In this document: positions 1 to 64,000 of the stretch, piece by piece
Numbering within the stretch: position 1 is the first letter of the stretch
Layout of the letters: each line of letters begins with the position of its first letter
NCBI RefSeq assembly: GCF_023055435.1
Contig: NW_025964112.1
Span: 25,234,001-25,298,000, forward strand
Direction: 5' to 3'
Length of the DNA stretch: 64,000 bases
From: Haliotis rufescens
Taxonomy: Eukaryota
Notes under the pieces: model-generated
What the model saw: the letters and a program-made list of their open reading frames with translations, nothing else
The model's database searches: none
Told to the model about the DNA's origin: nothing
Made by a program: the position numbers and the translations under genes

Positions 1-3000
1 GATACACACATCCCCACCATGATACACACATCTCCCACCATGATACATACATATACTACCATGATATGCACATCTAACACCAAGATACACACATCTAGCA
101 CCATGATACACACATCTACCACCAAGATACACACGTCTACCACCATGATACACGAATGTATAACCACGATACACACATTAACCACCATGATACACACATA
201 TACTACCATGATATGCACATCTAACATCATGATACACATATCTACCACCATGATAAACACATATACCACAACGATACACACATCTAACACCACGATAAGC
301 ACATCTACCACAACGATACACACATCTACCACATCGATACACACATCAACCACCACGATAAACACATCTACCACCACGATACACATATCAACCACCACGA
401 TACAAACATCTACCCCCATGATACAAACATCTACCACCATGATACACATATCTACCACCCAGATACAGACATCTACCATCATGATATGCACATCTACCAT
501 CAAGAAACACACATCTACCATCATGATATGCACATCTACCATCAAGAAACACACATCTACCATCATGATACACACATATACCACAACGATACACACATCT
601 ACCACCAAGATACACACATCTACCGCCATGATACACACATCAACCCCCATGATATTAAAATCTACCAGAATGTTCCAAATATCTAGCCCCACGACAAACA
701 CATCTACCACCACGAAACACATATCAACCACCCAGAAACAAACATCTACCACCATGATACACACATCTACCAGCATTATATGAACATCTACCACCACGAT
801 ACACACATCTACCACCATGATACACACATCTACCAACATGATATGCACATCTACTACCATGATACACACAACTAACACAATGATACACACATCTACCACC
901 ATGATACACACATCTACCACCAAGATACACACGTCTACCACCATGATACACGAATGTATAACCACGATACACACATCGACCACCATGATACATACATATA
1001 CTACCATGATATGCACATCTAACACCAAGATACACACATCTAGCACCATGATACACACATCTACCACCAAGATACACACGTCTACCACCATGATACACGA
1101 ATGTATAGCCACGATACACACATCTCCCACCATGATACATACATATACTACCATGATATGCACATCTAACATCATGATACACGTATCTACCACCATAATA
1201 CACACATCTTTCACCATGATACACACATCTACCACCAAGATACACACATCTATAACCATGATACACACATCTACCACCATGATACACACTTCTACTACCA
1301 TGATACACACATATACCACCATAATATGCACATCTACCATCATGAAACACACACCTAGCACCATGATACACACATCTACCACCAAGATACACATGCCTAC
1401 CACCATGATACACGAATGTATAACCACGATACACACATCTCCCACCATGATGCACACATATACTACCATGATATGAACATCTAACACCATAATACACACA
1501 TCTTTCACCATGATACACACATCTATGACCAAGATACACACATCTAGCACCATGATACACACATCTACCACCAAGATACACACGTCTACCACCATGATAC
1601 ACGAATGTAAAACCACGATACACACATCTCCCACCATGATACACACATATACTACCATGGTATGCACATCTAACACCAGGATACACACATCTAGCACCAT
1701 AATACACACATCTACCATCAAGAAACACACATCTACCATCATGATACACACATATACCACAACGATACACACATCTACCACCAAGATACACACATCTACC
1801 ACCATGATACACACATCAACCCCCATGATACAAAAATCTACCAGAATGTTCCAAATATCTAGCCCCACGACAAACACATCTACCACCACGAAACACATAT
1901 CAACCACCCAGAAACAAACATCTACCACCATGATACACACATCTACCAGCATTATATGAACATCTACCACCACGATACACACATCTACCACCATGATACA
2001 CACATCTACCAACATGATATGCACATCTACTACCATGATACACACAACTAACACAATGATACACACATCTACCACCATGATACACACATCTACCACCAAG
2101 ATACACACGTCTACCACCATGATACACGAATGTATAACCACGATACACACATCGACCACCATGATACATACATATACTACCATGATATGCACATCTAACA
2201 CCAAGATACACACATCTAGCACCATGATACACACATCTACCACCAAGATACACACGTCTACCACCATGATACACGAATGTATAGCCACGATACACACATC
2301 TCCCACCATGATACACACATATACTACCATGATATGCACATCTAACATCATGATACACGTATCTACCACCATAATACACACATCTTTCACCATGATACAC
2401 ACATCTACCACCAAGATACACACATCTATAACCATGATACACATATCTACCACCATGATACACACATCTACTACCATGATACACACATATACCACCATAA
2501 TATGCACATCTACCATCATGAAACACACACCTAGCACCATGATACACACATCTACCACCAAGATACACATGCCTACCACCATGATACACGAATGTATAAC
2601 CACGATACACACATCTCCCACCATGATGCACACATATACTACCATGATATGAACATCTAACACCATAATACACACATCTTTCACCATGATACACACATCT
2701 ATGACCAAGATACACACATCTAGCACCATGATACACACATCTACCACCAAGATACACACGTCTACCACCATGATACACGAATGTAAAACCACGATACACA
2801 CATCTCCCACCATGATACACACATATACTACCATGGTATGCACATCTAACACCAGGATACACACATCTAGCACCATAATACACACATCTACCACCAAGAT
2901 ACACACGTCTACCACCATGATACACGAATGTTTAACCACGATACACACATCTCCCACCATGATACACACATATACTACCATGATATGCACATCTAACATC

Positions 3001-6000
3001 ATGATACACACATATACCACCATAATACACACATCTTTCACCATGATACACACATCTACCACCAAGATACACACATCCATAACCATGATACACACATCTA
3101 CCACCATAATACACATATCTACTACCATGATACAAACATCGACCACCATGATACACACATCAACTACCATGATGCACACATCTACCACCAAGATACACAC
3201 ATCTATAACCATGATACACACATCTACCACCATAATACACATATCTACTACCATGATACACACATCGACCACCATGATACACACATCAACTACCATGATG
3301 CACACATCTAACACCAAGATACACACATCTCAAACCATGATACACACATCTACCACCATGATACAAACATCTACAACCATGTTACACACATAATCCATGG
3401 TGCTACACACATCTAACACCAAGATATGCACATCTACCATCATGATACATACACCTATCACCATGATACACACATCTACCAGCATGACATGCATATCTAC
3501 CACCTTGATACACACATCAACCACAATGATATGCACATCTACCATCAAGAGACACACCTCTATCACCATGATACACACATTTACCACCATGATACACACA
3601 TCAACCACAATGATATGCACATCTACCATCAAGATACACACCTCTACCGCCATGATACACACATATACCACAACGATACACAAATCTAACACCACGATAA
3701 GCACATCTACCACTACGATACACACATCAATCACCACGATACACACATCAACCACCATGATAAACACATCTACAACCACGATACACATATCAACCACCAT
3801 GATACACACATCTACCCCAATGATACACACATCTACCACCATGATACAAATATCTACCACCCAGATACAAACATCTTCCATCATGATATGCACATCTACC
3901 ATCAAGATACACACGTCTACCACCATGATACACGAATGTATAACCACGATACACACATCAACCACCATGATACACACATCTACCACCATAATACACATAT
4001 CTAATACCATGATACACACATCGAGCACCATGATACACACATCAACTACCATGATACACACATCTAACAGCAAGATACACACATCTACCACCATGATACA
4101 CACATCTACCACCAAGATACACACGTCTACCACCATGATACACGAATGTATAACCACGATACACACATCTCCCACCATGATACACATATACTACCATGAT
4201 ATGCACATCTAACATCATGATACACATATCTACCACAATGATATACACATCTTTCACCATGATACACACATCAACCACCAAGATACACACATCTATAACC
4301 ATGATACACACATCTACCACAATGATACACACATCTATCACCATGATACACACATATATCATGGTGCTACACATATCTACCACCATGATATGCACATCTA
4401 CCATCATGATAAACACACCTATCACCATGATACACACATCTACCAGCAAGATGCACACATCTACCACCATGAAACACACATCTGCCACCACGATACAAAC
4501 ATCTACCATCATGACATGCATATCTACCACCATGATACACACATCTACCACCATGATACACACATCAATCACAATGATATGCACATCTACCATCAAGATA
4601 CACATCTCTACCACCATGATACACACATATACCACAACGATTCACACATCTAACACCAAGATAAGCACATCTACCACCACATCGGAGGGCGATTTTTTAT
4701 CGTCGACGCAGTCGCTCTGTCAGTCAAGTTTTTTTAGGTAGAGGTATTACATAACGCGGGGCAAGGTCAGTGACCTACGTACATGCACAAACGTTTGTTT
4801 TGTTTGTTTGTGTGTTAAACCGTACACTCACCAATATTCCAGCTATATGATGGCGATGTGTAAATAATCGAGGTTTGGCCAGACTATCCAGTGATTGACA
4901 TAATGAGCTTCGATCCACATAATTGGGATACAGTGACATGCATCAACCAAGTCAAGCGAGCCTTACCACCCGATCCCGTTAGTCGCCTCATGGTCGCCTT
5001 TTACCACATCTGTCACCATGATATGAACATCTACCGGCATGATACACACATGTACCAACATGATATCCACATCTAACCCATGATATGCACATCTACCACC
5101 ACCATGCACACATCTTCAACCATAATAAGCACATCTTCCACCATGATACACACATCTTCCACCATAATACAAACATCTACCACCACGATACACACATCTT
5201 CTACCACAATACTCACATCTACCACCAAGATAAGCACATCTACCACCACGATACACACATCAACCACCACGAAACACACATCAAACACCACGATAAATAC
5301 ATCTACCACCACGATACACATATCAACTACCAAGATACACACGTCTACCACCATGATACACGAATGTATAACCACGATACACACATCTCCCACCATGATG
5401 CACACATATACTACCATGATATGCACATCTAACATCATGATACACATATCTACCACCATAATACACACATCTTTCACCATGATGCACACATCTACCACCA
5501 AGATACACACATCTAGCACCATGATACACACATCTACCACCATGATACACATATCCACTACCATGATACACACATATACCACCATAATATGCACATCTAC
5601 CATCAGGAAACACACACCTAGCACCATGATACACACATCTACCAACAAGATACACACGTCTACAACCATGATACACGAATGTATAACTACCATACACATA
5701 TCTCCCACCATGATGCACACATATACTACCATGATATTCACATCTAACATCATGATACACACATCTTTCACCATGATACACACATCTACCACCATGATTT
5801 GCACATCTAACATCATGATACACATATCTACCACCATAATACACACATCTTTCACCATGATACACACATCTACCACCAAGATACACACATCTATAACTAT
5901 GATACACACATCTACCACCATGATACACACATATACCATGGTGCTAAACTCATGTACCACCATGATATGCACATCTACGATCATGATACACATACCTATC

Positions 6001-9000
6001 ACCATGATACACACATCTACCAGCATGATACAAACATCTACCATCATGAGATGCATATCTACCACCATGATACACACATCTACCACCATGATACACACAT
6101 CAACCACAATGATATGCACATCCACAATCAAGATACACACCTGTACCACCATGATACACACATCAACCACAATGATATGCACATCTACCATCAAGATACA
6201 CATCTCTACCACCATGATAAACACATATACCACAACGATACACACATCTAACACCACGATAAGCACATCTACCACCACGATACACACATCAACCACCACG
6301 ATACACACATCAACCACCACGATAAACACATCTACCACCACGATACACATATCAACCACCACGATAAACACATCTACCACCACGATACACATATCAACCA
6401 CCACGATACACACATCTACCCCCATGATACAAACATCTACCACCATGATACACATATCTACCACCCAGATACAAACATCTACCATCATGATATGCACATC
6501 TACCATCAAGAAACACGCATCTACCTTCATGATACACACATATACCACAACGATACACACATCTACCACCAAGATACACACATCTACCGCCATGATATAC
6601 ACATCTCCCCCCATGATACAAAAATCTACGAGAATGTTCCAAATATCTACCCCCACGACAAACACATCTACCATCACGATACACATATCAACCACCCAGA
6701 TACATACATCTACCACCATGATACACACATCTACCAGTATTATATGAACATCTACCACCACGATACACACATCTACCACCATGATACACACATCTACCAA
6801 CATGATATGCACATCTACTACTATGATACACACAACTAACACAATGATACACATATCTACCACCATGATACACACATCTACCACCAAGATACACACGTCT
6901 ACCACCATGATACACGAATGTATAACCACGATACACACATCTCCCACCATGATACATACATATACTACCATGATATGTACATCTAACACCTAGATACACA
7001 TATCTAGCACCATGATAAACACATCTACCACCAAGATACACATTTCTACCACCATGATAATACGAGCTACCATCATGATATACACATGTACCACTATGAT
7101 ACACATATCCAGCGCCATCATACACACATATACTACCTTGACATGCACATCTAACATCATGATACAAATATCTACCACCATGATACACACATCTACTACA
7201 AATATACACACGGCTATCACCATGATACACACATCTACCAACATGATACAAACATCTACCATCATGATATGCACACCTACCAACATGATATGCACATCTA
7301 CAACCATGATATGTATATCTACCACCATGATACACACATCTACCACCATGATACACACATCTACCACAAAGATACACCCATCCACCACCACAATACACAC
7401 ATCTATCTACATGGTACAAATATCTACCTACATGATACACACATCTACCACCAAGATACACACGGCTATCACCATGATACATACATCTACCAACATGATA
7501 CAAACAGCTACCATCATGATATGCACATGTACCACTATGATAAACATATCAACCACCATGATACACAGATCTACCACCATGATACACACATCTACCACCA
7601 TGATACACACATCTACCGCCATGACACACACATCTACCACCAATATACAAACGGCTATCACCATGATACACACATCTACCAACATGATACACACATCTAC
7701 CGCCATGACACACACATCTACCACCAATATACAAACGGCTATCACCATGATACACACATCTACCAACATGATACAAACAGCTACCATCATGATATGCACA
7801 TCTACCAACATGATATGCACATCTACTACCATGATATGTATATCTACCACCATGATACACACATCTACCGCCATGATACACACATCTACCACAACGATAC
7901 ACACATCTACCACAATGAAACACACATTTTCCACCACGATATGCAAATCTACCAACATTATACACACATCTATCACCATGATACTCACATCTACACCCAA
8001 GATACACACATCTATCGCCATCATTTTAACATCTACCACCACGATATCACGAGCTACCATCATGATATACACATGTACCACTATGATACACATATCCAGC
8101 GCCATGATACACACATCTACCACCATGATAAACACATCTACCACAACAATACAGACATCTCCCATTATGATACACACATTTACCACCATGATATGCACAT
8201 CTACCGCCATGATACACACAGCTAGCACCATGATACACACATCTACAACCAAGATACACATATCTATCACCATGATATGCACATCTACCACCACGATATC
8301 ACGAGCTACCATCATGATATGCACATGTACCACTATGATACAAATACCTACCTGCAAATTACACACATCTATTACCATGAAACACATATCTACCGCCATG
8401 ACACACACATCTACCACCTTGATATGCATAACTACCACCATGATACACACATTTACCACCATTATACACACATCCACAACCTTGATATGCATATCTACCA
8501 CCACGATACACACATTTACCACCATTATACACACATCTACCACCATGATATGCACATCTACCATCATGATGAACACATCTACCAACGCGATACAAACATG
8601 TACAACCACGATACATACATCTACCACAATGATAAACACATCTACCAACATGATATGCACGTCTATCACCATGATACACACATCTACAACCAAGATATAC
8701 ACATCTACCACCATGATATGCAGATCTACCAACATCATATGTATATCTACCACCATGAAACACACATCTACCACCATGATACACAGATCTACCTCCGTGA
8801 TATGCACATCTACCTTCATGATATGTATATCTACAACCATAATACACACATCTACCACCATCATACACACATCTACCACTATGAAATGCACATCTACCAT
8901 CATGATACACATATCTACCACCAAGATAAACACATCTGTCACCATGATATGAACATCTACAACCATGATACACACATCTACAACCATGATACACACATCT

Positions 9001-10057
9001 ACCACAACGATACACACATCTACCACCATGATATGCACATCTACCACCACGATACATACATATACCACAACGATACACACATCTACCTACATGATATGTA
9101 CATCTACTACCAAGATACAAACATTTGTCACCATTATACACACGTGTTCCGCCATGATACACACATCTACCACCATGATGCAAACATCCACAACAACGAT
9201 ACACACATCTACCCCCGTGATATACATATTTGTCACCATGATACACACATCTACCACCATGATATGCACATCTGCCACCATGAAACACACATCTACCACC
9301 GTGATATACACATCTGTCACCATGATATGAACATCTACCACCATGAGATGCACATCTACAACCATAATACACACATCTACCACCGTGATATACACATCTG
9401 TCACCATATTGTGAACATCTACCACCATGATACACACATCTACAACCATGATACACACATCTACCACCATGATACAAGTATATACCACCATGATATGCAC
9501 ATCTGCCACCATGAAACACACATCTACCACCGTGATATACACATCTGTCACCATGATATGAACATCTACCGGCATGATACACACATGTACCAACATGATA
9601 TCCACATCTAACCCATGATATGCACATCTACCACCACCATGCACACATCTTCAACCATAATAAGCACATCTTCCACCATGATACACACATCTTCCACCAT
9701 AATACAAACATCTACCACCACGATACACACATCTTCTACCACAATACTCACATCTACCACCATGATACACACATATATTACCATGATACACACATCTACC
9801 ACCATGATACACACATCTACCACCACGATACCCACATCTTCAACCATTATATGCACATGTTTAACCATGATACACACATCTGCCACAATGATATGCACAT
9901 CTACCGCCACTATACACACATCTACAACCATGATACACACATCTACCGCCATGATACACATATCTATCAATATGATATGCACATCTACCACCATGATACA
10001 CACATCAACCACCATGATACACACATCTACCACCATGATACACACATCTACCACCAC
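1..10057. repeat. 21-bp tandem satellite, consensus CACCATGATACACACATCTAC, interrupted at 4681-5003
   Basis: The unit is visible throughout. It yields heptad translations (MIHTSTT, HHDTHIY, YHGGRCV, MVVDVCI) in the ORF track. Confidence 0.97.
4793..5003 (-). mobile_element. Truncated SINE-like retroposon inside the 21-bp array
   Basis: (GTTT)n tail followed by ...caatattccagctatatga...taaataatcgag...ccacccgatcccgttagtcgcctc, clearly homologous to the fuller copy at 36618-36887. Confidence 0.85.
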
Positions 10058-12200
10058 TAATAATGCACTACACTGACATAGTAACTAACATTGTACTACA
10101 CCGACATAGCAAATAACATTGAACTACACTGACATATCAAATAACATTGAACTACACTGACATGGTAACTAACATTGCACTACACTGACATGGTAACTAA
10201 CATTACACTACACTGACATGATAACTAACATTGCACTACACTGACATAGCAACTAACATTGCACGACACTTACATAGTAACTAACATTGCACGACACTGA
10301 CATGATAACTAACATTGCACTACACTGACATAGTAACTAACATTGCACTACATTGACATAGCAAATAACATTGCACTACACTGACATAGCAAATAACATT
10401 GCACTACACTGACATGATAACTAACATTGCACTACACTGACATGGTAACTAACATTGCACTACACTGAGATGGTAACCAACATTCCACTCTTCTGACATT
10501 AAACTAACATTGCACTACTGTGACATGGTAACTAGCATTGCACTACATTGACATGGTAACTAATATTGCACTACACCGACATGGTAACTAACATTGCACT
10601 ACACTGACATGGTAACTAACATTGTACTAAATTGATATGGTAACTAACATTGCACTACACTGACATAGTAACTAACATTGCACTACATTGACATGGTAAC
10701 TAACATTGCACTACACTGACATGGTAACTAACATTGCACTGCACTGACATGATAACTAACATTGCACTACAATGACATGGTAACTAACATTGCACTACAC
10801 TGACATGGTAACTAACATTGCACTACACTGACATGATAACCAACATTCCACTCTTCTGACATTAAACTAACATTGCACTACACTGACATGGTAACTAGCA
10901 TTGCACTACATTGACATGGTAACTAATATTGCACTACACCGACATGGTAACTAACATTGCACTACACTGACATGGTAACTAACATTGCACTACACTGACA
11001 TAGTAACTAACATTGCACTACACTGACATGGTAACTAACATTGTACTAAATTGATATGGTAACTAACATTGCACTACACTGACATAGTAACTAACATTGC
11101 ACTACACTGACATGGTAACTAACATTGCACTGCACTGACATGATAACTAACATTGCACTACACTGACATGGTAACTAACATTGCACTACACTGACATGGT
11201 AACTAACATTGCACTACACTGACATGGACACCAACATTCCACTCTTCTGACATTAAAATAACATTGCACTACACTGACATGGTAACTAACATTGCACTTC
11301 ACTGACATGGTAATTAACATTGCACTACACTGACATAGTAACTAACATTGCACTACACTGACATGGTAACTAACATTGCACTGCACTGACATGATAACTA
11401 ACATTGCACTACACTGACATGGTAACTAACATTGCACTACACTGACATGGTAACTAACATTGTACTAAATTGATATGGTTACTAACATTGCACTACACTG
11501 ACATGGTAACTAACATTGCACTACACTGACATGGTAACTAACATTGCACTACACTGACATGGTAACTCACATTGCACTACACTGACATGGTAGCTACAGT
11601 TGCACTACACTGACATGGTAAGTTATTTTGCACTACACTGACATGGTAACTGACATCGCACTACATTGACATTGTAACTAACATTGCTCTACACTGACAT
11701 GGTAACTAACATTTCACTACATTGACATGATAACTAATATTGCACTACACTGACATGGTAACTCACTTTGCACTACACTGACATGGTAGCTACAATTGCA
11801 CTACACTGACATGGTAAGTTTTATTGCACTACACTGACATGGTAACTGACATCGCACTACATTGACATTGTAACTAACATTGCACTACACTGACATGGTA
11901 ACTAACATTGCAGTACATTGACATGGTAAATGACATCGTACTATATTGACATGATAAGTAACATTGCACTGTACTGACATGGTAACTAACATTGCAGTAC
12001 ATTGACATGGTAAATGACATCGTACTATATTGACATGATAAGTAACATTGCACTGTACTGACATGGTAACTAACATTGCACTACACCGACATGGTAACTG
12101 ATATTGCACTACACTGACATGGTAACTAACACTGCACTATTCTGACATGGTAACTGACATCGTACTATATTGACATGGTAACTAAGATCGCTCTACACTG
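10058..12200. repeat. 28-bp tandem satellite, consensus CACTACACTGACATGGTAACTAACATTG
   Basis: Period 28 (aacattgcac at 10981 and 11009). It starts where the 21-mer ends and stops at the Polinton terminus. Confidence 0.96.
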
Positions 12201-12321
12201 AGTGGTATAGGTAATGGGGTTTCTGGCTCACTTCCACTCGCGCCAGATTTATACGCAATGCTGCTTCTAGAGAGGGATTTTTTTAAGCAAAAATGATGAT
12301 GCGATTCAATGATCGTCACGA
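12201..12321 (+). repeat. Left terminal inverted repeat of the Polinton
   Basis: agtggtatag...gccagatttata...agagggatttttttaagcaaaaatgatgatgcgattcaatgatcgtca matches the reverse complement of 30302-30423. Confidence 0.9.
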
Positions 12322-12354
12322 TTCGTTTTAAAAGAATCATCAATATTAATTAAT

Positions 12355-13262
12355 AATGAATAAAATTAACTATAGCCCACGAGGATATTGGAAAGGTATA
12401 AGAGCAATACAAAAATTAGAGACTGCGACTAAGGTCTCTAAAGATGTGGCCAAGGATTGGCTAAAGAAACAAGCGATGTGACAAATGTACTTACCGGCAT
12501 CGCCTTATATCACGAGGAAGAAGTTTGATATTTTTACAACGAATGAAGTTCACCAGGCTGACCTCTTGCCATGGACCGCAAAACATATAAATACACTTTA
12601 ACTGTAGTGGATGTGGCTAGTCGCTACAAGGAGGCTGAACCGTTAACCTCGAACTATTCAACAGAAGTAGCTAATGCACTGAGCTGCATATATAAACGCG
12701 GACCACTAAAATGGCCCAAGTTATATCAAGTAGATCCTGGTCGTGAGTTTATGGGATACAGTAACTAAACTGTTAACAAATCACGATGTCGAAATCAGGC
12801 ATGTTGAAAAAGAGGCCCACCGTAGTCAAGCTATCGTTAAAAGATTTAACCGGACATTAGCGGAACGTTTGTTTGGATATCAGTATGGGATTCAAATAAA
12901 ATCAGATCGATTAAGATCAACCGAATGGGTGACACGATTATCAGCTGTTGTATCAGCACTGAATAATGAAGTAACGAGATTAATCAGGTAAGCAACCATC
13001 CGATGTGGTTAAAATGAAATCTGTGACTTCCGAATCTTCAGCACCGAAGAGAGGCAAAGAACAAAACCTTCCGGATAGAGTAAGCTTAAGATATTTATAC
13101 CAACCCAGTGAACTCGAAGAAGGCCAACGTCGTGCAACCAATCCGATTTGGTCTCTTAAGATATATAACATAAGTCGGTTGGTTATGACAGAAGGAGAGC
13201 CTATTCTTTATTATCTTCAAGATGGACCGGGCAGGGGAGTTGCCCATAGTCCCCAGCAATAG
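12355..13262 (+). pseudogene. Retroviral-like (rve/DDE) integrase of the Polinton, frameshifted
   Basis: PRGYWKG, NEVHQADL, YTLTVVDVASRYKEAEPL, QVDPGREFMG, V(K)RFNRTLAERL and RRATNPIWSL are spread over several ORF fragments. Confidence 0.9.
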
Positions 13263-16200
13263 AGTATTACCACCATAACCATAAGCATAGGTAGTAACAC
13301 CATCCTTATCAATCCATCTCTTTGTATCTAAGGGGAATAATGATGTCTTGTGCATTCTTAATCCATATATCCTGTGATTGTCACTTCTTAAAGTGTTCAT
13401 CTCGTGTTTGAATGTTCTGCCATTGAATAATGCTTCTTTATACTGTTCGTGTTTGATTTGTTTTTTAACCACATACTTCTTAACGCCTTTAAATTTTCTT
13501 ATCTCTCCATTATCGGACTTCTTTAAAGAATATATCTTAGGTCTTCATCCAGCATACTCCGCAATAGGGGTCCCAGCACATTCATCCTTCATCTTACCTA
13601 ACACCTTTTTATTTAATACGCTGTGCAGTGGATTATCTTTTGGGTAATCGCTCGTGTCGTACATACCTATTTTTTCTGCCATATCTTTATACACATCCTC
13701 GGTTTGTATTTCCATCAACAAAGAATCTGTGTCGGTATATAACACCTCGCATCTATCACTGAATTGGTTCTTAAGTTTGTTGTAATAAAAGTCATACATG
13801 AAGTGTTTTGACAAGTCAAGAATACTCATACCAACGTACACCAGTCTGTTGAATTTTATATTACTCTAGTGCATATGAAGTGCAGCTAGGTCGTTATCAA
13901 ATATCTTGCTTCTGTTAAAAGCCGGACTGGCTATAAGTTTCCTGAGTCTTTCGTCCATCAACATGCTTCCTTGGATTTTCCATAGTTTTTTCAAAGCTAT
14001 TCATGAGCTTATATAGGTTCTTTTCGAAATCGCTGGTAGCCATCTTTCTTAAATCTGTGTTCATCCTTATGTAGGGCTCCATCGAAGGTCTTTGATCAAA
14101 CTTTAGTATTTTCTTTAGTTTCATGACTAACGATAGATATAACTGGAGGTTACTGTAGTGAACTATATATTTTGTCTTATCCATCAAATTTGGTCCGAGT
14201 TTTTCTACATTAGCTAACCTAGTATTGCCCATCAAGGAGTGTTGATATTCCGACATCCAATCTTTATTAACCATTAATCTTTCGGGAGCTAGCGGATAAC
14301 TGTTATGGTCTTTATGCAACTCTTTTGGATATTCCAAGACAACTTCTAGTATGTACCCTTTATTCGCATCGATATTGTGGATATCATTCACATCGACCCA
14401 CTCAAAACCACCCGTGGGTAAAGGTCGAATCAGAGCCCATCCATACAAATTGTTGGCATCGAGATATAATATGTGAGTGTCGGGTTTACTCGGATCATAT
14501 CCTTCCACTAATTTATTATTAGCCTTAGAATACCTTTTTGCTGTCAACGATATACCACCTCTTAATCCTTTCTCAACAAACAAGTGCATATCATAATCAG
14601 TGAGTAGTTTTAGTCTTCTTCAACAATGCATCCCACAATAGTCCGGGAATGGAATAGTACCATGCCGGGTCCAAGCTGTATTGTTTTAAACATGTCTATA
14701 TAGGATATACACCTTTTCTCAACAACAAATGTCGTGTTAACCTTTCGGAATATTGATTTGTTATGGCAAAGTCATAGGGATTGTTCGCATTAGCTTAATT
14801 GTCCAGGGAAGATAACAGAAACTGCACGGAGTCTATGAATCTAAGCCTATTACATTGCTTTGTTCTAGCTTTCCCATCCTTTTCCGTATAATGTAAAGTT
14901 TTAGTCAACGAGAATTAGATATATTTTTCCATATTATTAGGAATACACGTTAAGCCGCCATCGGTCTTTGAGATAGCTTGCATAATGAGGTGAGAATCAT
15001 ATCCTCTAAGGTTGTGAAACACACCGTGGATGGGTATTGTTTGAGATATCATTTTTGTTTCAAGTTACACTAGTTATGCACGGCTCTCCGATAATTTCTC
15101 GTGACGTGGCAATGATCTCTTACGGAATCCCCATTCAGGGGTTTATAACATGACAAATTGTTGACTTCTTATAGGCCCTCCAATCACCCCTCGTAATACA
15201 CATGTGTTTCTTTCGCGATAAGTTTTCTCTGATAATTCTCTCTTTGTTTTGTAGGTATTCTAGGAACTTTTCCGCGGCGTCATACCAAAAGACGTTAAAA
15301 GATGGTACTTGTTGTTACCCTGTCTGGCGCTCGGCATAAAGGGGCTAAAACAAGGACTGGTGGGCTCGGAGTCAGTATACTGTGTCTGAGTTGTGTATTC
15401 ATGTTAAACTACGGCATGGTATTTCAGTGAGCTAGCACTATAAATTGGCATCAGTCCGGACTAGTACAAGCAGCCACACAAAGACATACACGTATATGCA
15501 CGTCGCTATATAAGTGCAATAATCTTGGACGCGATGTTAAACCCAATTCACCTCACCTCACCTCACCACAAGGAATATATTCTTGAGTTTTGTATGTAAA
15601 ACTACCTTCAGTATTGTGTTCCTTATTTTCTATAGGTTTGATAAGTGCTTCGAAGTCAGTGTAAATTATGTACGGTACAGGCATTTGATTACAATAATGT
15701 TCAAATTTTAGTATATTTTTTCCCTCTTTAGGCATTACAAGCTTGATAGCAGTCTGTCCAACACCTCTGCAGTCTTCTTTATGTGCTTCTAATAGATCTT
15801 GTCTGCTGTACCCATGCAGGCATCTTTCACCGAAATACTTCTTTTTCTTATGTTTTGTTTGATTGCATAATAGCCTGCTGAAACTCTTTATCCACGTATA
15901 ATGATATTTACAATCTTTTTTTATCAGAAATGTATTGATTCTGGGAATATATGCTGGGGCGGAGCTTATCCTGTGTACAACAATTCCTTTAAGAGAATGT
16001 CCGAAACGTTTATAGCTAAATTATTTTGATTTTCTGCCTTATCAATTTGTGAGATTGGTGTAGGTTCATCTATACCATCAAGGTTGAGTCCGTCGTTTTG
16101 GGGATAGCTAGAACGTCTACCCGGATTTTTGTCTGCGGGGAACATGGCAGATCTTATCATCATTCTGAAACAGTCATCACCTTTATTTTTTACATTAATT

Positions 16201-16916
16201 ATGACTTTTTTTCTTTTTATAATACGAGGGTAAATCTATATAAGATCCACCCTTTGAAAGGCATATAATTTGCATTCTCTAGATATAAACTATCGCTTCT
16301 ATCCACACCCCAACCCGAACCTCTATTAGTCCAGTGTTCTAAAGTTTCTTGTATCCGCTGAATGGAAGCATCTAATGATGTGCTTGTATCCACTGAATTG
16401 ATGTATCTAATGATGCACTTATAGACTCAGATTTGGTTATAACTTCTTGGTTGCTCCGGAAATAAGGTTCGGTATATTTGGTGTCATTTTTACTCAATGA
16501 CATTTTAACCGTCAGCTGGTATTTTATACTATTTAAATCATCTAACGTCTTGTTAATTTTGCTCTATACGATGGGTTTAACATCATTAACATCGATTTTG
16601 GAATTAATATCCATCTTCCATCCTCATAGGTATTTACCAACGTCGGCTGTGGGTACAAATCTTAACTCAACAACCATTTGATTTTTATCAACTTATTGAT
16701 TTTTATCAAGTAAATTATTCAATACAGCTTTTCTCATTCAAGAATAACTTCTCAGCCCACCTTTTTTCGCTTGAGCTTTGATTTCTCTAACAGTCTGGGG
16801 ATATTCCAAACGAATTAAGGTAATCAATTCAGCTTTTCTGATGTAGACCACGTTGTTTTGCCAAAGCCTTCAATTCTATGCAAAATGAGTCAAATGTTTA
16901 AATTGTTATTTTTCAT
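13262..16916 (-). pseudogene. Protein-primed family B DNA polymerase (pPolB), multiply disrupted
   Basis: YLDANNLYGWA, KLMN, YTDTDS, GKMKDE, IYTDFE (exonuclease), GSGWV, a degenerate Zn finger (ERCLHGYSRQDLLEAHKEDC), an endonuclease VII-like VRDHCH (~15110) and N-terminal ELKALAKQRGL. Confidence 0.93.
15279..15566 (+). mobile_element. 5'-truncated SINE (central domain resembles the Meta domain) inserted in pPolB
   Basis: cataccaaaagacgttaaaagatggtacttgttgttaccctgtctggcgctcggcataaagggg followed by a (CTCAC)n tail. It interrupts PolB between ...YIPCG and DAAEKFLEYL. Confidence 0.7.
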
Positions 16917-16920
16917 ATAT

Positions 16921-17127
16921 CTAAACACGTATTCTCCCCAACCTATTCCACTCGTTGATGTAATCTCTCTTCCTAGCGTAAATTATCTGGTTCCTGACCC
17001 TATCAGCGCTGTGTTTCTTGCATAAACAATAACAACCTTTGACCCCTATCCCACATACAGAACATGTATAATTACATTTCCTTGTCTGATGTAAAAGGCA
17101 TGAATCCCACAATATATACCAACGCAC
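16921..17127 (-). CDS. Small Cys-rich (possible Zn-binding) Polinton protein
   Basis: CSVCGIGVKGCYCLCKKH followed by a basic tail. The start is uncertain. Confidence 0.4.
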   Translation of the reverse strand: MRWYILWDSCLLHQTRKCNYTCSVCGIGVKGCYCLCKKHSADRVRNQIIYARKRDYINEWNRLGRIRV

Positions 17128-17300
17128 CTTTGTTGCATTGAATTGGCGTCCCCATGAGTGTAAATGTGCACCGATTCATGGTTAAACACCTATCATATCA
17201 TTTGTCTAAATGCAAATCACATCTCCACTTGGTGAGCAGTCAGCGCTATTTATAGAAGGCGAGTCATCGCTATTTATGTTGCCAGCTCATACGTAATAGA

Positions 17301-17678
17301 TCATAGCTTATGCATAATAATGTAGCTAAATATGGACACACAAGTCAACCCAAAAACTATTAACGCTATCTCGCGATCTTTCTGAGCCTTTGTCGGTGTA
17401 TAAAACTGACTTATTGTTGGCCTTGGCAACATTCTTAAACGTTTGAATTGAATGTCCTTGTTTACGAAGTTCATGATTAGGATATCTTTAGTAGTCATAG
17501 CTAGGCCTACATCTAGGACCATCATACCGATATCATAACCATTAAAATCTAGCTTGGGTGGTGTGGCTTCAGTAATCATTTTAGCTTAACGGGCATAGCC
17601 AATGGCAAAGCCGCTGACCACCACTGAATGATACATTGCATTTACCAACATTTTACCGTCTGTAACTGGAGTAATCAT
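17301..17678 (-). pseudogene. Two small predicted membrane proteins of the Polinton, fused or disrupted
   Basis: MITPVTDGKMLVNAMYHSVVVSGFAIGYAR*...PKLDFNGYDIGMMVLDVGLAMTTKDILI, then an ORF ending IALIVFGLTCVSIFSYII. Confidence 0.5.
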
Positions 17679-17682
17679 ACTT

Positions 17683-18069
17683 TTATAACATTACATGAGG
17701 GTTTAACTCTAATTGAACCTCATCTTGTGCAATTGCAATCAGTGTTTTCTCTTCTCTGGTCTTATAAAACAACCATACCAGCGCTATAATGCCTATGGCA
17801 TAGGGAGTTTTAATCGGGTGTGTGCTATGTTCAGTATTGTGTATTAGTTTTGCCTTTCTCAGTAGCGCACCCTTCCTACCAGCTGCAACTTTTCGAGGAT
17901 TCTTAGTTACTCTGACTTGTGGTGCAATCACTTGCGGTGATTGTGCAATCGGAGCTTGTGGTGTTTCCCCAATTGCTTTTGTTTCCTCATTCACTTGTTG
18001 TGCAATCGGAGTTTCCTCGTTCACATGTTGTGCAATCAGAGATTGTGCAATCGGTATTTCCGTCTCCAT
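17683..18069 (-). CDS. Polinton protein with PIAQ repeats, a basic KNPRKVAAGRKG motif and a C-terminal hydrophobic segment
   Basis: Open 128-aa frame with an ATG and the segment YAIGIIALVWLFY. Confidence 0.6.
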   Translation of the reverse strand: METEIPIAQSLIAQHVNEETPIAQQVNEETKAIGETPQAPIAQSPQVIAPQVRVTKNPRKVAAGRKGALLRKAKLIHNTEHSTHPIKTPYAIGIIALVWLFYKTREEKTLIAIAQDEVQLELNPHVML

Positions 18070-18071
18070 TA

Positions 18072-18495
18072 TTAGTAAGTTAGCCTAGCCATTATTAAAG
18101 TGGTGATAAGTGGGGCTCCGTATCTATGATAAAACTCACAGCTTACTGCGCTTATAGCGTGTTTGATGAATGGGTCTTTCTCGAGAGATTTGAATGAATA
18201 CGGTCGATTTTTTGCTCGGATAGGAAGAAAAGTACTAGCTATAGCTGTGTATAGTTGTAACATAGCCGAACCTATTGTTTTAGTCATGGTTGCTTCCAGT
18301 CTAGACTTGTAACACGCATATAGTTTTTTAATTTCCTCGCCGGTCATGTTATCATTTTTTTTCAGTGGTATAATATTGCCCCAAATATTAGGAACATTTT
18401 CCACCTGCTACCAAAGCCGCGAGTCTTTCTCTATGTTGATCTCTATGTTGATCAACTACAGGTTCTTGGAGCAGTTGTTCGATAAATTACATATC
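18072..18495 (-). pseudogene. Polinton hypothetical protein
   Basis: RERLAALVAGG...YLGQYYT then EEIKKLY...LEKDPF, with a frameshift or stop near 18380. Confidence 0.5.
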
Positions 18496-18589
18496 CAATA
18501 CAGCCTGAAATAATAAATTGTTGCTAAAGAATGAGGATTTCAAACCACATTATTACATAATAACCGCTAATGTTCAATTCATCACATTT

Positions 18590-18750
18590 TGCTAGATTTT
18601 TGCTATTTTTGCTAATTTGGCTATATTTTTGCTATAATTTTGTTATTTTTGCTTTAATTTTGCTTAATTTTACTATATGTTTGCTATAATTTTGCTATAA
18701 ATTTTGCTATTTTTACTGTAATTTTGCTATTCTTTGCTATTTTTGCTGAG
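18590..18750. repeat. AT-rich degenerate ~11-bp repeat (TTTGCTATAAT) inside the Polinton
   Basis: Repeated tttgcta(t)aattt units between the ATPase and the small-ORF cluster. Confidence 0.75.
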
Positions 18751-19333
18751 CAATTGAATAAGTAGCTGGTTGATCAGTTTTTAATACCAGTTTACAGTGC
18801 TTCGTTTCTGTTAACACTTTTCTGATTTTATCTCACTCGAGCTTGGTAGAAATAACATCATTTTTGCGTAGACATTCCTCTAAAGAATCTCAGTCTTTGC
18901 AACGAAGCAGGGCTACCCATTTGGTCTGCTCTCTGAGGTCTTTCAGAACAGATTTTTTTTGAGTAAGTACCCAAACACTTTGCTCCATATGACGTCCGGA
19001 GAATGCTAATATAAAAGCATATCTTTCTTTTTGGTAAGTTGATTCTCCTTTGTATTTTTGGTGACATACTGGTAAACAGTCTTCTAAACGATCGCTCGGA
19101 TCAACTTTGTACACCCCGGGATCATTCATTAGCCAATCTCTCGAAAGGTATGTTTTATTAAAGTTTATAGTCGGGCACAGAATAATAGTATGGGCGAAAA
19201 CATCCCGATAATGACCTTGTAAAATATCTAGAATAAAAGCTGTTTTTCCGCAACCCATTTGCCCACAGATAATAGGGCAGTGCGGTTCTTTAGGTAAAAG
19301 ATTATTAATAGATCGCTTGCACGAATCTTCCAT
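18745..19333 (-). pseudogene. A32/FtsK-like genome-packaging ATPase
   Basis: Walker A GQMGCGKT, IILCPT, and SGRH..QSVWVLTQK...DLREQ. The Walker B region appears deleted and the gene is frameshifted. Confidence 0.85.
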
Positions 19334-20445
19334 TCTGTATATTAAGTTGCGCGTCCATAATCACGTACAAATATATGTTAAATTTACCAGCCTGTTTGGC
19401 GAGCTTCGTTATCTGTATAGTAACACCCTCACTGGCATTTTCTATTCTCCGCCCACTACCGTGTAGTTGGTCATCGTCCGTGGTTCGCATGTCGAGCCAT
19501 AGCGCATACTTTGTGGTAAGGAATTAAGCCATCGTTACACCCCCGAGAGACAGATCTTTCACGACTGCATTAACTTCTGGGCTTCGTTTTATAGAAGGGA
19601 GTTTTTTAATCTCATCCCACTGTTGATATGCTCGCATACCTTGACTATATAGTTGATAAGGCACTCCCTCAATAGTCAATTCTACTTTTGTAATCTTGGA
19701 GTAGTAGAATGCCTCGGTATCTCTTGCAAATGCTTCAGAAGGGTCATCGAACAACATTAAAATACCCTTCAAAGATCTAGCAGGGTCATTTAGATTGATA
19801 TTCCACGTCAAATCTCTTTCGTTTCTGGTGATCTTTCGGTGTCAAAGCACGCGATCGTACAAAATGGCTAAACTTCTGGTATACTGGTTACGAATTTCAT
19901 ATCATACTCCAGTGAGATATTGTCAATAGAATGTGACTATCTAGTAATTCAAAGTCGAGCGGAATATAGAATCGGTTAGCAAATGCATCAGCAACAGCCT
20001 TATCTTCTACGATGGTATTATCGCCAGTAGAAGCACCCACACACAGTCTCAATGTGTTCTGATTACAAATACCTTGGTACTGTAAGTTTTCCCGTTCTTT
20101 AGCCATTCTCCAGAGATCCATGTAACAGAAGTATATATCGCTGTCGTCAATACTCAAAACCTCATTACCGCTAATTTTAATCACGATTTTCTTAACAATC
20201 ACACGACCTATGTTCTGCACGAGCTCCCTGGCCATGTCGGTTGAAGTCAAACTAATAGTAAATGATAGTTGGGCAGTTCCTGGAACTAACATATCGTGAG
20301 AGCCTAGATTAGGAAAGCGAACGTAGAAGTGTTTGATTCTGATCAATGGTACTTGGGTTATTAGTTATAGTTACAAACTGGCAAATTGCTTTGACCCCTA
20401 ATGGATCCCGAAGTCTACGTTGTGGGTTTAACTTTATTATTTTAT
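19305..20445 (-). pseudogene. Putative double jelly-roll major capsid protein
   Basis: Fragments KLNPQRRLRDPLGVK..ITNNPSTIDQNQ, VRFPNLGSHDMLVPGT, WNINLNDPARSLKGILMLF, KITKVELTIEGVP and YALWLDMRTTDDDQLHGSGRRIEN. Total size (~380 aa), beta-rich character and position next to the ATPase fit an MCP. Confidence 0.75.
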
Positions 20446-20447
20446 TA

Positions 20448-20723
20448 ACTTTGACTCTCGCGTTAACCGGTGGTGGTGGTACAGGAGGTGGCACACCATC
20501 TAGTGATAAGGGTGGTGTAAAAGAGTGTATAAAAAAGCATTTAAAAGCATTAGGAGAAGCACTGGGAAATCTCTCTGGGAAAGGCGCATCTGCACTTCCC
20601 GGTATAATAGGGAGTATAGTTTCCTGGCTCTTGAATTTATAAGGAAAGACCGCCACTTGGCTTAGTCAAAACTTGTGGGCACTGATCATAGCAATTGCCG
20701 GGCTGTTGTACGTATCCGCTTAA
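20448..20723 (+). pseudogene. C-terminal remnant of an amphipathic/transmembrane Polinton protein
   Basis: LTLALTGGGGTGGG...LKALGEALGNLSGKGASALPGIIGSIVSWLLNL*GKTATWLSQNLWALIIAIAGLLYV. The 5' part appears to be missing. Confidence 0.6.
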
Positions 20724-20724
20724 G

Positions 20725-21900
20725 ACTATTTATCCAAATCATGAGTAAACCAACCGCGACTCCACATACTGTAAGCGCTGTTTTTTCATCGATTTGTTGT
20801 TGATTTTTAGCGGCAATATATGGTGACACTTGTGGTTGTGCGTCAGTAGATGGTTGTGAAACATGTGGTGTCTGTACCTTTACTGTTCCCATTTCACCTG
20901 TGTTTGTTTGCGTTATTAATTTGGTGTTAATATCTGAATTTATACCTGGTTTTTGTTGATAGGTAGCAATAACAATTTTATTATTATAACCTATCACTTG
21001 GCCGATCTTAAGTTCCATATTACTCGGAGACATGTATAGTCCTGCCCAATAAAAATAGTCTACTTTGGATTGAGTGTACTGTAATACATCTTGATAACGT
21101 TATATAGAAGATGGTATGTCAACTGGTAAATTAATAGCATCCTCTACGTTTGCGACAAACTGTTTTGCACATTGAGCACGGTCCCAAAACCAATCATTCC
21201 CGTTCGTGTTTGTGATTGTGCACGAAGAATTGCCCATACATAAGTTCTTATTGATTAATTAACTCTTACAACTCCTGGGGTAGTAAAATTATTTTCTGTT
21301 TTATCACACAGAAATTCTTTCCAAGCGTTTGCGGTATCGTTTAGTTGCACAAATTATGTAACAATATAAGCTAAACCACACTTAAAACTCATAACATCTC
21401 CTCTCCAATTGTTACTCGAAAGTTCCCAGCCATGATTAAGATTATGCATTCTTACAAAAAGATTAGTTTTTCTGTAACAACTTAAATGGATTGAATGGTT
21501 GATGAGTTTTTTTAACTAAATCTTCACTTTCTTCTTTATCAGTTCTTTGTCCACTGTACGGAACACCTAGACCATGGTTAAGTCCTTTAATACGCCAATT
21601 TTTTACTCGTAGAAATATTAAATTCCTGACAAAAACGTTCATACACGATCCTATTGTACGGATTATTTGTGGAATTCCATGCTTGATCCTGCAGTAATGG
21701 AGCACTTATTTATTTAAGTATACGTCTAAATCTCATAGTACACGTGAAATGATAAAACAGACTTATTTAGTTCAAATCCTGGGGCATAAAGAGATACACC
21801 ACATCCTGTTGTGGCACACCATATGGCAAAGTTTAACTGGTTTTGCAAAAATTGCATTGGATTTTGGAACCATTCATGCACCATTTTATCGCTAGTTCCT
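20725..21900 (-). pseudogene. Polinton hypothetical protein with a C-terminal hydrophobic anchor
   Basis: QNQLNFAIWCATTGCGVS (~21800), RFHVYYEI, QFVANVEDAIN..VDIP..RYQDVLQY..SKVDY, SPSNMELKIGQVIGYNNKIVIA, and C-terminal TALTVCGVAVGLLMIW. Confidence 0.6.
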
Positions 21901-22029
21901 GTGACCCTGTATTTTTCAAAGATATCGAGAAAAATTTAATAAAAAACTAAGCACCAGAGGCACTTACTTAAATCGACTTATTCGTAATGTAAATTGATTT
22001 CATATTTAAGTTATGATATAGTATCTTTG

Positions 22030-22605
22030 TATATTTAATCTGTTTGGTACACTCCCAGGAATAACAAACGGTCAGTCTATTCAACTGCTTCATACTATCG
22101 ATAACTCAGCTGGGCAACTTGAAGTTGCTCTATGCAATGTAACGTATTACCCGCGGTGGACCAATATAAGTGCTGTGAGAGAAAATAATAAGTTATTGAT
22201 AGATAGAGACGTGTACACTATATCTGATGGGTATTACAGCGTATGCTGTCTCAATGATGAAATATTTAAGCCTTTTGGACATAGTCTCAAACAAACTGAG
22301 CCGAATGGGATGCTGATTTTAAACAATGGAGAAAGGGGTGTAACTCTTCTCCCGTACTTCGCAGATACACTTGGATTGTTTGGACAAAAAACAATAATAG
22401 GACCCAATGGAACATCGCATGGAGTTAAATTACCCGATTTAGTCAAAGATGAAAAAAACAATAGTGGTAGAACGGAATCTTTCTCATCATTACAATATAA
22501 AAGTTAAAGCGGGGCCTTTATTTCAGATCTCAAAATGTCTGCATTAGATGTAAAACATCAAACTGTGCATATAGGATACTTGAGTGTAACACTCCATATT
22601 ATAAA
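22030..22605 (+). pseudogene. Putative minor capsid protein (penton-like)
   Basis: IDNSAGQLEVALCNVTYYPRWTNIS..NN..TISDGYYS matches the pattern of Polinton minor capsid proteins. It is frameshifted and internally deleted. Confidence 0.55.
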
Positions 22606-23189
22606 TAATGGTTGATTCATCGGGGCCTGGAACGCATAACCTTAGACAATGTAATAAATTGCGCTATCCAATCTTGGAGACACAGAAGGATTTGGTAAAC
22701 CCGGTACCGATGGCAAGTTATACGCTTTACACTTACAAGATAATGTATACAAGCGAAAAGAAGTTGTATTCACAGGAAATCTAGATTTAAGTGATGTTGA
22801 TGTTAGTAGACTCAATAAAAACACTTCATACAATCTTACTCACAATGATGATAATAAATGGACTATGGTCGAAGAAAAAATCGAGTGGCTACTGAATATC
22901 GTCATTGCCCCACCATATGTGATGACGGGTAAGGTACATCAGTTAACTAAGATAATGAATAGTGGGATCGTACTCAAGACTTATATCCCCACAAAACGAA
23001 AAAGTGTGTTAGTCGCTCCCCTACCAGAAAACCGAGGTTATATAAACATGCACAAAAGTTCAGCGCCACCCACCATATTTGTGAGCTGTTACTTTTGGCA
23101 CTTAATGATGATTATTATTTATTACGTGATGTACGATTGTTATTAGCCGTATATGTAAACCTCATGTGATGCAAAAGTCGACCCAAAGC

Positions 23190-24631
23190 AAGTTTATCTT
23201 GTGTTCCAAAAGAATATGAGCAGAAAGGAATTTTACCGAAGACCAGAAATTGAAGGATTAGAAAACATTGAAAAATTTTTTTTGTCATGTAACTGTCATG
23301 ATATCAGCAGACCATATCAGGTGTTACATAGACACTGATATTGCAAGACAGAAACGTCAGTAACGTGTGTATGATCCACGGACATTGACCACAGCTTCAA
23401 CCCTACGCCTCATACTCATTACAAGTCGTTGAATGCTTCTCTGAGGCAAACGGATCCTTCTTCATGAAGTGCGGCTTCAAGTCCAGCGAGATTTTGAACT
23501 GGGGGATCACGATGTCTGATTTTCCGCCCAAGAATGTCCCAGAGATGCTCAATCGGATTAAGATCCAGACTACAGACCGGCCAAGGAAGAGTGGCAATAG
23601 CTTCCTGACGCGAATAAGCCAAAACTGCATTGTCGTCCATGAAAACAGGTCTTGTCTGAAGAGTATGGTTGTCAAAGTGAGGGACTACCACTGGACGAAG
23701 AATGGCATCTTGGTATCATTGGCCATTCAGGTTTCCACGAATTGTCACCATCGGAAGTTTGCAGCCGAAGGAAACACAACCCCATATCATGACAGACCCC
23801 CCGCCACATGCTAAGGTCTTCTTGATGTTCCTTGGTGCAAAACGAGTGTAACGTTGCCTCCAAACACGTATTTGACCATCAACAGTTCGTAGCAGCATTC
23901 GACACTCGTCAGACCAATGGATCCTTCTCCAGTTGGCCAAGTTCCATCGACTACGGGCACGACACCATATCAGACGATTCCGCATGTGCCTCTCAGTCAG
24001 TTGAGGACGTTTTACTGGTCTTCTGGCGTTATAAAAAGCCGCTCTGAGGCGACGCCTTACGGCCATCGTCAAGAATCTCTGATGGGTAATCCACTGCAGT
24101 CTTAAATCTGTTGAAGTGGCAAATAGATTTCGTCTGACTATCCTGAAAAGATGTCTATGCTCTCTGTTAGAGGTCTTTCTTGGCCTACCAGACCTATGCC
24201 TGTCATTGACATCATTGGTTTGACCATGTTTGACAATCAAACGAGTGATAACACTGTGATGACGACCCATTTGTCTTGCAATGGCCCTGCATGACATGCC
24301 AGCATTTTTCATGCCTATCACTTGCCATCTTTCAACGTTCGTTAACTTTCTCCTCACCATGGCTGATTTTCAACCTCTCTTGGAAGGGGAATCTCACACA
24401 GGAGCAAAATGCAACTACTTGTCTGAAACTTGAATTTCACTATTTACAGGGTAGGGGAACTGCAGCAACACGTAAAGCACGCTTTCCTTGTGGTATCTGG
24501 ACAAATTTGGGTTCATGGATAAATATGGATGCCTAATTCAGTCATACATCATCATATTTCGTATTTCTGATTCCAACACGTGAAATCAAGAGACTATGAA
24601 TATGATGGCGCTTAACTTTTGTGCATGTGTA
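23190..24631 (-). mobile_element. Tc1/mariner DNA transposon nested in the Polinton; transposase 23400-24360 is frameshifted
   Basis: HTH with SGRPRKT, WSDE, GGGSVMIWG, MDDNA and DLNPIEHLWD. A TA-bounded Tc1-like end (ttaacttttgtgcatgtgta) lies at 24612-24631. The left end is not defined. Confidence 0.88.
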
Positions 24632-25022
24632 TATGTTATTGAGTCATCCAGCATTAAAAATGTTAGTTTAAATTTGGTTACTGAATTCAATGATTTAAAA
24701 CAGAACTTGAGTGCTATAGCTGATCTTTCTACACTTATTATTGAAGTCTTGTTTTGGGGATGCATCGGAAGATGCCTTCGAGATATTACCAGGTCTATCA
24801 ATTAAATGGCTCAAGAAACACGAGTGTCGACGTTGCAGTATTATTTATATGGGAGTATCACCCATTGCAACCCTTGAGGGGGTCCAAGTTAATAAAAGTG
24901 AAAGCATTTCTCTTACTAAGATATTTATGCTGCATAATGTACATTTAATAAGGTTGATGTATACTCCCAAAACGTTTAAGCAAGATCAATTAAAGACTAT
25001 TATATGATATAATAATATACAT

Positions 25023-25528
25023 TATGAGTTTATATCTGGTGCTCGATGAAGCATGTGAAAAGATGGAAACTGTTGATGAATTTCGATTACATCAAATAAG
25101 CGACATAAAACATCGAATAGGGAAGGAGAGGGAGTTTAGACTTGAATTGTAACAAAAGTGTCGCAGAGCTGTGAATGTTCTCGATGGAGTTGACACTGCA
25201 CTTGTAACAGCTGGCATGGGACTCGGTGTAGCCGGTGTTGTTAATTATCAACTATAATTGCTGCGCCCAGCATAATTGGTAGCAGCTAGAGGCTCAGGAC
25301 TGGCAGGAATAGCGATAAAATTTATTTCTCGTAAGTTGCAAAAGAAAGCATTAAAACATGACAATATTCGGATTGAGGATCATATTTCAACAGCACTGGC
25401 TGAGTTTTGTCAGAAATAACCAAATACAACGCATTGAAGTAGGAGATTCGATCAAATTCTCATAAGACTAGTGGTATTAGTGAAGATGAGAAAAAAAGTT
25501 CACAGAACAGGGGAGACAACAAGCACTG
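25023..25528 (+). pseudogene. Polinton two-helix membrane/coiled-coil protein whose 3' end is displaced by the DIRS element
   Basis: MSLYLVLDE...FRLHQISDIK...RRAVNVLDGVDTALVTAGMGLGVAGV..STIIAAP..GLAGIAIKFISRKLQKKALKHDNIR, with stops and frameshifts. Confidence 0.6.
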
Positions 25529-25931
25529 CCTGACCCCATTAGCAAAACCTTTGTGCGACTACCGCCGCGGACCAAACTGTCAGCTACCGCTTGACAAGAC
25601 GACTTCCGCCGCCTGGCCCATATACGTGGCAATTGTTTGCCCCAACGTATGTTATTTTACAATTCCCCGGCTGAAAAGTTGGGAAAGACAAGGTTCCCAC
25701 TGAGAAGCAGATAACCCCGGAAAGGTTCCCGCTGAAAAGCAGGTAGCCTTAAGCACGAGTATTAATTTGGAAGCAAGTTAATTCGTTTCTACCAGTGTAG
25801 CCCACAAGAACCCCGCCACAAAGCACCAGAGTGCTACCCCACACCCATGGCCACCCGATACGCGGAGATAGCATTGTTGCCCCGCTTGCCTATGTACTGA
25901 AAAGAAACACTAACCTGTGGAGATAACATCC

Positions 25932-26479
25932 TTACTGGCACAAAACAAGTGCCAGGGCATGCAATAAATTGTCCGTAAACACACACAATCCTTTGTCACT
26001 GAGGTGGACGCCCTCCCAGGCGTACCATGTCTTGTCTGATGCCAGGATCTGGGGATGTGGCACCATTGTACCGCCGAGCTCTTTGACTCGGTTGGCCAGT
26101 CGGCGGTTGATATTCTTCCGCATCCCCTCGATCTTTAGTGGATCCCTGGCATCGTGCCAGTAGCGCCTCGGCAGAATTGAGGATATGATGATCTTGGTGT
26201 CAGGAAGCTGGAGTTGTATCTGAAGGATTGATGCCACCATGTCAAGGTAGAGTTGGCTGCCCTTGACCGAGCACAGGTCGTTGGAGCCCAGGTGAATGAT
26301 GAGGGCTCTGGGGGTGCGCCATGTCGCCTTGACCTGTGCATCCAGAATGGTGTCCAGCTCCTTCCACCTCATCCCCCCTCATGCCAGCCATAGCATCCTC
26401 GGTTGGTTCGGACTGGTGCCCTTCAGGAGCAAGTACTGCCATGCCCTGGCTATGTAGCTGGATCCCACCATCCAAACTG
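25932..26479 (-). pseudogene. SGNH/GDSL hydrolase carried by the retroelement
   Basis: Block I VWMVGSSY, block II GMRW, block III IIHLGSNDL and block V EGVHLS, with one in-frame TGA at 26379-26381. Confidence 0.85.
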
Positions 26480-26523
26480 TAAACAATAAGAAGTGTAGTA
26501 AGTACCATGAAAGACTATTTGAA

Positions 26524-27440
26524 TTAATTGTGTAACATTGAATTTGTTGGTAAGCGTATGTAAGCATTGTAGCAATCTGATTTCCACCTGCCGTATTGTT
26601 GTATGAGGTGTTCGGGCACCCTGTTCATGGCTGCTGATGTGGCTGCCCCAATGTGGAAGGAGTGCGAAGAATAGCAAGCCGTGTTTATGTTGCTGTGTGC
26701 TAAGGCCTTTTTTAGGAGTGCCTGGAATTGGTACCTTGTAACGCGGGAATGGTCGAAATGAACGAATGCATGTTGTGGGCCGGAGGGGCGCGTTTCCAGG
26801 TAGTGCTTGATGGCGACTACCGGACATAGTGGATTACCTGGTATCGATGACATTGTAACTGTTGTCCCCATCCTGTACTGATCAGACTTTGAGTGTGGTA
26901 AATGGATTGAAAGCTGCTGGGGGCTGCCCGAGAAGCTTAAATTCTGGATGGCGCAACCTGTTTTTGAGGGTCCAGTTTGGACCAGTTCGCTAACCCTAAA
27001 GAAACCGAAAAAGGCTGTGCAGTAGACTGCCTTGGACAGTCTGACTTCATATGCTGATGAGCATACGTGAGGCAGATTGTTGGTTACTACCTGCAGCAGA
27101 TCTGCAGTGATCGGTTTTCTGGTGTCTGGTCGGCCCGCTGATTTGTGTAAGCCTGTTAAAATCTTGCCTACCATGAAATGGTTTGTACAGTCGGTGAGCC
27201 CGTGGAATTTGTGGTGTGAAGACAGCGCTGCAATGTAAGTCTTGACTGTGTTAGGGGAGTGGTGAGTGACTGAGCGATAAGCAATGAAGTTTACTGGACT
27301 GGCCACACCTCTTGTAGCTGGTGTGTGGACCGGAACTGGTGCAAGGCATTGATGCCTGTTTGGTAGGTGGCCCATGTATTTGTAGACAGAGATTGTTGTA
27401 GGAGTCTGCCGGCTTCCTGCCTCAGATCAGCCATATGTTG
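26524..27440 (-). pseudogene. Tyrosine recombinase
   Basis: FFGFFRVSEL, SKSDQ, SHSFHIGAAT (the canonical HSFR Arg is replaced by His) and GRWKSDCYNAY. Confidence 0.92.
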
Positions 27441-29050
27441 CATGGGATAGGTGTGGGGTTCTGGTCTGCGGCTGGTGCTTCCTCTCGGAAGCGTTTGAGC
27501 TGAAACCTCGAGAGAGCATCGGCAATAGTGTTAGCAGTGGAACATACATACTTTGCCTGAAACATAATATTATACCGGAGGCACTGCAGGATTAGGCGAC
27601 GGAGTAGGCTCATCACTCTGGGGGCATTGGTCGACTGTTTGTTGATTATTGCTACGACGGCTTGGTTGTCGCAGTAAAAGAGCACCTTTTGTTTGCGAGT
27701 TGCTTGCCCCAAAGTTGGATGGCCAGTGTGATGGGGAACAGCTCCAGGAGCGTTAAGTCCCGTGTAGTTTCATCCGTCACCCACTGGGTTGGCCATGCGC
27801 CGTTAAACCATTTGCCCTGCATGAAGGCCCCAAAGCCGGCACCACCCGCTGCGTCTGAAAACAGCTGGAGGAAATCGCTGTCTACCCATAGTTGGTCCTG
27901 AAACACTGAAATGCCATTATAACTCGTAAGAAATGTTAACCACATTTGTAGGTCTTCCTTGACCCAGCTGGTAATCCTAATGTGGTGAAATGGTTGCTTA
28001 CCTTTGCTAAGCAGATCGATTAGCCTTCGGCTGAATGCCCTTGCCATTGGTATAGCCCTGCACATAAAGTTAAGCTTGCCTATGAGGGACTGAAGGGCCC
28101 TTTTTGTTACCTTGATGTTACCTGTTGACAGGATGTCTTGGATTTCCCTTGTCGCCTCCTTGATCTTGGACTCTGGGATTCTGATCTGCATTGCATTGGT
28201 GTCGATTTCCAGCCCTAAGAATGTCAGTTTGGTCGTGGGGCCCACCGTCTTGTCGTGCGCAATAGGGACCCCAAGCTGTTCTAGTGTATTCACGCATCCG
28301 TTGATGTTGTCCGAGCAGTGGCTGGTGCCTGCTGTGCCCCCCGTTAGGAAGTCATCCAGGTAATGCATGATCTGACACGTTGGAAGATGTGATTGCATGC
28401 ACCATTGCAAGAAGGTACTAAACGTTTCAAATATGGCGCAAGATATGGAGCAGCCAAATGGTAAGTATTTATCAATAGAACTCACCTTCAAATCTGATGC
28501 CTAGTAGCTCGAAATCGGATGGGTGGACTGGTATGATTCTAAAGGCCGACTGAATGTCAAATTTTGCTAGTAGTGCTCCCTTTCCCAGTTGTTGAACCAT
28601 ATGCGTAGCTCCAACGGAGCAGGCCTCTGTGTCTATGAAGTCATTTATAGATTTACCCCTGGGATAGGATAGATGGTGAATTAGACGGAATTCCTCCGCA
28701 TGCTTACCCAGATGCTGACCATAGCCTGGCTGCTTCTTGGGCACCAGGCCTATTGGGGATACTTGGAGGTTGTCCAGGGGGGTGTCCTTGAAGGGGCCCG
28801 CCATCCTGCCAAGGTCGACTTCCTTTTGTAGTTTTTGTTTCACGTAGCCTACCGTGTCTTGGTGCGTGGCTGATCGCAAGTTTCGTGCCAGGCGACCAAT
28901 GCGGCTTCCCTGGGACTTGAGCTTAAAGCCAAAGCTAAAACCTGCCCATAAATAATTTGCATCTCTGTAATTGACCCTAGCATATTGGCGTAACCAGGGT
29001 GCCATTTCATTGAGATCCACGGGGGAAGGGGCCATTGAATTTACCTGCCT
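27422..29050 (-). pseudogene. Reverse transcriptase and RNase H of the DIRS/Ngaro element
   Basis: SPIGLVPKK, FRLIHHLSYP, KFDIQSAFR, LPFGCSIS and YLDD for RT. FSDAAG, LLELFPI, CDNQAVV and NTIADALSR for RNase H. Two frameshifts. Confidence 0.93.
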
Positions 29051-30147
29051 TGACGGCTGGTTTTCTGTTAGGGAAAGGCTGATTGGGCTTGTATGGGGTC
29101 GGTTGGACCCCATTCCCTCGAAAGCAGATCCTAGAGCTGTGGGAATGTTTGCCACACTTACCGCATTTGTTAGTGTACTTGCAGTTGACCCTGCTACAGC
29201 CAAGTTTATTGAAATCCCAGCATACCTGACTGGCGATGTCCCCCTGTACGCGTGGCATTGCGGGCATTCTGGTTGTCGTGCCGGCTGTGTGACCATGTAC
29301 TTCAGCCACAACTCCCCGTCGATGTTGTCCCAGCGTCGTGAGCGGTCCCTTGACATTCTGTGTCCGAATTGTTGGTCGTAGGTTGACCAGGCATCCCCCC
29401 CCGAATCGGAGTGCCGCCGTTCTTATGGTTTCCATGTAGGACAGCAACCCCTGGGTTGTGCGGACCTCAGAGTGCCTACTAACATAGATATACATGAAAA
29501 TGTGGAAAGCTGAAGTCCAGCTTGCCAGGGACAGGCGCTTTGGTTGCTGCTTTATTGGTTTAAAAATTATCTTACCTGAGGAGTCGTACGCCATGATAAT
29601 CGTACCGTCCTCGTGACTTCCCTCGGTGTTTGGTAGGATTGTGCCGAGGTCAACAAACTCGCCACGCCAGATTTTTTCCCTCATCTGTTGTTTGACGTGG
29701 GCGTCTATTCCATCCGCATGGAAGGATAGGGAATCCCCGTATCCTGCATTCTGATTGGCTGGCCAAGTCGCGTCACCGTCGGCCTCGTTGTGAGCATCGG
29801 GGATTCTCCCTATGTTTTGCGAAATGGCGGGAGAACTAAGTCCAAGCCTTACCTGTTGGTTTGCGCTAACCGGGCTGGGTGCTGAATGTTCCAGCAAACT
29901 GGAGTATTTTTTCAGGTTGCTCTTTTACCTGGGTAGCCGAGTTGGCAGCCTGCGTGGCATTTACAAGCTGCGCCGATTGTACGTTAATTCTGTTGCCACC
30001 TTCGATATTTCCGTAATTGGAAGACTCAGCATCAGCTGTTGCCTCCTGCATAATGTGTACTCCAGGGGTTTATCTTCTGGTTGTCCTGGCCTGCTTGGCT
30101 CCCCTCCCCAGCTTATGGCTGACGCCTGCTCTTCTCTTGGGAGGCAT
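29007..30147 (-). pseudogene. Gag-like ORF1 of the DIRS/Ngaro element
   Basis: Starts MPPKRRAG (ATG at 30147). Contains KIWRGEFVDLGTIL, WTSAFHIFM and a Cys/His finger CWDFNKLGCSRVNCKYTNKCGKCGKHSHSSRIC, with a few disruptions. Confidence 0.85.
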
Positions 30148-30301
30148 CACGAAAGGTCGAGGTGGTGAGTTGGTATTCCACAAGTGTAAAAATGTCCCGA
30201 GGATGAAGTTCGGGAGTAGAACGGAATAAATTTAGTAGTTAGTACTAAATGTAAGTATGAGAAATAATAGAGAATATTTTCATTACAAATTTAGTATAGT
30301 C

Positions 30302-30423
30302 TCATGACGATCGTTGAATCACATCATCATTTTGACATAAAAAAATCCCTCTGTAGTGGTGGTATAAGTATATAAATCTGGCTCTAGTGGGGTTGTGATA
30401 AAACTGTCATTGTCTATACTACT
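30302..30423 (-). repeat. Right terminal inverted repeat of the Polinton
   Basis: Reverse complement reads agtagtatag...gccagatttata...agagggatttttttatgtcaaaatgatgatgtgattcaacgatcgtca. Confidence 0.9.
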
Positions 30424-30654
30424 CACGTGTAGCAGGCTATCATGTCGGTTGCGGTGATGCGTTTAGGCGATTGGTTTTATTGTCATCTGCTTTGTTTGTT
30501 TTTTTTGTCATTAAATTTCATTTTTCCGGACAAGGTAATGTTAAATTTTAGAAACTTTGACAAAAATTACCCAGATACTTAAATGACAACTTTTCATGCA
30601 ATGTTACTTGGGTGACGTTTCTTTTGCGGTTCAGTATATTACCTGGTGCTTCAC

Positions 30655-31215
30655 TCACCGTGTCAGTTTTGGCATTGCTTAATCTGTACACAATATATTA
30701 TGTCAGTTTTGTCCCTAATATTCAGTCCCTAACATTGCTTGGTCTGTACACGTTATATTATGTTAGGTTTGTCCCTAACAATGCTTGGTCTTTACACGAT
30801 ATTATGTCAGTTTTGTCCCTAACATTGCTTGGTCTGTACACAACATACTATATCAGTTTTGTCACTAGCATTGCTTGATCTGCACACTATATTATATCAG
30901 TTTTGTCCCTAACATTGCTTGGTCTGTACACTATATTATATCAGTTTTGTCCCGAACATTGCTTGGTCTGTACAAAATATTATATAAGTTTTGTCCCGAA
31001 CATTGCTTGGTCTGTACACGAAATACCATTTCAGTTTTGTCACTAGCATTCTTTCCCTGACATTGCTTGGTCTGTACACGATATATTATGTCAGTTTTGT
31101 CCCTGATATTGCTTGGTCTGTACACGATATATTATGTTAGTTTTGTCCCTGACATTGCTTGGTCTGTGCACGATATATTATGTCATTTTTGGCCCTAACA
31201 TTGCTAGGTCTTACA
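30655..31215. repeat. ~46-bp minisatellite, CAGTTTTGTCCCTAACATTGCTTGGTCTGTACACGATATATTATGT
   Basis: About 12 units with period 46 (e.g. 31092 and 31138). Confidence 0.93.
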
Positions 31216-31259
31216 CAATATTTAATTTGACATGTGTTACTAATTGAGGTCAGTGACAG

Positions 31260-34000
31260 AACGAGCTCTTGGTTATTCGCCATGGTTTCCCTTCTCAACA
31301 TTGTTTTGGATATCTAGTATCCGGCACACATACAAGTTTACACCAATATTTAATGCACCGACCACACTCACCTAAAACAGCTGCAGTAGTAGAAGATTTG
31401 CCAACACCTAGAACATATTTACAATACTTTACATAAAAGTGCCTCCCATTTATGCCAACCCCATACCTCAGATGAATACAACAGAATATGTTTTATTTGA
31501 GAATCAGACATTTTAAAGAGAATGGTGGGAGCAAGATTATTACTGCAATTGGTTTATAGGGAAAAGTGCTTTACTAGCTTTGTGATTAAGTGTTTGCACT
31601 GATGTTCACCATGAAAGTCTATTTGAAAATATGATACAAAGATAATAATAGTAGGTTGAGGTTTTCAGTGCAATATCATTATACATCAATTTTTCAGTAT
31701 TCTTAAGTTAACCACAGTTACGGAACACAAGGATTTCAGTTTTATTGAAATTTACTTAAAAGTCCACTTTGAGTAACATTTTCATTTTCATACGTATTTT
31801 CATTTGCAAACCAATAATACTGTCACAAAACAGACACAAATCATCTGCATATAGTAATAAAATCAAGTCGAAAAAGCCTGCACTAGCAAAAATTCCTCTC
31901 CCGTCATGCTGCTGTAATTCATCTTCAGGTTGGTTGACAAACATACTAAATAGAAGTGGACTTAGAATACAACCTTGACGAACACCGCTTAAACAATCAA
32001 AATATTCGGAAATGCTGACATTTGACATTTTAACGGCTGCTTTTGTCTTATACATATGTCGAATTATATTCAGCATTTTGCCTTTAATATCTTGTTGAGC
32101 ATACCATAAAATATATCTATTGATAGAATCAAAAGCTTTATGAAAGTCTACGAATACACAATAAAGTCTACCCCTGGATTTGGATAAATATTTCTGAATT
32201 ATTGATTGTATTATAAAAATATTATCAGTTTTAGAAAAGCCAGTGCGAAATCCAGCTTGACAAACTTGACAGTTTTAAGTCTATTATTTAAAAAACTTAA
32301 ATATTTTACCTCAGATGTCCATTAAAGAAATTCCTCTCACATCGTTTGTATATTGCCTTTCTTGTGAAATCGGAAATTTATACTTTTAGACCAATGCAAT
32401 GGAAAAACACCAGATTCAAAAATACTATAAAAAAGAACACGTAACTATGGTAGTAACACAACACCACCATGTTTTCCACATTTCAACAGGAATTCCAATA
32501 CTTCCAGCGACATCTACTGAAAACTGCTTATACACGAAGCTGGGGAATAAGACTTTCCTAGTAAGGATTTTACACCAGTCCAAAATTGTTTCGAGTTTCC
32601 CTTATCACCTGTATCAAGTCGATGTATATCTAAAGACTCATGGTAATATTCACATTTCACGCGACAAAGGCCTCTGTATTCATTACGAGCAAAGTGAAAC
32701 TGACTCAAGTAGCTGGTTTCTCCTGTTGCTCTAAATTGGTCTAATTTCAGTGTTATACATTCTGCATCATACTAAGCATCGGTCGATTTTTTCTTCCCAG
32801 ATAATCTACCCATTTACCCCTCCCAGCTTTTCTAGCACTAGACTATAAACATTGGGATAACTCTAAGTGTCATTACAAACTAAGGGTATAAACTTGATAC
32901 ATAGACCAGTTAGAAAGATTATTCAGAAGGCATTGAACAAACGTGTCAGAATGTTCTGGTCTCCATCTGTACTGAACAATTGGGAGAACAGCTTCTTTAG
33001 TTATAACCTTTTGCACATAGTTACAGTTTGCCTGATTGAACAAGAAAGAGGAAAGTGATCTGATTCAGAGCGTGTGTGAGCATTAAAAGTATCATTAAGA
33101 TCAAATAACTCTATTGAGCATATTATATAGTCCACAAGATATGCACCGTTAGAGGCAAAAAAGGTAAAGCTACCACTTGGATCATCTGGGAAACGACCAT
33201 TAAGCATATGTATTCCATATGTGCAACACAGGTTAATAATTTCTTTTCCAAAATCGTTAACGTCCTTCTCCCTTGAAACCCTGGATATATGAGTGAGAGT
33301 ATGGTTTCTTAGCAATATTCCAGCATTATCCCAGCGGGGTACACCAGAAATGTGCTTCACACATTGTACCTATGTTAGGAATAGAACCCGGTTCGTCGGC
33401 GTGATGAGCGAACGTTTTAACCACGAGGCTATCCGACCGCACCCCTTGGTATATAAAGGAATCTTTTACATATTGCATATCATTCAGATTCTGTATGTAA
33501 ACATAACTATCATCATCATCGTAAAGTATGTAATCCGCTCATGATCATGTTCAAGCATAACAATCGCCTGCTAGTATAATGTCAACATCACTGTACAGCG
33601 TCAGTAGTTTAAGAAGACATGACTCGATAAAGTCAATACCCTTAACATCGTGCTTGTCAGACTGAACTGAAGATAATAAATGGTAGACATAAACAAATCC
33701 AAGCCAAATGTCTTTTTTCAAATCCGAAAACGTTAGCGTCTAAGAGAACATCAATGCTATCACTGAAGTTTAAATTTACTCCCTGTTTAAACACATTTCT
33801 GATCAACAGTGAGACTTCACCTCTATTGTTGTACTTGGGATAATTTACAAACACATAGTAATCATGAAAACACATCTCAATGTTATCTTCCGAACAATTA
33901 CTGAAAAATATCAAACGAATCACAAGATTCAATACAATCTCCATTTCGTATTTTGTTACCTAAGCCGTGTACATTCCATGTCATGAGAGTTATGACATGA
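31260..34000 (-). mobile_element. Decayed non-LTR retrotransposon ORF2 (APE endonuclease and RT, no RNase H seen)
   Basis: TWNVHGL (~33975), LVDYII..SDHFPL, QAGFRTG, FVDFHKAFDSI, GVRQGCILSPLLF, LLYADD and AVLGECGR. Confidence 0.88.
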
Positions 34001-34424
34001 CTGTGCTATGACCAGGGGAGATGTTATTGTTACAGCAAAAACCCTTGAGGCTGCCCATACACTTTTGCAAGTCACAGAGCATGATGAACATTTTGTCACA
34101 ACTCATGAGCCTGAACTATTAATGACAACCCGTGAAGTTTTCTATGGTATTATCTGGATATTGAGATGAGTGAAATTGAGGACGAAGTAAAACCTGTTTT
34201 ACCTCTAATGTGCTCTGCTGTGCGTCTGACTCATGGACCTGATAAAGTTTCCACCAAATCTGTTCTGCTCACATTTACTGGTCAGTCTTTACCAGATCAT
34301 GTTGTCATTTTCTTTCAGAGCTTTCAAATCCGGATGTATGTTCCTCCTGTCAGTTTCAGTCCTTTGGGCAAGTGTAGGAGCACTCATCATGTGTGTGCTA
34401 AATGTGGAGGGAAGCACAAATATG

Positions 34425-34887
34425 CATCTTCCCGAGACAAGGGAGTTAACTGACTCTAAGAGTCCAGTTTCCACCCTTGCCAAACTAGGCTGGTATTATG
34501 GAGTTACATTTTGGCTGGACTAACGAGTCTATGCATAGTCCAATCAAAATCGCGCACTGAAATCGAAATCCTGTTCGAATCTTTTCATGATTTTAATCAA
34601 GGTGCTCACGTGACTTGATGCGTTTCGCGATGTAAGACCCGTTTTATCACATTATAGATATTGATTATCGATCAGATCGTCCTGACTTGGCGCCACAATT
34701 TTGTGTGAAGCAAGCGCAAGTCATACGAGAGGTGGAATCTGATTGGTCCATAGGAGAGGCTTAGAAGGGACATAACACGTAATAGACACTGAGGGCGCTA
34801 CGATCGAGCCCAGTAATTCCAGCCTAGTTCGACAAGGGTGGAAACTGGACTTTTAAAGTCAGTAAACTCTCTTGCCTCGGGAAGATG
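34425..34887. mobile_element. MITE (463 bp) with ~75-bp TIRs and a 9-bp TSD ACAAATATG
   Basis: The TIR catcttcccgagacaagggagttaactgactctaagagtccagtttccacccttg... is mirrored at 34810-34887. The TSD lies at 34416-34424 and 34888-34896. Confidence 0.93.
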
Positions 34888-36617
34888 ACAAATATGTGGA
34901 GTGCAATGAAAGTTCTCTTAAATGTAAGAACTGTGGTAGTGCTCTCTCTGTGGCATACAAAGGCTGTCTTAAATACCAGGAAGCGATCCAGACCCAGAAA
35001 GTCAGAGTTGAGGGTAAACTGTCTTATTTCTCAGGCTGTTCGAAAGGTGTGTGGAGACTTAGATATTGCTCCTGGTCAGATTCCAAAATTCCATAAACCA
35101 ACCCTGCAGCTTAACCACTGTCTCCTGTTGTTCCAATTTCTGATGTTGTATCTCCTCCTGTCATGGTCATGGTGTCATGGTGACTACTAGTACTCAGACT
35201 GAAGTTGAATGTCAGACTGATCCTGTTATTGAACTTGTGCCTGAATCTCCTTGCAAACCTCTATTCAACGATGTCTCTCCTGTTGATTTTCTCAAGTTTG
35301 TTATTTGTATAGTTGCAAACCTTGGAACTATTCATGCCTTCAAGTCTGATAGTCTCCAGACGATAGCAACAGCTGCCCAGTTCCTCTTGTGGTTAAAATT
35401 GTCCCCTGATGATCTGAAGAGCATGGTTAAGGTTCGGCAATAGAAGTCTTAATCCTTCTTATGGCTATCTTTATCCTTCAGTGGAAAGCTTGATCAAAAA
35501 ATGCTAATGGTCCAGGATTTAAGGTTTTTATGAAGAGTCTTGACCCATTGCCAGATGTTATATGTCTTCCGGAGACGTTCTTGAATCCTAAACAGCAATT
35601 CCGTTGGGAAGGTTATGTCTGCCTACGTAAAGATCGTCAGTTTGGTTTTAGAGGACGTTGTGCTATACTCATAGGAATCTTTGTCTTAGTGACATTAGGT
35701 TGCCACAATCCAAATTAGAAGCGAATGCAGTCAATATTTATTTGATGGATAAAAGATCAGTCTCGATTATTAATGTCTATAATAATGCTATTGCTTCCAG
35801 TGAAGATGATAATTCTATATTGAATGTTTCAGACAATCTGAAAGTATTGTGTGAGGATTTTAATAGTCATAGTCCATTGTGGGGAGCTAATAAATTGGAT
35901 GCTGGAGGTAAAGTCATTGAGAGACTTCTTGACGAATAGAATCCTTTCCTTCTTAATGATGGTTCTATGACCTGATATGACATGGCTTCTGCTTCATTTT
36001 CGGCCCTGGATTTGACCACTGTCATTCCACAACTGGATCTCTGCATTGTGATTGGGAAATATATTTTCATGATTCCTTTGGCAGTGATCATTATCCTGTG
36101 TTTACCAACCTTCACCTTGACCCAATCGCTGAACTGAGAAATACCGATATTCTCTAGAGCTGACTGGTCTGCATTTACTGCTTTGTGCTCTGACACTATC
36201 ACCCCTGCTATAAACTCTATTGACATACAGCAGTTTCACAAATGCTTTGTTCCTAACATTATTGATGCTGCCAATAGATTTATAGGCAGAAGTTCTTGTA
36301 AACGTCCTCTTAAACCGCCTGTTTGTTGGTGGACGGATACATGTCAATCAGCACATGATGCCAGGAAGAGGGCAAAGAAAAATGTTCTTTCTCTTTCAAA
36401 TCGGCTTTACCGTCTGCTTTTCTTGAGTATAGGTGCACTTCTGCATTCCTTAAAAGAACTGTTATTGAAGCACAATGTTTGTCTTGGGCTAATTACACCA
36501 CTTTTATAAAAAGAAATACACCTCTTTCTCAGGTATGGAGGAAAGTGAAAAAGATTTCTGGTAGTTCATGTCCCGTCTACTGGTCAAAACATGCCTACAA
36601 CAACAAGTATTGACAAG

Positions 36618-36887
36618 TTGGTTGGTTGGTTTGTTGTTTAATGCCACACTCAGCAATATTTCAGCTATATGACGTGGTCTGTAAATAATCGAGTCTGGAT
36701 CAGACAATCCAGTGATGGATATCAGGAGCATCGATCCACGCGTTTTGGATCGATGACATGCTTCAAGCCAAGTCAGCAAACCTGACCACCCAATCCCGTT
36801 AGTTGCCTCCCATAACAAGCTTAGTAGCCTGTTATGTCAAGCATAGGTTGCTGAAGACCTATTCTATCCCGGATCTTCAAGGGTCAT
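36618..36887 (-). mobile_element. SINE-like retroposon with a (CAAC)n tail and a 10-bp TSD TATTGACAAG
   Basis: TSD at 36608-36617 and 36888-36897. Homologous to 4793-5003. Confidence 0.9.
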
Positions 36888-39800
36888 TATTGACAAGAGT
36901 AATGCACTGGAACAGTCATTTCAAAAAGTATCGAGTACAGAAAACTTAAACTCAGACTTTTTACACTATAAGTAAACACTTGAATCAGAATTCTCGGACA
37001 TCAGGTGATGATGTTATGTTATATCTCCCACTTATCAGCCTTCAAACCATGCTTTTACTTTTTAATAATATTTGGTTTGAAGGCAAACTTCCGATTTCTT
37101 GGAAAAAAGCAATAGTAGTTCCGATTCCGAAGCCTGGTAAAGATCCTAAAAAAGCCACACCCTACAGACCTATTGCTCTTGCCTCTAACATGTGTAGAAT
37201 AATGGAGAGAATGGTAAATAACCGTCTGATTTACTTCATGGAAAAGAACAATCTCTTTTCACACATTCAATCGGGCGTTCGGAAAAATAGATCTTGTGCT
37301 GATCATTCAGTGCGCCTTGAAACTGAAAATAAAAAGGCCATAGGTAGCACTGAATATTTAATGGCTGTTTTCATGGACATTGAAAAAGCTTATGACATGT
37401 TTTGGAGGGAAGGTTTGATAATAAAACTGTATAAACTTGGAGTTTGTGGACGTATGCTTGATTGGATATACAAGATTTCTTAAGGGGTAGAAATATACAA
37501 GTTCGCATTGTCTGCGTTTCATTTACATGTTAGAGAATGGAACACCTCAAGGAAGTGTTATCAGCTCAACATTATTTAATGTCATGATAAATGATTTGTT
37601 TGAGAATATCAATATTCTTGTTGAAACATCACAGTTTGCAGATGACGGAGCGTTGTGGAAACGGTCCAGTAATTTTGACACTGTCTTCAAAGGTGTTCAA
37701 CAATCTCTCTATCTTGTACAGAATTGGTGTGTACATTGGGGTTTTAAAAATTCAGCCTCTAAATCATCTGAAATTATTTGGACTCGGAAGAAGATTCCTC
37801 ATAATTCAAAATTAGTGGATAAAGTCATGTTTTTAGGTCTCTGGTTTCATAAGAGGCTCACCTTGAAACACATGGACTATCCAATTCAGAAGTGCACTTA
37901 AGTCCTGAACGTTCTGAGAAGTATTTCCAGTGTCAAATGGGGTGCAGACAGGAAGTGTTTATTAATGTTATATTGAGCCCTCATTTTAGATCTCGACCTG
38001 ATTTCGGATGTTTAGCCTATGCATCTGCATGTGCCTTTAAAAAAGCAAGACTAGTTGTTGTTCAGTCCAAAGCCCAAAGATTATGTCTTTGAGCGTTCAG
38101 AACCACCTCTGTCGAGGCTTTACAAGTTGATTCGGATGAAATGCCTTAAGATCTCAGACGGGAACTGTTAGAAGTTCGATATATATTAAAATTGAAATCA
38201 TTTGGGAGAAGATACCCGACGTCAAAAGTGTTAAATGATTGTGTTGAATATTTTCAGGATTCTTTGAAAAACGGGATGGGATGCGTTCTCAAAGAACTGT
38301 TTTCAATCATACTGTACGTGACATTGCAAAAGATGACGCTAAAAGCTGCCATGGTTGATTAAACTGCCATCAGTTTATCTTGATGTCCTGGAACAGGTAA
38401 ATAAATGTGAGCCAGCACCTCGAGTTAAAGCTATAGCTGAGGAACATATTCGAAGTACTAGTTTACAGTGGTTAAATTCCATGCAGATTTACACTGATGG
38501 ATCTAGTTTCCCAGTGTCCGGTCGTGTTGGTGCTGGTTTCTTCATTGTTTATGAACAGAAAGAACTTTCTATCCGTTTGCCTATCACTTGTCAGTATTAT
38601 CTGCCGAACCTGGAGCAATCATTGAAGCATTGCGTTGGATTCATTTTTAAGGCCTGTATCAGCAGTAATTTTCAGTGACTCTGTCAGTGCATTATAAACA
38701 ATTCGTGTAGATTCTTCCTCAGCGAGGCAGGACTTGATCAACATTATTTTCGACCTTTATAATGAATTAAGTAAAGATCTGTTAGATGTTGAATTTCCAT
38801 GGATCCCTCCCTGCTCATGTTGGATTACTTGGAAATGTGTGAGTGCGTGAGTGGCAAAAGCTGCATAAGAGTTTGATGAATCAGAACAGGATGAGACCAT
38901 TTTACCTTTTCCTGAAGAAATAGGCACCGTCAGTATAACCCGTGCTAACAAAATTGCAGAAGAGGTGGGCATCATCCTTAAAAGGGCGTCATTTCTATGG
39001 CATCGATACTTTCGTCTTTGTCTTGGGCATTGTGGTCTTGGTGCATATCTCAATGTTATTAAAACATACATTTCTGCACAGTGTACAGTGTGTAATCAGC
39101 TTGACAATGTGGCTCGTTATTTACTGCATTGTCAAAAATATGAAAATCAGCGTAAGGCAATGGTGGATTCTTTCACAGTTCTCAATATTGACCTCTCATT
39201 AGCTGGACTTTTATGTACTAGAAATATCGTTCGCCATGATGTTCAGAATGTCATTCTTGCGCATATAAAGCGTGTGGTTCTTTTACTACTTTATGAAATA
39301 TCTAGGTACTTAGCAAACCTTTATCATGGGCAAGGTCTAAATGGGCCTAGTTGCCCAAACACCTATAAAACTTTTAATGATCAATCAATCAGTCAAGAAC
39401 CAAGCTTATCAAACCGCAAACGGCATCTCTCTAACATAGCTCAGTGAAGAAAGATTCTTTTTCACTGGTCATTCATATTTTGCAGGGAATTGGTTGGTTT
39501 TATATTTATGGTTAAGTGAACAAGCTTATGTAAATACCTTGCACAGTATTCGTCGATATGTATATGTGTACCAAATGACAGTTTGTATTTGTAAAGCTGT
39601 ATATACATATGACTTTGTCAAATATTACACTGTGGTACAAATTATGTCTACATTCAACTGCCAACCGTTGCTGTTACGATGATTCTTTTAAAGGGGTGGG
39701 TTTATTTGGATATGTTTTCTTATTGGATAAATATCAGGATTGTAACAGTAGTTAATTACATTTAAAACGGTTTTAATTGGTATAATAATTATATATGGAT

Positions 39801-42800
39801 TATTTGGTTTTCCAATCTACCCCCACATGACACGCCTGATCCGTATCCCATACCTTTATGTCGTTGATGAATTAAAATATTTGTTACAGATTGTTTGCAA
39901 AATATAATTCCCCAAAACATTTCAGAACTGTAAAATACTTGGTATACCACACATCATACATAGAAAGATGTATGTGACAAACTCAGACATAAAATAAATA
40001 AGTTATTAATTACAAATTCAAGCTAGGAAGATGAAATCAAAATTCGATTCTTGACGGAAGAGGTCTGAAAAGTTCACTGTGGACATTTTCTAAAACTGAA
40101 AACAAGCTTCGCATTCTCAGTTTGTGTCATCTAATTTCAATAAGAAGGAAGAAATTGCAAACATAAGATGAGAAACAAACGCATGAGTCTCGATTCGGCT
40201 TGTCTCAGAAAGGAATGAGTTCGTCACGAACACAGAGGCTAGTAAGGCAAACATGCATACCCCGCACTGAAAATATTCTTCCAAATCATTTTCCTGACGA
40301 TGTGAATGGAACAGTTCTCTTGGATATTTTAGACAATCAGATCGTTGGGGTTGTTTTTTTTGTGCAGGGTATATCAAGACCATGTCGTCTTTGGTAAAGG
40401 AAGCATGGCAAAGGGCCGATTGAGATGAATAAATGTTTGTAAACTCATTATACCACCCGTCCATAAGGTTTATGGTTCTAGGAAAGATTGACGATGGGAG
40501 GGGTGACAGGTACCATCGATTCAGCGTGTTTTGACGCGTGATAATTGTGTACACACTCCAAAAAACATTGGTACAAATTTTGAGCACGGATTTCGGCACG
40601 GAATCGAAAACTCTTTCCTTTTATAAAGTAAATGTTTGCGTCACAAGCCCCTGTGTCTGAAGATTGTTACATTTGAGGGGGTGGGTTATTGTCGTAAGGG
40701 AGGCAACTGTAAATCACGATGGCGCGTGTATCTGAGTTACAAATTGATGAAGCGCATATAAAATATAACCTGTATGTCGGGGAAATTAGCAGGCTTTTAT
40801 TTAGCGAGTGGAAGAGCGCAAATTGTGATTGGGCTTATTTGTGATACGACACCTCTTCGAATAAAAGGGGTGCATTCCTGCAAATCGACATGTGGAGACT
40901 TAAACTACCTGGATACGCCGTGATTTACTTCAACGATAAGATGCAGATGTTGTTGAAAAAGACAATTGAATAAACCAACAAAATGCATTCATGGATATTT
41001 GATTTAACTTGTTATTGAGGAACTATCAGCTTTATTCCACCCATACTGGGAAAATGAATCAAAATCCATATGTGATGGGATGGACAGCCAATATTGACGT
41101 TAGGTACTCATTCTCGTAAGATACGAGCGAAAGTTCACGTGTTTCGTAAAAATGGTATCTAACGAGAATTAGTGTGGTATTTTGTTTATTACCCATGTCA
41201 AAATATGTATTTATGTGTAAAAACATAAAAACTTTCTTTCGTTGACAGATCAAACTAAAACCAGTTGCAAATCTGGTTGCGCATGAATATTGATATATGC
41301 CGAAATACGGGCATTGTTGACATTTCTATGCATACGCATTAACAACATGTTCTTGCTGTTGTGTGTGCAAACATGACAGCTTCGACGCTCAAGATCCTAT
41401 TTTAAGAATTTATTCAACTTATGGTAATTCAAGCTCATTGTTGTTCGTACGCATGACACATATAAGAAAATTTTAAAAGTCAATTGGCACCGTGCGGTCA
41501 CTCGCACCGCCGGGGTTCCCGGCTGTGCAATTAAATTTTTGCGGTTTCCTTGATCTATCAGCTGAATATATGTCCTGTCCGTACCGTTATGGAAGAGGGA
41601 AATCAGAGTGCTCGCCAAAGATGTTCATGTTAACTGTACGACCCGATTCTGAAAACGTCAAAATCAACAAACCGAAGTCTGCTTGCATGTCAGTGACAGC
41701 TTCGAACGAAGGTCAAGGTCACCATCGGAATAAGAAAAGACAACCGTGATCTACTCACAGCGTTTTACGCTAGGGAATGTTATTGTTCGCATTTGGATTG
41801 TTCTGGGCCACAAAATCAGAAGTCATGCCCACTTCCACGGATTTTGTAAATGGTTTGTATCGGAACTGTTCACTTTGAGCGATCTGGTCGTGCAGACGTG
41901 TATGTTTATTCATGAACAAACACCGATCACGAAAGAATGCCACAAAATTTGCTTCGAACGGGACACTGATGGCAAAACCAGAGCATTCAACGTAAGTCCA
42001 GATATATATTCAGTTAGTTAAAACTGACTTCAATTCACCACGCTTATCCTTTTGTAGCAGTTTAGTGTATGTCTTTTACGAATCAACAAACACATGCTAC
42101 GGGTTGAGGTCTTATTGCAGATGCCAAAGATCAAGGATCTAAGATATCAGACACCCTGAAACACATAATTACATAATAAATAATAGGTAAAACATTACCA
42201 TCAATGCTTGATACATAGCATAGGCTTGTTACAAGTAACTATTACATACATGTATATGAGTCACTAAAACACTAGATCGACTGTACGCTAAACGATTATA
42301 ATAGAACATATGCAGTAATATACATGCAATGGCGATAACTCCTTGACTTTCATTTGACTATAATATATACACAATAACGCTTACACATTCTGTATAAACA
42401 TACACAACACTTTCAGACAGAAATGAATGATATTATAATATTACATTAAATGTGGTCATAACATTTAGATTACATCTTAAGTATTAGACAAATATAAATA
42501 ACACAATGCATACCCTTTGGATGATACAAGGGTGTGTATCCCAAATGCCACACGTATGGCAACACCATAGATGATCTGAATATATAATGCATAAACTAAA
42601 AAACTATTTAACATTAAGTAATACACACATTTTATTTACAATGATTCGCATGTATCACCTCTGAATCGGTACATTATAAAGCTTTTTAAAACATTCTTGA
42701 AGTAAACACTTTCACACATATTTAATTGAAGTGATAGAATGTATTCTAGTGATAAAGTTTAGTTGTTTAGCTTATCTTATGCAGATTTAAATAATTAGAC

Positions 42801-44741
42801 ATAATCAACATTTATATTAGATAACATACATTTAGTTTACTTAATATAACATTTTAAACATACTGTATTATTTCAATGCAACGCAAGATAGAGATTATAA
42901 CCATTTAACTCACCTAATTTAATATTACCTTTTTATCCTGTGCTGGTCTGAGCAGTTCCGTCTGTTCATGTGCTGAGAGAGTATGCAGTGTAATCAAAGC
43001 ATGCAGTTTAACAATAGGTGTTAGCTTGGCCAATCAGCATATGAAGCTTCTGGCCATGGGGCAGTTAGTAGGTAAAACAGACCAGATACACTTTGTTATA
43101 GCTGACTAAAACTGACAACTAGTTATTTATAATAGATATATGTAAAAACCTAAAGTGAAATTAAAACAAATATGTACAAAAAACAACTTCGGCCACACTT
43201 TTATGTTAAATCAAATTGAAAGTCGAGAAAGTGGTTGGGTGCGTCACGCTCATAGGGACCCTCGATCTGTCGATCGGTTGTAGTACATTGCAAATGGATA
43301 TAGCTCGATTAAATAATGTCTGTAGTAGCTCTGTGCATACTAATGCAGAATGCAAAGCGAAGTTGATGCGTGTGACTATCTTGTTTGGTTTAGTAAAGTG
43401 TGTGTAAATGTCTTTCGCATCCATGAGATTGCTTCAGTTCTGCATTGTAGTTGCAAATAGAATGACGTCTCGCGATTTTTTATGAATGAAAAAAGTAGTT
43501 TCGATGTGACAGAGGTCACGGTTATCCAATCAAAACGAGGTCAACCTTGTACGACACAGGTGTGACGTACGGATTTAGTATATTACCACCTGTATCTTCA
43601 CCACCTGGGTAATAAATTCAAATATGAAGAAATCCCATTTCTTAGCTGAAGAGTGAATCATTCCTGAAATAAGTTATCCAACAGTTCCATTCCCGTACAA
43701 ACCCTAATCAACATTTCTTTTCAAAGGTTGTTTGTTACAGCAACAAGAACGCATGGTACCCAACGAAGGTCGGATAAGAAGAAATGAATAGTTGGTCAAA
43801 ATAGTATTCTTGAAGTGAATGAATAACTTGACATAAGCTGTCTCAAAACTCTTTTTCTGTCATATCTATCTGTCACTACAACCATTAATTTTTTCTCCAT
43901 TACATTTAAGAAAGGAGGTAGAAGCAGAACACATATACAGGTGTGAAATGACTTTACACACCTGACACAAAGTAAAGAAACTGATTGCTTGTCAAAATTG
44001 CACTCTAAAAGTATTGATTATCACTTTCTGCAATGTTGGTTGTAAACTATCATTAACATGTTAGTCAAGGTGATGACAATACATGGAGACGATGTCACAA
44101 CTTCATATGTCATAATCTGTATTAGGTAAACAATACGACTAATTGCCTCTGGTAATACAGTTGCAGTCACTGTATGTCACCAGGTGTTTCTCTTACACTC
44201 AAGACCATTTTCACCGTCTTCTGATGCCAGAAGCCGAATGCACGCTGTTCTCGTACATTATTTGCAAAAAGCATACAGTTTTATGGCTAAGTGATATCAG
44301 GAATGCTCATTAAGCGTTGAGTGTTTCCAGCGTGACGTAAGATTCGCTTTTCCCTGTCAAAACATAACTTGGGTATAATATTATTAGCCGAATATCTTAT
44401 GACATAATCTTAGTCAGCGACTAAATGAGCGTTTTGTGTAGCGTTCTTCGGTCACAGCACTAACATGTTATAAACACAGCAAACATTTAGATAAAGACAA
44501 ATGCAAACTGATAAATGCATGTGCCGAACATGCTCCTTATCAATCTCAGGGTCATCATTACATTACAAATAACAAGAAGCAGGTTTCAGTGAGTACCAGA
44601 TAACTTCTCAGATTTTGTTAGGATATGGTGATGTATTCTTTTTTTCTACTATGCTTACATGTGGCGGATATGACACCAAACTCTCTGAGAAAGTTCATAT
44701 ATTCGTTTCTTTAAGATGCATTGTATCTATGACTGTTTAAT

Positions 44742-46218
44742 TCAGTAGCGATTTCCTTGCTCCATTCCCAACTGTGGACAAACCAGAAGGTTCATCGATG
44801 ATAATTGATGCCGATACGAGAGCTACCCGGTCTTTCTTTTTAACCATTTCCAACAGAAATACACATATACTTGTAGCAAACAGAAGACCCGTTGAAAGAA
44901 ATATATTTTCAATATACGTTTGTCATCGTTGGAAATTTTATAAGACAGATACATAAAATAATAGGTATCCTGTGATCAACACTTACCTGCAAACAAACGC
45001 TGCGTAGTTGGAGTTGGTCAGATTTCTTACTTGAACTGCAGTGAAGAAAATCTTACACAAAAACACGATTACTGTACAATGATAGGACAACATGCAGTTT
45101 TCGTTTGACTAAAGTACTATTAGTAGAACTAGTAAACTAGAACCGATAACAGAGCCTCGTGGAATGATCGGTATATCAGAAAATATAGACACATTAAAGC
45201 TCTATTCATTAAACATTGTGTCATTTCTCATCCAAAATGTTTGCTACACATTCAGTCACCAGTATCCTAAAGAAATGATAATAATATCTAAGGTATAGTG
45301 GGAACGCAACAATTGGAGCACAGTGATCACTACAGCTCGATGTTATGCATTACCTGCTACAGGTGGGCCTATCAAGTTCATTATTCCCGTACTGAGAAAA
45401 ATGAATCCAAATCAATATGATAGGTTCCCCAGTCCAACTTTCTCAAACGTTATTGGCCCAAGGATAACAAATATTGACGTAAAAAGTACGCACCAATGCA
45501 GATGGAGTAGATGTATCGTCCTTCAGTCGAGTGAACAATGAATGGAAGAATTAGAGTTAGGATGGCTGATAGCCCGCAGTTTCCTGCCAGCACAAGCACT
45601 GATCCGATGCGATGATCGTTTGTCAGAACACCTACAAGAACACGTGCTATAAGACTTCCTATTCCTGTAACTGACATAGCCATGGCTGACTCTTGTGGTG
45701 TTGGGCCACTGAAGTTGAAGAAGTCAGGCATGAAGGTCATGATGATTGAAAATCCCATTCTGAAAAGACATATACCTAACACGATAAGAGGAAACGGGTA
45801 GTTTGTTAAAATTCCACGACCAACACCTGAACCAAAGGCAGAAAAGACGGTTGATATGACTGTGCCTTGAATATAAGTCTATGGACATATAAATGTACAG
45901 GTAAGAGTCTCGTATTCTCCTCAGTCTAGGTGGATCAAGTATGATTTACTCAACTGCAGAATATGGTTAACATCGCAAGTTTGGCATTTGGCATGTTTCT
46001 GTTCTTGTTAGCTGACGTTGCTGTAATATGGTCTGACTGGCCTGAATGTTGTGAGTGGACATCATGTGCTTTACCTAGAATACAGCCAAACGTCACAAAG
46101 AGTATCCTCATATCTGATTACAAGCTTCCCAGGGTGAAAACAAGACACGAATCCAGCCCTGCGATGACGACGGCCGTTCTGCAACTGCTTAGGCCAATCA
46201 GAAAACTGCCAACAGGTC
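44742..46218 (-). pseudogene. SLC16/monocarboxylate transporter-like (MFS) gene remnant, multi-exon
   Basis: Exon 46075-46218 (AG/GT bounded) reads GPVGSFLIGLSSCRTAVVIAG...FGCILG with an internal stop. Exon ~45354-45900 reads AMSVTGIGSLIARVLVG...LIGPPVAG with a frameshift and a stop. A small exon lies at 44987-45035 and a terminal exon at ~44742-44892. Confidence 0.75.
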
Positions 46219-47649
46219 CTGTCATGGGATGAATAAAACAACGACAATGAATATGAATAACAACCCCATTTCCAAATGTATTGCTTTTATGATCGCATGT
46301 CATTAAGTAAAATAGCTAGACTGAATGCAAATACGAAACAAAAGTCTTTGTGTTCACTTTTGACTTATCTTGTTTTTATACCAATTAATCAGAAGTACGT
46401 TGCCAATTAAATGCGGATTTTATAAAGAAATTAATGAGTACTGTGACCCTGATTGAGACTATAGTTTTTATTGTATATTGTTGATTGGAATGAAGGTATA
46501 TCATCCTCCCGCTTTATAGAAGAAGGTGTGTCATTCAGTAGTCTCACGTAATTTACCTTCTCACTATTCTTATTCGCATGGATGGAATCGAGGTCTTTAC
46601 AAGATATAATTGTCCTTTTCATTTTGCTACTTCCGGTTTGAAAGGGAAGCTTGGAGTGCATAAGGTCAAGGCAGGATAGCATGTGGTGCACATGGCGATG
46701 TCAATAAGGGACGGAAGCTGGACAAAACTTACAGCTTGGCCATCCATAGACTATCACGCCAACAATTATCGTAGATACAACTCACATTTGTATCATTGAC
46801 AAAATATTCTGCTGTCATCTGGTCTCCATACTGTAATAATTCGGGAAAGCAAGAAATTAATGACATACACTCTCTTAGTCAGTTTTACCAGCCGCGGGAT
46901 CTCTCTAAATGTATCTTGATAGATTATTGCTGAGATATCTGGGATGAAACAGCCTCCCCCTCATTTGTGAGTAGACATGCCCACTGAAGCCCCTGTCACG
47001 GTAATGCACTTGCGTGAATCAGAATGGTATTGTGAAATCCATACATCCGGCTAATGCATTGTCTCAAGTCGTGGTGATATGGAATGAAGGCTATACTTTT
47101 AGGGGCAACATAACTGTTCGAGCTAACAGTACACCTGAGTGGTATTCTTCTGTTCCCTTTCTATGCTATGAGGTCACAATAGAATGATATATGCTGCTGG
47201 CAATGGCCCAAGTTATATAAAACCAACCTCCAACAACATGCATCATGTGTGACACTGAGATGAGCCATCACATCGAAAACATGATTTAAAATTTGATTAA
47301 TTGATTTAAGTATTATATACATTTTGTCATCGAAGATGTGCTTTTGTAAACATTTTCATAATCGACGTCTATCCACAAAATCGAATGCCTTTTTGAAGTC
47401 CACAGAGGCAACATATAATTTAATACATCCTCCCAACTATCCTTCAACTGACACACACACGTTCATACTTACATTCATCGTCACACTCAAACACACACAT
47501 GTACATCCTCACACTCATCGCTACACACACTAACTTTCATGAACATACTCACACTCATCGTCACCCCCCCAAAAAAAATCAAATACAAGTACGTCCTTAG
47601 ACCCATCGGTCACACTCACACACACTCAATCAAAGTCACACTCACATGC

Positions 47650-47882
47650 ACTTACACATACAACCTCACACTCATTGATACACTCACACAAGATCACACT
47701 CAGTTACATCCTCACATACAGCCTCACACTCATTGTCACACTCACACAAGATCACACTTAGTTACATCCTCACATACAACCTCACACTCATTGTCACACT
47801 CACACAAGATCACACTCAGTTACATCCTCACATACACCCTCACACTCATTGTCACACTCACACAAGATCACACTCAGTTACA
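47650..47882. repeat. 58-bp CA-rich minisatellite (~4 units) with a degenerate upstream extension from ~47445
   Basis: cactcacacaagatcacact at 47681, 47739, 47797 and 47855. Confidence 0.85.
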
Positions 47883-48574
47883 ATATATTTCCAAATGCAC
47901 CGAAATTCTATGCCTTTTGATTGTTTAATATATTCAGCAAACATTCGACTTATCGCCTCTTATCATAAGCCCCTCCGGGCAGGACCCTTAATCTCCAGCC
48001 CTATCTGTAAATGTCAATAAATACCTCCTCACGTCGCCGGATCTTACGTATGTACATTCACGTGGTTCTATGACCTTGCCCCACGTCATGTAATACCTTT
48101 ATCTACAAAACCTGACTGACCTGGTGTCAGTAAAACGCGGCAGAGATCGACTCGTGTAAGTGACAGAGCGAGTCTCCCCACCCGGGAACATTGGCCACTC
48201 GGTCCCGGTGTGCGTTCTGTCAGGTTATTATATGTACCTTTTCGATCTGTTCCATAAACATGGCTGCTGTCGTCGAAAACTTCACCCCCGAGTTTTGTCT
48301 TCCCCGTCTCCACCCTGGGCTACCATCCGAGGGCCGAAAACTACGCCCTTGGACATGAACTTGTGGTACCTTGTGCTGTACTCACATTCCAGTGATATTG
48401 GTCTGTGTCCCACTGCCTGATCTGTATATCCAATTAAAACAGTCTTGTCGCGGCTTTATCGCAAAACGTCCAATGATTCAAAAAAACATATTATCTGTTT
48501 GTGAGTTATGGAATGTTGTCCTTCTGTGGTATCGGTGTCCTTTTTAAAACACGTGTATGACAGTTCTGTGACTC

Positions 48575-50800
48575 ACGTTGCTTGGTCTGCACACGATATT
48601 ACAGTAGTTTTGTTACTAACATTGTTTGATCTGCACACGATATTATGACAGTTTGTCACTAACATTGTTTGGTCTGCACACGATATTACAGCAGTTTTGT
48701 CACTAACATTCTTTGATCTGCACACGATATTACAGCAGTTTTGTCACTAACATTGTTTGATCTGCACACGATATTACAGCAGTTTTGTCACTAACATTGT
48801 TTGATCTGCACACGATATTACAGCAGTTTTGTCACTAACAATGTTTGATCTGCACACGATATTACAGCAGTTTTGTCACTAACATTGTTTGATCTGCGCA
48901 CGATATCACAGCAGTTATGTCACTAACATTGTTTGATCTGCACACGATATCACAGCAGTTTTATCACTAACATTGTTTGATCTGCACACGATATTACAGC
49001 AGTTTTGTCACTAACATTGTTTGATCTGCACACTATATCACAGCAGTTTTGTCACTAACATTGTTTGATCTGCACACGATATTATGACAGTTTTGTAACT
49101 AACATTGTTTGATCTGCACACGATATTACAGTAGTTTTGTCACTAACATTGTTTGATCTGCACACGATATTAGGACAGTTTGTCACTAACAATGTTTGAT
49201 CTGCACACGATATTACAGCAGTTTTGTCACTAACATTGTTTGATCTGCACACTATATTACAGCAGTTTTGTCACTAACATTGTTTGATCTGCACACGATA
49301 TTATGCCAGTTTTGTCACTAACATTGTTTGATCTGCACACGATATTACAGCAGTTTTGTCACTAACATTGTTTGATCTGCACACGATATTGGGACAGTTT
49401 AGTCACTAACATTGTTTGATCTGCACACGATATTATGACAGTTTGTCACTAACATTGTTTGGTCTGCACACGATATTACAGCAGTTTTGTCACTAACATT
49501 GTTTGATCTGCACACGATATTATGACAGTTTTGTCACTAACATTGTTTGATCTGCACACGATATTATGACAGTTTTGTCACTAACATTGTTTGATCTGCA
49601 CACGATATCACAGCAGTTTTGTCACTAACATTGTTTGATCTGCACACGATATTATAGCAGTTTTGTCACTAACATTGTTTGATCTGCACACGACATTAGG
49701 ACAGTTTTGTCACTAACATTGTTTGATCTACACACGATATTAGGACAGTTTTGTCACTAACATTGTTTGATCTGCACACGATATTAGGACAGTTTTGTCA
49801 CTAACATTGTTTGATCTGCACACGATATTACAGCAGTTTTGTCACTAACATTGTTTGATCTGCACACGATATTATGACAGTTTGTCACTAACATTGTTTG
49901 ATCTGCACACAATATTACAGCAGTTTTGTCACTAACATTGTTTGATCTGCACACTATATTACAGCAGTTTTGTCACTAACATTGTTTGATCTGCACACGA
50001 TATTACAGCAGTTTTGTCACTAACATTGTTTGATCTGCACACGATATTACAGCAGTTTTGTCACTAAAATTGTTTGATCTGCACACGATATTGGGACAGT
50101 TTTGTCACTAACATTGTTTGATCTGCACACGATATTACAGCAGTTTTGTCACTAACATTGTTTGATCTGCACACGATATTACAGCAGTTTTGTCACTAAC
50201 ATTGTTTGATCTGCACACGATATCACAGCAGTTTTGTCACTTACATTGTTTGATCTGCACACGATATCACAGCAGTTTTGTCACTAACATTGTTTGATCT
50301 GCACACGATATTACAGCAGTTTTGTCACTAACATTGTTTGATCTGCACACGATATTAGGACAGTTTTGTCACAAACATTGTTTGATCTGCACACGATATC
50401 ACAGCAGTTTTGTCACTAACATTGTTTGATCTGCACACGATATTACAGCAGTTTTGTCACTAACATTGTTTGATCTGCACACGATATTATGACAGTTTGT
50501 CACTAACAATGTTTGATCTGCACACGATATTACAGCAGTTTTGTCACTAACATTGTTTGATCTGCACACGATATTACAGCAGTTTTGTCACTAACATTGT
50601 TTGATCTGCACACGATATTACAGCAGTTTTGTCACTTACATTGTTTGATCTGCACACGATATTACAGCAGTTTTGTCACTAACATTGTTTGATCTGCACA
50701 CGATATTACAGCAGTTTTGTCACTGACGTTGCTTGGTCTGCACACAATATTATGAGAGTTCTGGGACTGACGTTGCTTGGTCTGTTCACGATATTATGGC
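48575..50800. repeat. 44-bp tandem repeat CAGCAGTTTTGTCACTAACATTGTTTGATCTGCACACGATATTA
   Basis: About 50 highly similar units with period 44 (48733 and 48777). Confidence 0.97.
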
Positions 50801-51889
50801 AGTTTTTGACTATCTGCAAAAAACCCACTACCGTCAAGTTTGTTACCGCGGTTGTGATCAGGCTGGAATACACGATATGGGAAATAGATGTTTTAATGTT
50901 GAGACAGAACTTGTGTTTGGCTATACATGTTATTTCGGCGGTAGTTTGTTGAGATCACTCTTGGCTTCTTGAAAATGATCGCGTTATAGCGGGAGCTTCT
51001 GTGGTGAGATACCACATCACCCAGTGTCTGCGTGCAGGGTTTCTGCTGACTCAAGACGACTGTCATGCCGATAAGGGACCCCACAACACGACTGTACTTG
51101 TGCACGGATAATACAGGCCGCTGTTCAGTATTATTCAGGTCAAGTGCGTTGTTGTCATCTGAAGGGTCATATGCCGTCGCCATGATATTTTCCTGTGAGC
51201 CTCGTCCATTGGTCGTAGCTAGATTCATTCGGTAAGTACCTGACTTCCTATAATAACGCCAGGAAAACACATATCCAAGAATCGAATATGTTGTATAATC
51301 ATGGTAGTCACGTGTTGCTTTGATAGAAGAAGGCGTGGTGCAATAACCGAGAGAAGCCCCGCACTATAACGAGAACAAAGTTACGCCTCTCATATCTTTT
51401 GTTTAAACCATTATGTGGGCTAGTTCAAATCATGTCTGTGTGAGGGGCATTCTCTATTTAACCCTTAAGTGAAAACACATATCCCACAAAAGTGCGTATG
51501 TTATAAGATTACAACATTACGCGGTAATGTCATTTGATCGTGTTTTACCAGCAGAGTCGGATGTAGTCACTCGAACGCTATCCTTACAGACAGGCATAAC
51601 TTAACTCGCGTTTCACTTCACTCACCACTTATTATCAAGGTAAATTATATTACGATGAGTAATAGTAAAGCGGAATTTTAATGTTACCTGTATGATTTTA
51701 TACTAGTTTCCCACTTAACACTTTTGTGTCATGTTTTTGGAATAAATATTTACTATGACAAAAAAGCGTTGAAACATCACCTTGGCCATACGTTCTTATT
51801 CTTTACGAGATTAATACCGAAGTTAATACTGTTAAGTTAGCGATGTTTTAAGAATTTTCAGTAACCAAATTATTACATCCGAACTTTCA

Positions 51890-52504
51890 AATCTAACACA
51901 TTCTTGTAATTTATTATGTCTCCAGCTTGAGAATCTGCTTCTTCTGATAGGCACTGGTGGGTAGTTGCTGACCAATTGAGACCATTTCTGTACTGATAGC
52001 CTTATTATAGCCTCTTATAGGCTGATGCTTTCCCTATTTGGATGTAATATTTCAGTTGCAGTTGTATAGTTGGTTTTAAGTCAATAGTTAGGTTTGTGAA
52101 CAGAAACTTCATTGACTGGAAAAAAACGATCAGTGGTATTGGGTATATTCCCCAGGGCCTTTTTTCTTCATGGGTTCCAGCCACAGATATCTTGAAAAAA
52201 ACATTGAGAGTTATAAGGTGGTACTTGACACCATCATTGTCAGAAGAAATACATCTGTCCATATCTCACCGAGCCTTCAAACCTGTAGTCACCAATCTGT
52301 TCGCTTGAGCTTGTACCTCCATGGCCTCTGGGGCGAATAGGCATCTAGGGAAACAATCCTTTTCTTAATGTGATGTGATCCTCTTTCAAATTTGTTCTCC
52401 TTTTTTACATTGTGATGTAGTTTAGTGGGTCCAGAAAAGGAAGCGGGGTGTTTTGGATTAACGTAAATACTGGACAAATACTCCTCCCATCCCCCAGCGT
52501 GCAT
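51890..52504 (-). pseudogene. Fragment of a second, different Polinton-type integrase
   Basis: YLSSIYVNPKHPASFSGPTKL...DAYSPQRP, then DNDGVKYHLITLNVF and WLEPMKKK. Frameshifted and truncated. Confidence 0.75.
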
Positions 52505-53500
52505 GATGCAACTATAAAGGATAATAAACCTTTCCTACGGGTATTCATTTTAAAGAGAGGCTAATAAAGGGACATTTCTTTACTGTTTATTCGATTACAT
52601 TGCTTATTGAACACGTATGAAAACAAAGGTTAGGTTAAATATCAATCCATTTAATAAAAGCATTATTCATGTCATGCGACCAGGTCCATTCAAAGACTGG
52701 GATACCCAGTTATTGCGTCACGCTTCGTCACCCCGGCTGGTCCATCTTCAACCAATCAGAATGCGCGGCTTCTAAAGGGCTCATTAGCTCCTGATGTACA
52801 ACTCTCGTTTCCCTATCATCAGACATAACTAAGGTCTAATGAGAAGTCTCTCGAGTTCCTCTTTCTGCCCCCACCGTGTATCAAAGTTTACATAGTAAAA
52901 ACGTTTTCTGTCCAGTAACATTTGTGAACACATTGTCGACCGTGTCAGTCATCCTCTGGTTTAGAAGTGTAGCTAAACTTACGTGTTTTCTTTAAAATGA
53001 GTCTATGTTCAATCCTCGGCCTACAGTACGGACAGGAAGGGAAGGTTCAGGTTCCGTATCCGACGTTGTTAACACAAATATATGAGTGACTGACATCATT
53101 GTTGTATCAGGTTACGACATTCGATATTAACTATTATATGTTTTTAATTTTTATTTCAGGTGAAAAGACCAATTTGTTTGCTGAATGATATGAACACATT
53201 GATTGTGTGAAAACATAATGCTGAAACATCCAAAATAGTGGCCATGGTAAGAGAGGAGACCAGGACCTGCAACTCAGGCACATTTTACTGAAGCTCAAAT
53301 TTTATATCGGCGTTTGCACTATTATATCAGAGTGTATGGTTTAAGGTGTCTCCTTGACCCGATCGTCTGATCAGCCCACACAAACTTGAAACACCTACCA
53401 TTCGCTTACATGAACGTTCGGTGTCTATGGTATTCTGAGCCACATAGCGCAGATCTAGATTCTATGGTTAAGTGCAATTGTATTCCAATTCAAGAAAATA

Positions 53501-54589
53501 ATGAGACGAAAATACTATTTACTTGGGACTTTTGTAATTATCATGATTATCATTGCTTTCATGAAACGTAAACCCACAGATAGACGGGAATGGGACCCGC
53601 ATTATCTAATTAGTAAACCCCGTAAAGGAGGGGGACCGTATGTGAGACATTTTCATGGAAACATTAGACGCGGTGCAGTACCCCAAGTATCAATACTTCT
53701 GTGGACGCCATGGTTCAAGGATGTCAATTGGGCGGCGAATTTCTCAACAATATTCGATATGTGTGATTATAAATGTCATTTGACCAAGGACAAAACACGT
53801 CTGCGGGAAAGTCAAGCAGTTTTGTTTCATGCTCAAGACTTGGACATTCTGCCCCTGCATCGCCTATCAAACCAAGTGTGGATATTTCATACTAGAGAAG
53901 CTCCGCCGAATGCAGCAGACAATTTTGACAAATATGCCAATATTTTTAACTGGACCAGTACATATAGACGTGACAGTGAAGTGTATTCCTCATACGGTGG
54001 AACATTTAGAAGAGAATTTCCTAATCGTGGTGTGAAAAACTTCGCAAGCACAAAAAGCCTCGGTGTGGCATGGGTAGCGAGCAATTGTAATGACCAGGCG
54101 AAACGGGCAAACCTTGTGAGGGAACTGAGGAAATTCATTCATGTTGACACCTTTGGAGACTGTGGTGAAATGAATCTCAAAGCAGACAAAACGGACCAAG
54201 TATTGAAACACTATAAGTTTTATCTGGCCTTTGAGAATAGCTACTGTCGCGACTATATCACAGAAAAATTCTGGTCGTCCCTGCATAGACACCAGATACC
54301 TATAGTATCGGGAGGGGGTGATTACACTCGCGTTGCCCCACCACACTCCTTTATCAACGTTCTAGAGTACCAAAGTACAGAGGAACTGGCAGAATACATC
54401 AAATATCTAGATCAAAACGACCAAGCTTATAATGAATATCTTGAGTGGACAGGAGAATATTATGTAAAGAAACTAAATCTGGACTCAGTGCTGTGTGATA
54501 TTTGTACATCACTCCATATTGATATGAGGACTTCTCAGGTATATACTAACCTACAAGGTTATATGGAAGATGACATCTGCGGTAGATAG
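53501..54589 (+). CDS. Alpha-1,3-fucosyltransferase (glycosyltransferase family 10), 362 aa
   Basis: Type II N-terminal TM helix, ILLWTPWF, AVLFH, EAPP, FNWTSTYRRDSE, WVASNC and the signature YKFYLAFENSYCRDYITEKFW. Uninterrupted ORF, candidate acceptor at 53159 and AATAAA at 54697. Confidence 0.95.
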   Translation: MRRKYYLLGTFVIIMIIIAFMKRKPTDRREWDPHYLISKPRKGGGPYVRHFHGNIRRGAVPQVSILLWTPWFKDVNWAANFSTIFDMCDYKCHLTKDKTRLRESQAVLFHAQDLDILPLHRLSNQVWIFHTREAPPNAADNFDKYANIFNWTSTYRRDSEVYSSYGGTFRREFPNRGVKNFASTKSLGVAWVASNCNDQAKRANLVRELRKFIHVDTFGDCGEMNLKADKTDQVLKHYKFYLAFENSYCRDYITEKFWSSLHRHQIPIVSGGGDYTRVAPPHSFINVLEYQSTEELAEYIKYLDQNDQAYNEYLEWTGEYYVKKLNLDSVLCDICTSLHIDMRTSQVYTNLQGYMEDDICGR

Positions 54590-54899
54590 TCCTACCTTTG
54601 ATATCATTTGCGCGCCAACGAAATGATTACATTGAGATATGAACAACTGAATAGCTATATATTGATTCATGTATTATTCACAAACCAGCTTTCTGGAATA
54701 AACCTGATTAGTTTGTCAATCCACGATACTTTATCCAAGTTTGACTGACACATGTCGTGCCGTTTCCAAGTATCGTATCAAAATACGTGCCTTAACCTGT
54801 GAAACGTTATCATATTTGACACTATTGGATTAACAACATATTTCTTTCATTCTGCCATATACATTCAATGATCAGAAAGTTGTATTTAGGATGATGAAT

Positions 54900-56206
54900 G
54901 CAATGAGTATAAGGGGAATACTTCTATGAATACACAACTTCTTTATTACAATGAACTACACTAATTGTGGCGTTTCGGTATAGACACACTTAGCAAGCAA
55001 GTGACATCATTATTTCTGTCCATCTTACTCCTTCTGCTCATCGTACAGTTGTGATTTACTTGATTTCATTCTTTGCTTGTGTTTGGGGCCAGTACTTCAA
55101 TGTTTCACAGTCTGTGATTAGAAGACTATGGATCCGGTACCAACAAACCCAAAATGTTGACGATCGACCCTGTTCAGAGTGTCCCAGGTCAACGACACCA
55201 ATACATAAGCGATTGATCCGAAACCAGGCTCTACGAAATCGAGCTCAAACGGCGAATATAATTGCTGCAAACTTTCATCAGGCAACTAGAGAAGGAGTTA
55301 TGGGTCAGACAGTGAGAATTTGTCTACATGCAGCTCATCTCCATGCTCGACGTCCACGTGTTGTGTCGCCCTTTACATATCGCCACAGAAGTTGGTGTGC
55401 ACAACGTCGAAACGTCTAATCGTAACTCGTCACGTGTCACATTTTCATATGAGTTCCGATTTACTTTGCACTTCCTTGATAGGCGTGGTCATGTCTGGTG
55501 ACGTCAAAATGAACGTCAAGCTAATTTCAACTTGGGACCAAATGACAGATTTAGGGGTGGGTCGGTTATGGTGTGACCGAACCCCACTCCATTTTGTGCA
55601 AGGAAGGGTCATTGGACAGTGCTATCAGGAAAAACATGCTGAGATCTCTCGTTGGTCGACGTTGTGTCTTGCAGGATGACAACCCGCGTGCTCACCGTGC
55701 GCGAATCGTAAATTTCAGCTCCACCAGCATGGCATCCATACAAAGTCTATGTCAGCAACGAGCCCACCTCTTACCCTCATTGAACACGTCTGGGACATGA
55801 AGTGTTGATACTGGGTGACGTGTGCGTCAACGACATAGGAAGCCGAACACGTTGGTTGAACTTGGCCATACGCTGCAAGCGGAGTGGGACAGACTCCCTC
55901 AAATCGCCATTGGGAGACTCATACGTAGTATGCCTCGTCGATTGAGTGAATGTTTGACAAATGGTGGCAGTATTTCGCACTACAGATCCAAAAATGTCAA
56001 CTATAAAATTTCCAATGTCACCCCTTAAGTTCTTCAAGATCATTGGTAGTCATAGCATCTACTGTCATACTTCGCTTCCACTTGTAATTTGTTCCCAATG
56101 CGTATATTATTATTATCATACAACTATTACTAGAAATTAAGATCTATTACAATTTTTTAAAGTTTAAGTAATTTCCGCGTATCCCCTACTGTTTTTATAG
56201 AGTATA
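54900..56206 (+). mobile_element. Decayed Tc1/mariner transposon
   Basis: FNVSQSVIRRLW..DDRP..PRSTT, LQDDNPRAHRAR, IEHVWD and EWDRLPQ..LIRSMPRRL. A Tc1-like right end ...cccctactgtttttatagagtata is present. The left boundary is approximate. Confidence 0.8.
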
Positions 56207-56249
56207 TAAACTCAATTGACAAAACAATTTCCTCTGATTCAACTCAGAT

Positions 56250-59200
56250 TGCACCCCCAACATATAGAAGGCTGCTTGATAGGTTGATTGGACCAATATA
56301 TAGAGAAGGCTGCTTGATTTGATGATTTGACTAATACATACAGAGGGCTGCTTGATTGGTTGATTGAACTCATACATACAGAGGGCTGCTTGATTGGACT
56401 CATACATACAGAGGATCGCTTGATTGGTTAATTGGACTCATACATACAGAGGGCTGATCGATTAGTTGATTTAGCTCATACATACAGAAGGCTGTTTGGT
56501 TGGTTCATTTAACTTATACATACAGAGGGCTGCTTGATTGGTTGATTTAACTCATACATACAGAGAGCTGCTTGTTTGGTTGATTGGACCCATATATTCA
56601 GAGGGCTGCTTGATTTGATGATTGAACCCATACATACCGAGGGCTGCTTGACCGGACTCATACATACAGGGGGATGCTTGATTTGTTGATTTAACTGATA
56701 CATGCAGATGATTGATTGATTGGTTGATTTAACTCATACATACAGAGGGCTGCTTGATTAGACTTATACATACAGAGGACTACTTGATTGGTTGATTGGA
56801 CTCATACATACAGAGGGCTGATCGATTGGTTGATATAACTCATGCATACCGAGCGGTGCTTGACTGGACTCATACATACCGAGGAATGCTTGCTTGGCTG
56901 ATTGGACTCATACATACAGAGGGATGCTTGATTGGTTGATTTAACTCATACATACAGAGGGCTGCTTGATTTGTTGATTGAACCCATACATACCGAGGGC
57001 TGCTTGACCGGACTCATACATACAGGGGGATGCTTGATTTGTTGATTTAACTCATACATACAAATGGCTGCTTGATTGATTGATTGGGCTCATCTATACA
57101 GAGGGCTGCTTGATTGGTTGATTTAACTCATACATACAGAGGGCTGCTTGATTGGTTGATTGAACTCATGCATACCAAGGGGTGCTTGACTGGACTCATA
57201 CATACCGAGGACTGCTTGCTTGGCTGATTGGATTCATACATACAGAGGCATGCTTGATTGGTTGATTTAACTCATACATACAGAGGGCTGCTCAATTGGT
57301 TGATTTAACTCATACATACCGAGGGCTGCTTGACCGGACTCATGTCATACAGGGGGCTGCTTGATTTGTTCATTGGACTCATACATACAGAGAGATGCTT
57401 CATTGGTTGATTTACCTAATACATACCGAGGGCTGCTTGTTTGGTTGATTGGACTCATACATACATACAGAGGGATGCTTGTTTGGATGATTGGACTCAT
57501 AGAAACAGAGGGCTGCTTGATTGGTTGATTTAACTCATACATGCAGAGGGCTGCTTGACTGGTTGATTGAACACATACATACCGAGGGCTGCTGGACTAT
57601 ACTCATACATACAGACAAGCTTGCTTGGCTGATATAACTCATACATACAGAGGGATGCTTGATTGGTTGATTTAACTCATACCTACAGAGGGCTGCTTGA
57701 CTGGTTGATTGAACACATACATACCGAGGGCTGCTTGACTGGACTCATACATACAGAGGGATGCTGGATTGGCTGATATGACTCATACATACAGAGGGAT
57801 GCTTGATTGGTTGATTTAACTCATACATACAGAGGGCAGCTTGGTTGGACTCATACATACAGAGGATCGCTTGATTGGCTGATTGGACTCATACATACAG
57901 AGGGCTGATCGATTGGTTGATTTAGCTCATACATACAGAAGGCTGTTTGGTTGGTTCATTTAACTTATACATACAGAGGGCTGCTTGATTGGTTGATTTA
58001 ACTCATACATACAGAGAGCTGCTTGTTTGGTTGATTGGACCCATATATTCAGAGGGCTGCTTGATTTGATGATTTGACTCATACATACAGATGGCTCCTT
58101 GGTTTGACTCATACATACAGAGGGCTGCTTTATTGGTTGATTTAACTGATACATACAGATGATTGATTCATTTGATTGATTTAACTCATACATACAGAGG
58201 GCTGCTTGATTAGACTTATACATACAGAGGACTACTTGATTGGTTGATTGGACTCATACATACAGAGGGCTGATCGATTGGTTGATTGAACTCATACATA
58301 CCGAGGGCTGCTCGACCGGACTCATACATACAGGGGAATGCTTGATTTGTTGATTGGACTCATACATACAAATGGCTGCTTGATTGATTGATTGGGCTCA
58401 TCTATACAGAGGGCTGCTTGATTGGTTGATTTAACTCATACATACAGAGAGCTGCTTGTTTGGTTGATTGGACCCATATATTCAGAGGGCTGCTTGATTT
58501 GATGATTGAACCCATACATACCGAGGGCTGCTTGACCGGACTCATACATACAGGGGGATGCTTGATTTGTTGATTTAACTGATACATGCAGATGATTGAT
58601 TGATTGGTTGATTTAACTCATACATACAGAGGGCTGCTTGATTAGACTTATACATACAGAGGACTACTTGATTGGTTGATTGGACTCATACATACAGAGG
58701 GCTGATCGATTGGTTGATATAACTCATGCATACCGAGCGGTGCTTGACTGGACTCATACATACCGAGGAATGCTTGCTTGGCTGATTGGACTCATACATA
58801 CAGAGGGATGCTTGATTGGTTGATTTAACTCATACATACAGAGGGCTGCTTGATTTGTTGATTGAACCCATACATACCGAGGGCTGCTTGACCGGACTCA
58901 TACATACAGGGGGATGCTTGATTTGTTGATTTAACTCATACATACAAATGGCTGCTTGATTGATTGATTGGGCTCATCTATACAGAGGGCTGCTTGATTG
59001 GTTGATTTAACTCATACATACAGAGAGCTGCTTGTTTGGTTGATTGGACCCATATATTCAGAGGGCTGCTTGATTTGATGATTTGACTCATACATACAGA
59101 TGGCTCCTTGGTTTGACTCATACATACAGAGGGCTGCTTTATTGGTTGATTTAACTGATACATACAGATGATTGATTCATTTGATTGATTTAACTCATAC

Positions 59201-62200
59201 ACACAGAGGGCTGCTTGATTAGACTTATACATACAGAGGACTACTTGATTGGTTGATTGGACTCATACATACAGAGGGCTGATCGATTGGTTGATATAAC
59301 TCATGCATACCGAGCGGTGCTTGACTGGACTCATACATACCGAGGAATGCTTGCTTGGCTGGTTGGACTCATACATACAGAGGGATGCTTGATTGGTTGA
59401 TTGAACTCATACATAAAGAGGGCTGCTCGACCGGACTCTTACATACAGGGGGATGCTTGATTTGTTGATTTAACTCATACATACAAATGGCTGCTTGATT
59501 GATTGATTGGGCTCATCTATACAGAGGGCTGCTTGATTGGTTGATTTAACTCATACATACAGAGGGCTGCTTGATTGGTTGATTGAACTCATGCATACCA
59601 AGGGGTGCTTGACTGGACTCATACATACCGAGGACTGCTTGCTTGATTGATTGGACTCATACATACAGAGGCATGCTTGATTGGTTGATTTAACTCATAC
59701 ATACGGAGGGCTGCTCAATTGGTTGATTGAACTCATACATACCGAGGGCTGCTTGACCGGACTCATACATACAGGGGGATGCTTCATTTGTTGATTTAAC
59801 TCATACATACAAAGGGCTCCTTGATTGATTGATTGGGCTCACATATACAGAGGGCTCTTTGATTGGTTGATTGGACTCATAGAAACGGAGGGCTGCTTGA
59901 TTTGTTCATTGGACTCATACATACAGAGAGATGCTTCATTGGTTGATTTACCTAATACATACCGAGGGCTGCTTGTTTGGTTGATTGGACTCATACATAC
60001 ATACAGAGAGATGCTTGATTGGTTGATTTACCTAATACATACCGAGGGCTGCTTGTTTGGTTGATTGGACTCATACATACATACAGAGGGCTGGTTGATT
60101 GGTTGATTGGACTCATACATATCGTACGTTGCTTGATTGGTTAATTTAACTCATCAATTCAGAGGGCTGCTTCATTGGACTCATACATACAGAGGGCTGC
60201 TTGATTGGTTGATTTAACTCATACATACCGAGGGCTTCTTCATTGGTTGATTTAACTCGTACATACAGAGGGCAGCTTGATTGGACTCATACATACATAG
60301 GATCGCTTGATTGGTTGATTGGACTCATACATACATAAGGCTGTTTCATAGGTTGTTTGGACTCATATATACAGAGGGATCCTTGAATGGTTGATTAGAC
60401 TCAAACATACAGAGGGCTGCTTGATTGGTTGATTGGACTCATACATACAGAGGGCTGATCGATTAGTTGATTTAGCTCATTCATACAGAAGGCTGTTTGG
60501 TTGGTTCATTTAACTTATACATACAGAGGGCTGCTTGATTGGTTGGTTTACCTCATAGAAACAGAGAGCTGCTTGTTTGGTTGATTGGACCCATATATTC
60601 AGAGGGCTGCTTGATTTGATGATTTGACTCATACATATAGATGGCTCCTTGGTTTGACTCATACATACAGATGGCTGCTTTATTGGTTGAGTTAACTGAT
60701 ACATACAGATGATTGCTGGATTGGTTGATTTAACTCATACATACAGAGGGCTGCTTGATTAGACTTATACATACAGAGGACTACTTGATTGGTTGATTGG
60801 ACTCATACATACAGAGGGCTGATCGATTGGTTGATATAACTCATGCATACCGAGCGGTGCTTGACTGGACTCATACACACCGAGGACAGCTTGCTTGGCT
60901 GGTTGCACTCATACATACAGAGGGATGCTTGATTGGTTGATTTAACTCATACATAAAGAGGGCTGCTTGATTGGTTGATTGAACTCATACATACCAAGGT
61001 CTGCTTGACCGGACTCATACATACAGGGGGATGCTTGATTTGTTCATTTAACTCATACATACAAATGGCTACTTGATTGATTGATTGGGCTCATCTATAC
61101 AGAGGGCTGCTTGATTGGTTGATTTAACTCATACATACAGAGGGCTGCTTGATTGGTTGATTCAACTCATGCATACCAAAGGGTGATTGACTGGACTCAT
61201 ACATACCGATGACTGCTTGCTTGGTTGATTGGACTCATACATACAGAGGGATGCTTGATTGGTTGATTTAACTCATACATACAGAGGGCTGCTCAATTGG
61301 TTGATTGAACTCATACATACAGAGGGCTCCTTGATTGATTGATTGGGCTCACATATACAGAGGGCTGTTTGATTGGTTGATTGGACTCATAGAAACGGAG
61401 GGCTGCTTGATTTGTTCATTGGACTCATACATACAGAGAGATGCTTCATTGGTTGATTTACCTAATACATACCGAGGGCTGCTTGTTTGGTTGATTGGAC
61501 TCATACATACATACAGAGGGATGCTTGTTTGGATGATTGGACTTATAGAAACAGAGGGATGCTTGATTGGTTGATTTAACTCATACATGCAGAGGGCTGC
61601 TTGATTGGTTGATTGAACTCATGCATACCAAGGGGTGCTTGACTGGACTCATACATACCGAGGACTGCTTGCTTGGCTGATTGGATTCATACATACAGAG
61701 GCATGCTTGATTGGTTGATTTAACTCATACATACAGAGGGCTGCTCAATTGGTTGATTTAACTCATACATACCGAGGGCTGCTTGACCGGACTCATGTCA
61801 TACAGGGGGCTGCTTGATTTGTTCATTGGACTCATACATACAGAGAGATGCTTCATTGGTTGATTTACCTAATACATACCGAGGGCTGCTTGTTTGGTTG
61901 ATTGGACTCATACATACATACAGAGGGATGCTTGTTTGGATGATTGGACTCATAGAAACAGAGGGCTGCTTGATTGGTTGATTTAACTCATACATGCAGA
62001 GGGCTGCTTGACTGGTTGATTGAACACATACATACCGAGGGCTGCTGGACTATACTCATACATACAGACAAGCTTGCTTGGCTGATATAACTCATACATA
62101 CAGAGGGATGCTTGATTGGTTGATTTAACTCATACCTACAGAGGGCTGCTTGACTGGTTGATTGAACACATACATACCGAGGGCTGCTTGACTGGACTCA

Positions 62201-64000
62201 TACATACAGAGGGATGCTGGATTGGCTGATATGACTCATACATACAGAGGGATGCTTGATTGGTTGATTTAACTCATACATACAGAGGGCAGCTTGGTTG
62301 GACTCATACATACAGAGGATCGCTTGATTGGCTGATTGGACTCATACATACAGAGGGCTGATCGATTGGTTGATTTAGCTCATACATACAGAAGGCTGTT
62401 TGGTTGGTTCATTTAACTTATACATACAGAGGGCTGCTTGATTGGTTGATTTAACTCATACATACAGAGAGCTGCTTGTTTGGTTGATTGGACCCATATA
62501 TTCAGAGGGCTGCTTGATTTGATGATTTGACTCATACATACAGATGGCTCCTTGGTTTGACTCATACATACAGAGGGCTGCTTTATTGGTTGATTTAACT
62601 GATACATACAGATGATTGATTCATTTGATTGATTTAACTCATACATACAGAGGGCTGCTTGATTAGACTTATACATACAGAGGACTACTTGATTGGTTGA
62701 TTGGACTCATACATACAGAGGGCTGATCGATTGGTTGATTGAACTCATACATACCGAGGGCTGCTCGACCGGACTCATACATACAGGGGAATGCTTGATT
62801 TGTTGATTTAACTCATACATACAAATGGCTGCTTGATTGATTGATTGGGCTCATCTATACAGAGGGCTGCTTGATTGGTTGATTTAACTCATACATACAG
62901 AGAGCTGCTTGTTTGGTTGATTGGACCCATATATTCAGAGGGCTGCTTGATTTGATGATTGAACCCATACATACCGAGGGCTGCTTGACCGGACTCATAC
63001 ATACAGGGGGATGCTTGATTTGTTGATTTAACTGATACATGCAGATGATTGATTGATTGGTTGATTTAACTCATACATACAGAGGGCTGCTTGATTAGAC
63101 TTATACATACAGAGGACTACTTGATTGGTTGATTGGACTCATACATACAGAGGGCTGATCGATTGGTTGATATAACTCATGCATACCGAGCGGTGCTTGA
63201 CTGGACTCATACATACCGAGGAATGCTTGCTTGGCTGATTGGACTCATACATACAGAGGGATGCTTGATTGGTTGATTTAACTCATACATACAGAGGGCT
63301 GCTTGATTTGTTGATTGAACCCATACATACCGAGGGCTGCTTGACCGGACTCATACATACAGGGGGATGCTTGATTTGTTGATTTAACTCATACATACAA
63401 ATGGCTGCTTGATTGATTGATTGGGCTCATCTATACAGAGGGCTGCTTGATTGGTTGATTTAACTCATACATACAGAGAGCTGCTTGTTTGGTTGATTGG
63501 ACCCATATATTCAGAGGGCTGCTTGATTTGATGATTTGACTCATACATACAGATGGCTCCTTGGTTTGACTCATACATACAGAGGGCTGCTTTATTGGTT
63601 GATTTAACTGATACATACAGATGATTGATTCATTTGATTGATTTAACTCATACACACAGAGGGCTGCTTGATTAGACTTATACATACAGAGGACTACTTG
63701 ATTGGTTGATTGGACTCATACATACAGAGGGCTGATCGATTGGTTGATATAACTCATGCATACCGAGCGGTGCTTGACTGGACTCATACATACCGAGGAA
63801 TGCTTGCTTGGCTGGTTGGACTCATACATACAGAGGGATGCTTGATTGGTTGATTGAACTCATACATAAAGAGGGCTGCTCGACCGGACTCTTACATACA
63901 GGGGGATGCTTGATTTGTTGATTTAACTCATACATACAAATGGCTGCTTGATTGATTGATTGGGCTCATCTATACAGAGGGCTGCTTGATTGGTTGATTT
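56250..64000. repeat. Composite 38/30-bp satellite CTCATACATACAGAGGGCTGCTTGATTGG(TTGATTTA)A, running off the window end
   Basis: Units are visible throughout. Identical ORF translations recur at a 4453-bp offset. Confidence 0.97.

What the first reader, a model, noticed from the sequence alone, without database searches (positions are those of the whole stretch)
12201..30423. End-to-end endogenous Polinton/adintovirus-like genome with a capsid module and both termini
Seen: matching TIRs with AGT(A/G)GT ends enclose integrase(+), pPolB(-), a small-ORF cluster(-), ATPase(-), MCP-like(-), membrane protein(+), unknown(-), mCP-like(+), unknown(+) and membrane protein(+). Removing the nested inserts leaves roughly 12 kb. 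Established: this gene set defines Polintons, and capsid plus ATPase implies a virion-forming ancestor. Inference: this is a reconstructable genome of a possibly undescribed invertebrate lineage whose pPolB carries a Zn finger and an endonuclease VII-like insert.
Basis: partly seen in the sequence, partly recalled or inferred. Interest (0 to 1): 0.8.

Follow-up and report, generated by a model that had tools for sequence, protein, structure and literature searches.

The report
Decayed protease-less Polinton with unusual capsid
This is a broken-down copy of a virus-like element that has multiplied hundreds of times in an animal genome; it joins the copying and integrating genes of animal Polintons to a coat protein of a rarer type first noticed in a sea anemone.

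Summary
The element is real: inverted ends at 12201-12321 and 30302-30423 enclose 14 genes in the order reported. It is a dead, partly deleted copy (about 11.6 kb of element DNA; sisters are 13.6-16 kb) carrying three nested inserts. It is not an adintovirus or ordinary Maverick. Its capsid protein folds as a double jelly-roll but shows no similarity to the canonical Maverick capsid in the same genome, and no maturation protease was found. By eye the capsid belongs with Polinton-3_NV of Nematostella, a published chimera of Polinton replicase/integrase and a Polinton-like-virus capsid. The endonuclease VII insert is already in print. What adds interest is the family: 1,350 exact terminus matches in this genome, 1,261 capsid candidates against 186 for canonical Mavericks, 5-bp target duplications (9 of 9), purifying selection on capsid and ATPase, the same gene order in marine metagenomes, mollusc relatives, and a conserved 430-450 aa protein whose confident model matched no known fold. 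Virions and expression are not shown.

The parts
12201..12321 (+). Left terminal inverted repeat, abutting a 28-bp satellite array
   Evidence: 82% to a sister copy's end
12350..13235 (+). RVE integrase pseudogene (family protein 318 aa)
   Evidence: PF00665 E 4e-8 on a sister frame
13218..16842 (-). Protein-primed DNA polymerase B pseudogene; family protein about 1,265 aa with Rho_N repeats, candidate vOTU Cys/His, CxxC-H-C zinc-finger-like motif, endonuclease VII-like insert
15282..15566 (.). Short dispersed repeat (SINE-like, label recalled) inserted in the polymerase gene
   Evidence: gap against a sister copy; 91% match at an unrelated locus
16930..17182 (-). Small Cys-rich ORF (family 96 aa), broken
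17307..17684 (-). Remnants of two small ORFs (family 153 aa with two hydrophobic segments; 87 aa, weak holin-family hit on a sister frame), partly deleted
17686..18550 (-). Two small ORFs (family 117 aa basic with one hydrophobic segment; about 200-230 aa), the second broken
18749..19360 (-). A32-like packaging ATPase pseudogene
   Evidence: PF04665 E 0.004 in window, E 4e-10 in sister
19308..20434 (-). [quoted passage not shown]
   Evidence: sister frame folded and searched
20382..20741 (+). Remnant of coiled-coil protein with three C-terminal hydrophobic segments (family about 430 aa); most of the gene deleted
20725..22126 (-). Conserved unknown protein (family 430-450 aa, C-terminal hydrophobic helix), broken; no fold match
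22022..22612 (+). Penton-like minor capsid pseudogene
   Evidence: hhalign to canonical Maverick penton E 4e-5, probability 70%, 200 columns
22658..25004 (+). Unknown gene (family about 270 aa) split by the Tc1 insert; sits where relatives carry fibre-like genes
23040..24634 (-). Nested Tc1/mariner transposon, 29-bp inverted ends
25003..25514 (+). Membrane protein pseudogene (family 218 aa, one hydrophobic segment)
25524..30231 (-). Nested tyrosine-recombinase retrotransposon (gag, RT/RNase H, YR, SGNH hydrolase; Ngaro-like order, label recalled), 93-96% identical to its kin
30302..30423 (-). Right terminal inverted repeat

Best explanation
The locus is an old, inactive copy of a high-copy endogenous virus family that joins a Polinton replication/integration module to a Polinton-like-virus (PLV)-type capsid module of the Polinton-3_NV kind, without a maturation protease. 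Shown: gene set, double jelly-roll fold, terminal repeats, 5-bp target duplications in sisters, copy number, purifying selection. Inferred working cycle of the family: the RVE integrase inserts the linear genome by its AGT...ACT ends with a 5-bp staggered cut; the pPolB primes replication from the ends with its own terminal-protein domain, released by the vOTU domain (model of PMC11071308); the A32 ATPase fills a double jelly-roll capsid that probably has an inner membrane (six ORFs with hydrophobic segments), with pentons at the vertices and an exchangeable receptor-binding gene beside the penton. New germline copies probably arose through a packaged stage, because capsid and ATPase stayed under selection while copies multiplied. 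The window copy inserted earlier than the sampled sisters, then decayed and was hit by a short repeat, a Tc1 and a YR retrotransposon.
For: Sister MCP model pLDDT 73, pTM 0.71; best matches PBCV-1, EhV-201 and faustovirus capsids, Z 19.9/18.8/18.3, about 300 residues, rmsd 3.5-3.9; Foldseek E 2e-12. No match to canonical Maverick MCP of the same genome (hhalign probability 0.3%). Database protein P0309 is identical to the printed P3_NV MCP at 36 of the first 50 residues (my count by eye) and aligns full length with the family MCP, 30% identity, E 6e-72. P3_NV and N1_NV lack the protease and are called PLV-capsid chimeras. Protease profile hits only the canonical Maverick loci; best elsewhere E 0.83; no peptidase family among the 14 family genes or 31 frames of relatives and controls, positive control E 2e-9. 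5-bp duplication 9 of 9, 6-bp 0 of 9. dN/dS against one reference copy, 9 copies each: INT 0.14, ATPase 0.17, MCP 0.26, pPolB 0.30. Same gene block in 16 metagenome loci of 5 kb or more. Window 81-83% to sisters, sisters 91-96% to each other.
Against: The link to P3_NV rests on a by-eye comparison and a proxy; no named PLV or Repbase sequence was in my tree (quick tree). The 10 sisters were picked for open capsid frames, and star-shaped dN/dS shares the reference branch and can reflect selection in source elements before insertion. Penton, the 430-450 aa protein and the 270 aa protein have higher ratios (0.59, 0.54, 0.79). A very divergent protease could hide in a gene I did not fold. The MCP model has 69 residues under pLDDT 50. 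The penton call is moderate (probability 70%) and was not folded.
Confidence: 0.8

Rival explanations
1. Same identity, but the family now spreads only inside the genome as a self-synthesizing transposon; capsid genes are relics and no virions form.
For: No relative found in IMG/VR; copies pile up in one region of a chromosome-scale contig; several structural-side genes have dN/dS 0.5-0.8.
Against: MCP 0.26 and ATPase 0.17 are as constrained as pPolB 0.30 among copies 91-96% identical; more than 40 of 150 scored MCP matches lie in 425-residue open frames (count by eye); MCPs 68-75% identical occur in distant marine hosts and metagenomes.
Confidence: 0.3
2. It is an ordinary Maverick/adintovirus (Mavpol1 or Mavpol2) with a fast-evolving capsid that lost its protease.
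For: RVE integrase plus pPolB with candidate vOTU and AG...CT ends define Polintons; the penton is alignable to a canonical Maverick penton; only one canonical capsid type was compared.
Against: No capsid similarity; published trees put P3_NV-type capsids outside the mavpol lineage; ATPase shares only about 50 residues at 32% with the canonical one.
Confidence: 0.08
3. The family is a helper-dependent, virophage-like parasite of a large DNA virus of its host and may serve as inherited defence.
For: PLV-type capsid; related PLVs are helper-dependent; two metagenome relatives carry VLTF3-like genes.
Against: The host family has no VLTF3, primase-helicase or other sign of cytoplasmic factory use; no helper was looked for.
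Confidence: 0.15
4. Chance juxtaposition of unrelated fragments or an assembly artefact.
For: Terminal repeats only 75% identical; target duplication imperfect; flanked by satellites.
Against: Colinear end to end with sister copies at about 82%.
Confidence: 0.01

Closest known systems
Polinton-3_NV and Polinton-N1/N1A_NV of Nematostella vectensis (PMC4028283, PMC4642659, PMC11296320)
   Same: Capsid type (by eye and by proxy); ATPase present and protease absent; Polinton-type polymerase and integrase; similar size (14.4-16.6 kb).
   Different: Only about 30% capsid identity to the proxy; the host family sits in a separate subclade with mollusc-linked proteins (SH 99); a penton was not found in P3_NV but is present here; accessory genes and duplication length of P3_NV could not be compared.
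Canonical Mavericks/adintoviruses (Polintoviricetes, Mavpol1/2; PMC8502044)
   Same: pPolB with candidate vOTU, RVE integrase, A32 ATPase, penton, terminal inverted repeats; endonuclease VII insert known from insect Mavericks.
   Different: No adenain; unrelated capsid sequence; shorter integrase (318 against 422 aa); 5-bp duplication against the usual 6 bp (recalled, not from a call).
Polinton-like viruses / Aquintoviricetes (PgVV, TsV, group X; PMC4642659, bioRxiv 10.64898/2026.06.19.733378)
   Same: Minimal morphogenetic module without protease; swappable replicase (one relative has an SF1 helicase in place of pPolB). The 2026 preprint notes octocoral, hydrozoan and bivalve ATPases nearest to Aquintoviruses.
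   Different: Animal germline host, RVE integrase, high copy number; no named PLV capsid was aligned here.

Membership tests
Polinton/Maverick (operational definition) | pPolB and RVE integrase between terminal inverted repeats | tested here: met
Polinton/Maverick (operational definition) | Target-site duplication (6 bp typical, 5-6 reported; recalled) | tested here: inconclusive
   family 5 bp in 9 of 9; window 3 of 5 bases; searches gave no passage on Polinton duplication length
Polinton/Maverick (operational definition) | Double jelly-roll MCP and A32 ATPase | tested here: met
Polinton/Maverick (operational definition) | Single jelly-roll penton | tested here: inconclusive
   profile match E 4e-5, probability 70%; no PDB sequence match; not folded
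Adintoviruses / Polintoviricetes Mavpol1-2 | Adenain/Ulp1 maturation protease | tested here: not met
   absent from window, 10 sister copies and two relatives with both ends
Adintoviruses / Polintoviricetes Mavpol1-2 | Hexon recognisable by sequence from adintovirus hexons | tested here: inconclusive
   no match to the one canonical type at hand; the second mavpol type was not available
Adintoviruses / Polintoviricetes Mavpol1-2 | pPolB with N-terminal OTU-like domain; Alpha or Beta class | tested here: inconclusive
   candidate Cys and His 89-90 residues apart in 7 of 7 polymerases, motif only; class not tested by tree
Polinton-3_NV-type chimeras | MCP homologous to P3_NV MCP | tested here: met
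   by eye and proxy only
Polinton-3_NV-type chimeras | Protease absent with pPolB and RVE present | tested here: met
Aquintoviricetes (PLVs) | MCP/ATPase cluster with TsV, PgVV or group X profiles | not testable with these tools
   reference HMMs are in closed preprint supplements; IMG/VR scans found nothing
Described Repbase/Dfam family | Near identity to a deposited consensus | not testable with these tools
   no Repbase or Dfam on hand

The most novel reading that the evidence does not exclude
The family is a member of a large, unnamed, family-level group of marine-invertebrate viruses outside Polintoviricetes: Polinton replicase and integrase, PLV-type capsid, no maturation protease, a fixed block of membrane genes and a core protein of new fold. 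It was infectious recently enough to seed hundreds of germline copies with selected capsids, outnumbering canonical Mavericks about seven to one, which would make this host a place to find the first virions of an integrating animal Polinton-type virus.
Probability: 0.35. Interest if true: 0.75.

Novelty: new member of a known kind. Interest (0 to 1): 0.47.

Why it matters
The locus itself is a fossil. Its family matters because PLV-type capsids in animals were known from two or three sea-anemone elements and were called the only metazoan exception (PMC10120064), with passing notes on bivalves since. Here such a capsid type is the dominant Polinton-like element of a 1.33-Gb animal genome, with a gene block conserved across marine samples and capsid genes under selection. 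That bears on the open question whether animal Polintons make virions, and on how capsids mature without a protease. The conserved protein without a fold match is a structural target.

Tried and rejected
IMG/VR scans with MCP alignment, the 430-450 aa protein alignment and the ATPase found no relative; a broader MCP alignment was too divergent for the pattern scan. PDB sequence searches with MCP, penton and 270 aa profiles found nothing. The 430-450 aa protein model (pLDDT 82, pTM 0.77) had no Foldseek match in BFVD (best E 0.2) and no chain at Z 5 or more among 48,161 (rows filled by its last helix; the core alone was not searched), so a new fold is not shown; it did not resemble a protease in those lists. 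Expression: no RNA holder listed; three runs guessed as RNA cover all 30 bins including terminal and intergenic DNA, as DNA would, and a small-RNA run laid 13 of 21.6 million reads: no evidence either way. ESM Atlas neighbours were viral or unnamed with recognition below threshold: leads only. PF03175 absence cannot assign polymerase class, since a 60% identical relative does hit it. No split or inverted repeats found in the YR insert. Three look-ups of earlier scan findings were empty. An NCLDV origin of the capsid, suggested by weak Capsid_N hits (14 of 52 members) and top structural matches at 10-16% identity, was not adopted: it reflects what the libraries hold. No complex prediction was sent.
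Full report
Observation. The two ends are real: 12201-12321 and 30302-30423 align as inverted repeats at 98 of 131 bases, E 9e-19. The left end abuts a 28-bp satellite. All viral genes in the window are in pieces; Pfam gives only weak hits for polymerase, A32 ATPase and capsid, and strong hits for two passengers, a Tc1 transposase and a tyrosine-recombinase retrotransposon.

The family. A search of the own genome G000 (1.33 Gb; the window is C334:25234001-25298000) with one capsid fragment gave 1,261 candidates; all 150 scored matched at 75-86% apart from the window itself, more than 40 in 425-residue open frames (count by eye). The terminal 16-mer occurs exactly 691 + 659 times, against 1 for the reversed control. 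Among the first 100 listed matches on contig C1, 21 inward-facing pairs are 13-16.5 kb apart, and 89 lie between 38.1 and 46.3 Mb against 11 in the first 38 Mb. So there are probably about 650 elements, a few hundred of full length (extrapolation). Canonical, protease-bearing Mavericks also live in this genome but their capsid gives 186 candidates. I fetched 10 sister copies, chosen for open capsid frames. They share one 14-gene map, are 13.6-16.0 kb long, have terminal repeats 89-100% identical and a 5-bp target duplication in 9 of 9 where both ends were held, 6 bp in 0 of 9. They are 91-96% identical to each other and 81-83% to the window copy.

State of the window copy. It is colinear with sisters. 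It carries about 58 stops and 19 frame changes in aligned parts, and has lost most of the first membrane gene, part of two small genes, parts of polymerase and capsid, and the inner right-end region. Inserts: Tc1 at 23040-24634; YR retrotransposon at 25524-30231, 93-96% identical to its kin and so younger than the host element; a 285-bp dispersed repeat at 15282-15566. About 11.6 kb of element DNA remains. Its flanks match at 3 of 5 bases. It is a fossil, not a complete genome.

Capsid. An unaltered sister frame (P0001) has 2,526 relatives among 7,094 candidates, the best 120 at 65-75% identity; named ones are from Elysia marginata and from bins of lucinid-clam symbionts, which I read as host DNA. 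A profile finds 2,846 clusters at 50% identity, 400 at E 1e-30. The model (pLDDT 73) is a double jelly-roll: PBCV-1 Z 19.9, rmsd 3.6, 303 residues, Foldseek E 2e-12. It has no similarity to the canonical Maverick capsid (probability 0.3%). The supplement of PMC4028283 prints the capsid of Polinton-3_NV; database protein P0309 equals it at 36 of the first 50 residues by my count and aligns over the whole length with P0001 at 30%, E 6e-72. In a quick tree of 69 capsids without named references, the host family lies in a tight subclade (SH 99) with the mollusc-linked proteins, far from P0309.

What print says. P3_NV and N1_NV have ATPase but no protease. Yutin et al. placed two anemone Polinton capsids in PLV group X and called them possible chimeras; Bellas et al. 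2023 found cnidarian capsids the only metazoan ones outside the Maverick cluster; Barth et al. 2024 show P3_NV and N1A_NV as a small separate clade. A 2026 preprint notes octocoral, hydrozoan and bivalve ATPases nearest Aquintoviruses, and another assigns 40.8% of bivalve viral regions to PLVs. Nine library searches showed no description of this subclade, its gene block or its duplication length; the library lacks most subscription journals and Repbase, and the preprints' supplements (capsid HMMs, genome lists) were closed, so it may be held there unnamed.

Protease. A profile of two host adenain frames hit only canonical Maverick loci; best score elsewhere E 0.83 over the window and all 87 loci then held. 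Pfam found no peptidase in the 14 family genes or in leftover frames of relatives, while the control scored E 2e-9. Two metagenome relatives carry inverted repeats at both contig ends and so appear complete.

Other genes. The penton-like gene aligns with canonical pentons over 200 columns, E 4e-5, probability 70%; 4 of 10 sisters show two or more penton-like frames. The polymerase keeps all catalytic motifs, a candidate vOTU Cys/His pair in 7 of 7, a CxxC-H-C motif in 9 of 10 and an endonuclease VII-like motif in 8 of 10 examined. Such nuclease inserts are known. Six family proteins have hydrophobic segments. The 430-450 aa protein has 773 relatives including one from Mactra antiquata, no Pfam family, a confident model and no fold match. 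The 270 aa gene has 35 relatives; other members carry at that slot genes with T7 tail-fibre or C1q hits, which suggests an exchangeable attachment protein (inference). Of 35 metagenome loci, the 16 of 5 kb or more keep the block MCP-ATPase and, in 15, the small genes behind it; one has an SF1 helicase in place of pPolB and two have VLTF3-like genes.

Selection. Against one reference copy, dN/dS over 9 sisters is 0.14 integrase, 0.17 ATPase, 0.26 capsid, 0.30 polymerase, 0.48-0.59 for the membrane, unknown and penton genes, 0.79 for the 270 aa gene. The sample is biased to open frames and comparisons share a branch, so this supports but does not prove a packaged stage. Expression was not shown. 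Near-identical capsid DNA is in 18 runs of 5 studies under 3 organism labels.

Verdict. Works like a Polinton (shown gene set; cycle inferred from established models), is not a member of the adintoviruses as defined by their protease, and files best as a new, much amplified member of the Polinton-3_NV-type chimeras, probably in a mollusc (inference from named relatives). Interest 0.47.

Papers seen: PMC4028283 passages and supplements 1 and 4; PMC4642659 passages, section 7, supplement search; PMC10120064 passages, section 9; PMC11296320, PMC10748475, PMC5803895, PMC11071296, PMC11502894, PMC2836005 and 10.1101/2025.04.19.649669 passages; PMC8502044 passages and two of three parts of Results; PMC11131425 abstract, sections 6 and 8; PMC11071308 passages, section 6; 10.64898/2026.06.19.733378 passages and all Results; 10.64898/2026.10.13.758929 abstract, passages, section 12 and part of section 10. 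The 6-bp norm for Polinton duplications and the labels SINE-like and Ngaro-like are recalled.

Noticed in passing
G000:C1, 38.1-46.3 Mb: Family termini are strongly clustered: 89 of the first 100 listed on C1 fall in 8 Mb, 11 in the preceding 38 Mb; the window also lies in satellite-rich DNA with another copy within about 15 kb upstream of it. Suggests targeting of, or retention in, heterochromatin.
   Followed up: partly
window 1-10056, 10056-12201, 48561-50806, 56260-64000: Large satellite arrays with 21, 28, 44 and 38-bp units; the 21-bp array gives spurious His-rich open frames.
   Followed up: no
window 25524-30231: YR retrotransposon with an SGNH hydrolase gene after the recombinase, 50% GC, high-copy and young (93-96% to kin); no terminal or split repeats found.
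   Followed up: partly
L029/L030, L021/L022, L033/L034 ends: Sister copies carry two or three tandem terminal-repeat-like units of about 170-180 bp at one end; the window copy keeps only the outer one.
   Followed up: partly
L025, L034, L038, L039: Penton-like gene duplicated in tandem in some sister copies, paralogues about 72% identical, and fast-evolving (dN/dS 0.59).
   Followed up: partly
L050:9970-13629: A relative with 73% identical capsid and RVE integrase has an SF1 helicase gene instead of pPolB: replicase swap within the lineage.
   Followed up: partly
L076, L078, L056: More distant relatives carry VLTF3-like genes or a second A32-like ATPase, and one has the membrane-penton block moved.
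   Followed up: no
L044-L049: Canonical protease-bearing Mavericks of several capsid subtypes coexist in this genome.
   Followed up: partly
L085-L087 and P0013, P0026, P0420, P0435: Genes of this lineage sit in prokaryote genome bins (Thiodiazotropha, Saprospiraceae, Iainarchaeum), probably as contaminating animal or viral contigs.
   Followed up: no
window 31756-32274: Fragment of a LINE-type reverse transcriptase just beyond the right end.
   Followed up: no

What the first reader, a model, noticed from the sequence alone, without database searches (positions are those of the whole stretch)
17301..25528. No maturation protease but at least five predicted membrane proteins: a possibly membrane-containing virion
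Seen: hydrophobic or amphipathic segments in ORFs at 17301-17475, 17470-17678, 17683-18069, 20448-20723, the C-terminus of 20725-21900, and 25023-25528. I could not find an adenain/Ulp1-like His-Asp-Cys protease. Established: canonical Polintons encode such a protease, whereas tectiviruses use an internal membrane with many small membrane proteins. Inference: this lineage may assemble or enter cells by a membrane-based, protease-independent route.
Basis: inference. Interest (0 to 1): 0.7.

Follow-up and report, generated by a model that had tools for sequence, protein, structure and literature searches.

The report
Protease-less Polinton with membrane-protein module
This is a decayed copy of a widespread virus-like element in animal genomes that lacks the usual capsid-maturation protease and keeps a conserved set of predicted membrane proteins beside its capsid genes, which suggests, but does not show, a particle built around a lipid membrane.

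Summary
The region belongs to a decayed, high-copy endogenous Polinton (12199-30425). The protease was not lost in this copy. Relatives with inverted repeats at both ends (L006, L021) have a packed gene order with no free slot. A profile of five Polinton adenains scores at most 4.1 bits in the window and 81 related loci, yet recovers 4 of 5 left-out controls at 55-114 bits. The hydrophobic genes are real, syntenic and under purifying selection. By eye the capsid protein matches Polinton-3_NV, already tabulated as protease-negative in 2014, so that half is probably known. Five lineage-specific predicted membrane proteins, absent from 8 control loci, were not found described in nine literature searches. 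The two large ones have no N-terminal signal and no recognisable fold. Best reading: a capsid with an internal membrane, working like a tectivirus (0.45). Close rival: a naked capsid with membrane-lytic or egress proteins (0.33). No particle has been seen.

The parts
12199..12321 (.). Left terminal inverted repeat (decayed)
   Evidence: Inverted pairs 12199-12253/30371-30425 (71%) and 12267-12321/30302-30356 (87%)
12356..13244 (+). RVE integrase, broken by stops and frameshifts
   Evidence: Pfam rve E 1.3e-5 on one fragment; family profile 177 bits
13278..16641 (-). Protein-primed DNA polymerase B, broken; an insert of a very high-copy repeat lies at about 15277-15548
   Evidence: tblastn to relatives 34-82% over fragments; relatives hit Pfam DNA_pol_B_2; insert from depth and loose ends
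16924..17159 (-). Small Cys-rich protein (about 90 residues in relatives), broken
   Evidence: Family profile E 3.7e-8
17301..17487 (-). F144: C-terminal remnant of a ~140-residue protein with hydrophobic segments at both ends and a charged helical middle
   Evidence: Profile positions 63-137; 16 of 16 relatives pass the hydropathy threshold, shuffles 5%; median dN/dS 0.14
17472..17678 (-). E79: conserved ~79-residue protein, moderately hydrophobic, last ~10 residues missing here; transmembrane status not supported
   Evidence: 61-69% identity to relatives; 4 of 15 pass, shuffles 28%; median dN/dS 0.15
17683..18069 (-). D150: low-complexity protein with a conserved basic motif followed by one predicted membrane segment
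   Evidence: Open frame of 128 residues; 13 of 16 relatives pass, shuffles 1%; median dN/dS 0.57
18072..18550 (-).
   Evidence: anchor within the first 40 residues in 20 of 20 relatives, mean 0.0 K/R before and 3.0 after
18749..19333 (-). A32-like genome-packaging ATPase, broken
   Evidence: Pfam Pox_A32 weak on the window, 4.7e-8 in L006; profile 222 bits
19305..20434 (-). Major capsid protein, Polinton-3_NV-like by eye; frameshifts, an internal gap and loss of the first residues
   Evidence: 56-85% identity to relatives over fragments; Pfam Capsid_N E 3.4e-4, below cut-off; compared by eye with P3_NV
20442..20738 (+). B450: last ~100 residues of a ~440-residue protein (long coiled coil, hydrophobic helix, Gly/Pro hinge, amphipathic and hydrophobic helices)
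   Evidence: Profile positions 335-436; alignment; model of a relative, pLDDT 71; helical moments
20725..21947 (-). A430: globular domain with nearly invariant Cys/His residues, disordered Pro/Ser/Thr stalk and C-terminal anchor; broken over several frames
   Evidence: model of a relative, pLDDT 87.6; no fold match
22022..22504 (+). Penton (minor capsid protein) candidate, broken
   Evidence: Profile positions 2-101, E 2.3e-11; the family profile also hits a similar-sized protein in 5 of 8 control loci; the penton label is inference
22330..23300 (+). Unassigned sequence in the slot where relatives carry a fibre-like gene; continues at about 24540-25030
   Evidence: No match in any fetched locus, Pfam or the protease profile; covered by sister copies
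23300..24560 (-). Tc1/mariner transposon insert (limits approximate)
   Evidence: Pfam HTH_Tnp_Tc3_2 2.3e-9 and DDE_3
25023..25528 (+). GasderminX-like gene with a central hydrophobic stretch, broken
   Evidence: Profile positions 10-129, E 1.4e-23; homologues in protease-bearing L089 and L091 at E 1.5e-51 and 4.5e-61; the name is inferred from PMC8502044
25530..30230 (-). Tyrosine-recombinase retrotransposon insert (DIRS/Ngaro-like; limits approximate)
   Evidence: Pfam Phage_integrase, RVT_1, Lipase_GDSL_2; GC step
30302..30425 (.). Right terminal inverted repeat (decayed)

Best explanation
The element is a decayed copy of an integrating animal virus lineage, probably the Polinton-3_NV clade, that joins a Polinton replication/integration block to a capsid module with no adenain. 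Shown: gene order, absence of a detectable adenain, and five lineage-specific genes (A430, B450, C260, D150, F144) with conserved hydrophobic segments, plus E79. Inferred: these proteins sit in a host-derived membrane on which the capsid protein and penton assemble, so the shell is scaffolded by a membrane instead of cleavable core proteins. The four genes directly behind the ATPase (C260, D150, E79, F144) would form the membrane side of the packaging vertex and tie DNA and capsid to the bilayer, as P20/P22 do in PRD1. B450, a coiled coil ending in membrane helices, would pierce or fuse a host membrane at entry. A430 would be a tail-anchored structural or attachment protein.
For: Fixed order around the capsid genes: B450 and A430 in 21 of 21 loci holding MCP and penton; C260 15, F144 14, E79 13, D150 12 of 17 loci holding MCP, ATPase and integrase or polymerase. 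The order is kept when the replicase is swapped for a helicase (L004) or the integrase is absent (L021), so these genes travel with the capsid module. All usable pairs have dN/dS below 1. Hydropathy exceeds shuffles for F144, D150, C260, B450, A430, while MCP, ATPase and integrase never pass. None of the six genes is found in 8 control loci with the same polymerase type, 5 of which carry an adenain-like gene; those loci have 0-3 hydrophobic ORFs each. A430 (0 of 17) and B450 (0 of 18) have no hydrophobic segment in the first 40 residues, which fits cytosol-facing anchors better than secreted envelope glycoproteins. PRD1 uses small membrane proteins as the conduit under its ATPase (PMC4267777, passages).
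Against: No particle, lipid or proteome data exist here. No sequence link to phage membrane proteins was found in PHROGs; the best for B450 is a weak tape-measure hit, E 0.009. Protease-less capsid modules are common among Polinton-like viruses (PMC4642659), and two control loci (L084, L086) show neither the protease nor this module in the part fetched, so losing the protease does not require these genes. The GasderminX-like gene coexists with adenain. E79 fails the hydropathy test, 6 of 17 A430 fall below it, and the chance rate for B450 is 41%. Print reads hydrophobic genes of related viruses as core membrane-lytic proteins or holins (10.1101/2024.03.25.586562; 10.64898/2026.10.13.758929).
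Confidence: 0.45

Rival explanations
1. Naked icosahedral capsid. The protease is simply absent because the capsid module is of Polinton-like-virus descent. The hydrophobic proteins are packaged membrane-lytic proteins, like adenovirus protein VI, or non-structural viroporins, holins and factory anchors used for entry and egress.
For: Polinton-like viruses lack the protease (PMC4642659). B450 ends in amphipathic helices with moments of 0.34-0.51. Protease-bearing elements also carry hydrophobic or amphipathic genes, including GasderminX-like and pX-like ones (PMC8502044). A preprint reports holin-like genes across this virus group.
Against: It needs five or six lineage-specific membrane proteins beside the capsid genes, against 0-3 hydrophobic ORFs in controls. 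C260, D150 and A430 have single clean anchors with large soluble parts, unlike lytic peptides.
Confidence: 0.33
2. Capsid wrapped in an outer envelope gained by budding, with A430 as attachment protein and B450 as fusogen, analogous to nematode Mavericks.
For: Enveloped Mavericks have been proposed (10.1101/2022.07.12.499685). A430 has a globular head, a stalk, a C-terminal anchor and a median of 3 N-glycosylation sequons.
Against: No N-terminal hydrophobic signal in 0 of 17 A430 and 0 of 18 B450; MCP has as many sequons (median 5), so they say nothing. A fibre-like gene and a penton candidate suggest an exposed capsid.
Confidence: 0.1
3. Maturation is still proteolytic, by a protease too divergent to detect (A430 with its Cys/His residues, or the unassigned sequence in the fibre slot) or by the vOTU-like domain of the polymerase.
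For: A430 has three Cys and two His that are nearly invariant. One control protease scored only 9 bits when left out. Cys and His motifs lie N-terminal in the polymerases. About 1.4 kb of the window element is unassigned.
Against: Profile-profile comparison of the adenain alignment with 11 families gives probabilities of at most 0.4%. Complete relatives have no unassigned ORF of 70 residues or more. L004 has a helicase-type replicase without those motifs but the same capsid module.
Confidence: 0.09
4. Artefact of decay: the protease was deleted from this copy and the hydrophobic frames are chance.
For: This copy has several deletions and insertions, and no full sister copy from the same host could be read.
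Against: Relatives with inverted repeats at both ends lack the protease and keep all the genes in order under purifying selection.
Confidence: 0.03

Closest known systems
Polinton-3_NV / Polinton-N1A_NV clade of Nematostella vectensis (PMC4028283 Table S1 and Fig. S3; PMC11296320)
   Same: Capsid protein collinear with P3_NV from end to end by eye; ATPase present; protease scored absent in Polinton-3_NV, N1, N1A and N1B.
   Different: No score or tree with P3_NV could be computed. The passages read describe no membrane-protein module. Table S1 scores the penton of Polinton-3_NV as absent, whereas a penton candidate is present here. Whether P3_NV carries the hydrophobic genes was not seen.
Canonical Mavericks/Polintons, Beta adintoviruses (Polintoviricetes; PMC8502044; control loci L089, L091)
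   Same: Same polymerase type (39-43% identity), RVE integrase, inverted repeats, A32 ATPase, GasderminX-like and fibre-like genes.
   Different: They carry adenain, and L089 has a PF21738-type capsid protein; this lineage shows neither. A430, B450, C260, D150, E79 and F144 are not found in them.
Polinton-like viruses (Aquintoviricetes, such as Gezel-14T/PgVV)
   Same: Capsid module without protease (PMC4642659); print puts the P3_NV capsid beside the PgVV group (PMC4028283, PMC11296320) and notes octocoral, hydrozoan and bivalve ATPases closest to Aquintoviruses (10.64898/2026.06.19.733378).
   Different: Animal host, RVE integrase and mostly pPolB; no lipase found; relatedness to PgVV was not computed here.
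Tectivirus PRD1 (PMC4267777)
   Same: Protein-primed linear genome, jelly-roll capsid, packaging ATPase, several small membrane proteins (partly from general knowledge). This is the working model for function.
   Different: Bacterial virus without integrase. No sequence similarity to its membrane proteins was found. Resemblance of design only, not membership.
Nematode Mavericks with the fusogen MFUS-1 (10.1101/2022.07.12.499685)
   Same: A Maverick with a membrane-anchored protein, proposed to form lipid-containing particles.
   Different: MFUS-1 is an 866-residue glycoprotein-B-like protein with a signal peptide; the proteins here are 79-470 residues, and the two large ones have no N-terminal signal.

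Membership tests
Canonical Polinton/Maverick (Polintoviricetes, adintovirus) | Protein-primed DNA polymerase B | tested here: met
   Window fragments match relatives that hit Pfam DNA_pol_B_2; L004 has a helicase instead
Canonical Polinton/Maverick (Polintoviricetes, adintovirus) | RVE integrase | tested here: met
   absent in L021
Canonical Polinton/Maverick (Polintoviricetes, adintovirus) | Terminal inverted repeats | tested here: met
   Window; L006 99 nt at 100%, L021 133 nt at 99%; none found in L004 and L005
Canonical Polinton/Maverick (Polintoviricetes, adintovirus) | A32-like ATPase and penton | tested here: met
   Pox_A32 4.7e-8 in L006; penton by profile similarity to control elements and position, inferred
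Canonical Polinton/Maverick (Polintoviricetes, adintovirus) | Adenain/Ulp1-like maturation protease | tested here: not met
   At most 2.3 bits with the full profile and 4.1 bits in leave-one-out runs in the window and L002-L082; controls 55-114 bits in 4 of 5, 9 bits in the fifth, 96.5 in a sixth locus
Canonical Polinton/Maverick (Polintoviricetes, adintovirus) | Maverick-type capsid protein (Pfam PF21738) | tested here: not met
   L006 MCP has no PF21738 hit at E 0.1; control L089 hits at 7e-56; BLAST to control MCPs E 0.001 at best
Polinton-3_NV clade | Capsid protein related to P3_NV | tested here: inconclusive
   Collinear with shared motifs along the whole length by eye; no score or tree was possible
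Polinton-3_NV clade | Protease absent | tested here: met
   Table S1 of PMC4028283
Polinton-like viruses (Aquintoviricetes) | Capsid module of MCP, penton and ATPase without protease | tested here: met
Polinton-like viruses (Aquintoviricetes) | MCP or ATPase phylogeny within the class | not testable with these tools
   No named reference sequences were available to the tools; no PDB match for the MCP profile
Internal-membrane viruses (tectivirus-like design) | Lipid bilayer under the capsid | not testable with these tools
   Needs particles
Internal-membrane viruses (tectivirus-like design) | Several conserved integral membrane proteins beside capsid and ATPase genes | tested here: met
   Predicted by hydropathy and synteny only
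Internal-membrane viruses (tectivirus-like design) | Homology to tectivirus membrane proteins | tested here: inconclusive
   No such PHROGs hit among 29 proteins; short membrane proteins are hard to detect
Enveloped Maverick with glycoprotein fusogen | N-terminal signal peptide ahead of a large ectodomain and anchor | tested here: not met
   0 of 17 A430 and 0 of 18 B450 have a hydrophobic segment in the first 40 residues (hydropathy only)
Enveloped Maverick with glycoprotein fusogen | Known fusogen fold | tested here: inconclusive
   Fold searches of A430 and B450 models listed none; whole-chain models can miss domains
GasderminX of Beta adintoviruses | Sequence homology to the published proteins | tested here: inconclusive
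   Homologues sit in protease-bearing elements of the matching polymerase type; the published sequences were not in the stored, cut supplement

The most novel reading that the evidence does not exclude
A large, still active lineage of animal integrating viruses builds a tectivirus-like particle with an internal membrane and no proteolytic maturation, using a module of five or six membrane proteins without detectable relatives, including a confidently modelled protein with no fold match. It would be a 13-15 kb animal virus with the membrane-scaffolded design known from tectiviruses and giant viruses.
Probability: 0.4. Interest if true: 0.85.

Novelty: new variant of a known kind. Interest (0 to 1): 0.62.

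Why it matters
Polintons are proposed to link bacterial tectiviruses, which have an internal membrane, to adenoviruses, which have none, and to giant viruses, many of which do (general knowledge; PMC4642659 for the proposed ancestry). Whether any Polinton-sized eukaryotic virus has a membrane is open, and print states that no Maverick-Polinton virion has been observed (10.64898/2026.06.19.733378). This lineage gives a concrete test case: a compact genome, a defined list of candidate membrane proteins, more than a thousand relatives of each large protein and many copies in one host. Surveys seeded with adenain (PMC8502044) would have missed it by design.

Tried and rejected
No host genome was held and the metagenome loci could not be searched by handle, so sister copies were not read whole; laid contigs were short and none spanned the element. 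No RNA holder was listed; depth in one run guessed to be RNA was not used as evidence. Viral contigs gave no member of the lineage with the window MCP, the MCP alignment or B450; the divergent-MCP alignment was too variable to scan, so how far the module extends along the MCP family is untested. Genome contigs gave one decayed 4.6-kb contig. No match in the phage collection. PDB sequence searches with MCP and A430 profiles gave nothing under E 0.3. Fold searches: A430, best Foldseek E 0.70 in PDB and 0.62 in BFVD, best VIA Z 4.6 (rmsd 6.3, 98 aligned), with no protease among the listed rows; B450, only generic helical bundles, best Z 13.1 (rmsd 1.9, 117 aligned) to a designed protein, and BFVD E 0.03 or worse. 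These blanks do not show a new fold. ESM Atlas gave no usable hit. No verdict on ATPase-C260 binding was obtained. Motif searches of the stored adintovirus supplement found none of the lineage's motifs, but the file is cut. Five look-ups of earlier findings gave nothing relevant. Rejected: that 20448-20723 is a small membrane protein; that E79 is demonstrably transmembrane; that the GasderminX-like gene marks protease-less elements. Rows dropped: proteins under a family-specific length and duplicates before hydropathy counts; pairs with synonymous difference outside 0.05-0.65 before dN/dS; control loci L090, L092 and L093 were not annotated by ORF (8 of 11 were).

Full report
Setting. The window looks like animal DNA (inference from a 21-nt satellite and several transposons). 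A decayed Polinton lies between inverted repeats at 12199-12321 and 30302-30425. It holds an RVE integrase, a protein-primed polymerase, an A32-like ATPase and a capsid protein, all broken, plus a Tc1/mariner and a tyrosine-recombinase retrotransposon insert. No host genome was held. Contigs of four public runs cover all 30 bins with very many copies at 85-99% identity, so the family is high-copy, but no piece spans it.

Relatives. The capsid fragment found 444 longer proteins among 860 candidates, the best at 56-68% identity. An alignment of 44 of them fetched 80 metagenome loci, the best of 118 confirmed, and one genome contig. Named records include the sea slug Elysia marginata and contigs filed under clam symbiont bins, which I take as host-derived (inference). 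The long loci share one order: GasderminX-like, fibre-like, penton, A430, B450, MCP, ATPase, C260, D150, E79, F144, an optional 100-residue gene, integrase, replicase, small Cys-rich gene (the letter-number names are mine and give rough lengths). B450 and A430 are in 21 of 21 loci that hold MCP and penton. Of 17 loci with MCP, ATPase and integrase or polymerase, 15 hold C260, 14 F144, 13 E79 and 12 D150; L047 and L067 hold none and L002 only C260. L002 and L067 are visibly fragmented; L047 was not inspected. L006 and L021 have inverted repeats at both ends (99 nt at 100%, 133 nt at 99%); L004 and L005 show none. These four have no unassigned ORF of 70 residues or more.

Protease. Pfam found none in 116 window segments or 30 proteins of three relatives. 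Pfam is weak here: it hit 4 of 5 control proteases only at E 3e-4 to 0.04. So I fetched 11 viral loci with the same polymerase type, annotated 8, and built a profile from five adenain-like proteins with the His-Asp-Cys pattern. Left out in turn, four were recovered at 55-114 bits and one at 9 bits; a sixth locus scored 96.5. The best score in six frames of the window and L002-L082 was 2.3 bits with the full profile and 4.1 in leave-one-out runs; a more permissive run on the element alone also gave no hit. Profile-profile comparison with 11 gene families gave at most 0.4% probability. A430, the best hidden candidate because of nearly invariant Cys and His residues, models at pLDDT 87.6 as a mainly helical domain, a disordered stalk and a terminal helix; what the fold searches gave is under Tried and rejected. 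Remaining gaps: about 1.4 kb in the window's fibre slot is unassigned, and the polymerases keep Cys and His motifs where PMC11161782 describes a vOTU protease domain.

Membrane proteins. With a 19-residue hydropathy threshold of 1.6, relatives pass as follows, shuffle rate in brackets: F144 16 of 16 (5%), D150 13 of 16 (1%), C260 20 of 20 (28%), B450 18 of 18 (41%), A430 11 of 17 (18%), GasderminX-like 9 of 9 (25%), E79 4 of 15 (28%); MCP 0 of 34, ATPase 0 of 28, integrase 0 of 7, penton 3 of 16. The segments sit at the same relative place in each family. Median dN/dS over usable pairs is 0.14 (F144, 13 of 120 pairs), 0.15 (E79, 16 of 105), 0.57 (D150, 12 of 120), 0.31 (C260, 24 of 190), 0.28 (B450, 21 of 153), 0.15 (A430, 13 of 136), against 0.11 for MCP; all are below 1 (pairs are not independent). 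B450 models at pLDDT 71 as long helices followed by hydrophobic and amphipathic helices. None of A430, B450, C260, D150, E79, F144 is found in the 8 control loci, whereas the GasderminX-like and fibre-like genes are found in L089 and L091 beside adenain. Two controls with other capsid types (L084, L086) show neither the protease nor the module in the part fetched.

Mechanism. The six genes flank the capsid and ATPase genes and stay with them when the replicase is a helicase (L004) or the integrase is missing (L021), which points to a role in the particle (inference). A430 and B450 lack an N-terminal hydrophobic signal, and C260 has an N-terminal anchor followed by basic residues, which fits large domains facing the cytosol (inference). 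I favour assembly of the shell on a host-derived membrane, with the genes behind the ATPase forming the membrane side of the packaging vertex as P20/P22 do in PRD1 (PMC4267777), and B450 acting at entry (0.45). The main rival is a naked capsid with membrane-lytic or egress proteins (0.33). An outer envelope (0.10), a hidden protease (0.09) and decay (0.03) are less likely. None of these steps beyond gene content is shown.

What is known. By eye the capsid protein is collinear with P3_NV. Table S1 of PMC4028283 scores Polinton-3_NV, N1, N1A and N1B as protease-negative, and PMC11296320 says the 3_NV and N1A_NV capsids are distinct from the Maverick lineage and lie beside the PgVV group. Polinton-like viruses lack the protease (PMC4642659; PMC5499653). 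A 2026 preprint notes octocoral, hydrozoan and bivalve ATPases closest to Aquintoviruses, and a coral study found some elements in the PLV clade. So a protease-less animal Polinton is probably known in outline. I found no description of this membrane-protein module or of an internal-membrane proposal in nine searches; subscription journals and Repbase are not covered, and supplements of the bioRxiv preprints could not be seen and may annotate these genes.

What I read. Passages only: PMC8502044 (plus two searches of its cut supplement), PMC11161782, PMC11296320, 10.1101/2024.03.25.586562, 10.1101/2022.07.28.501842, PMC5499653, PMC4642659, PMC4267777, 10.64898/2026.10.13.758929, PMC10120064, 10.1101/2022.07.12.499685. 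Passages and section 6: 10.1101/2023.10.06.561300. Parts 1-3 of 5: 10.64898/2026.06.19.733378. Passages and supplements 1 and 4: PMC4028283. The labels DIRS/Ngaro and SINE, and the membrane status of adenoviruses and giant viruses, are from general knowledge.

Verdict. Observation partly confirmed with corrected anatomy; interpretation partly supported. A new variant of a known kind: a protease-less animal Polinton lineage with an apparently undescribed, conserved module of predicted membrane proteins. Interest 0.62.

Noticed in passing
L004:9970-13596 (-); fragments in L067 and L077: The same capsid and membrane module is paired with a 1209-residue superfamily-1-like helicase replicase (Pfam AAA_30, AAA_19, weak HNH) instead of pPolB.
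   Followed up: partly
L021:1-13235: Element with inverted repeats at both ends and all capsid and membrane genes but no integrase; a perfect 24-nt hairpin lies at 134-192.
   Followed up: partly
window 12356-17159: The integrase-polymerase-Cys-rich block is inverted relative to L006, while the capsid block keeps its order.
   Followed up: no
window 22330-23300 and 24540-25030: About 1.4 kb in the fibre slot matches no fetched locus or library but is shared by sister copies in the host; it includes open stretches of 162, 73 and 95 residues.
   Followed up: partly
window about 15277-15548: Insert of a very high-copy repeat inside the polymerase gene, with a tRNA-like box in the loose ends; probably a SINE (label from general knowledge).
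   Followed up: no
window about 25530-30230: Nearly intact tyrosine-recombinase retrotransposon with reverse transcriptase and a GDSL-lipase-like ORF, inserted between the GasderminX-like gene and the right repeat.
   Followed up: no
window 18560-18745: Low-complexity stretch of short repeats between the ATPase and C260 genes, not seen as a gap in intact relatives.
   Followed up: no
window 1-10070 and 57000-64000: A 21-nt satellite of about 440 copies with strong strand skew at the start; a skewed region of even composition at the end was not examined.
   Followed up: no
L006:913-1788 (-), L021:944-2218 (-): The fibre-like gene carries repeats that match phage tail-fibre families (PHROGs E 5e-17; Pfam Phage_T7_tail 1e-11) and has homologues in protease-bearing L089 and L091.
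   Followed up: partly
L002; P0001, P0017, P0018: Members of this lineage are filed in public records under an archaeal bin and under bacterial symbiont bins, probably as host-derived contamination.
   Followed up: no

Follow-up and report, generated by a model that had tools for sequence, protein, structure and literature searches.

A 4.7-kb retrotransposon on the minus strand, with gag-like, RT/RNase H, tyrosine recombinase (YR), and SGNH hydrolase frames in that order, splits the last codons of a conserved gene of a predicted Polinton, about 80 to 100 bp inside its right TIR. The window, by which we mean the whole 64,000-nucleotide stretch of Haliotis rufescens DNA analyzed here, had initially been annotated with a YR retrotransposon of this kind, carrying an SGNH hydrolase and lying within a Polinton gene beside the TIR, and the order of the Pfam matches, the homologs of the split gene, and the TIR pair bear this out. 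The element was also said to be GC-richer, with much longer surviving ORFs. Its GC content is indeed 50.6% (25524-30201) versus 38.2% in 12201-25516, and its stop-free frames reach 316, 305, 300, and 282 aa versus at most 234 aa in the Polinton. In our judgment, a Ngaro-type copy probably landed in one member of an abundant Polinton family, itself probably in decay by then, and did so with no preference for viral DNA. The features are listed in Table 1.

Table 1. Features of the nested elements and the evidence for each (positions in the window)
Feature	Position	Strand	Evidence
Host Polinton/Maverick, decayed	12201..30423	.	TIR pair; rve, PolB, ATPase, capsid matches
Left TIR	12201..12321	+	90/122 columns identical to right arm
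Polinton integrase, broken, at least 4 breaks	12363..13250	+	rve E 1.3e-5 on 12562-12765
PolB, presumably protein-primed, broken, at least 11 breaks	13275..16080	-	DNA_pol_B E 0.019 on 13548-13865; translation
Packaging ATPase, broken, 1 break	18880..19360	-	Pox_A32 E 0.004
Major capsid protein, broken, 2 breaks	19524..20364	-	Capsid_N E 3e-4
Tc1/mariner transposon inside host Polinton	23040..24634	-	HTH_Tnp_Tc3_2 E 2e-9; TIR 27/29
Interrupted Polinton gene, main part	25024..25523	+	49 homologs; tblastn cover 25024-25523
Retrotransposon 3' noncoding tail	25524..25931	-	no repeat partner in this copy (self-comparison)
SGNH/GDSL hydrolase frame	25932..26486	-	Lipase_GDSL_2; PDB 4c1b 'ORF1-encoded protein' E 0.011
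Tyrosine recombinase, 300 aa open	26524..27426	-	Phage_integrase; Atlas 0.98 to eukaryotic YR clusters
RT/RNase H	27422..29040	-	RVT_1, RVT_3; translation; indels vs other copies
Gag-like ORF1	29007..30147	-	weak zf-CCCH_10 E 0.009; ATG at 30147
Retrotransposon 5' leader, short (54-61 bp), no A1 repeat	30148..30201	-	self-comparison, boundary spacing, profile
Interrupted gene tail, itself broken	30202..30242	+	profile rank, residue spacing; stop at 30240-30242
Right TIR	30302..30423	-	inverted-repeat arm pairing with 12201-12321

The host element has both the TIR pair and the gene set of a Polinton/Maverick, namely, an rve integrase, PolB, a packaging ATPase, and a jelly-roll capsid protein. 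Each of the four Pfam matches (rve, PolB, Pox_A32, and Capsid_N) lies under its curated cutoff because the genes are in pieces; taken together, they mark the element as a predicted Polinton. It measures 18.2 kb with its passengers, which is in the usual size range of Polintons, and about 11.9 kb without them. The limits of the integrase gene were set by eye. The PolB gene, whose protein-primed type and limits we assume from its motifs, includes a stretch of about 250 bp, at about 15300 to 15555, that looks noncoding. Searches of PHROGs, PDB, and phage sequences gave no name to the PolB pieces, a viral contig search found no relative of the capsid piece or of the TIR pattern, and a genome contig search found no match to the TIR pattern. 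A 28-bp satellite array (10056-12201) adjoins the left TIR. As a candidate for the 5- to 6-bp TSD of a Polinton, the right flank has a 6-bp palindrome, and the left flank has the same minus one base, which is also part of the satellite unit. The Tc1 element is a second passenger, and its empty-site joints are present in three of the four public DNA runs described below (X1, X10, and X16).

The retrotransposon gave Pfam matches, in minus-strand order, to RVT_1 (E 1e-8), RVT_3 (0.005), Phage_integrase (2e-4), and Lipase_GDSL_2 (9e-8). The hydrolase score of 33.2 bits is just over the cutoff of 32.9; the frame has G-S-S, G, G-S-N-D, and E-G-V-H blocks and one premature stop (26379-26381). The first Arg, the Lys, and the Tyr of the recombinase are present, its H-x-x-R motif reads HSFH, and the viral contig search found no relative of it. 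The RT/RNase H has frame slips at 27686 and 28473 and a deletion near 28610. ORF1, labeled gag-like from its position only, has a stop at 30070-30072 and slips at 29896 and 29395. Cnidaria and Mollusca are the commonest among the Atlas neighbors, which is a hint only that the host is an invertebrate.

The combination of RT/RNase H with a tyrosine recombinase instead of a DDE integrase is that of the DIRS order. The layout is Ngaro-like: the recombinase frame follows directly on RNase H at 27422, leaving no room for a methyltransferase, no match to which was found among the eight frames scanned with Pfam, and an SGNH hydrolase ORF, seen in some Ngaro-like members, follows the recombinase. The inverted terminal repeats with internal complementary region and the methyltransferase of DIRS1-like elements are absent. 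PAT-like elements combine split direct repeats with a methyltransferase (PMC7192593); here, there is no methyltransferase and a hydrolase is present. Self-comparison found no terminal repeats, direct or inverted, and no split direct repeats of the form A1-ORFs-B1-A2-B2 in this copy (word size 4; no 9-mer common to the ends). An un-restored transcript with short overlaps at its ends was considered and rejected, as the self-comparison gave no overlap. The retrotransposon is probably a Ngaro-type, end-less copy, short of a certified Ngaro member; hydrolase-carrying Ngaro-type retrotransposons are a known family type, of which this is a new member. A metagenome scan for relatives of the recombinase yielded 2 loci from 90 candidate stretches, both 35% identical and too distant to inform on targeting; the 3.2 and 10.6 kb of their contigs include no Polinton gene, and one locus (L001) has a B1..B2 repeat pair at 773-981 and 1254-1470.

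The interrupted gene encodes a conserved protein of about 200 aa with a hydrophobic middle. Its Atlas neighbor cluster is 58% viral, with Preplasmiviricota the commonest. Pfam has no family for it, searches of PHROGs, PDB, and phage sequences left it without a name, and the viral contig search found no relative. It is further broken by stops at 25150 and 25440 and by frame slips and small deletions near 25373 and 25403. The interruption proposed in the initial annotation stands, with the C-terminal part of the gene as the left flank and the gene end as the right flank. The exact junction proposed with it, a QQALNKFSS* join at 30225, is probably misplaced, and the Polinton sequence probably resumes at 30202-30209, so that the gene tail at 30202 starts 16 to 23 bp inside the earlier boundary. 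The earlier join leaves four residues between a conserved G-R and a terminal xKL-like motif, versus eight in seven of the nine homologs bearing that end. These nine made up our C-terminal profile (of the 49 homologs, 16 were 185 to 235 aa, 9 of those with the end motif). Scored against the homolog residues after G-R, the five codons from 30202 rank second among 43,500 plus-strand starts; in the minus-strand control, one start equals their score. The codons at 25517 also score high (top 0.5%), which leaves the left boundary uncertain between 25516 and 25523, and other retrotransposon copies in run X3 match from 25524 onward. Because of the spacing, the profile rank, and the X3 match start, a span of about 25517/25524 to 30201/30208 is the more likely one for the insertion. 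The absence of a TSD, also claimed earlier, may or may not hold, since it depends on that junction. A shared 3-bp word as a mark of recombinase crossover was rejected: of the 1,196 candidate end pairs, 10 have at least 3 letters in common as a word, which is chance level. No exact empty-site joint is among the 15 of 425 joints listed, which says nothing on its existence. In one X10 contig, position 25098 leads to 30262 over 13 other letters; we take this for a Polinton copy that has a deletion and lacks the retrotransposon.

Identity between the two TIR arms of the Polinton is 74%, and its coding DNA has at least 25 breaks in 5.8 kb, with all tested genes broken. Minimum breaks per kilobase amount to 4.3 in the Polinton genes versus 1.2 in the retrotransposon (P = 0.003); once they are expressed relative to composition-matched shuffled sequence, the values are 0.35 versus 0.20 (P = 0.17). 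Both elements are dead, the Polinton because of its TIR divergence and broken genes and the retrotransposon because of its stops, slips, HSFH motif, and lack of terminal repeats. The Polinton was likely already dead when the retrotransposon inserted, and no more than likely because the composition-scaled age gap is not significant.

The read overlay comprised 4 of 24 runs (X1, X3, X10, and X16), all assembled contigs, and the rows listed were 40 of 690 substitutions, 12 of 41 indels, 15 of 425 joints, and 24 of 3,367 loose ends. The ratio of Polinton-side to retrotransposon-body depth, which is summed contig depth and not copy number, was 13 in X1, 30 in X3, 64 in X10, and 33 in X16. These ratios cap the share of Polintons bearing the retrotransposon at under about 8%. 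They set no limit on the share of retrotransposon copies that lie in Polintons. The tail was deeper than the body by factors of 3.9, 5.0, 4.6, and 5.7 in the four runs. One junction-site loose end is among those listed; it lies at the retrotransposon 3' end and continues as non-Polinton letters. None of the rows listed spans a junction. Three X3 contigs match from 25524 inward, and their outer letters share no 7-mer with the Polinton flanks. We rejected the reading of this X3 loose end as further element sequence: the 6 7-mers that it shares with the tail were also reached by 17 of 2,000 shuffles, 50 of 846 background windows, and 18 of 153 body windows.

With Polintons of this family so much commoner than the retrotransposon, nesting by chance is plausible. 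For 50 to 150 random insertions, and assuming that 0.5 to 1% of the genome is Polinton DNA, the probability of at least one nested copy is 0.22 to 0.78. Ngaro elements are reverse transcribed, have their ends restored via split direct repeats, and integrate by their own tyrosine recombinase; we know of no proven function for their hydrolase. Here, the host Polinton lies in animal DNA that is rich in transposons and bordered by a satellite. The integrated molecule was probably an end-shortened cDNA, since this copy has neither a 5' A repeat nor a final B repeat and the target gene is continuous within 1 to 2 bases. It may have entered through break repair or through the recombinase working away from its usual junction; once integrated, the copy would have been unable to rebuild its ends, and neutral decay of both elements would have followed. 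The retrotransposon had also been suspected to be a passenger or a target-specific parasite with a route for capsid-mediated spread. It is a passenger only in the weak sense of a later insertion into a Polinton. For the parasite and the capsid-mediated spread, we found no support, because the host copy is decayed (TIR 90/122, at least 25 breaks) and has a Tc1 co-passenger and because the only flank of other copies listed is non-Polinton.

We consider it quite unlikely that the family prefers Polinton DNA, of which this would be one decayed example, as Cafeteria type 1 and 2a Ngaros prefer virophages. The Cafeteria precedent includes some insertions in TIRs and genes (PMC8547959), with 91% of type 1 Ngaros reported to lie in EMALEs of Cafeteria burkhardae (PMC8547959) and the preference described as counted over 80 copies (PMC8547959, PMC10945749). 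The site found here lies close to a TIR and affects no more than the end of a gene, so that an active host would presumably lose little, and the flanks of other copies are almost unseen in the rows listed. However, the one 3' continuation listed is non-Polinton, an unrelated Tc1 entered the same Polinton, and a tail four to six times deeper than the body is what scattered solo repeats would give; the two relatives without a Polinton gene nearby also count against the preference, weakly because they are distant. If true, the preference would extend the virophage-targeting behavior seen in Cafeteria to animals. That a hydrolase-carrying Ngaro family preferentially enters animal Polintons near TIR or gene ends, with a route for horizontal spread, is very unlikely.

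It is highly improbable that the retrotransposon entered an active Polinton and was carried along as its cargo when that Polinton spread, whether by transposition or inside capsids. It would suit such a history that the insertion affects no more than the final codons of a single accessory gene, that the 18.2-kb total is inside the usual Polinton range, and that the composition-scaled age gap is not significant. Cargo-carrying polintons of butterflies are described as remaining mobile (10.1101/2025.02.07.637071). However, one position in four differs between the TIR arms, no viral gene tested is intact, the retrotransposon has about one-fourth as many breaks per kilobase as the Polinton, and retrotransposon-free Polinton copies exist and dominate; the reactivated Cafeteria virophages bore no full Ngaro, as far as PMC10945749 describes them. 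A further alternative concerns the ends only and is compatible with chance insertion: the copy may be complete as it stands, from a family without split direct repeats or with very short ends. There are no repeats here, yet the target gene is continuous across the element, and therefore large deletions after the insertion did not remove the ends; likewise, the Repbase consensus for DIRS-54_XT of Xenopus lacks repeats (PMC9210276). Two genomic copies of DIRS-54_XT do bear repeats according to the same source, however, as does the recombinase relative L001 with its B1..B2 pair, and the deeper tail in all four runs fits a repeated or solo unit, which makes a complete copy unlikely.

As a chance insertion, the case matters little, adding one more hydrolase-carrying Ngaro-type family and an expected nesting in an abundant Polinton family. 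If flank enrichment in Polintons were true, the Cafeteria Ngaro-virophage link would have a parallel in animals, one in which retrotransposon hitchhiking could be tested. In the literature covered, mostly at the level of listings and outside subscription journals and Repbase Reports, we found no animal case of Ngaro enrichment in Polintons.

The host element shares TIRs, rve integrase, PolB, packaging ATPase, and capsid with animal Polintons/Mavericks (adintoviruses, PMC8502044), and a conserved membrane-type accessory gene is also common to both; unlike in those adintoviruses, every tested gene here is broken, and the element is about 11.9 kb minus passengers. The retrotransposon resembles Xenopus DIRS-53_XT and DIRS-54_XT, as described in PMC9210276, in its gag-like, RT/RNase H, YR, and SGNH order, its overlapping frames, and its lack of a methyltransferase, a likeness by layout and not by tree. 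It differs from them in having no split direct repeats, and degenerate Xenopus Ngaro-like copies are reported to be often without 5' or 3' repeats (PMC9210276). As a GC-rich YR retrotransposon in an AT-richer, TIR-bounded, capsid-encoding element, it is like the Cafeteria EMALE Ngaros (PMC8547959, PMC10945749); their hosts are intact and reactivatable, and the passages cited make no mention of a hydrolase, whereas here a dead copy lies in a dead Polinton. The nesting itself is like that of butterfly polintons with LINE or Gypsy cargo (10.1101/2025.02.07.637071). The Haliotis composite, with no second copy seen in the rows listed, is old, whereas the butterfly composites are described as recent and multicopy, and a route for horizontal transfer has been proposed for their cargo (10.1101/2025.02.07.637071).

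Inverted repeats bound the host element and enclose pieces of an rve integrase, PolB, a packaging ATPase, and a capsid protein, which together identify it as a Polinton. Inside it lies a minus-strand insert with matches to reverse transcriptase (RT), RNase H, a tyrosine recombinase, and an SGNH hydrolase, in agreement with the initial annotation, which had read it as an SGNH-carrying YR retrotransposon nested in a Polinton and GC-richer than its surroundings (50.6% in 25524-30201 versus 38.2% in 12201-25516). No space is left in it for a methyltransferase. It extends 54 to 61 bp upstream of the first ATG and ends in a 3' tail of 408 bp. Self-comparison found no terminal repeats of any kind in this copy. 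The element works like Ngaro, but this copy lacks the split repeats characteristic of that group, and we filed it as Ngaro-type only. Its Atlas neighbors come most often from Mollusca and Cnidaria, a hint only as to the host.

Features of the nested elements and of the surrounding window
Feature	Position	Strand	Details
Polinton TIRs	12201-12321; 30302-30423		Bounding inverted repeats
Extension past TIR ends	12193-12200/30424-30432		Inverted match of a few bases
PolB frame segment	~15300-15555		~250 bp look non-coding; possibly a third passenger
Tc1/mariner transposon	23040-24634		TIR 27/29; transposase with one break
Interrupted Polinton gene	25024-25523		tblastn alignment of homologs
Own stops of interrupted gene	25150; 25440		
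Deletions versus other copies	near 25373; near 25403		
Retrotransposon (probable limits)	~25517/25524 to 30201/30208	minus	
Gag-like frame	ATG at 30147	minus	Weak CCCH zinc-finger match
RT	3' of gag-like frame	minus	RVT_1, E 1e-8
RNase H	after RT	minus	RVT_3, E 0.005
Tyrosine recombinase	after RNase H	minus	300 aa; Phage_integrase, E 2e-4; Atlas score 0.98, eukaryotic recombinase clusters
SGNH hydrolase	last in order	minus	Lipase_GDSL_2, 33.2 bits (cut-off 32.9); PDB 4c1b, E 0.011
Retrotransposon stops	30070-30072; 26379-26381		
Retrotransposon frame slips	29896; 29395; 28473; 27686		
Repeats in retrotransposon tail	25690-25750		Two, ~32 bp each
Satellite arrays	1-12201; 30725-31221; 48561-50806; 56260-64000		Units of 21, 28, 44, 38 bp
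MITE-like inverted pair	34415-34898		Arms ~85 bp, 87% alike; spacing 315 bp
LINE-type RT, second Tc1, and MFS transporter fragments	31756-32274; 36950-37901; 54994-55419; 45450-45878	minus; plus; plus; minus	
GT10 fucosyltransferase frame	53459-54589	plus	376 aa, open; both domains (E 7e-57, 2e-22); host-type single-exon gene amid repeats

The same Polinton took up a second, unrelated passenger, the Tc1/mariner transposon, for which empty-site joints occur in X1, X10, and X16, three of the four public DNA runs aligned here. A 6-bp palindrome in the right TIR flank recurs minus one base in the left flank, possibly as a damaged target duplication. The left TIR is directly adjoined by a 28-bp satellite array. 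The remaining window holds satellite arrays, those with the 44-bp unit being two arrays of a single family, together with LINE-type RT fragments and the second Tc1 fragment.

To the left of the retrotransposon lies a conserved gene, here broken, with 49 homologs (E up to 0.001); this bears out the claim that a Polinton gene was cut near its end. The family is about 200 aa long with a hydrophobic middle, and Pfam and PHROG gave no family for it. For one homolog, the closest cluster in the Atlas was 58% viral, with Preplasmiviricota commonest, at a recognition under the tool's strong level. The gene may be the adintovirus "GasderminX" (PMC8502044).

The two gene ends had been joined across 25529-30224, with no target site duplication (TSD), a junction that is probably off. 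Seven of nine homologs with a comparable C terminus have 8 residues between a conserved G-R and the terminal xKL-like motif, versus only 4 in that join. When unjoined natural stretches were scored against the homologs over the five columns that follow G-R, position 30202, one of 46 starts examined, ranked second of 43,500 plus-strand starts, with the top minus-strand control start scoring equal; a match by chance within the 46 starts is expected at about 0.2%. The codons at 25517 scored likewise high (top 0.5%), and three contigs from run X3 match the element from 25524 inward. This spacing, these scores, and these contigs place the insertion more likely at about 25517/25524 to 30201/30208, about 94 to 100 bp from the TIR, so that the nested reading stands with its junction moved. 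The target gene would be continuous across the insert, give or take a base or two. Three-base words were shared at candidate ends in 10 of 1,196 pairs, the chance level; absence of a TSD would not be diagnostic anyway, because DIRS1-type elements are expected to have a trinucleotide at both ends (PMC7192593).

Both elements are dead. The Polinton TIR arms are identical in 90 of 122 columns, and the H-x-x-R motif of the recombinase reads HSFH. Breaks were counted as a lower bound on stops plus frame slips. The Polinton has at least 25 over 5,815 bp of coding sequence, or 4.3 per kb, and the retrotransposon at least 5 over 4,177 bp, or 1.2 per kb (p 0.003, one-sided); relative to same-composition shuffles, the values are 0.35 versus 0.20 (p 0.17). 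With more breaks per kb, the Polinton looks older than the retrotransposon, although its death before that event is not proven.

We consider ordinary nesting the likely origin: an Ngaro-type family of tens to a few hundred copies, a rough figure from depth ratios, would have placed one copy in one of many Polintons. If Polintons are assumed to make up 0.5 to 1% of the genome and the family to have inserted 50 to 150 times, the probability of one or more nested copies is 0.22 to 0.78. Sampled words from 21000-30600 were present at 30 to 54% in 19 of 24 public runs (five organism labels), and four runs were aligned to 22700-30600 at 82% likeness. Summed contig depth is not equal to copy number, and ratios alone were used: Polinton side to retrotransposon body gave 13, 30, 64, and 33, showing that most Polinton copies lack the retrotransposon. 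One X10 contig, joining 25098 to 30262, is a deleted Polinton copy without it. A family preference for Polintons, raised earlier as target-specific parasitism, seems improbable to us; on thin evidence, the one junction among 24 of 3,367 loose ends, from X3, continues into sequence sharing no 7-mer with the Polinton flanks, and no Polinton genes were seen near two distant metagenomic relatives. Carriage as cargo of a then-active Polinton, which would fit the capsid-mediated spread also raised, we regard as still less probable.

Under ordinary nesting, the integrating molecule was probably an end-shortened cDNA, since the copy has no end repeats though the target gene is continuous. That the family naturally lacks repeats at its ends, a proposal about the ends only, is rather unlikely. 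The tail bin (25604-25867) exceeds the body in depth 3.9- to 5.7-fold in all four runs, so the tail is repeated within the family, like Ngaro terminal or solo repeats. A distant recombinase relative on a metagenomic contig (L001) has a 91%-identical direct repeat pair at 773-981 and 1254-1470 in a B1-A2-B2 layout, the B1..B2 pair also found in Ngaro; no hydrolase frame lies between its recombinase and B1.

Some Ngaro-like elements of Xenopus carry the SGNH ORF after the recombinase, as here, and their degenerate copies often lack split repeats (PMC9210276); hydrolase-type Ngaro-like elements are further described in PMC6681497 and PMC7192593. Bivalves contain DIRS types, Ngaro types, and Mavericks (PMC10294476). 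Ngaro elements preferring viral DNA, virophages invaded by transposable elements (TEs), and cargo-bearing polintons are already known: 91% of type 1 Ngaro copies in Cafeteria lie within endogenous mavirus-like elements, a preference for viral elements (PMC8547959), PLVs and virophages of Halocafeteria are invaded by TEs (10.64898/2026.07.28.741278), and mobile polintons of butterflies carry LINE or Gypsy cargo (10.1101/2025.02.07.637071).
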